Both the position numbers and the translations under genes were made by a program. A stretch of 42,087 bases of DNA from Octopus bimaculoides (lineage: Eukaryota). Where the stretch lies: contig NC_068989.1 of the NCBI RefSeq assembly GCF_001194135.2, positions 55,878,574 through 55,920,660 of the forward strand. The letters run 5' to 3'. The notes under the pieces are model-generated. The model did not search any database. It had not been told where the DNA came from and saw only the letters and a program-made list of their open reading frames with translations. This document shows, piece by piece, positions 1 to 42,087 of the stretch. The stretch's first letter is position 1. Each line of letters begins with the position of its first letter.

Positions 1-200
1 TTTCGTGCAGGTGACACGTAAAAGCACCCACTACACTCTCTGAGTGGTTGGCGTTAGGAAGGGCATCCAGCTGTAGAAACTCTGCCAAATTAGATTGGAG
101 CCTGGTGTTGCCATCCGGTTTCACCAGTCCTCAGTCAAATCGTCCAACCCATGCTAGCATGGAAAGCGGACGGTAAACGATGATGATGATGATGATGATG
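1..200 (+). mobile_element. RTE-type LINE 3'UTR and (GAT)n tail, CpG-intact (young), 5' end outside window
   Basis: GTAAAAGCACCCACTACACTCTC...GGCATCCAGCTGTAGAAAC...CCCATGCTAGCATGGAAAGCGGACG then (GAT)7. The same tail recurs at 15955, 23783 and 29335; the 29335 copy lies next to an RTE ORF2 C-terminus. Confidence 0.75.
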
Positions 201-1169
201 GCACCCATACATATCTGTGTGTCTATGCACACGAACATGCATAAATATATGTTAGTTAAATGCCATGCATTTAAAGTTTTGAGATTTAATGTAAAATGTG
301 TGGCTCTTAATGATGTAAGGCTCTAGACAAATCTAAATGCTGAAACTATCCGGAATAAGCTAAACTTTAGCAGACCTCAATGAAAAGAGTCTAGAATAGA
401 CTTGGACAGCCTGTTTTGAGAAGTGGGCCACATGAGACATGACTAATCATCAGGCAAGCCACACTACTAAAAAACATTCAAGATAGTTTTTCATTAAGTG
501 TGCCATCCTGAAAGTCCCATGATTGGTCTAAATGAAGTATCCTTCATGTGGATTATCAACAGCCACTTAACACTGTAATATTAGTATCCATCACATAAAC
601 TGAATAATCCCATGGTTAGAATAAGTAAATTTTCTAATACCAGCCATTTATTTATAAACTGGTACCAATTTTCAGTATGATAATAAAATACTTTGTATTT
701 TTAAAGGTAATTTAAACTTGTGATCTTTCATACACAAACAATTTCAAACCTACAGCCAGCTAATCTAATTTTCAGCAAAGCAGTTTTTAAATGGTTATGT
801 CCTTTTCTAAATATTTTTATTCTGCCACTCATTATTTTGTTATAGACATCAATTTACTGGTAGAAAAATTATTGGAGCAATTATGAACACTGCCTGCAGC
901 TGTTGGCTTCAAATATTTAAACCAAATTTTTAGGATAACACAGATTACTTTTTAAATACACACTCAATGATTATCAGAAATATAAATTTAGCTCACAGTG
1001 CCGGGTTATCAAGGACAATTTACAAATAGAGTATCTGCTTGATCTTTCTGATAATATCAAATAATACCAGATGCATTGTACTCCATTAGTGGCTGAAAAT
1101 AACCCCAAAATTCATCACCTATTTTAGTATCTTTCAAATAGAAATGTAAAGGTTAAAGATCCACTTCTG

Positions 1170-1480
1170 CCATGAATTGAAACTAGGAAACATGGGATTG
1201 AAACTAGAAAGGCACAAGTCCAGGCAAAGTTGTTTATGGAAGACCAGCAGTCGCCCATGCATACTAGCCACCCCTCTCTCCATGCCACTGATGTTATCCA
1301 AGGGAAAGCAAAGGCCCGTGCAGTTTGGCACCAGTGACGTCGTAACTCATTTCTACAGCTGAGTGAACTGGAGCAACGTGAAATAAAGTGTATTGCACAA
1401 GAACACAACACACAACTGTGTCCAGGAATCAAATTCACTACCTCATGGTCGTGAGCCTGATGGTCTAACCACTGAGCCAT
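1170..1480 (-). mobile_element. tRNA-derived SINE, family C (CORE-like central domain)
   Basis: The minus strand begins ATGGCTCAGTGGTTAGACC (A-box) and continues TGAATTTGATTCC (B-box), then GTGTTCTTGTGCAATACACTTTATTTCACGTTGCTCCAGTTCACTCAGCTGTAGAAATGAG. Homologous copies at 18661 and 22001. Confidence 0.75.
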
Positions 1481-1695
1481 AGATATATAATTCAAATTAC
1501 TCTTGGTATCTGAATTGACAACACAAATCAAAATATTTTTTTTAATTCTTAAGTAATACATGTTTGGCAAGCGTTTTCAGCCAAGAATATGTGCTTGCAC
1601 TTCTGCAATCACATCATGGTAGAATGATAGAAACCATTAAAAACAGACACAGACTGTTATAATCTCATTAACATTATAATTATTTTGTATAATTA

Positions 1696-1914
1696 AAGGC
1701 AGTGAACTGGTAGAAAAGTTAGCACACCAGATAAAATGCTTAGTAGCATTTCTTTCAGCTCTTTACATTCTGAGTTCAAATTCTGCTGAGGCTGGTTTTT
1801 GCCTCTCACCCTTCCAGGGTCAATAGACTAAAGTACAGGTCAAGTACTAGGGTCAATGTAATTGACTTGCCACCTCACATCAAAATTGCTGGCCTTGTAC
1901 CAAAATTTGAAGCC
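1696..1914 (+). mobile_element. tRNA-derived SINE, family A
   Basis: Head AAGGCAGTGAACTGGTAGAA with B-box GAGTTCAAATTC. 12-bp TSD ATTATTTTGTAT at 1679-1690 and 1915-1926. Confidence 0.85.
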
Positions 1915-2049
1915 ATTATTTTGTATTATTATTTTGAATAATTAGGTAACATTATAACCAGGTCTTCATTGAGATACACCGAAGTATTAATGACCAGGTG
2001 TACAATGTAAGACTTTTATATATAATGATGCATATTACAGCAAAATAAT

Positions 2050-2261
2050 GATTTCAAATTTTGGCACAAGGCCAGCAATTTTAGGTGGGGGGGGTGATAA
2101 GTCAATTGTATCGACCCCAGTGTTGAGCTGGTACTTATTTTATCAACCTTGGAAGGATGAAAGGCAAAGTCAACCTCAGCAGAATCTGAACTCAGAACAT
2201 AAAGAGAGACAAAATACTGCTAAGCATTTTGCTCAGCATGGTTCTACCAGTTTGCCACTTT
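2050..2261 (-). mobile_element. tRNA-derived SINE, family A
   Basis: Reverse complement of the 1696 copy. 18-bp TSD with 2 mismatches (ATATTACAGCAAAATAAT 2032-2049 / ATATTATAACAAAATAAT 2262-2279). Confidence 0.85.
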
Positions 2262-2659
2262 ATATTATAACAAAATAATAACCAAGTAAAAAGGCAAGGA
2301 ATGTAGGTACAGGTATCTGTATTTTTAATGATAATCTACAGTGAAAAATGAACACAAAGGATGTTTAAATACTTTTCAGGTTTAGGCAGCATGAAATAGG
2401 AAAAACTTAACTATTTGCTATACTTTATGATTCTAAAAAGCAAACCAGAATAAAACTTATTTTTTTAATTATACCCATTACTAAAGAACCAATTTTTTAA
2501 ACTATATTTTCACTAGCTAAGATCTCTGTCAGCTGTTCAAACAGGCTCAAGTTTCACAGTACTATACTTCACTGACAAGGTCAAAATGAGACTGAAACAT
2601 GCCTGTAGCTGTGAGTACAACAAAAATAGCTAACAAAGATAAGCCAAGATTGAAAAGTT

Positions 2660-2896
2660 ATCATCATCATCATCATTTTGACATTTACTTTCCCTTGCTT
2701 GTCTGGTTTTGATATAATTTATTAAGGCAGAAATTACATGGCTGGATGCCCTTTCTGTCACCAACCCTCTCTTATTTCCAAGTAAGGTAATACTTCCTCA
2801 TAACCAGATATGTTTTCATAGAATACTGGAAATGGAGGACAAACTGGCATGAGAGTGACACTCATTTATAACTATCATGTGATACGAAGACACAGA
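2660..2896 (-). mobile_element. Degenerate short retroposon with RTE-like (GAT)n tail
   Basis: (TCA)5 followed by GGCTGGATGCCCTTTCTGTCACCAACC, which matches the RTE tail motif seen elsewhere in the window. Confidence 0.5.
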
Positions 2897-2906
2897 CACA
2901 CAGCAA

Positions 2907-2946
<40 letters not shown>

Positions 2947-3076
2947 CACACACACAAACTAACACTCACAGAGGCATGCACAAACAAATATATATACACA
3001 CACACTAAAACTCACAGAGGCATGCACAAACAAACAAACACACACACACACACATATCTATCTATCTATCTATCTA

Positions 3077-3121
<45 letters not shown>
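2897..3121. repeat. Compound microsatellite (CA)n/(TATC)n/(TA)n
   Basis: Directly visible; source of spurious ORF 3022..3366. Confidence 0.95.
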
Positions 3122-3122
<1 letters not shown>

Positions 3123-3297
3123 ACAGGCTTTTTTCAGTTTCTGTCTTCCAAGTAAACCCAGAAGTAAATTCAGAAACCTTTGGTTAGCCCAGGGCTGTAG
3201 TAGAAAACACTTGCCAAAGTGCCATGCAGTGGGACTGAACCCGGAACCATGTAGTTGGGAAGCAAACTTCTTAGCACACAGCCATGTCCAAGCCTAT
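3123..3297 (-). mobile_element. SINE family B, head (tRNA-like) portion
   Basis: Minus strand GGCTGTGTGCTAAGAAGTTTGCTTCCCAAC...GGTTCCGGGTTCAGTCCCACTGC; homologous to the full copies at 5115 and 11291. Confidence 0.8.
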
Positions 3298-3530
3298 ATT
3301 CTTAATTTCTTGAAATTAATTCCACTTTCCCTGAGAGTTTCTTTGAGAGTTTATGCTTACTTTTGACAACTGAAAGATAAATTTCAGAGAGTTTTTTTTT
3401 AATACATTATGCAATACATTACACTCAATCTGATTTACCTTAGTCATGAAGACCTTTGCTTTGAAATTTAAAATGCACCTAGTTAAAAAAAATAATAATT
3501 TAGAATGATCCATGTAAAAAATTAAAATAT

Positions 3531-3690
3531 TTGTGGAACCTATGGAAGAAGAGAGTCTGTGAGAGACTTGGGATGAAGTGGTAAAAACTGATCTCAAAAC
3601 ATTGCCTCTCACAAATAAGATAACAAAGGATCGTGACAAGTGACATGTGGTGTTGGAAAAGATTATACTAGCCATGCAAGCACAATGAAA
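3531..3690 (+). mobile_element. RTE LINE ORF2 C-terminal fragment, decayed
   Basis: Translates TWDEVVKTDLKTLPLTNKITKDRDK*, matching TWDEVVKHDLQTLGLTEAMTSD at 29881-30093. Confidence 0.7.
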
Positions 3691-4369
3691 CCTACATTAA
3701 ATTGGAGATGATGATGGGCCCCCTCATCCATGTTGTATCAACAAGGTACAGTCTGTTGCACCTCATGCTCATTTGACATCTTCTTGCCTCTTTATTGCTA
3801 ACCTCTCCTGTTCACTGCATCATGTTACCCATGTAAGGAATGAAAAACATTAGATCTGTGCATACTTAATCCCCAGTATTATCATTCCTATCTCTCTACT
3901 CTCTCGCTCCCATCATGAAGCCTGAGTAATGAGGGACTGCATCAGTATTGAGGTTACTGTTCAATATAGCATTGCCTTTACTCTCCTGTGTTGCTAGTCA
4001 CCCTTTTCTCTATGTCATGACACTCTTTTACTGACATCCTTCAATCTCTTGTCATCACCATCCCAACCATTCATCACTCACACACATACAAACACACACT
4101 CTCTCTCTCTCTCTCAGGATACCTTGTTATTATTGTCTCTCTTTGATTACTTCTCCTAGCACTGTCTCTCTAATTTTTCTTTCCCCTGTCAGACTATCAC
4201 CCCAACCAATTTGTTTCCCCATCATATTCTTCCTTATTTCTCTTTTTTTTTTTCTCCCTTTATTTCATTTTCTGCAATCACCCAATTCTACCCACTATGT
4301 TGGTCATATTCCTCCAAATGAATACAAACCATGTACATGTCTTTCAGGATAAAAAGTAACCTCTTTCAT

Positions 4370-4460
4370 GCTGGTGCAAAGATAAAAGGTACACCCAGTA
4401 CACTCTGTAAAGTGGTTGGCATTAGGAAAGGCATCCAGCTGTAGAAACCAAGCCAAAAGA
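4370..4460 (+). mobile_element. RTE 3'UTR fragment
   Basis: CACCCAGTACACTCTGTAAAGTGGTTGGCATTAGGAAAGGCATCCAGCTGTAGAAACC. Confidence 0.6.
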
Positions 4461-4600
4461 AGACCATCCAAGTGAAACAAAGTTCCTTGAATTTGTAACT
4501 TTCCCATAGTTCTAGGAGGGCAGTGATTTCAAATAAAACATGACTCAGACTATGACAACCAATCTAACCTATCCAAATAGAGAAAATGGGTGTAAAACAA

Positions 4601-4740
4601 TGTTGCTGTTGTTCTTGTTGCTGCTGCTGCTGCTGCTGTTGTTGTTGCTATTGTTGCTGTTGTTGTTGGTAGTGATGGTGGTGCTGGCAGTGGAAGTGGT
4701 GGTGACAGCAGCAATGGCAATGATGACGATGATAGCAGTA
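4601..4740. repeat. Compound trinucleotide microsatellite (GTT/GCT/GTG/ATG)
   Basis: Directly visible; gives poly-L/poly-T/poly-N ORFs. Confidence 0.95.
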
Positions 4741-5114
4741 TAAAAACTATACAATTTTGAGGTAGCTTCAACTAAAAGTTGAACAGAGCAGTAATATATT
4801 GAAGTAAACATAAATCAATTCCTTTTGATTTCAATATCTACAGATATGATGAACAAGGATGTTTTATTAAAATGCAATAAAACAGAAACAATGTCATTTT
4901 TATTTTGTTTTGTTTTAAACAGTCTGTTTTGTGAATACAAAAATATTTGTCTCATTGGGTATTTAATATTAAGCAAACTAACCATAATTCTATGATAGTG
5001 TGAAAGAATATCTTTAAATAGTTTATCTTATATAGATTTTAATCCTACTTGCAACAATGTGATTCTATCCAACAAGAAAAGATACTTTCTATGCCAAGCC
5101 TTAAAAAAATTTCC

Positions 5115-5520
5115 ACAGGTGTGGCTGTCTGGTAAGAAGCTTGTTTCCCAACCACATGATTCGCAGTTCAGTCCCACCGCATAGCACCTAGGGAAAGTGT
5201 TTTCTACTATTACCTCAGGCTGAACAAATTTTTCTGAATGGGTTTGGTAGACAGAAACTGAAAGAAGCCCATCATATATATGTATGTATATATATATCTA
5301 TGTGAGTGTGTCTTTGTGTATCTGTTCATCCCCATCACCACTTGACAATTGGTGTTGGTGTGATTATGTCCCCATAACTTAGTGGTTCAGTAAAAGAATT
5401 GATAGAATATGTACTAGGCTTTAAAAAAATCACTAAATCCAGAGGCTGATTTGTTCAATTAAAACCCTCCAAGGCTGTGCTCCAGCATGGCCATAGTCAA
5501 ATGACTGAAACAAGTAAAAA
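5115..5520 (+). mobile_element. SINE family B, full length with central microsatellite
   Basis: tRNA-like head GTGGCTGTCTGGTAAGAAGC...GCAGTTCAGTCCC, central (TA/TG)n, and tail CAGCATGGCCATAGTCAAATGACTGAAACAAGTAAAA. Confidence 0.85.
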
Positions 5521-6111
5521 CAAAAAAATCCATTGCCAAGATGTCATGACACAGAATGTCTAAAATAGCCCACTTTTTACAAAATTCACACAAATTAACT
5601 TAACCCTCTGATAACTGGAAAGTTACAAATTCTAAGAATTTAACTAAACTTCCCATAAGCATAATCTAAAGAAATAAGTCAACCACCAAAAATACTTATC
5701 AAGTTTAATAAACATTTTCATGTTATTATACCATGATGTAAGGGGAAAAAACTAAACATTTTTCCCTTTATTATCATAATGGATAACTTCCTTATGATAT
5801 ACAACTAGTAATAATATTATTGTAAGTTTATAAAAACTGAAATTATAATGGATGAGTGGATATCTGGCCTCTAAGTTAAAGTGTGAGTTTGCATCATATG
5901 ATAGGCAGTGTACAATGGCCTTGAGTAAGGCACTAGACCACTCCTGTACTGTTTAGTTGGCATCGGAGAGAGAAGAAAACAAAAAACAACTGACTGATTT
6001 GACTACAAATTGCCTTGTCATTGGATGATTTGCAATGGCAAGATGGAATAACCTCACACACGAATGAATCATTTTATTAAATAGTTTCTCTGTTGTCTGG
6101 GATAACATGTC

Positions 6112-6244
6112 TCACAGACACACACACACACATGCATCCACACACACACATGCACATACACACACAGACACATGCACACGCACACATGCGTATGCATGCA
6201 TGCACGCACACACACACACACACACAAACACAAACATACACATA
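6112..6244. repeat. (CA)n/(CATG)n microsatellite
   Basis: Directly visible. Confidence 0.95.
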
Positions 6245-6823
6245 TAATTTTGGTAGCAGTAAAAAAAATCATTATTTAACAAACTTTGAAGCACTGGGCT
6301 TTTCAGATTTCATGTGATGCCAAATATGACCAAAAGCTCTTGTATCTACAGACGCAAGTGAAATAACATACTTAATCAAGAGTATCACATTGTGTTCTAA
6401 CCAAAAGCTCTACTTTAAAAAAAAAAAACAGTTTACAAACTATAAATTTTGTATTAATCCTACTTTATAACAACTGAAGTGGTTATGCTATATAAAATTA
6501 CTATTCAGATACTTCCAGCATATGGAAAATGTAAGAGTATGCCAATCAGAAACACATTACAACTACATTTATATAGGATTCAACTTGCATAATAAATACA
6601 ATTTAAATAAAATAACACAAAAGATGATTCATAACGCTAATTAAATATGCATAACAATATTTAACAAGCTATAAAAATTGTTACACGATACACAGGGACA
6701 TAAATCTAAACAACTACAAGTTTAAATTACACTAAGTTTTAGCGACACAGGAATATAAAAACGCTTTTCAGAACACTAAGTGGTATAATATAACCATTTT
6801 TCCATTTCACTTACAGCTAACCT

Positions 6824-7140
6824 ATGTATGGGATCTATCCATCTCTCATCTCTTCGATTGCAGGCTTCCTGCTAAATCGCACAATTTCAATATGTGCAAA
6901 CAGTGCTCTCTCTGACTCACACACTATCAACTCTTGGACACTTCAAGGTTCAATTATGTTCCCATATTCTTCCTTTTGTACATTAACAACCTGCTTACTG
7001 ACACCTCTAACAACTCTCTTTTATAATATGCAGATGATATGCCTTTCCACTCTTTCCACATACCAAACCAGCATTGCTTCCATGAAATGAGATCTCAAAA
7101 AGATTCCCCAGTAAGAGCATGACTATCTAGTTCCTTTTCA
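6824..7140 (+). mobile_element. CR1/L2-group LINE reverse transcriptase core fragment (frameshifted, with stops)
   Basis: YGIYPSLISSIAGFLLNRTIS...INSWTLQGSIM (SGVPQGS-like), FLLYINNLL, YADD at 7027-7038, then DLKKIPQ*EHDYLVPF. Confidence 0.85.
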
Positions 7141-7552
7141 TCAGCATCATCACTTTATGTCCACTTTCCATGCTGGTATGGGTTAGAGAGTTACTTCCAA
7201 ATAAATACTGGTTCTCATATGTATCATCTTGACTATGTTACTACAGTTAAATACTCTTCCTATTACCAACTCCTTATTGGTTGTAGTTCTTCAAGACATG
7301 AACAATAAAGCACTCAGTAACTTAAGGCATATGGAAAAGGTGAGGACTAACATAGGAAATGATGACAGCAGAAAGGCTAGAAACAGATAGTTGAGAGAGA
7401 AGGGTAGGAGTACTATCCCTCCATGTATGTACGTATACTGCATGTGTGTGTGCATGTGTGCGTGTGCGTGTGTGTGCGTGTGCATGTGGCTGTGTGTGTA
7501 TGGATTGATGGTGTAATGTATGAAAGATAACAAAGACCAACTTTTAAACTCA

Positions 7553-7870
7553 AAGCAGAGTTGGGGAGATGGCGTAATTACCAAATGCATAGGTAAAATG
7601 ATGTACTGGGTAAAAAGCAGAAAAGGCATACAAAAGAGACACAAGAACCAACTGTAAAAGAGAATTATGGAAAGAGAACCAAAGACGTTGGGGGAACTGA
7701 TAGAATGGTTGTACCATACATTCCAAGTACCAATGCCACAGAAGGTGATTGAACCCAAGCATACAAGTGAGAGGAAAAAAAAAACATACAGAGTTCCTGA
7801 AAATAGATACCAAGCACAAAAAAATATTAAATTGTATGAAAAAAAAAACTCAAAAATGGAGGTGGGGTGA
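7553..7870 (+). mobile_element. Ty3/Gypsy pol C-terminal (post-integrase) fragment
   Basis: KQSWGDGVITKCIGKMMYWVKSRKGIQKRHKNQL*KR resembles the W-x-x-G-x-I/V-x-x-x-IG-x-VMY...RH-x-NQLR tail of K02A2.6-like Gypsy polyproteins. Confidence 0.65.
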
Positions 7871-7915
7871 ATAGAAAATTATTGCTAAATAAAATGACAC
7901 TTCCTAAGAAATCTT

Positions 7916-8086
7916 GAAGGGGGACATGTTGTATGGAATTAGTAATAATGGTACACCCTTCCTACTTGACGAGTGGAATAACCTAGTCACTATAAGTAAA
8001 GGGAGTAGGTGGTCAGAGATAGTCGTGTCTTATCTGGTTTTACTAAGTATACTGTATACCGAAGTGGGCGTTATGACAATCCAACA
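7916..8086 (+). mobile_element. Polypurine tract plus 160-bp 3' LTR of the same Gypsy
   Basis: GAAGGGGGACA (7916-7926) immediately precedes TGTTG (7927), and the LTR ends CAACA (8086): TG...CA with a 5-bp terminal inverted repeat. Confidence 0.6.
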
Positions 8087-8125
8087 TTTTAAGAATAATA
8101 ACACTCATAATTGCGATATTTTAAT

Positions 8126-8242
8126 GATGTGATCATTTATTTTTAGAATGACAATGTAGGGTAGGTGTGAGAAACCAGATCTGGCCTGTTTGAACATAAA
8201 ACATGCATAATATTGAGCCTGATATGGCTGTTAAAGGGTTAA
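8126..8242 (-). mobile_element. piggyBac-type MITE (family P1), one half
   Basis: Ends AAAGGG|TTAA; reverse complement of the left part of the copies at 14710 and 27023. Confidence 0.7.
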
Positions 8243-9530
8243 GAGAAATATCAATGACAGCAATCTCATTAGTCTCAGAGGACCTATGAAGGCCATACGG
8301 GTACTGCTTCTTCCTCCACCTTTAGCTAATAAAAAAAAAGAAGGTAAATTTGTAGATTCGGGAACTTACAATCTTCATTACTAAACACCAAGGAAAAAGT
8401 TTTATACCTACAATAATCTATTACCATACAGGATTGCTTACTTTGCTTTAAACAGCTTGTCATTGATTAAACAAAATATATCTTATGCACAGCACAGCAT
8501 AAATCAGAAGTGCTGAAATAAATTAAATATTAAGAAAGCTGTTTGCTGTGATTATTTCAGTCCTTCTGTATTGTGCATAAAGTATTTAATGTTTAATTAA
8601 TGGTGAACCCTTTAAAGTACAAATATGAAATTAAGCTATCCACTAAAGTAACAGCTTAACTCCTGGCTACTTCATATCACCGTAAATATTCTATGCTAGA
8701 ATTGGAGAAGGAAATCAGGTACTTCTCTTCTGAGGAATGGTGAACAACCTACGAAACACATTATCAGGGGACTCCATCACTGTTTTTTTCTGTGCATTAA
8801 AAGCATAGAAAGAATGTGTTTACATAATTATAATTTCTTGTAAAAGCAAAAGGCCCTCTAATATTTATATTGCTTTCAAGAATATTTCTCTTCATTCAAA
8901 TATTTTACCTCTCTTCCTGTTATATTCTACCCTGCTTCCAATTATATTTTTAGACAATGAAGAACTTGAATTGCACTCAAATAAGAAAACATGAGCATGT
9001 GTGTGCATTTATGTGTGCATGTGTGTGTGTGCATGCATGTGTGTGCGTGTGCACATGCACGCTCATGCACATTATTATTTACTTCAAATGCAGATTGTAT
9101 GGAGGTAGAATAATAAAATGTTTGTTGATTTCAGATCTTTCTATAGCAATATTAGCTCAATAATATTATTTTAATCACTTCAGCAAATGCAGGAGTCAAT
9201 TTATTAGATCTCTTCAGCAAAGCCATAGACTTCAGTGTATTTGCTATACATGAGTAGCTGTAAAAATTATCAAATTTAAAATTAAATCAATGAGAAAAAT
9301 TATACTGCATAATTATTTTTAATTGGCTTTGTAATGCTCACTACATTAAATATATTAACACTAACTTAGTTACTGTTACATTAACAGCCTGAGTAAACAT
9401 TGGCAGCTGAGTGAACCAAAAATTAAATGACACCAATCAAGAAGAAATTACAATCCCTTTGTTGTTGTTGGAGCAGATGCTCATACAGGTGAGTTATAAT
9501 TCCAAAATTATTTTAAAGTAAAGCTAAATA

Positions 9531-9562
<32 letters not shown>

Positions 9563-9600
9563 CATCATCATCATCATCACTATCCTCCTCCTCCTCCACT
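9531..9600. repeat. (TAC)n(ATC)n(CCT)n microsatellite
   Basis: Directly visible. Confidence 0.95.
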
Positions 9601-9744
9601 TTTCTATGCTTGCACGATATACTATTAAGGTTCAGAGAATAAAGGAGCCAATCCAACCAAATCTCATCTTAGGCGTCTTGGTTTGTTTATTGGGTTTGGA
9701 AGAAGTAGGTGTGCCTATGTCCTTTGCAGACCTTCTGAGACCTG

Positions 9745-10330
9745 TATGATTAATGCCGCGTTAACACTTCGCTTACACTATTACAAGTCAACATCTGCAG
9801 GAACAACAAACGAGGGAAAGAAGTTTCATAAGGCCAATGATCTGGGAAGGAAGGAAGGGTCTAGGTATAGTAGTTTGAGTGGGGGATGCAGGGTTGGACA
9901 CAAGAAAGTGATGAGTGGAAGAGAGACAGGTGAGCAAACAGCTGAAGTCCAGCTAGCTTTGAGAACCAAAGGCCACTACAGTAGCTGTAGAAAAAGCAGA
10001 GAGAAGGGGCAGCAATTTTGTAGGCTAGAGGCTACAATATGTCTGTAAGTAATTTCATGCTAAACCACATAAAGAAATAGGCTACTTGAATGATCGTTAT
10101 TATTCATGTGGTTCATTTCCGTATAAGGATGTCTGTGTGTGCAGCAGCAGCACCACCACCACCATCACCATTTCAGATTTGAAAGAAATATTCCATTGTG
10201 GGCCTCACCTGAGCTTTGTGGAGTGTCAATATTTGTTGGGTGCTGAAATATGTTTCAGCCCTGAAAAGAAGGGCCAGTTGTTGAGAAGTGGCCCTAACTG
10301 CATTAAAGATGTCAATTCACTCAGAGAGCT
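9745..10330 (-). mobile_element. CR1/L2-group LINE ORF2 C-terminal fragment, decayed
   Basis: Minus strand: ATSQQLALLFRAETYFSTQQILTLHKAQVRPTMEYFFQI*; AAPSLCFFYSYCSG; SFLPRSLAL*NFFPSFVVPADVDL**CKRSVN. These match the YKAQVRPxMEY, SLFYRY and LWNSLP motifs. Confidence 0.8.
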
Positions 10331-11290
10331 CTTTGTTGATAAGTCATTATGTGGGCTTTTGTTGCATGCTGCTCCTGTTTTAAAATGGTACATTTAAAAC
10401 TGGAATAAAATTACTGAAGTATTAATGTCTCCAAATGAAAAATTCTTTACTTGAACTGTAATTCCAGATACAATGACTTTATTGATTAGTTTAGTCCCTC
10501 CAACAAAAGAAGGATATGATTTGGATGTATCATTAATGAATTTCTAAACTTTAAAAGAAAGTGAAAACAACAATTAGGATTTTTTTATGAACTATGTTCA
10601 TCAAAACCATAGGACAACTATCAGAATGTTAAGTCATTTTTCATCCAGAGCACAATATGTAATCTTAGAAACTATAACTGCAAAAGGACATACATAGAAT
10701 CAAAGTACAAATCCCTTAAAATCTTCAGTGAATTAAGCTAGATGTCATTGATAGATCAATAATGTTAACAATCAAGAAAACTACAAGGCGATACTAAAAT
10801 CTTCATAATAATGAAGAGACTTAAATAGTGTCCTATAGCAACCAAATAAATGATAATTCATTGTAATTTAATCAGTTTAGATTTAAGATAATTATTTTAC
10901 ATTATATGAAGTGATATATAATAGTGCAGGATTGAATCAAAAGAAGTAGAAATTAATACGTTAACACCTTTTTTAAAAAATACAGTGAGGATTTGTTAGA
11001 AAAGAAAGTGAGTTGTACATATATTGAAAACAGTACAACCTCAGGGTTGTGATTCTACTATCACATGAAAAGTAGAAGTATTTATTCAACTTCAATAAAT
11101 TAGAATTTATTAACAATAAATTTGCGCACCATTTATATCAATTTATACATTAAAAACAATTTATGTAATATTTCTTTCAAGGAAGAAAAGAATTACAATT
11201 TAAACAACAATGAAATCTGTAAATAACATCCCAAAATATCAGAAAACACATGCAAAAATACAAGTGAGATCATTCTAAAAGTCTTACCAC

Positions 11291-11691
11291 ACAGCCGTGG
11301 CTGTGTGGTAAGAAGCTTACTTCCCAACCACATGGTTCCAGATTTCGTTCCACTACATGACACCTTGGGCAAGTGTCTTCTACTATATCCCTGGGTTGAC
11401 CAAAGCCTTGTGAGTGGATTTGGTAGTCAGAAACTGAAAGAAGCCCATTGTGTGTGTGTGTGTGTGTACGTGTCTTTGTGTCTGTCACTCTGCCACCTCT
11501 TGACAACTGGTGCTGGTGCTGGTGAGTTTAGATCCCCATAACTTAGCAGTTCAGCAAAAAGAGACCAATAGAAAAAATACCAAGCTTTAAAATTTAAGTC
11601 GTGGGGTCAATACATTTGGCTAAAAATTCTTCAAGGCAGTGCCCCAGTATGGCCACAGTCTAATGACTGAAACAAGTAAAAGATAAAAGAT
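11291..11691 (+). mobile_element. SINE family B, full length
   Basis: Same head, central (TG)n and tail (ACTGAAACAAGTAAAAGATAAAAGATA) as the 5115 copy. Confidence 0.85.
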
Positions 11692-13111
11692 ACTGAAATT
11701 AAATGAATGGTCAAAAGTTGACAAATGCAGCTGGTTACACTTCTCTAAAACAATTCAACAGCAGAATAATATGTTTTCTATCTAAGTAAAATGAGAAAAA
11801 GTCATGTAACTGACTTCTGTAAATATACAATAAAATTAACTTATGCAGAGTTGATGGGTTTATAGACACTTTATTAATAATTGATGCCACCTTTGCCATT
11901 TAAGTACTGCATTTATAACAAAAACATAGTATCTCTGAAGATTAGCCATAAAATGCATAACCTGAAACTATAAGAAGTTATAATAGCAAGAAATAGGTTG
12001 TGAAGATATGGTAGTAGATCTGTCTTATATTAAATCAAAATATTCAGTATTAAGTGATGAGAGTAACGTATGTTCAATGTAAGAATGATGGCAACAATCC
12101 CAACCTTCAAAGTGATACTGTCCATCCATGCCAACATGGCTTTCTCATGTCCCAGCTCAAATGAGATGTTCCTCAACACTTCCAGTTGCAACAGTGATGG
12201 TACAACAGTACATGCAAAACTGATGAGAGAAGACAGTCCTGGCTGATCAAAAATGTAATGCAGAAGGGGTCTGATAAGTGGACATTTAGTCTGACCACTG
12301 AGCAGATGCCTCTATACATTGAAGCAGCCTAACTACAGAAAATGGGACCAAAACTAGCTTCACTGAAGATAGCTGCTGAGCAACAATGGTCAACTATTAC
12401 TGAAAGCTTTCAACTGATCCAAATTCATATGAGCCCTACTAAATCAAGGTTTGTTAGCTACCCTCCCTGCAGCATATTACATGAGATGGAAATTGTTGAG
12501 GAGAGATATGCCTGCAATCATAGTCTGTACTTCCCTACCATTCTATTGACAAGTACTGAATTTTTTGCAAGCACTTTGACTAAAATCATAAACTTTGCAT
12601 TCAACAGAATTATAGGCAAGAAATTATCAATAATTTTATTCATGCCATTTCACTCCCCAACTCATTGAACTGAGTGTTCTCTTAAGTTATTTTGATGAGA
12701 CAATGTCTTCTGTATACATAGGGATTGCTTTATCTAACATCAGCAGAGGAAAGAAAAATGAAGCCCCAAACGTCATACATTAAAGCATCTTATTACAGCA
12801 GGCAGGCAATAGACTGAATAACAATTCCTACATAGGTGTGAAACCTGAAATATTTAAGAAATTTGGAAGTTATTTCATTTCCCCAAAACATTAGTGACTG
12901 AAGTGTTGAGAAATGGCTCCAACCAGGAATCAGATCAAATAAAGGTTTTCAGATATGATACAAATGCTTCAAATTTATAAGGCAGGAGAATACAATTTTA
13001 TGGTGACCATGTTTTTCTTAACGAAACCAATGACAATAATAATTTCAGATTGAGAAAAAAATGTTCAACTTGCTGATGACTGGTGCTCAACGTACATGAG
13101 AGGGAAATGCT

Positions 13112-13341
13112 TTAACCTTTTCATTACCCTGTTTCTGTTTAAAAATACTGCTTTTAGTTTTCATTCATTTTTAAAATAATGAAGAATTTAGTAAAAGAAC
13201 TTTGTTATTTTTAAGCTGGTATCTGAAACAAATTAACATAGAATTTTGATGGAAAATTTTGATTTAAGTCACTTTAAAACTGTAAGTTTGTGTCATAGAA
13301 ATAGATGGTGATCTCAGGCAGGTTGGCATCAAAGGGGTTAA
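13112..13341. mobile_element. piggyBac-type MITE (family P2)
   Basis: TTAA at both ends (13112-13115, 13338-13341), imperfect TIRs CCTTTTCATTACC / CCCCTTTGATGCC, AT-rich interior. Confidence 0.6.
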
Positions 13342-13907
13342 TATTCTTTCACCATAGAGTTAAGCAAGCAACCAACTAACCAAATCCGCAACTCAATTTC
13401 AATTCTTGATAACCATTTCATTTAACTTACATCCATTATTCACACAAGTAAAGTATGAAAAGCATACAATCCCAGTACACAGCCTATACATTCCTTATCT
13501 TAAGCATAAGCAAGAAATAAATAAACTAGCTATACAGCCTGCCAAATATTATTCTGTATGACAGAAATATTGTTAGCACTATAAATTATTTAGACATATA
13601 AACCACTATCATGGTAAGAGCAATGGTTAATATTCCCTATCAGGCAATAACAATGGTTGAGTGAGTATAATATAACAAGAGTAAAATAGTAGGCATTGCT
13701 GTCTGATAAGAAGCACTGCTGTTTCTCACTCCACTTAGTTGCTAATTATAAACCATAGTAAGAGTGGGGACAGTAAGCAGGGTGGGGATACAAGTTACTA
13801 TATTAACAAATTGCTTATTTCAGTTGTCTTCAGATAAAACACATATACATAATAACAATCAAAAACAAAAATTTATTTTATAGCTGCAGACAGATTTCAA
13901 GGGCAAT

Positions 13908-13938
<31 letters not shown>

Positions 13939-14709
13939 ATTAAGATGTTAGGCCAACACACATAAAGTTGGATAGACAGAGAGACAGACAATGTGGCACA
14001 AAACAAAATGTCTTTATCCAAGAAGGAGTGGGGTGATTTTCTGGTGATTTTCTTCTTCCTACCCCATATAAAATACCAAACCTGCCATAAGAGTTGCTTT
14101 GGCCAACAATAGCATTTCCTATTATCACACCTTATTTACATTAACCCTCCCTGTGCCATTAACATTATTTACTCTCTTGAATGACACCTACACTCCCCAC
14201 CCCCGCTTACCTACTTCTTCTCAACTTTCATATGGTTAATGTCCCCGGTATCTGGTACATGTGCATAATGAAGATTAAAAACAAATGCATTTTGAATGAG
14301 AAATATATAATATATACCATGCAGATACAAACATCAGTGAAGGAATATGGGAGGGAAAATTCAGCTCAAGGGTAATTGTTTTCCATTCTTATTTTTAATG
14401 TTGCATGTTCCAGCAAAAAGCTATGGCCATACTGGAGCACTGCCACTACTAACAAATATAAATTTTAAAAATCTCTGTACATGTGTTCTTTGTATATAGA
14501 CACACACCCAGACAAAAGACAGCTTCTAGAGTTACAAATGATTGCTCAAGAGTTACTTTTCTTTGTATTGTGTTGGTTCAGAGATAGTGCTATTGAATGT
14601 AAATCTTTGAAAGTAAGCATAGAAGTGTATATACACTGCAAACTAAGTTTGAGAGGAAGTTATCAGAAGCTCAAGCAAGACAAAACTATTTCTCATTGGC
14701 TCATTTGTA

Positions 14710-14937
14710 TTAATGCTTTAGCATTTAAACTGGCCATATCTGGCCCAAATATTCTACCTGTTCTATTTTCAAACCAGCTAGATCTGGCCTCTCACATCTA
14801 TCTTACAATGTCAGTCTAAAAATTAACAATCACTTCATCAAAGTCTCAAAACTGCAAGACAATACATGATTAATCCAAAACAATGGGAATAAATAAGCAT
14901 AACATTTGACAGAGTTATCTGAATACAAAAGAGCTAA
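14710..14937 (+). mobile_element. piggyBac-type MITE (family P1), decayed full length
   Basis: Colinear with the 27023 copy (TTTAGCATTTAAAC...ATATCTGGCC...AATATTCTACCTG...AGATCTGGC). Confidence 0.7.
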
Positions 14938-15191
14938 GACATTTTCACATTTCCTGGTTAAACACAGCCAGCACATTGCAGATTTGAGGGTTCAGTCACA
15001 ACTACTGATGATTCTCATATTCTCCAGAACCAGATGTTTTTCAATAATCAGGCATGTATGCAACATTTAGTTTCACTTCATACAAGAATGAGGTGGCCTA
15101 AATTAACTTCCCATAAAGCATGTCAAGGCTGAAACATCTAAATGTATTTTTTAGCTTCATAGTTTGCTCAGTGATCTGAATTTTATATTGA

Positions 15192-15592
15192 TTTTTAACT
15201 TGTTTTAATCAACAGACTGTGGCCATGCCGGGGCACCACTTTGAAGGGTTTTGGTCAAACATATTAACCCCAGTACTCAATTTTTAGTGTCTGGTATATA
15301 TTCTATCAGTCTCTTTTACCAAACCACTAAGTTACAGGAACAGAAACAAACCAACACCAACTGGGGTTAGAGGGGGAACAAATGCTAACTCAAAGACACA
15401 CACACACACACACACATACATACATATGTGATGAGCTTCCAAACAGTTTTCATGTACCAAATCTAGTCACTAGACATTGGTCAACCTGGGGCTATAGTAG
15501 AAAACACTTGCTCAAGGTGCAGAGCAGTGGGACTGAACCCAGAACCATCTGGTTACAAAACAAGCTTCTTAACCACACAGCCATGCCAGTAC
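15192..15592 (-). mobile_element. SINE family B, full length
   Basis: Reverse complement of the 5115/11291 copies with central (CA)n. Confidence 0.85.
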
Positions 15593-15667
15593 CTATTTCC
15601 ATAAAACAGCAAGCAATGCATATAAATTACACGTCTTCAGTATGGTGTAAGTTTTCTAAGCTTAGTT

Positions 15668-15818
15668 TATGATGGGGTGCTGAAAAGTTCCTGGTTTTGG
15701 GTAAAAGAAAATACAGGAGGATCAGTTAATTACAATTTTATTCAACATATTCTCCCCTCAGAGACACACAGGTCTTTCACGATACCCTTAAAGCCAGGAA
15801 CTTTTCAACCACCCCCTC

Positions 15819-15821
<3 letters not shown>
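15668..15821 (-). mobile_element. Tc1/mariner-type MITE, internally deleted
   Basis: TIRs TGATGGGGTGCTGAAAAGTTCCTGG / CCAGGAACTTTTCAACCACCCCCTCA with TA at both ends; the right TA runs into (TA)n. Confidence 0.8.
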
Positions 15822-15849
<28 letters not shown>

Positions 15850-15954
15850 CACACACACACAACATATATATATATTTATTATATTCTGTCCTTTTATCAT
15901 AATTTAATGTCTCATCAACTGACACAAAGCCACCTCCCTCAATACCACTCCCCC

Positions 15955-16112
15955 TCTCATTTGAGAGGTCTTCATCCTGCAAGTTACTTGGTGGTCTCAC
16001 TGATGCTGATGCGCAATCCACTCTGGCTAGCCAGCTCCTGTCAAACTGTCCAACCCATGCCAGCATGGAAAGAGGACGTTAATTGATGACTGATAACGAT
16101 GATGCTGATGAT
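15955..16112 (+). mobile_element. RTE-type 3' tail
   Basis: GTCAAACTGTCCAACCCATGCCAGCATGGAAAGAGGACGTTAA followed by degenerate (GAT)n. Confidence 0.65.
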
Positions 16113-16261
16113 ATATTCCCTTCTCAGATTTACACTTATTGCAGTGGTCCTTTAGTTTTTCTAAGCCCTGCAAAAGAACTCAGAAGATTGGGCCTCCATC
16201 TAGGCCTTTTGCAATACCCATAAAGCCAGGGACTTTTCAGCACCTCCACCCCACCCTCATA
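16113..16261 (-). mobile_element. mariner-type MITE, partial second copy
   Basis: Ends AAAGCCAGGGACTTTTCAGCACC...CTCATA; interior homologous to 41130-41305. Confidence 0.7.
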
Positions 16262-16752
16262 CAGCAGATTTGAAATGATTGAGTAAAATAATGCTTTCAC
16301 TATCTGGAAACTGATGAGAATCAATGATATTTGGTGTCACAGGTGCATCTAGCATGTGAAGCAATTCCTTCTTCTAAGCACTAAGCATCTGGAAACATCA
16401 ACAGCAAACAGTAAGTCAGAAATTAATGCCATTCACTTTCTAAACTTTCAACTGTGCCTTAAAAAGGTTTCTGAAATTAGACTACGACTGTGATGTCATG
16501 GCCAAATGTAAAGATGATAAGGTTGGTGGTAAGGGGAATAGAATTTAGTTTAGTCCAGTATCATCCTTCATTACATGGGCAGAAATTAGTGTTAGAGTGT
16601 GTGGAAATATTTGGTATATCAAAGTATTTCTGTACATCCTTTTTTAAATTGGTTTAAAAAAAAATGACACTCATTTTCAAAACAAGCAATTTTTTCTGTG
16701 GAACAAAATTCAAGGGTACAGTCTAAGTGCTAGTCAGCAAAGACAGAATATT

Positions 16753-16970
16753 GGTTTCAAATTTTGGCATGGGGTCAGCAATTTTGGGGTAAGGGTTAAG
16801 TCAATTACATCAACCCCAGTTCTGAACTGGTGATTATTTTATTGGCCCCACCAAAAAGATAAAAGGTAAAGTTAACCTCAGCAGAATTTGAATTCAGAAT
16901 GTAACAATGGATGAAATGCTGCTAAGCAGTCTGCCCAGCATGCTAATGATTCTGCCAGCTTGCTGCCTTC
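16753..16970 (-). mobile_element. SINE family A (tail ...CAAAATTTGAAACC)
   Basis: Full head-to-tail homology; flanked by 17-bp TSD copies at 16736-16752 and 16971-16987. Confidence 0.9.
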
Positions 16971-16987
16971 AGCAAAGACAAAATATT

Positions 16988-17200
16988 CTTTTCTACTCTA
17001 AGCAGAAGGACCAAAATTTTGGAGGAGGGGGCCAGTCAATTAGATCGACCCAGTATGCAACTGGTACTTAATTTATCGACCTTGAAAGGATGAAAGGCAA
17101 AGTTGACCTCAGCAGAATTTGAACTCAGAATGTAAAGACAGACAAAATAGTACTAAGTATTTCACCTGGCATGCTAACATTTCTGCTAGCATGCCACCCT
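16988..17200 (-). mobile_element. SINE family A (different tail ...AGTAGAAAAG)
   Basis: Flanked by TSD copies at 16971-16987 and 17201-17217. Confidence 0.9.
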
Positions 17201-17929
17201 AGCAAAGACAAAATATTTGAACTGAATATGCAGTATGGAAAATTTTTTCAAGATTCATCACAGCTCATTCTGTTGCTAAGATTACCAAGGAAAAGCAGTT
17301 AACAGCCAAATAGAAAGGTTTCATTGTTCACACAAAATTAAGATAATTTGTTCATAGATGATTGTTTTAGTCCAGTAAAATTCACACCATGGTTTTCATT
17401 TCTACCTCTGCTTAGCATCCACTGATGATTGCTTGTATCCACTTAAATAATTCCATATCACTATGGTGTGGATTTAATTATATAGTTACCTACACACACA
17501 CACACGCATGCACAAATGCACACAAACATGCACACACACAGACATTAGCCTTCTCACAATCATATAGTAGAGTAGTAAATAAAAACAAAAATATTATATA
17601 AACCAAATGTAAATATTGAAAACAGAATGGAAAGTAAATATTAGTGGTTTTCTTGAACTAGCAAGGATAAATGCATACAAGCACAAGCAGACATACACAC
17701 AGACTCAAACATAAACACTCACACACACACACACACACACACACACATGCATGCATGTATCTACACAAACATACATAAATTCACTTAGCCCCAGGGCACC
17801 CAAAACTACTAAGTACTGCAAAATGATATTAGATGCAGCTCTTTATGAGTTTAAAGATGTTAAAGGTTGAGGAGTATAAAGTTAATCTCCTGGAAAAGTT
17901 AGAGCAGATAATTTTTACATTCATACATG

Positions 17930-17972
<43 letters not shown>

Positions 17973-18660
17973 AGAATTTTCTGTAACGTATCAAAGAGCA
18001 TGCAAATTAGCTGATGCTATAAAACAACATAATTCTATCAATATTCTAGTTCTGAAATAACTTTGGGCAGTTATAACCCCTAGACAGAAACAGCAAGACT
18101 ATAAAATGCAAATAATTTTATTCGGCCAGTATATAAACATTCTAAAACAATATAACTCGTTCTGACTGGACTGAATGAGAATGGTACACAAATAGGTCAA
18201 GACAGAGACCTTTCATTAACAGAAACCATATGTTCTCTACAGAATTTATAAACCCACACATAAATTATTTTACAGAAACTCTCTACCTGTTCACCATCCA
18301 ATATATTGTTACATATAAAAACAAGCAGGGATGTGGATTCTGCAAACTGCAGCACAAGCAAATTGTTTAGAAGAGCAGTAACTCTCAATAAAGACTAGTA
18401 TTGAATAGAGCAGTATCTTTAGTTTATCTGCAAACAACTTCACAAATATTTTGGCAGGTTGCAAAGGCCATGTTGTAAAGTGGTTGGTGATAAGAAGGGT
18501 ATGCAATCATAAAATAATGCCAAAAAATATGACATACATACCAACAAAAATTGGCAGTTTTCACTATTGCTGTAGATGTCAAATGATGGTAAGATGCTAT
18601 GAAACTTGTATAACTTTATGCCAACATGGGAAAAAAATGGACATTATATATGATGATAAT

Positions 18661-18783
18661 GTGAAGGCATATGACCCAATGGCTAGGGCGTTGCATTCAT
18701 AATTGTTACATCATAGGTTCAATTCCTGGACCAGGCAGCATGTGTCCTTGAGCAAAACACTTCCATTTCACAGTGCTCCAGTG
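18661..18783 (+). mobile_element. SINE family C head
   Basis: GTGAAGGCATATGACCCAATGGCTAGGGCG...AGGTTCAATTCCTGG...GTGTCCTTGAGCAAAACAC. Confidence 0.65.
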
Positions 18784-19488
18784 TTGTGAGGGAGCTAACA
18801 TGTCAAAGAATAGACCCAACATTTCCTTTGCATGTTGTAAAAGGTGACTAACAGAGATTGAGGTCAACCTCATAAAACCCATACCAGCAACGACTACCCA
18901 AATAAACCCATGGGTTGGAGGGTTGTCACCTTAGTGGTGCAAAGATGTCATCCACCAGGAGTAGGGAATCACCAATAAATGGTGAATGTCAACAGTGCAA
19001 GTCCTCATACTAGTACTACTACTACTGCTGCTACTACTACTACTATATGGATTCAATCTCACCACATACCATCTGGAGCAAGTGTCTTCAACTAGAGCCT
19101 CAAGGAAACTCAAGACTTCGAATGAAATTCAGATGGAAACTGTGTGAAAGCCCATCAGAAGAACTGTACCTGGAATTCTGATATCCAGCCAGCTTTTCCT
19201 CACACACACATACACACACACACTATGTCAAACTGATTCTGACAAAGAATTACATCAAACATACAAGTGCCATTAGAATACTCAACCATTTACATTATTT
19301 ATAATTGAATAAGTAAGTAGTTCAGTTGATCAAACAACTGAAAAACTAACAATAAAAACCAATGGAAAGGACCTTACATATTTCGATTAACTTCTCACCT
19401 GTATTGCACAAATGTTTTACAAACATTTATCTTGTTTTTACATACTGCAATACTTCAAGCAAATTACAATACTCTTACATACATATAT

Positions 19489-19680
19489 ACACTTTTACAT
19501 AGCACCACACTGGCCCTTTTATGTAAGACTATATAGGTGCTTTTACAGGAGACTACACAAGTGCTTTTACGTGTCACTGCAGAGGTGCTTTTGCATATTG
19601 CCACATGGGTGCATTTAATTGTTGCCACATGGACACTTTTACATGGAACCACACAACTACTTTTACATGGCACCACCTTA
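19489..19680. repeat. 24-bp x 8 degenerate minisatellite
   Basis: Units start at 19489, 19513, 19537, 19561, 19585, 19609, 19633 and 19657, with core CTTTTAC and frequent CCACA; no indels. Confidence 0.9.
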
Positions 19681-19833
19681 TATATATATATATTTATATA
19701 TGGGAGACTTTTCGTTGTTTATTGTTTAGATATCATCTTAAGATTACCATTCATTCTGATGTGAAATCAACTTTTAACTATAACAAAATATTTACTCAGT
19801 TTTGCATATTGAGTTCTTACTTTGAAGCATTAC

Positions 19834-20047
19834 TGTGATAATGACTAAAATTTTATTTTTATTATGCCATATATTATACTGCTTGATTGTTCACAGAGCA
19901 ATGGTTATACTGAGCAGCTACAAACCTCATTACAAAAGTGTCGGTAAAAATAAATTTGATATTAAATAAAGTGCCTCCATATACGCAGTGTTTTATATAA
20001 GACAAGAGATACTCAAGCCCAAACATGAGGACAGCTAAGGCATTACA
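19834..20047 (-). mobile_element. 3' LTR (214 bp) of the Gypsy element
   Basis: Minus strand TGTAATG...CATTATCACA, with TTATATAAAA (TATA-like) and AATAAAATAAAA just before the CA end. It lies right after the integrase tail. The PPT is not clean. Confidence 0.6.
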
Positions 20048-20139
20048 ACTTGGATGTTCTTCAAATGTACTGAGGTATTAATATCAGCACTGGCATCATC
20101 ACCATCACTACTAACTTCATTCTTATTTCTGTTGCATTC

Positions 20140-20960
20140 TCCTGCTTCTAGTTGTGCATTCCTAATTTGATCAGCCTAAACCAATATTCTAGTTCCATTC
20201 CTTGTAATGAGAGTAGTGCTGTTTCCAGCTTGCATCACAAATTTTGTAATTTCTGATGTAGAATTATTCTTCTTATATCATTCCATACTCATCAATAGTC
20301 AAGAGTACATGAATCTGACATCACATTAATGCAGAAAGATTTTGTAATCTACAAGCAGGAGAAATAGAGTAATAAGTGAGTAACAGTCAGGAGGAAAAAT
20401 TATTTGAACGAGGGGAGAACACCTTTGATCTCATTTCAGTTGTTTGTACAATACATACAGCAATTCCATTCAATTGCAGGTTATATGAAATTCTCTTATG
20501 AGAAATGTTACCAATTTTCTTAAGCTAAGTACATAGAAAAATCAACTATTATCAGCAACAATTCAATACTACTAATACAAACACGATGTATGTGCACTGA
20601 AGTCCATTGTTCTAAATCTTTAGACCATAAATGAAGTCTGTTTTCTGGTAAATTTTTGATTTCACATTTAGAACATCAGTGAATGTAGCCTTGTACATCA
20701 TGTCAATAACCAGGTCACCATGCTTCAAGTTTATGACGATTTCATGTAGCAGAATAGCTACAGCAGACACTATTATGAATATACTTTTTTTACTGTTTTG
20801 TCTCCTGAATACTTTAGGTAGAACAATGAGCTCTCAATTGCAAAGTATACTGTTTCCAGACTAAATCTATGTATGACCTGCTTATAAGGTTTTTCAGCAT
20901 TGGAGCAGTTAGTTTAGGTATTTCTTTTTTAATTCTGAAAATATTTATTTTAATTCTGAA
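20140..20960 (-). pseudogene. Gypsy integrase (zinc-binding region and core remnants)
   Basis: TNCSNAEKPYKQV; KLEAW*PGY*HDVQGYIH*CSKC; QWTSVHIH; LKKIG...QLNGIAVCIVQT (QSNGxAERxVQT-like). Confidence 0.8.
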
Positions 20961-21005
20961 TATAATTTCTCTTCGTGGAATATTTTCCAAAGCTATGCTA
21001 TCAAG

Positions 21006-21368
21006 GTAATGAGCTGATAAAATTGTTACCATGCTGGGTGAAATGCTTAGTGGTATTTCATTCATCCTTACGTTCTGAGTTTAAATTCTGCCAAAGTTGA
21101 CTTTGTCTTTCATCCTTTCGGTGTAGATAAAATAAGCACCAGTTGAATACTGGGGTTGATGTAATCAATTTAACTGCTCCTGGGTAAGAGTATAAAAATT
21201 GAACCCTTATTCCAAGCCATGTTGAGCTAGCATGGCAGAGTAGGCTCATCAAACCAGTATTATCTCAAGCTCAAAATTCACAGCCTCCACAGTGAACTGT
21301 GGTTAGTGGAGAGAACATGCTGAGGCTTTTACCCTACATTGCACTTAACATAGGCAATCCAATCCTAA
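21006..21368 (+). mobile_element. SINE family A head/body with an extended foreign 3' region, inside the Gypsy
   Basis: A-family homology at 21003-21185 plus about 180 bp of other sequence; the whole unit is flanked by the 11-bp duplication ATGCTATCAAG (20995-21005, 21369-21379). Confidence 0.7.
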
Positions 21369-21729
21369 ATGCTATCAAGACACAACACATTAGTTTCTAT
21401 ACAGTAAATAAAATATATTAACAGAATGAGAATCATAAGGTTGTTGTCAACTTTATGATACTAGGGAATAAAATTTCCATTAACATGTTGAATATCAGTC
21501 AAATACTGTCAGTTGTATCAGAATAATTTTTGAAAATATAACTCTTGAAATTTCCTTCTATAGATAAAAAAACAAATAAATGAAATGCAATAATGATCAA
21601 ATCTTAGGAACTTACTTCCAAGTAAAAAAGAATGTTAACTGAGGTTGGAGTCCATACAATTGCTAAAGTTCCCTTTTCTATACCTGAATGAATTAAATTC
21701 AACAGTGATTAATTTTCTTTATAAATATA

Positions 21730-21995
21730 GTAGTAGGTATTCATCAGTCTCAAGAGGCCATGGATCTGTGCCAAAAGAAATCGTGTCAGATGCTGATGGT
21801 GGTGCAGCATCTGTTATGGCTGTACAGGCCCACATGGGAGTGGCAGTCACACATACAACAACTGCATTTGAAGGAGCTCTCTGCCGGCACTACTGGTTTT
21901 TTTCCTTCCATCGAGTGTGCTTTTCTTTGGAGGCAAGTTTCTGTTTTTCTTTTGCTCACTTCATCCTCTTTCTTTTAGTATTTGTCTCTTCATAA
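21730..21995 (-). mobile_element. RTE (BovB-like) LINE 3' end with C-terminal zinc-finger motif
   Basis: ESSFKCSCCMCDCHSHVGLYSHNRCCTTISI*, then GATCCATGGCCTCTTGAGACTGA and a (CTA)n tail. Confidence 0.8.
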
Positions 21996-22000
21996 ACATA

Positions 22001-22266
22001 GCACTGGTTAATAATGGTAAAGTTACCTTCTTCAGTCATGGCAATTCATAAGGGCTGGTTTCCTGGTTTCGTGGCAGATATATTCTCCACCTGGATGGTA
22101 CACTGGTTCGTCACAGGATTACTCATTTTTACCAGTTGAGTGGACTGGAGCAACGTGAAATGAAGTCATTTTGCTCAGGAACACAATGCATCACTCAGTC
22201 CAGGAATCAAAACCACAATCTTACAATCATGAGTCCAAAACCTAACCACTAAGCCACGCACTTCCA
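22001..22266 (-). mobile_element. SINE family C
   Basis: A-box GTGGCTTAGTGGTTAGG, B-box GGTTTTGATTCC, CORE-like GTTCCTGAGCAAAATGACTTCATTTCACGTTGCTCCAGTCCACTCAAC. Confidence 0.75.
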
Positions 22267-22449
22267 CATATAGCATTGGGTGATAAGATACCTGATATAG
22301 CATGTTCACTAGTATCTGTAGTCAAAGTGGAATCTTTATTGGTATTGAAAAAATGCACAACAGGACTCTCAGCAAAAGTACTTTTTAAATTATCAAACAC
22401 TATTTGCTGAACATTTCCCCAGCATTTTTTTGTGCAAATTTGCAAATGA

Positions 22450-22962
22450 TTCAATTATTTCTAACTATTTTGGTAAATAACAACCATAAAAACCAAGATA
22501 TCATTAAAAAAATGTACTCCAACTCTTTCTTATTAGCAACTGGATAAATATCTTATATTTTCTGGGCATTGATCTGAGAAGCATATTCCTTTAAATAGAT
22601 TATCCAAAAAATATACCTTAGCCCTGATTAATATTCATTCTTCTCAAGTGAGAGGCATTCAAGCTAAGTAATGCAATACAATTTTGACATTAAGTTCAGT
22701 TCACCCACAGTTGTACTCAAACATTATACTGATAAGCTATTTTATTATATCCTTCAATGACATCATTATATCTTTGAAGGTCTTTTTTATTGCATACTGA
22801 AAAATGGCTCTGGCAGTTTTATACCAATGGCATTCATGTCCATTTCAAAAAATCCATAAGCATGTTAATTGTAGTCATATCCTTGAAATTACCATGAATT
22901 TGAATTTGGTGGTAGTCACTATCAAGGTTGAATTTTGTAAGAAAAAAAATATTAGTTAATAC

Positions 22963-23026
<64 letters not shown>

Positions 23027-23143
23027 ATTAGGGGCAGCTAGGATACTTAAGAGGGTTTCTGGCATCTAAGGTTACTTGTTGTAGCCTGATGTTAGGAATT
23101 TTTCTTTTCCAACAGTCTAATCTGCTGTGTGTATATGAATAAC

Positions 23144-23178
<35 letters not shown>

Positions 23179-23528
23179 TGATGATGATAATAATAATAAT
23201 AATAATAATGATGATGATGATAATAATAATAATAATAATAATAATGATGATGATGATAATAATAATAATAATAATAGCTGAATGAAAGGTGGATTCAATA
23301 TTTGGAATGGGATACAAATGTGAATAATGCTTATGATTAATGCTTACCTTATAAATAATATATATACATAAATCTTTATTTGATTTTCATATGATATTGA
23401 TTGGTGAGTATTGCTACCACTAGGGAGAACATGTTCTGAAATGCCCTGTTCAGGCATCTTATATAACATAACATCTATTAAAGGGTAAATATGAATCAGT
23501 AGTTTCTGAGATTCAAAGTACAATGTAT
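22450..23528 (-). pseudogene. Gypsy reverse transcriptase (split by the 22960-23277 repeat insertion)
   Basis: FESQKLLIHIYPL...KMPEQGISEHV; YPIPNIESTFHSA; FLTKFNLDSDYHQIQI; GIK..AIFQ; catalytic YQDD decayed to YQYN at 22723-22734. Confidence 0.8.
22960..23277. repeat. (TAA)n, about 105 bp unique, then (AAT/GAT)n, inserted in RT
   Basis: Directly visible; produces poly-I/poly-L ORFs. Confidence 0.9.
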
Positions 23529-24262
23529 CTTTTTCTTTTACTTTTACTTGTTTCAGTCATTAGGCTGTGGCCATGCTGGGGCACTGCCTTGGTGAATTTT
23601 TAGTCAAATGAATCAACCTCAGTACTTTTTTTTTAATTTAATTCTGGTACTTATTCTATCAGTCTGTTTTGCCGAACCACTAAGTTACAGGAACATAAAC
23701 ATACCAACACTGATTGTCAAGCGGAGACAAGGGACAAACACACACACACACATACACACACAAACACACACATGTATATATACTGGTGATGGTACCACAT
23801 AAAAAGCATCCAGTCCACACTGTGAAGTGGTTGTTATTTGAAAGGGCATCCAGCTGTAAAAACCATGACAAAACTAACCTCACCTGTGCTGGTGCGATGT
23901 AAAAAGCACTCAGTCTACTGTATGGGGAGGTTGGTGTTAGAAAGGGCATCCAGATATAAAAACCATGCCAAAACAGACACAGTAGCCTGGTGTAGTCTTC
24001 TACCTGGCTGGCTTGTCGACCATCCAACCCATGCCAGCATGGAAGACAGACATTAAATGATGATGATCATCATCATATATATGTATATATGATCGGCTTT
24101 TTTCGGTTTCCATCTACCAAATCCACTCACACGGTTTTTTGTTGGCACAAGGTTATAGCAGAAGACACTTGCCCAAGGTGCCATGTAGTGAGACTGAACC
24201 CTGTGAAGCATATGGCTGGAAAGCAAGCTTCTTACCACATAGTCAAATCAAGCCAAGCCTAT
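23529..24262 (-). mobile_element. SINE family B split by an RTE tail
   Basis: Tail half at 23529-23782 and head half at 24079-24262. Confidence 0.8.
23783..24078 (+). mobile_element. RTE-type 3'UTR with an internal duplication of about 105 bp and a (GAT)n tail
   Basis: Two AAAAAGCA...GGGCATCCAG..TAAAAACCATG units, then CCCATGCCAGCATGG; 11-bp TSD ATGTATATATA (23772-23782, 24079-24089). Confidence 0.75.
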
Positions 24263-24359
24263 GTGCACTTTCTTTTAATCTAGTATTAGTTTTACAAACT
24301 TTAAGCATACCAATAGTGTTAAAATAAACATACCAGACTTGATTAGTCTTGAGCTCTCA

Positions 24360-24640
24360 ACATTTAATACATCAATCCCAGAGATATTAGAATTTTTAAC
24401 ACAACCCACAACCATCACAACTCCAACTTCAAATTAAGTGCCTATTTCTAATTTATCTCCAAAGCAGACCAATTTTAGTATTTGATCTACCAAATGAATG
24501 AAGTTTAAGAGTCCTTTATTCTCGGGAAGTTTTAGTTGACCACTGAGTATGCAAAAGGTTCTTAAAAGAAAGGTAAGCTTACAGCCTGTATCCACTTCCA
24601 TTTTTAAACTGATGCAGTTTAACTTGAGGTAAAAGTTTAT
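24360..24640 (-). pseudogene. Gypsy aspartic protease
   Basis: KMEVDTGCKLTFL (DTG at 24584-24592) and C-terminal NISGIDVL (xLGxDxL-like). Confidence 0.75.
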
Positions 24641-24659
24641 TTACACTGTCATGTATCTC

Positions 24660-25870
24660 TAATGTCTCATTATCCACATTCTCTGTTTTTACTTTTCAAA
24701 CTTACTAAAAGTTTAGGGGGTTTTTTGTGTTTTTTTGTTTTTTTTTTCAATGGCACTATTTACATATCTTTCCAGCTGCTGCACATTTTCCCTTTCAGAA
24801 ACACGTGTTCATTCATAGCCATAAGCTTTACACCTTTAAAACTTTCAGAGAAAAATAAACTGTACTTCATGAGATAAAATAATTTCCTGTTGTTGAATAA
24901 ATTTCAAAGATGCATCTGGAGATATATTTCCCAGTTGAAATTGTTCCACTATCCTTGATCTATTTGATTTTTTTTTTTTTATCTTTTATCTTTTACTTCT
25001 TTCAGTTATTTAGATTGTGGCCATGCTAGGAAATCACCTTGAAAAATTATAATCAAACAAATAAGCCCCAGTGTTTATTTTTTAAAGCCTGGTACTTATT
25101 CTATCAGTCTCTTTTGCTGAACAACTAAGTTATGGGGATGTCAAGTGGTGATGGGAAGACAAACACAGACAGAAAGATACACACACACACACATCAGGTT
25201 TCTTTCACTTTCCATCTATCAAATCCACACACACACAAGGTTTTGTTCAGCCCAAGGCTATTGTAGAAGACACTTGCTTAAGGTGCCATGCAGTGGGACT
25301 GAACCCAGAACCATGTGGTCAGGAAGCAATCTTCTTGCCACACATCTGCAATATTTGGTTCATGCCTCCAATAAGTTTCATCCGAATCAATACCTCTTCA
25401 AAACATGGGATCCCTTGACCAAGTCTGTCATATACAGAAACAGGGTCCAACACAAAGATATTGCAAATAATTAAAACTAGGCTCAGACAATTCTTGATAA
25501 AAGGGATATATATATCTAATACTTTCAGCAATGACCACTACTTTTTAGGTCCCATATTGTTCAATAGATTCTGTAATTTAATTAAAATATATGTCCTCTA
25601 GGTACATGGGATTAACCAACAGGGACACTTTCCTAAATGCCCGAAGACTTGCTTTCAATAGAAATACATCTGTTATCTCCTGAAGACCACAGCATTCATT
25701 ATCATCATCCTTCAATTCCTTGGCTGAAGAAGAAGCCACAAAACATCACAACCATATTTCAATAGAGTCACTATCAGTTAATAACAATTCAGATCCTACA
25801 AGCATTGGAATACATAATTCAGCAACAAGTGAATATAGCAATATCAGAAATAGGTAGAAGTACATAAATG
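24660..25870 (-). pseudogene. Gypsy gag (split by a SINE B)
   Basis: One frame with scattered stops: KVVVIAESIRY..FYQELSEP..NYLQYL...RGIDSDET, matching the VIAERxRF..Q..ES..Y...GIxSDExR pattern of invertebrate Gypsy Gag. Confidence 0.65.
24970..25351 (-). mobile_element. SINE family B, full length, inserted in gag
   Basis: Full homology; possible 9-bp TSD TATTTGATT/TATTTGGTT (24961-24969, 25352-25360). Confidence 0.85.
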
Positions 25871-25945
25871 GAAAATTCTATTCAGCTGTAAGTCTACAAA
25901 TTCTAGTACATAAAACCAACTTAGGAACTGCACTCAGCTATAATT

Positions 25946-25975
25946 TGGTACGCAGACATGCCATGTTATAATGTC
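25946..25975 (-). other. Candidate PBS and last 12 nt of the 5' LTR
   Basis: Minus strand GACATTATAACA|TGGCATGTCTGC. The 12-mer matches the 3' LTR end (GTCATTATCACA, 10/12) and is followed by TGG. The rest of the 5' LTR is not detectable. Confidence 0.45.
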
Positions 25976-26566
25976 AGCAGAATTCTGGATTAAGCACCCC
26001 AAATAACCCCTCATAATTTCTTCTATTCTGGGAAATTTTCAGAAAATGTTTGCAAATTTGTTTTCTACACATAAGAATTCATACAATTATGAAAAACAAT
26101 TTTTGTTTGTATGTGTGACTTAAGGGTTATTTGGCTGTTGTCTTTAGCATATCTCAGGACCACCTTGATACCTTCCTCATTTCTTTGTCATTCTGACCTG
26201 TATTGATGTTTTTCAATATTTTTCTTCCCCTAAACATATTTAATGGAATGACAATGCACCTAAGTCCATTGCTGGACTTGAAGCAAAAAATTCAGACTGT
26301 CCATATTTTAAACTCTGACTTAAAAAAAAGATTAAAAAAAGAGTGAAACTTTTAGGATTTACAGGGCAGGAGGTTTAAAAGATTTTAAAAAATTCTTTTC
26401 TTTTTTTCATAATCATATGAATTCCCATGTGTAGAACACAAATTCACAAAGATTTTTCTTTTTAATTCCAAAAAATAAACAAGTTATGAAGAGTTTTATG
26501 TGATGCTTAAACCAAAATTCCACCATAATGTCTTTACTTTTCTCATATCCTGGTTCTGGCTTCTCT

Positions 26567-26716
26567 TGTCACATAAACCATTATGTATAAGGATGCCAGA
26601 GATTTATTATCATCAACAGATATTTTTACTCATTCTTCTAACTGTCCGGGTGTAACCAGAGTAGTGTAAATGATAAAACAATTAATACAAGATAATATAT
26701 AACATATTACGTGACA
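26567..26716. mobile_element. Possible 150-bp solo LTR
   Basis: TGTCACATAA...TTACGTGACA (10-bp terminal inverted repeat, 1 mismatch, TG...CA); no TSD seen. Confidence 0.4.
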
Positions 26717-27022
26717 ATACTATAAATTTAGTTATACTTCATACTAAGTACTTTTTTCATATTACTTCCAAATATATCGTCATTGTCATTTTTACATTCA
26801 CTTTCCCATGCTGATATGGGTTGGTCAGGTTATCCCGGACCATATAAGTTCTTATTTGAAGCTACAACTCATCTAAACAAACTAGGCCCACATCTTGTTC
26901 ATATACTTCATTTTGGGTATATTTTCTATACCTTTCTTATCAGTATTGGCTTTATTTTTACCTCAGAACAAAGCCTGTTTCAATGACCCTGCTATACTGG
27001 TATTAATTTCATTGTTAAGTTC

Positions 27023-27460
27023 TTAACCCTTTAGCATTTAAACCAGCTATATCTGGCCAAAATATTCTACCTGTTTTATGTTCAAACTGACCAGATCTGG
27101 CATCTCACACTTACCCTACTACGTTATTCTAAAAATAAACACTCATGTCATTGAAATTTCAAAGCTACAAGATAATCCTTTCTGCTAAAGACACAAGGCC
27201 TGAAATTTTGGAGGAGGGGACTAGTCAATTACATCAATCCCAGTGCTTCACTGGTACTTAATTTATCAACCCCAAAAGGATGAAAGGCAAAGTCAACCCC
27301 AGCGAAATTTGAACTCAGAACATAAAGGCAGAAGAAATGCTGCTAAGCATTTTGCCCAGCGTGCTAACGATTCCACCAGTTAGCCACTTTAAAAGCTACA
27401 AGATAATGCATAACTAATGCAAATTGATGTGAATAAATAATCGAAACATTAAAGGGTTAA
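27023..27460 (+). mobile_element. piggyBac-type MITE (family P1) with a nested SINE
   Basis: TTAA|CCCTTTAG ... TTAAAGGG|TTAA. Confidence 0.85.
27177..27391 (-). mobile_element. SINE family A nested in the MITE
   Basis: Perfect 16-bp TSD AAAGCTACAAGATAAT (27161-27176, 27392-27407). Confidence 0.9.
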
Positions 27461-27797
27461 GGGTGTAAAATTGTAAGCACTACTGAACCAAAACCAAACA
27501 TGTGGTTGCTCAACCTGCTATAATTAACAACCAAATCGTCCCCAAATCCTGCTGCCTTATAAATGAAGGACACAAAAAGAGAAATATAGGATTACAGTTG
27601 GAATGCTTTTGATCATAAATCTACTCAATAAGGGATATCTTATAACTAAAGAACTAAGAGAATCATGAACCCACAGACAGATGCCACCAAGATCAAGTGA
27701 AGTGTTTGGTGCTAGAATGTGTTTTAACTAAATTTCACAACTTCCTGTACAAAGAAGAAAGTTAAATTGTATAACTAGAACAATCTTGTTATATTCT

Positions 27798-28570
27798 AGA
27801 CATAGAGGAGGGAGAGGAGGAGAGAAAGACAGGAGGGGGAGAAGAAAGAGAGAGTAGGGGAGGAGAAAGAAGGGAGAGGAGAGGGGGGAGAAAAGAATAA
27901 GTTTAGTGACAGAGTCAGTGGCAGAGGGTAAAAGTAAAAGGAACTATTAAAAAAAAAAAAGGTGTCTGACATAAATGTCATTTGGAACAGAAGTGTTTTG
28001 ATGGGGGGTGAAGAGGGAGTAATTCTAGTGAGAAGTGGGCAAAGGAGTTAGGTTTAATTACTGAAGTAATTAAATCAGGGGTCACAGGGTGCTTTGGTGG
28101 AGCAGAGGGGGAGCTTGAGTGGCTTCAATTACTGGAGGTTTTTTTTTTTTAGATAGATTTTTTTTCTTTGTTTAGTTGTTCATTTGTTTTTGGTTTTTTT
28201 AATTCAATAGGAGTAAACCAGGAAAACTGATGCTAAGAGATATTTAGAGAGGTGACAGAAATGGGAGAGAAAGAGAAAATGGTGGGAGACAGAGAGAGAG
28301 GAGAAAACAAGATAGTGTGAGAAGAGAGGAGAAATAGGGAGAAAAAAGTAAGGGAAATGAGAGGAAAATATGCAATTAAGAGAGAAGTGAAATAGAATGA
28401 AAGAGAATTTTCTCCTTGGTTGGAATATTAGCAGGAGAAACAGAAACACACGGAGGTAAACTTTTGAGAAAGAAATGCTTCATTAGAAGATTTCTTTCCC
28501 TGATTGGTAATGAATGTAGGAACTGAGGAAAGAAGAAGGAACAAAGAAATATAAGAAAAAAGGAGTGAAA
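27798..28570. repeat. Purine-rich (GA) low-complexity tracts with a central poly-T stretch
   Basis: Directly visible. Confidence 0.85.
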
Positions 28571-28629
28571 AGGATCTATTTTCCATTATATAATTAATTC
28601 AAACAATCTCTTCAGGATTCAAAGATTGC

Positions 28630-28757
28630 ATCAGTGTGTGTATGTGTGAGTGTGTGTCTGTCTGTATATGTGTGCGAGAGTAAAATTGTATGCTTTCATG
28701 TGTACTTAAATATTTAATCATGCAGCTATGTAAGAGCATGTGTGTGTGTATATATAT

Positions 28758-28790
<33 letters not shown>

Positions 28791-28960
28791 TATATACAAA
28801 TGCATGCAGTCATGAGTCCATGTAGGTGGTGGTGGTGGGGAGTGTACATAAATGTATAGTGGCAAGTAGCTATGTAAGAGGGTATGTGCATATACGTGTA
28901 AACATAAATGTGTGTGTGTGTGTGTGTGTGTGTGTGAGCGTGCGCATGTGTGAGTGTGCT
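28630..28960. repeat. Compound (TG)/(TA)/(TACA) microsatellites
   Basis: Directly visible. Confidence 0.9.
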
Positions 28961-29334
28961 TGGCCCCAGGTCAGTGTTGATCAAACAGAAATACGATCAA
29001 AAGCATTCCAGAAGTAAACAAACTGGCTTAATATGCAGGAAACCAAGGGCCATTATGCAAAGCATTTCCTCTAAGACAGCATTTCCAAAACCTATTTTTG
29101 CCCCCAGACTCCACAATAACTTCCCAGAAAAATGTATTAATGGTTGGAAAAAAACAACTGTATTTTAAATATTTTATCACAATTATTTAATACAAAAGAA
29201 TCTACTGGTAACCCTTTAAGTAAAAAAAGGATTTTCATAATTCCATGCCCCACTAAAAAAAAAAAAGGAAAAAAAATTGAATCCCATGCCCCACCAGTGG
29301 GGTGCATACCCCTTGTTATGAATCACTGCTCTAA

Positions 29335-29560
29335 GATCATCATCATCATCATTTAACGTCCACTTTCCATGCTGGCATGGGTTAGATGGTTTGACTGGAA
29401 ATGGTAAACCAGGGAGCTGTACCAGGTTCCAGTCTGATTTGGCATGGTCTCCATGGCTGGATGCCCTACCACTCCCAGAGTGCAATGGGCTCTTTTACGT
29501 GCCAGTGGCACAGGTGCCATTTGCATGACACCAGCAATGGCCACAACTATGATTTCATGG
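29335..29560 (-). mobile_element. RTE 3' tail
   Basis: (CAT)n-TTAACGTCCACTTTCCATGCTGGCATGGG...GGCTGGATGCCC. Confidence 0.8.
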
Positions 29561-29639
29561 GTTTCATTTACACAACACCAGCAGGGTATCAAGGGAATTT
29601 GGCTGGTAATTCCAGCTGTTCAGTCGATTGCATGTATGC

Positions 29640-29880
29640 GCTTATTTGTAAGGTGGCACGTAAAAAGCACCATCCAAACGTGGTTCATGCCAGTGCCCCA
29701 TGAATGGCTCCCGTGCTGGTGGCACATAAAAAGCATCATCTGAAAATGGTAAATGCCAGGTCCACCTGACTGGCTCCTGTACCAATGGCACATAAAAAGC
29801 ACCCACTACACTCTCGGAGTTGTTGGCATTAGGAAGTGCATCCAGCTGTAGAAACATTGCCAGATCAGACTGGAGCCTTG
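29640..29880 (+). mobile_element. RTE 3'UTR with three units of about 60 bp, opposite in orientation to its neighbours
   Basis: Three GCACRTAAAAAGCA units, then CCCACTACACTCTCGGAG...GCATCCAGCTGTAGAAAC...CAGACTGGAGCC. Confidence 0.8.
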
Positions 29881-30100
29881 GTCACTAGTCATTGCCTCGG
29901 TGAGGCCTAATGTTTGAAGGTCGTGCTTCACCACCTCATCCCAGGTCTTCCTGGGTCTACCTCTTCCACAGTTTCCCTCAGCCGCAAGGGTGTGACACTT
30001 TTTCACACAGCTATTCTCATCCATTCTCACCACATGACCATACCAACGCAATCGTCTCTCTTGCACATCACAGCTGATGCTTCTTAGGTTCAACTTTTCT
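29881..30100 (-). mobile_element. RTE ORF2 C-terminus
   Basis: RRLRWYGHVVRMDENSCVKKCHTLAAEGNCGRGRPRKTWDEVVKHDL (RWxGHVxRM and GRPRKTW motifs). Confidence 0.9.
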
Positions 30101-30174
30101 TAGTAATTTTTTTTACCAACAATCTCTGTTTTCAGATACGGAGGTTCCGGAAAATTGTCAAAAATTGGCATTGT

Positions 30175-30566
30175 NNNNNNNNNNNNNNNNNNNNNNNNNN
30201 NNNNNNNNNNNNNNNNNNNNNNNNNNNNNNNNNNNNNNNNNNNNNNNNNNNNNNNNNNNNNNNNNNNNNNNNNNNNNNNNNNNNNNNNNNNNNNNNNNNN
30301 NNNNNNNNNNNNNNNNNNNNNNNNNNNNNNNNNNNNNNNNNNNNNNNNNNNNNNNNNNNNNNNNNNNNNNNNNNNNNNNNNNNNNNNNNNNNNNNNNNNN
30401 NNNNNNNNNNNNNNNNNNNNNNNNNNNNNNNNNNNNNNNNNNNNNNNNNNNNNNNNNNNNNNNNNNNNNNNNNNNNNNNNNNNNNNNNNNNNNNNNNNNN
30501 NNNNNNNNNNNNNNNNNNNNNNNNNNNNNNNNNNNNNNNNNNNNNNNNNNNNNNNNNNNNNNNNNN
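30175..30566. other. Assembly gap (392 N)
   Basis: N run. Confidence 1.
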
Positions 30567-30954
30567 GGGGGTAATTTAGAAATGTCGATTTTTGCCAATT
30601 TTTTTGTAGATTCATATTCCCCGTAGCCAAAAAGGGGGAGTTTGTGTCAAAAAAAATTTTTTTTTTAAAAGGGTGGTTTTTTTGTGGGGGGACGGGCGGA
30701 AGTCTTGCCCTATTTAGTTATGGCTACTAGAATGACAGGGAATAAGTCCAACGCTATCTACCCTTTAACAAGAAAGTATAATACTTGTTACCTCGTATGC
30801 TTTCTGACTGTTTTTATACATGCCGGTCCATCGTGGTTTGGCTTTAATTATATAAATGGTGAAATAAATGTTATCTACAACTTCAGCCACTGTCTTTCTT
30901 GGAGTCAACATCAACATCTTTGCCTTCAACATAGACAACTACCATTAGAAATCA

Positions 30955-31259
30955 TTTGACTGTGGTCATCACTTTGAAGAGTTTTAGTCTAACAAATCAA
31001 CCCTAGGACCTAGTTCTTATTCTATCAGTTTCTTTTGCTGAACCATTAAGTCACAGAGTTGTAAATGCACCAACACTAGTTGTCCAGCAGTGGTGAGGTG
31101 ATAAACAGATACACACACACACAAATATACGGCAGGATTCTTACAGTTTCCGTCTACAAAATCTACTCACAAGGTTATAGCCCAAGGTGTCACCCAATGG
31201 GACTGAATCCAGAACCATGTGGTTGGGAAGCAAGCTTCTTACTACACAGCCATGCCTAT
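30955..31259 (-). mobile_element. SINE family B with internal deletions
   Basis: Tail and head homology with central (CA)n. Confidence 0.8.
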
Positions 31260-31342
31260 GTATACATGCACACACATACATCAAAATAAATACATACTGA
31301 TAGATAGACAGACAGACAGATACATACATATACAAAATAATT

Positions 31343-31699
31343 AAAATTCAGAAAACGGAGAAGTAACATTAATATAATTTATTAACTACAAAAATTCAAC
31401 GATCTTACAGCTGTTTCGATTTTGCCCAAAGAATTAAATTCCAGTAATTAAAAGACTTTATGTGCAAAATCTCGTCAGAGGAGTAAAAATGACATACCAA
31501 TGGATTATTATATGGAAGAATAACACATAATAACCTAGTGTTATGTCGTTTTTACTACTCTGACGAGATTTTGCCCAATAAAATATTTTAATTACTGGAA
31601 TTTAATTCTTTGGGCAAAATTGAAACAGCTGTAAGAGAACGTTGAATTTTTGCAATTAATAAATTACATTAATGCTACTTTTCCGTTTTCCGAATTTTT
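31343..31699. mobile_element. Foldback/MITE-like long inverted repeat
   Basis: Arms 31343-31496 and 31542-31699 are near-perfect reverse complements with a 45-nt spacer. Confidence 0.85.
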
Positions 31700-31761
31700 A
31701 TTTGAATATTTGTAAACCAAGATTTATACTTAAACCTATTATTTTATGAATATTACTATTC

Positions 31762-31800
<39 letters not shown>

Positions 31801-32239
31801 ACAGGCACACACACATACATAATTAACTTAGTGATTTGGTTATTTGTGTCCAACCATGTGTGAATATGGATAGAGATGTACACCATCAAAGTGTGTAGCC
31901 CAGAGATTGATAGTAGACGGATTGTTCTTGTTTGTTTTTTTTTAAACATGGAGTAACACACTATACTATGGCAGAGACAGACAGAAGGATGGACAACACA
32001 ACTTACGTGGAACGAATACTTAATCTGTTGACTATCCGTACATACTCTGTGTGCGTGTGTGCCTACGGGAACTATGTGTATGATGGTGTTTGTTGTGTGT
32101 GGGTGTAAACTGACGGCATTATAATTCATTATTTATAATCTATCTATAGTAATCTATCACATTTCAGTGTCTATTTCTAAATCGTTATATATTGATATCA
32201 ATCCATCCATCCGTCACCGTATTCAATCAACAAGCTATG

Positions 32240-32309
32240 AAAATTTATATATATATAGAGAGAAAGATACAGACAAATTAGAAAGACAGATAGATATATA
32301 TATATAGAG

Positions 32310-32351
<42 letters not shown>

Positions 32352-32721
32352 GTATTTATATGTATGCATATGCATTATATATATATAAGTATATATATAA
32401 ATAGATGTATATATTGATGAATATTTACACACACACATACTTTTATAGATAGTTGACAGCTATTCAAGTTTTGCCGGTATTTGACCTCATCAGAATGTTC
32501 CGTTTTTAAACTTATAATCATATGTATGAATGTATGTTTATAAAGATGTATGCATACATATACAAGCAATTTAATTTGTATGTAATTATAAATATATATG
32601 TGTGTGTGTGTGTGTATGTATATATATATATATAATATATATATTGTGTGTAGTTACAGATTTGTGTATATAAATATCCAATAAAATACCCATTTATATA
32701 CATGTGCATATGTATACAGGG

Positions 32722-32780
<59 letters not shown>

Positions 32781-32900
32781 TGTATGTATATAGTATTATA
32801 CATACACACAAAGACACACATATATACACACACAAGTATATATACATACAAACACACGCACATATATATACACACACGCACACACATATATATATAATCC
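32240..32900. repeat. Compound (GATA)/(TA)/(TG)/(CA) microsatellite field
   Basis: Directly visible. Confidence 0.95.
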
Positions 32901-32902
32901 AC

Positions 32903-33163
32903 TACTTGTTTCCCTCACATAGACTGCGGCCATGCTAGTACACCGCCTTGAACAATGTAAGTTGAACGAATTGACCCCACTACCTTTTTTTTTTAACACC
33001 AGGTACTTATATCGGTTGTTTTGCTGAACCGCTACGTTACGGGTACGTAAACACATCAACACCGGTTGTCAAGCTGTGGTGGAACTCACATGCACACACA
33101 CACATATATCTAATATATATATACAACGGACTTCCTTCAGTTACCGTCTACCAAATCCACTCA
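32903..33163 (-). mobile_element. SINE family B lacking the head, CpG-retaining
   Basis: GACTGCGGCCATGC...GAACCGCTACGTTACGGG...CCGTCTACCAAATCCACTC. Confidence 0.8.
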
Positions 33164-33357
33164 AATATACATGTATACATATATATTTGTGTGTTTGTGT
33201 ATATATATATATATAATTTCCACACATGTAGTTACGTGTGTGTGTATCTATTCACATACAAGCACGTTTTGTGTGTTTATATAAATATATGTACGTAAGT
33301 ATTTATATGTATGTGTGTATATATATATATGTGTGTGTGTGCATATGTATGTATGCG

Positions 33358-33557
33358 TAAAGAAGCCCGTCGTATATATGTATGTGTGTGTGTTGGTCCC
33401 CCCAACATCGTCCCCGTAACTAGGTTCGGCAAAAAAGACCGATAGAATAAGTACTAGGCTTACAAAGAATAAGTCCTGGGGTCGATTTGCTTGACTAAAG
33501 GTGGTGCTCCAGCATGGCCAAAGTCAAATGACTGAAACAAGTAAAAGAGTAAAAGAG
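33358..33557 (+). mobile_element. SINE family B 3' half, CpG-retaining
   Basis: GAAGCCCGTCG...GACCGATAGAATAAGTACTAGG...GACTGAAACAAGTAAAAGAGTAAAAGAG. Confidence 0.85.
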
Positions 33558-33601
33558 ATATGTATGTGTATGTGTGAATATATATATATATATGTGTGTG
33601 T

Positions 33602-33887
33602 NNNNNNNNNNNNNNNNNNNNNNNNNNNNNNNNNNNNNNNNNNNNNNNNNNNNNNNNNNNNNNNNNNNNNNNNNNNNNNNNNNNNNNNNNNNNNNNNNNN
33701 NNNNNNNNNNNNNNNNNNNNNNNNNNNNNNNNNNNNNNNNNNNNNNNNNNNNNNNNNNNNNNNNNNNNNNNNNNNNNNNNNNNNNNNNNNNNNNNNNNNN
33801 NNNNNNNNNNNNNNNNNNNNNNNNNNNNNNNNNNNNNNNNNNNNNNNNNNNNNNNNNNNNNNNNNNNNNNNNNNNNNNNNNNNNNNN
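33602..33887. other. Assembly gap (286 N)
   Basis: N run. Confidence 1.
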
Positions 33888-34294
33888 TGTGTATATATAT
33901 ATATATACTCACACGTGTATTGTTGTGTTTGTATGTAATGTATTGTACTGTATGGTAAAATCTGAAATGATATGGGTGTTCCTTGGACAGTAATGTCTAT
34001 TTGGTCCCACGCTAGGCTGGTGTTGTACAACGAAAGCCATTCAACCACGACCATTTATCGACATCGCTGCAGCCTCCACCATGAACAAGCCTCATCTCTT
34101 ACAAAAATATAAACAACAATAATTTTTTTTACCCCTTTCACTCGCCGCCTCTTTCCTTTTTTTTTCTCCTCTTTCTCGCAGTTTTGCTATTTTTCTTTTC
34201 ACGGTTGACCGATTTCTCCGCTGACTGGAGTCAATTCCAAACACACTAAAGCTTGTTAATGGCTGCTGCTGCTATTGCTACTTGTTTGTGTTAG

Positions 34295-34461
34295 TATGCA
34301 TATGTGTGTGTGTGTGTGTGTCTATGTGTGTGTGTGCGTGTATGTGGTCATGTTTGTACTGTGAGTGTATATGTGTGTGTGTGTAACTATGTGTACTTGT
34401 TTATATTTTTGTCTATGTATCTGTGAAGTTGTGTATGTACATGTTTGTATAATTGTATGTA

Positions 34462-34492
<31 letters not shown>

Positions 34493-35150
34493 CTGTGACT
34501 GTGGCTGTAATTGTTTATATTTGTGTCTATGGAGTTGTGTCTGTATGTTTGTATGCGTATTTGTATATATGTGTGAGTGTGTGTTTGTGTGTACGAATGT
34601 GTTGTGTCTATATCTGTCTGTGGGCGCGCGTTCGTTATTTGCTCTGTGTGTGTGTGCGTATGTGTTTGTGTGTGTGTTTTATGTGTCTATATGTAACAAA
34701 CGCAGCAACTGTTTTTGTTTTGTGTGGGGGAGGGGTAACTTGTACAGCTCCTTCAGTTACCCTGCCGCTATCACGTACACAGGCACATACAAATAAGCTT
34801 ATATATATATATATATATACGCTCCGACTAGAGTTTAACAGTTACTAATTTAGGCTTAAACACACAGACACAAATATATTTATACACACACATACCTATG
34901 TATTTGTGCTCTGTAGCGCACATATACACACACATGCACACACTCCAGCATATGATGCTTAAATACACACACATACACATATATATATATACATATATAT
35001 ACAAACACATTTAAATACTACCTCCCGTACAGACATACATACACATTAGCTCAAACACTAATATATATATATACACACACACATAATGAACTCATATACA
35101 CATATATACAAACATTCAATCAAACACTATTACACATACACTAATACATA
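34295..35150. repeat. Degenerate (TG)n then (CA)n/(TA)n microsatellite field
   Basis: Directly visible; source of the CV/HT-rich ORFs. Confidence 0.9.
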
Positions 35151-35269
35151 CACATGCATAATAAACATTCACTCAAACACGACCACACATACACGCATAC
35201 GTATACGTCAGCTAAAACACTGATACACACACATAATGAACGCACCACTACACATCACACGCTACTTAC

Positions 35270-35400
35270 TACTTCCACTACTCCTCAAATAGTGAACCCA
35301 GACGATAAAAGTAGGAGGAAGGGGAAGATAACGAAGAAGTAGAAGAAGAAGAAGAAGAAGAAAGAGGTTAGCAACACCGCCATATTGTATAGCGTTCTTT
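35270..35400 (-). other. Candidate first (5'UTR) exon of an unidentified gene
   Basis: Starts near the YY1 motif and ends at the donor GAAGTA|GTAAGT (35269-35264). Contains (TTC)n and a 32-codon ATG ORF. The start coordinate is approximate. Confidence 0.4.
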
Positions 35401-35500
35401 CTGCGCACCGCTGACTGCGCACCTCCTAATGACGTCACGTCAACATACACACATACGAAATCATGCACGGCTAAGCCAGACGTGACCCCTATGAACGCAT
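35370..35500 (-). promoter_or_regulatory. Candidate core promoter (YY1, CRE, paired TGCGCA)
   Basis: CCGCCATATT at 35377-35386; CTGCGCACC twice (35401-35409, 35415-35423); TGACGTCA at 35430-35437 overlapping CACGTCA; locally CpG-rich and non-repetitive. Confidence 0.6.
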
Positions 35501-35504
35501 GGCC

Positions 35505-35717
35505 CTGCTCCCCTTCTTTCTCATCCCTCTCCCCTGTCTTATCTTTTATCCTTTCTTTCAGCCACCTATATATTCTCTTTTTCCCTCTTTTGCTCACTTA
35601 CTCTTTCTCTGAAAAACTTTCGTTTTCTTTTCTTCTTTACTTATCACTACCTCCTACACCTTGTTTTATCTTCGTTTTTTTTCCGCCTTCCTTTCTCTCT
35701 CTCTCTCTCTCTTTCTG

Positions 35718-35754
<37 letters not shown>

Positions 35755-35853
35755 ATTCTTTTTTTTTTTCACTTTCTCGCTTTCCTCCACTTTCTACATA
35801 TTCCTTATGATCTTTTTTTTACTTTCTAATCCCTCTCTCTCTCTCTTTTTCTT

Positions 35854-35887
<34 letters not shown>

Positions 35888-35890
35888 ATA
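35505..35890. repeat. Polypyrimidine/(CT)n tract upstream of the candidate promoter
   Basis: Directly visible. Confidence 0.9.
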
Positions 35891-36105
35891 GCCTGACCAG
35901 GTCAAAGTCAATACTTGAAAGAAGACATGACTGCGGCGAGTTTTCTTTGTTCAGAGGCGTAACAAGGAAAGTAATTTAAATGTATAATATATGCACATGT
36001 ACACACATACGTACACACACACACACACACATATGTATATAGATTAGTTGAACCCCCCCAGATGTGTTCATCTTTTATGTGAATATATATATAAATATAT
36101 GTGTG

Positions 36106-36138
<33 letters not shown>

Positions 36139-36320
36139 ATGTGTGTATGTATGTATGTATGTGTGCGCATGTAACTTTGTTTACATAAATGCTGGAATCT
36201 TAAATCGACTGACTCTTTATTCTACCGACCTGGATCAGATGAAAGACAATGTTGACCTCTACGGGGCTTCAACTCAACGTAACAAAGTAGTGTAAGCATT
36301 TTGTACGATGCTCGAACGAT

Positions 36321-36368
<48 letters not shown>

Positions 36369-36545
36369 AAGAGAAAGAAAGCTAGGCAAATAGATGTAGA
36401 TATACATGCATGCATTCATACATACAGATGTATATGCGCGCGCGTGTGTGCAACAGTAAGCTATTTTGGTTTGGTTAGGAAATGGAAAAGCAGAAGTCTG
36501 TGTGAAGTTCTGAATACAAAATATTTGGTACTACTTTAACGTAGT

Positions 36546-36652
36546 CTAACTCTAACGCTAATCCTAAACCCTAACCCTGACCCCCAAAACCTAATCCTAA
36601 CCCTAAGCACCAACCCTAACCTTAAGCCCTAAATCTTAATTCTAACCCAAAC
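36546..36652. repeat. Degenerate (CCCTAA)n telomere-like array
   Basis: About 18 hexamers including exact CCCTAA and variants CTCTAA, TCCTAA, CCTTAA, CCCTGA. Confidence 0.8.
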
Positions 36653-36840
36653 CAGTTCATTTTATAGCGTAGACTACGGATACTGCAGTTGACTGCACGC
36701 TAATATAGCACTAAATATCTATTATTGTTAACAAAAATGTTGTTGGGCAGAACCAAAGAGAATTATATATTTATAGCAAGTAAAACAGTTTAGTAGTCTG
36801 TATCTACAGCAACGACAGTGACCGTGGGTAACGCAGATTT

Positions 36841-37168
36841 TTGACAGACCGTTATGAGCAAAAATGACCACTGTAAGTTACTAGACAAACGATCTACGTG
36901 TGAAATCTATACATAACGGTCTGTCAAGAAAAGAGAGAGAGAGAGAGAAAAAAAAAAGCGCTAAAAATAAATTGCAGAGGAAATTCCTGTTTCTGCAAGA
37001 AATTTCAGTGGACAGTTGTCTACTGACGTCATCAATCTTTGACAGAATCCTGTATTTGTTATTTAGTTGTCTTTTCGGTTGAAGAGGGATTTCTATCAAA
37101 GATTTGAGTGGTTTGTTGTTTCACTGACGTTATTCATTTTTGGCAGAATCCTGTTTGGGCTGTTTAGT
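36841..37168. promoter_or_regulatory. Candidate cis-regulatory module (TGACAG and CRE repeats)
   Basis: A 16-bp perfect inverted repeat containing TGACAG, plus a 46-bp direct repeat, each copy with a CRE-like and a TGACAG-like site. Confidence 0.35.
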
Positions 37169-37284
37169 AATTTCATACATCTGATTCGGGTTCGTTTTTT
37201 TAGGCAGTGAGATGGTGTTTCGAACTACCAAATATTCTTGCTACATATGTGTGCGTGTTACACACACACACACACACCTTTACC

Positions 37285-38010
37285 TCTTAATTGTTCCAGT
37301 CATTGCGCTATGGCCATGTTGTGGATCTACCTTGAAGGGTTTAATCGAAGAAACCGAACTCTACATATACTTTTAAGTCTGGTACCAATTTTATTGATCC
37401 CTTTGCCAAACTGTTAAGCTACAGGGACGTAAGCAAACAAACACCGGTTGACGAACTGTGTGGGTGGGGGCACATGCGCGCGCACACACACATGTATCCA
37501 TATAGGTTGTACGTCTATAAGGGATATCTCAAGTCGGATACCGCAGTTAATTAAGCTTCCCATGACGTATCTACATTGAGTAGGGTACACAGATTGCTCG
37601 GTTAAACTAATACAGCTTCTGCAACGTATAAGGATCTTTTACTTAACTGATCGGCTATTTTGCAAACCAATGACTTTCCAGTTACTGTTTTCCTAAGTCA
37701 GTGACTACAGATTCTCTCAAAGTGTGCTGCCGCCATTGGGTGCCTGCTACTGACAAATATCTAACACTGTACGTGTATAAGAGATCTCAGGACGATTATT
37801 GCAGTTAAGCTTTCCATAATGTTTCGGCATTACTATGGTACAAACACACACATATACGACAGGATTCTTTACAGTTTCCGTTTACCAAATTTGCTCACAA
37901 GGCGGTCAACCGGACGCTATGGAAGAAGCGATATCCCCACGATGTTGCACAACGGGACAGAACAAAGAAACCATTTGTTGAAAGTTCTTAACCACATAAA
38001 CATGCCTGTA
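37285..38010 (-). mobile_element. SINE family B split by an insert of about 340 bp
   Basis: Tail half at 37285-37496 and head half at 37839-38010. Confidence 0.7.
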
Positions 38011-38209
38011 TATAAACGTATGTAGAGTGTATGTATGTGTGTGTCTTTTCTGTATATAAACTTGTAGATATGTATATACATACATTTATGAGAATGATGT
38101 TACACACATTGTACATATATGGAAAACTTCTACCTACTGCTGGGTTTTTCGGAGTTTATATAATACACACACGTATCTGTGTGTAAATATTTGTATGTGT
38201 GTGCGCTCA

Positions 38210-38241
<32 letters not shown>

Positions 38242-38501
38242 TGTGTGTGTTGTTAAGTAACTTCTAAGACATTTATAACACAAAATCTGAAGTTATGAAA
38301 TTGCGAGATGTAAAAATACCTATATGTGTTGTCATTTTGATTACTCCAAGAACATTACTATGACAGAGAAAGTTAGGTAGGAAGGCGGAAGCGACAAAGT
38401 AGTGAATCTAGGTTTTAAAACGAAGAGAAAGTATTTGAGGTTATCAAAGTAAAGCAGTCATGTAGATTTTAAAGAAGGGCCTTTGGTTTTGAATTAACAT
38501 A

Positions 38502-38672
38502 GTAGGCTGTGTAGTTTAAAAAAAAACTTGCTTTGCAGCCTCGTAGTTTCGCATTCTGTGCCACTGTACGGCACCTCGGGCTGTCTTCAACGATAGCCCC
38601 GAGTCAACCATTGCCTTGTGAGCAAGAATGGTATGAGAAAACTGTATGGAAACCCGTCGTGTATGTGTGTGT
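38502..38672 (+). mobile_element. SINE family B head, diverged but CpG-retaining
   Basis: GGCTGTGTAG...GGCACCTCGGGC...GCCTTGTGAG...GAAACCCGTCG. Confidence 0.6.
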
Positions 38673-38723
38673 GAAAAAATGTATAGTAAATGAACAAACG
38701 TAAAACAGACACAGAATATATAT

Positions 38724-38943
38724 ATATTTCTTTATTGCTCACAGAGGGCTAAACATAGAGGGGACAGACAAGGGGATTAAGTCGATTACATCGACTCCAG
38801 TGATTAACTGGTACTTATTTAATCGACCCCGAAAGGATGAAAAGCAAAGTCGACCTCGGTGGAATTTGAACTCAGAACGTAACGGCAGACGAAATACCGC
38901 TAAGCATTTTGCCCGGTGTGCAAACGTTTCTGCCAGCTCGCCG
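38724..38943 (-). mobile_element. SINE family A, CpG-intact
   Basis: CGACCCCGAAAGGATGAAAAGCAAAGTCGACCTCGGTGGAATTTGAACTCAGAACG...GCCAGCTCGCCG. Confidence 0.9.
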
Positions 38944-39499
38944 TGTAAGAAAGAGAATATGTGTGCTTGCGCGTGTGTGTTCCTATAACTTAGCTAGTTA
39001 TCGACGAATCATATGACGAAGTAACTGGTCTGGTAGAGTTTTGTTCCAAAACAGTTTGCATGTCACACGTAGCCACATGGTTTAATTTTAACCGGATGAT
39101 ACTAGACTACGATGATTGTACGTGAAAGAAAAATAATTCCACTTTAGGTAAACAGGGATTGTATATCGTGTAATTGTGCATGAACCGAGTAGGATGGAGG
39201 TAATCTCGGTGAGACAGATTTGGCAATTGCGAACTTGAGATGAGTATCCATGAGCCCTGTAAGACTGTTTCGTGTAGTAGGTGAGGCAAGTCTTATTTTT
39301 TTTATTTATTTATTTTAGTACTGCTGGAATCTCCAGATAAAACAAGAGAATGAAATAGATTTCTCCTTGTCCCAACACTTGATGAAGTGCCTGTCTCGCA
39401 CTCCTTCAGGCATCAAGGAAATCTTTCCTTGAAATCATTTACTTTTATGCCCATGTACACACACACATACATACATACCCATTCATCCATACATACATA

Positions 39500-39541
<42 letters not shown>

Positions 39542-39551
39542 NNNNNNNNNN
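39542..39551. other. Assembly gap (10 N) within (TA)n
   Basis: N run. Confidence 1.
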
Positions 39552-39595
<44 letters not shown>

Positions 39596-40695
39596 ATTGG
39601 ATGGTGGTGAGTGTGGTTCTATAGACCACACCCTTTGAGAAACAGGATACTCCAAATGGGCTGTTGGTGGTTTTTCGACAGTTACAGATTGAGATGTGGA
39701 ATGAAGATTGTGTGGGATGTTTTTATTTCTGCTGTATCGGGAAATATTGGAAACGTTATTATCTAAGCACAAGTAGCTAACTTTGATATTATGACCATTA
39801 GAATATTTATTATATATTTAAGTTCTTTGGAAATGCCGAATTAGGGACTGGAGTTTCTAGCTGCATTAGTAGATAAATCTAGACTGATGGAAGATTGAGT
39901 CATATTAAATTTCTGAATCTCAATCTTTTGAGGATGGGAATGAAACCCTAAGAGACTGAGAAAGAGAATGGTAATAAAAATTAACTTATCAGTAAAGCAA
40001 CATTTTGCTAATACCACGTTTGCGGCCCTCCTGGAGATTTGTCTGTGTGCCGAAAGACGGGAGATTCTTCTGCTGATATCTGTGATATCTAATTACAACC
40101 GACGTTTTCTACAGAATCTACAATTATGTGTGTATTTACACGTATGCACGCACGGAAACAGTAGATACTATACGGTTGAGTAGTTGAGAAGCCAACAAGA
40201 CCCAGGTTTCGATCCCAATTACACGGTATCTTAGGCAAATGTCAATTTTTATAGCCTTAGAGCTATCTGTGTGTCAACATATGTGTGTACACACACACAC
40301 ACACACATTGATTCAGTCATAATAATTTAGAAAGTTCGAGAAAACGTGAAATAATTCAAAGTAGATATAACTATGAATAGTAGCATATAAATATTGGGAC
40401 ACGAACCTACATCTGTTAACTTGACATCTGTTCTATCATTAGACGTTCAAAATTCTCTGTCCATTTCAGACGCTTTGTTCTTATCAACGAGAATTATATG
40501 TTGTTTACATCGTAAGAATTTAGAAACTTTGAGAGAGTGTGAAACGATCAGTTTATAACTGTAGAACTCGGAGTAGATAAAGCTGTAAATTATAGCTTTT
40601 AATCCAATATTTACACGCTATGCTATTATATATAGATTTATCTACTTTGAGTATAAGGAGTTAAAAATAAACGATGCAACTTTCCTTTTTCTTCC

Positions 40696-41015
40696 TGGGA
40701 AAACAAGGCATCAGAATGCAGGACCTGGCGTCAGTCCTGCTTCTCCGCTATTCAAAAATTTGAGCAAAATTGACTCCAAAACCGGACCAACTTCGTGCAA
40801 GCATGAAGGCAAGCTAGCAAAACACTGCTACTCTAAATGGAAACCTTACCTGTCATTGTGGTTTTATGGTATGGAAGCAAAGCAGGCCTAGCCGTCCACT
40901 CAAGAAAACACAGTAAATATAATCCGCACTCAAGCAAACTGAGACCTCAACTTGTTCCATTTGCCAAATGGTTTGCAAGGCACTAGCAGGCCTCAAGAGA
41001 CACATTCGTATCCAT
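40696..41015 (+). mobile_element. RTE-like LINE ORF2 C-terminus with two C2H2-type fingers, decayed
   Basis: WENKASECRTWRQSCFSAIQKFEQN*; TCHCGF..(frameshift)SKAGLAVHSRKH; TCSICQMVCKALAGLKRHIRIH (40953-41015). Confidence 0.65.
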
Positions 41016-41129
41016 ATAGCATGCTCAATGCTTTATTTTACTGAACTCTCATTTATCGTTCACGACAAGAGAACCCATCGTATATACATAAAACTGATAA
41101 GAGTAGATATCAAACCGTGATTTTAGCCG

Positions 41130-41305
41130 TACGGTAGGGTAATAAAAAGTTCCTGGCTTTAAGGGTATCGTGAAAGACCTGGCTTGCAGCCCAACCTTCC
41201 AAGTTCTTTTACAGGGTTTAGAAAAACTGAAGGACCAATGCGATAAGTGTATGAAACTGAGAGGGGGAACATGTTGAATAAAATCATAACTGATCCTCCT
41301 GTATT
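41130..41305 (+). mobile_element. mariner-type MITE carrying the transposase C-terminus, right TIR missing
   Basis: TIR core AAAAGTTCCTGGCTTTAAGGG, then LQGLEKLKDQCDKCMKLRG(+1 G)EHVE*. Confidence 0.75.
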
Positions 41306-41431
41306 GGTACAAGAGGTGGCCAGACTCTGGATAAGGAGTAGACAATCACCATGTATGTATGTATGTACAGTGTCATAGCCCCAGGTTAGTCGATGCTACC
41401 AATCGGTTTTGAACTGGCTATTAGATAACCG

Positions 41432-41514
41432 GATATTAGATTACAACACGGCCAAATAACAGCACATGATCGTCAGAGTACGTGCTGTTATTTAACTGCG
41501 CGTTATCTAATATC
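41432..41514 (-). other. 83-nt imperfect hairpin (pre-miRNA-like or TE subterminal)
   Basis: Core AAATAACAGCAC/GTGCTGTTATTT; most mismatches become G-U pairs on the minus strand. Confidence 0.45.
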
Positions 41515-42087
41515 TAATTCTTACTGTCTTTCTGTTTCTGGATATGAGTGCAATAAGAGCTTAGACAATTTCTTTTCTAAGCCCTTATTATAATTATACA
41601 TATAACTTCACCTTAATCGGTTCCCTTTTATATGCTGGCCACTGATAATATTTTTAAAAAGTTTTATCCTCTATTATGCATGTATGTGTATAAATATATG
41701 CATGCCTGTGTGTGTGTGTGTGTGTGTATGAGAGAGAGTGTGAGAGGGGGAGAGAGAGTATTAAAATTAAAATTCTGTCTCAGATTTTAGAGAAAACTTC
41801 ATTGTAGCGATAAAGTTTTCAGTTAATATACTCTACTACACAAGCCCTCTTGCCTAAAATAATTTTCAGTATATTTCTAGAGTCTGGAATGTTGAAAACA
41901 GAAAATTTTGTTCCTTCTTTCAGAAACTTCCCTGCATTGTGTTTGGATGAAAAATACGCATATGTACGCGAAAACAGATACTCACAAACACAAATATACA
42001 TCATTTAGGGACATACACTAGCTATCTGCCTATCTACTTAACTCTCTCTCTCTCTCTCTTTCTCACTCACTTATATATATATATATG

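What the first reader, a model, noticed from the sequence alone, without database searches (positions are those of the whole stretch)
30567..42087. Fossil methylation boundary read from repeat copies: CpG decayed left of about 30.5 kb, retained to the right
Homologous sites differ by side. In family A, GTCGACCTCGG is intact at 38849 but reads GTCAACCTCAG, GTTAACCTCAG, GTTGACCTCAG and GTCAACCCCAG at 2169, 16871, 17102 and 27292. In family B, GCCCGTCG/ACCCGTCG is intact at 33362 and 38649 but reads GCCCATCA/GCCCATTG at 5264, 11440 and 19147. Even the very diverged B head at 38502 keeps CpGs, arguing for a regional rather than an age effect; young RTE tails at 1 and 29335 are exceptions. Known: invertebrate mosaic methylation marks gene bodies and spares promoter and intergenic DNA. 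Inference: a long minus-strand gene starts near 35.4 kb and germline methylation begins 4-5 kb downstream.
Basis: partly seen in the sequence, partly recalled or inferred. Interest (0 to 1): 0.7.

Follow-up and report, generated by a model that had tools for sequence, protein, structure and literature searches.

The report
Old DNA-methylation boundary in octopus-like DNA
About 31 kb of this octopus-like sequence has lost almost all its CpG sites and the next 11 kb has kept them, which is the ordinary, already known footprint of long-term germline methylation of one domain (probably a gene body) next to an unmethylated one.

Summary
CpG observed/expected is 0.17 over 1-31.3 kb and 0.77 over 31.3-42.1 kb, with G+C unchanged (35-36%). 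The contrast is the same in unique and in repeated DNA. Copies of two SINE-like families keep 12 of 234 ancestral CpGs on the left and 45 of 91 on the right, although the right-hand copies are the more diverged at other sites. This is therefore a regional effect, not an age effect. Nearly all losses are to TpG or CpA.

The step is not at the 392-N gap. A 510-bp stretch right of the gap, including one SINE copy, is as decayed as the left side. In old sequence the boundary lies at about 31.34-31.92 kb. The CpG-richer DNA at 29.3-30.8 kb is an RTE tail plus an unidentified stretch that may be a young insertion.

The best explanation is the mutational footprint of mosaic germline methylation, as described for Octopus bimaculoides. 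The only named relative is an Octopus vulgaris protein (83% identity).

Promoter-like motifs and strand skews fit it, but no coding exon was found on either strand. This is a known phenomenon and of modest interest.

The parts
1..29331 (.). CpG-depleted domain. Over 1-30174 o/e is 0.166 and TpG+CpA o/e is 1.35. Includes decayed copies of families A and B and LINE/LTR relics.
29332..30099 (-). 5'-truncated RTE-type LINE tail with a (ATG)n 3' end at 29335. G+C 48.6%, CpG o/e 0.29: partly decayed.
   Evidence: (83% identity to an Octopus vulgaris hypothetical protein)
30100..30830 (.). CpG-normal stretch on both sides of the 392-N gap (9 CpG in 339 read bases). Unidentified: either a young insertion or a small unmethylated islet.
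   Evidence: a 22-nt inverted match lies at nearly mirrored positions, 2 and 15 nt from the gap edges
30175..30566 (.). Assembly gap (392 N). It is not the true boundary.
30831..31340 (.). Last CpG-depleted stretch (3 CpG, o/e 0.17). Contains the B copy at 30950-31253, which keeps 2 of 21 ancestral CpGs.
   Evidence: Poisson P = 5e-4; Fisher against right copies p = 0.001
31339..31702 (.). 364-bp foldback (hairpin) element, arms 85-95% complementary, CpG o/e 1.3. It sits exactly at the step.
31341..42087 (.). CpG-retaining domain (o/e 0.77), which runs off the end of the window. Its A copies (36211, 38726) and B copies (32903, 33359, 37277, 37838, 38505) keep 45/91 ancestral CpGs.
35262..35450 (-). 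Candidate promoter and non-coding first exon: TGACGTCA at 35430, CCGCCAT at 35377, and a GTAAGT donor-like site on the minus strand near 35265. Local G+C and CpG peak. Not verified.
35500..35890 (.). CT-rich / (CT)n tract, which reads as (GA)n on the minus strand, upstream of the candidate start.
38726..38944 (+). Family A copy that keeps 13 of 17 ancestral CpGs, including GTCGACCTCGG at 38849.
27161..27407 (+). Family A copy in the depleted domain, keeping 3 of 17. The other left copies are at 1680, 2041, 16735, 16970 and 20999.
5121..5528 (+). Full-length family B (tRNA-like SINE) copy in the depleted domain, keeping 1 of 23. Other left copies are at 3094, 11296, 15182, 19048, 23532, 24041 and 24979.
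33602..33887 (.). Assembly gap inside a (TA)n/(TG)n microsatellite, within the retaining domain.
39542..39551 (.). 10-N gap inside a (TA)n microsatellite.

Best explanation
The window spans a long-standing boundary between two domains of an octopus-type genome. One domain was methylated at CpG in the germline (1 to about 31.3 kb). The other was not (about 31.9 kb to beyond 42.1 kb).

5-methylcytosine deaminates to thymine, so everything in the methylated domain lost its CpGs to TpG and CpA. This applies to unique DNA, SINE copies and LINE relics alike. The per-cytosine loss was about 17 times the transition rate at other sites. In the neighbouring domain, CpGs decayed only slightly faster than any other dinucleotide.

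The methylated domain is most likely the body of a transcribed gene, here apparently one long intron. The unmethylated domain would then be its 5' end, promoter and upstream intergenic DNA.

What is shown: the CpG contrast, its CpG-to-TpG/CpA nature, and its independence from repeat age. What is inferred: that methylation is the cause, that the domain is a gene body, that the gene is on the minus strand, and that it starts near 35.4 kb. The confidence given is for methylation as the cause of the boundary; for the specific gene model (minus strand, start near 35.4 kb) it is about 0.45.
For: The step in CpG o/e is 0.17 to 0.77 at constant G+C.

The contrast is the same in unique and in repeated DNA.

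At ancestral CpG sites the left copies show 12 CG, 192 TG or CA, and 30 other. Observed over expected retention is 0.07 on the left and 0.77 on the right, with higher non-CpG divergence on the right. The result holds when sites are chosen from one side only.

TpG+CpA o/e in unique DNA rises from 1.20 on the right to 1.32 on the left, about what the lost CpGs should add.

CpG retention among RTE tails within the left domain is graded: 0.67, 0.29, 0.14 and 0.

The taxon is octopus-like. The O. bimaculoides methylome has under 10% of CpGs methylated, clustered in gene bodies and introns. It includes 8972 genes with a methylated body but unmethylated TSS and promoter (PMC9476566).

For a minus-sense transcription unit: unique DNA of 1-29.3 kb has A>T by 5.5% and A+C of 52.1% on the plus strand (p about 1e-10). 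That is a T and G+T excess on the minus strand.

Promoter-like motifs lie at 35.38-35.43 kb.
Against: No methylation data were available, so the cause is inferred from mutation patterns alone.

No coding exon was found on either strand. The left domain is therefore not shown to lie in a gene. Exons in ORFs shorter than 35-40 aa would have been missed.

The skew in 31.3-35.4 kb runs the other way, T>A on the plus strand, although degenerate TG microsatellites dominate that stretch.

Non-CpG transitions in the repeat copies show no strand asymmetry.

The CpG-normal stretch around the gap (30100-30830) interrupts the depleted domain and is unexplained.

The published study reports very low methylation on octopus transposons in general, whereas here intradomain SINEs are fully decayed. 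This fits only if transposons inside methylated gene bodies are methylated along with them.
Confidence: 0.8

Rival explanations
1. Scaffolding artefact. The 392-N gap joins two unlinked contigs with different CpG histories, so there is no real boundary at this place in the genome.
For: With no exclusions, the maximum-likelihood change point is 30047 (support 29576-30148), right next to the gap. The content and length of the gap are unknown.
Against: On the right-hand contig itself, 30831-31340 has o/e 0.17 (3 CpG where 13.9 are expected at the right-hand rate, P = 5e-4). Its B copy keeps 2/21, which differs from the right copies (p = 0.001) but not from the left copies (p = 0.32). The step therefore lies inside contiguous sequence at about 31.34 kb. 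The same repeat families occur on both sides. A 22-nt inverted match lies at nearly mirrored positions about the gap edges. Excluding 29332-30830 moves the change point to 31356 and the fit improves (2*dlnL 264).
Confidence: 0.06
2. Age or composition effect. The left side simply carries older repeats or different sequence, and the CpG loss follows overall divergence.
For: Within the left domain, RTE tails show graded CpG content (o/e 0.67 to 0), so age does matter within a domain.
Against: Right-hand copies are more diverged at non-CpG sites (0.198 against 0.142) yet keep ten times more CpGs. Retention does not correlate with divergence within either side. Unique DNA shows the same contrast. 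G+C is equal on both sides.
Confidence: 0.02
3. The left domain was methylated, but not as the 5' part of a minus-strand gene. It could be the 3' part of a plus-strand gene ending near 31 kb. It could also be a methylated non-coding or otherwise targeted domain. The proposed start at 35.4 kb would then be unrelated.
For: No exon was found on either strand. In octopus, methylation of body-methylated genes extends past the transcript end (PMC9476566). The promoter-like motifs contain CpG and so can only survive in the retaining domain. The skew does not continue through 31.3-35.4 kb.
Against: The T>A and G+T excess lies on the minus strand over 1-29 kb, the sign seen on the sense strand of mammalian introns (my own knowledge: Green 2003, Touchon 2003; whether it holds in cephalopods is unknown). 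A TGACGTCA site, a YY1-like site, a GA tract and a donor-like site are arranged in minus orientation at 35.26-35.9 kb.
Confidence: 0.22
4. A methylation-independent regional mutation process, such as local CpG-specific hypermutation, editing-type deamination, or biased gene conversion protecting the right side.
For: Only the sequence was studied. Nothing measures 5mC directly.
Against: G+C is identical on the two sides, which argues against biased gene conversion. The loss is confined to CpG. Other dinucleotides chosen from right copies survive in left copies at 28-64%, against 1-9% for CpG. The roughly 17-fold excess at CpG is of the size known for 5mC deamination in mammals (my own knowledge).
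Confidence: 0.03

Closest known systems
Mosaic (gene-body) CpG methylation of invertebrates and its CpG-depletion footprint. Described for Octopus bimaculoides by Macchi et al. 2022 (PMC9476566). CpG o/e is used as a proxy for historical methylation in, for example, Cnidaria (PMC8857923) and oyster (PMC4378273).
   Same: There are two sharply different CpG o/e states side by side at equal G+C. The depleted state covers intron-like DNA. The retaining state covers a promoter-like region and its surroundings. The pattern matches the published class of genes with a methylated body and an unmethylated TSS and promoter.
   Different: Here the state is read from paralogous SINE copies at a single locus, not from methylome data. 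The gene itself was not identified. Transposons inside the depleted domain are fully decayed, while the octopus study stresses low methylation of transposons overall.
Vertebrate CpG islands (unmethylated promoter islands in a globally methylated genome).
   Same: A CpG-retaining region next to CpG-depleted DNA, holding promoter-like motifs such as TGACGTCA. The retention is explained by lack of germline methylation.
   Different: The retaining region is at least 10.7 kb long and has the same low G+C (36%) as its flanks. The published octopus genome is mostly unmethylated, so here the depleted domain is the exception, not the retaining one.
Use of CpG decay in repeat copies (for example Alu) to infer the germline methylation state of their surroundings in primates (my own knowledge, not checked here).
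   Same: The logic is the same: copies of one family serve as replicate probes, and CpG loss is compared with non-CpG divergence.
   Different: A different taxon and different repeat families. Only 22 copies at one locus were used.

Membership tests
Footprint of invertebrate mosaic / gene-body methylation | Two discrete CpG o/e states at similar base composition | tested here: met
   o/e 0.17 against 0.77 at G+C 0.353 against 0.360; 2*dlnL 255-264
Footprint of invertebrate mosaic / gene-body methylation | Loss is CpG-specific and goes to TpG/CpA | tested here: met
   Left copies show 12 CG, 192 TG or CA and 30 other at 234 ancestral sites. Other dinucleotides are retained at 28-64%.
Footprint of invertebrate mosaic / gene-body methylation | The effect is regional, independent of repeat family and age, and includes unique DNA | tested here: met
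Footprint of invertebrate mosaic / gene-body methylation | The depleted domain coincides with a transcription unit | tested here: inconclusive
   No exon was found. Strand skew is compatible with minus-sense transcription. Promoter-like motifs lie at 35.4 kb.
Footprint of invertebrate mosaic / gene-body methylation | 5mC is present on the depleted side and absent on the other in germline DNA | not testable with these tools
   Needs bisulfite or nanopore data for this locus.
Footprint of invertebrate mosaic / gene-body methylation | The host organism has a mosaic methylome | tested here: inconclusive
   The only named relative is an Octopus vulgaris protein at 83% identity, found with a transposon fragment. 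A mosaic methylome is documented for O. bimaculoides (PMC9476566). The species of the window is not established.
Vertebrate-type CpG island | Raised G+C (above about 50-55%) over 0.2-3 kb with CpG o/e above 0.6 | tested here: not met
   o/e is 0.77, but G+C is 36%, equal to the flanks, and the length is at least 10.7 kb.

The most novel reading that the evidence does not exclude
The methylation boundary may be fixed by a sequence element rather than by distance from a promoter. The 364-bp foldback at 31339-31702 sits exactly at the step, and the boundary has stayed within a few hundred bases long enough for SINE copies about 14% diverged to lose 95% of their CpGs. Alternatively, the depleted 31 kb may be a heavily methylated non-genic, transposon-bearing domain in a genome where transposon methylation is reported as nearly absent.
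Probability: 0.07. Interest if true: 0.6.

Novelty: already known. Interest (0 to 1): 0.25.

Why it matters
The locus is a clean example of how paralogous repeat copies can date and place a germline methylation boundary from sequence alone. It suggests the boundary has been stable to within about 0.6 kb over a long time. It also shows that SINEs inside a methylated domain of an octopus-like genome behave as methylated DNA.

Applied genome-wide, the same test could map historical methylation domains in cephalopods that lack methylome data. As a single locus it adds nothing new in kind.

Tried and rejected
Looking for the host gene:
- A Pfam scan of all non-repeat ORFs of at least 50 aa on both strands gave only an RT_RNaseH_2 relic.
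- Two homology searches were run with concatenated ORFs: minus strand of 1-35.7 kb (at least 35 aa) and plus strand of the whole window (at least 40 aa). Neither gave a hit.
- Exact-protein look-ups of two ORFs found nothing on record.
- Rfam and tRNA scans were empty.

Reading the direction of transcription from non-CpG substitution asymmetry in repeat copies gave no signal.

The single change point at 30047 was rejected as the true boundary. It is pulled by the CpG-richer RTE tail and by the stretch around the gap.

The age-effect and composition explanations were rejected.

Family D (16118 and 41145) gave only two informative sites. Both are CG on the right and TG or CA on the left.
Full report
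**1. What the window is**

The window is 42,087 bases at 35.5% G+C, with three N gaps: 30175-30566, 33602-33887 and 39542-39551. It is full of microsatellites and interspersed repeats.

A 97-aa ORF in an RTE-type LINE tail (29809-30099, minus strand) has as its only named relative a hypothetical protein of Octopus vulgaris, at 83% identity. I therefore treat the window as octopus-like. The species is not established.

No tRNA or Rfam family is present.

**2. The observation**

In 2-kb windows, CpG o/e is 0.06-0.29 from 1 to 29 kb and 0.6-0.88 from 31 kb to the end, with G+C unchanged.

| Test of the step | Result |
|---|---|
| Two-rate model against one rate | 2*dlnL = 255 |
| Scan statistic, observed | 235 |
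| Scan statistic, maximum over 2000 shuffles of 500-bp blocks | 82 |

With self-similar repeats and microsatellites masked:

| DNA class | Left o/e | Right o/e |
|---|---|---|
| Unique | 0.166 | 0.777 |
| Repeats | 0.177 | 0.724 |

So the effect is not a property of the repeats. TpG+CpA o/e in unique DNA is 1.32 on the left and 1.20 on the right. That difference is about what the missing CpGs would add.

The family A sites are at the stated coordinates and the family B sites are 3 nt further right.

**3. Repeat copies as replicate probes**

I built profile alignments of two families and collected all their copies with nhmmer.
- Family A is about 250 bp long, with 8 copies.
- Family B is a tRNA-like SINE of about 400 bp, with 14 copies.

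Ancestral CpG sites were inferred from columns dominated by CG, TG and CA: 17 sites in A and 23 in B.

| Copies | Ancestral CpGs kept | Non-CpG divergence | Non-CpG transitions per site | Observed/expected retention |
|---|---|---|---|---|
| 14 left of 29.3 kb | 12 of 234 | 0.142 | 0.086 | 0.07 |
| 7 right of 31.34 kb | 45 of 91 | 0.198 | 0.107 | 0.77 |

The left-right difference has Fisher p = 5e-19. "Expected" is what would remain if CpG behaved like any other dinucleotide at each copy's own divergence.

In the left copies, the 234 sites now read 12 CG, 192 TG or CA, and 30 other.

The result does not depend on how the sites were chosen.
- At sites chosen from left copies only (a mix of TG and CA), right copies keep 37 of 77.
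- At sites chosen from right copies only, left copies keep 5 of 128.
- Other dinucleotides chosen the same way survive in left copies at 28-64%.

The per-cytosine loss at CpG is about 17 times the non-CpG transition rate on the left and about 3 times on the right.

Age does matter within the left domain. RTE tails there have o/e 0.67 (1-196), 0.29 (29332-30099), 0.14 and 0.

**4. Where the boundary is, and the gap**

The program's warning about the gap matters here. The unconstrained change point (30047, support 29576-30148) sits next to the 392-N gap. A finer breakdown shows why this is misleading:

| Segment | Content | CpG o/e |
|---|---|---|
| 29332-30099 | G+C-rich RTE tail | 0.29 |
| 30100-30174 and 30567-30830 | CpG-normal stretch flanking the gap (9 CpG in 339 bases) | about 0.8 |
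| 30831-31340 | Depleted again (3 CpG) | 0.17 |
| 31341-31702 | Foldback element | 1.3 |
| 31703-32900 | AT-rich sequence | 0.63 |
| 32901-33601 | Sequence with B copies that keep CpG | 0.91 |

In 30831-31340, 13.9 CpGs are expected at the right-hand rate (Poisson P = 5e-4). The B copy inside it (30950-31253) keeps 2 of 21 ancestral CpGs. That differs from the right copies (p = 0.001) but not from the left copies (p = 0.32).

Excluding 29332-30830 moves the change point to 31356 (support 31256-31400) and improves the fit. Excluding the foldback as well moves it to 31918 (support 31800-32013).

The depleted state therefore continues across the gap. The real step, in old sequence, lies at 31.34-31.92 kb, inside contiguous sequence.

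This makes a scaffolding mis-join an unlikely cause. Further points against it are the shared repeat families on both sides and a 22-nt inverted match at nearly mirrored positions about the gap edges.

What the CpG-normal stretch around the gap is remains open. A young high-copy insertion would explain both its CpGs and the assembly failure, but I could not identify it.

The other two gaps lie inside microsatellites with the same motif on both sides, well within the retaining domain.

**5. Mechanism**

The simplest account is the well-known one. Methylated cytosines in CpG deaminate to thymine. A domain methylated in the germline over long periods therefore loses CpG to TpG and CpA, while an unmethylated neighbour does not.

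The octopus methylome fits this (PMC9476566).
- Under 10% of CpGs are methylated.
- Methylated CpGs are clustered in exons and introns of a subset of genes.
- 8972 genes have a methylated body but an unmethylated TSS and promoter.
- A further class is unmethylated in its first third.

CpG o/e is a standard proxy for historical methylation in invertebrates (PMC8857923, PMC4378273).

The decayed SINEs show that repeats lying inside such a domain share its fate. This is compatible with the low average methylation reported for octopus transposons only because most of them are intergenic.

**6. The gene model**

In its favour:
- The only two TGACGTCA sites of the window are at 35430 and 37024.
- A CCGCCAT site (YY1-like, minus orientation) is at 35377.
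- A GTAAGT lies on the minus strand near 35265.
- A (GA)n tract lies upstream in minus orientation.
- There is a local G+C and CpG peak.

These motifs contain CpG and could only have survived in the retaining domain, so their location is weak evidence.

Unique DNA of 1-29.3 kb has A>T by 5.5% and A+C of 52.1% on the plus strand (p about 1e-10). That is a T and G+T excess on the minus strand, the sign seen on the sense strand of mammalian introns (my own knowledge). Whether the rule holds in cephalopods is unknown, and the skew does not continue through 31.3-35.4 kb.

No host exon was found. A Pfam scan of all longer ORFs returned only a retrotransposon RNase H relic at 22245-22454. Two homology searches with concatenated ORFs of both strands returned nothing. 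If the model is right, the left 31 kb is intron.

With the corrected boundary, methylation would begin about 3.5-4.1 kb downstream of the proposed start.

**7. Verdict**

The methylation-footprint reading is well supported. The gene details are open.

The phenomenon is already known, so the interest is modest. The repeat-copy test is neat and could be applied genome-wide.

Noticed in passing
window 1-29331 (family A and B copies): CpG decay products are strand-asymmetric. On the plus strand they read 72 TG against 120 CA (binomial p = 7e-4). The bias flips with element orientation, so it belongs to the genomic strand and not to the elements. This means more C-to-T changes on the minus strand. 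Non-CpG transitions show no such bias.
   Followed up: partly
window 31339-31702: A 364-bp foldback element, with arms about 180 nt long and 85-95% complementary and CpGs kept in both arms, lies exactly at the CpG step. This may be coincidence or a young MITE-like insertion.
   Followed up: partly
window 36540-36650: A degenerate telomere-like (CCCTAA)n tract, about 110 bp long, in the interior of the sequence.
   Followed up: no
window 37010-37170: Two tandem copies of a roughly 100-bp unit (TGACGTCATCAATCTTTGACAGAATCCTGT... and TGACGTTATTCATTTTTGGCAGAATCCTGT...). The first carries the window's second perfect TGACGTCA. This may be another regulatory element.
   Followed up: no
window 30100-30174 and 30567-30830: The sequence flanking the 392-N gap is CpG-normal (9 CpG in 339 bases) inside otherwise depleted DNA. 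A 22-nt inverted match lies 2 and 15 nt from the gap edges (30150-30172 against 30581-30602). It could be a young palindromic insertion or an unmethylated islet.
   Followed up: partly
window 23532-24245: A nested insertion. One family B copy (minus orientation) is split by an RTE tail at 23786-24077.
   Followed up: no
window 1679-2279: Two family A copies lie head to head and form a 600-bp inverted repeat (73% identity).
   Followed up: no
window 27800-28560 and 35500-35890: Long purine-rich (GA-rich) tracts on the plus strand at 27.8-28.6 kb give a G-C skew of +0.26 to +0.30. A CT-rich tract lies at 35.5-35.9 kb.
   Followed up: no
window 21789-21974 (-), 22245-22454 (-), 40589-41117 (+), 9600-10400 (-): Retroelement relics. 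The first is an RNase H fragment (Pfam RT_RNaseH_2, E = 8e-7). Others are LINE C-terminal pieces with Cys/His motifs. Their CpG o/e follows the domain: 0.23-0.24 on the left and 0.64 on the right.
   Followed up: partly
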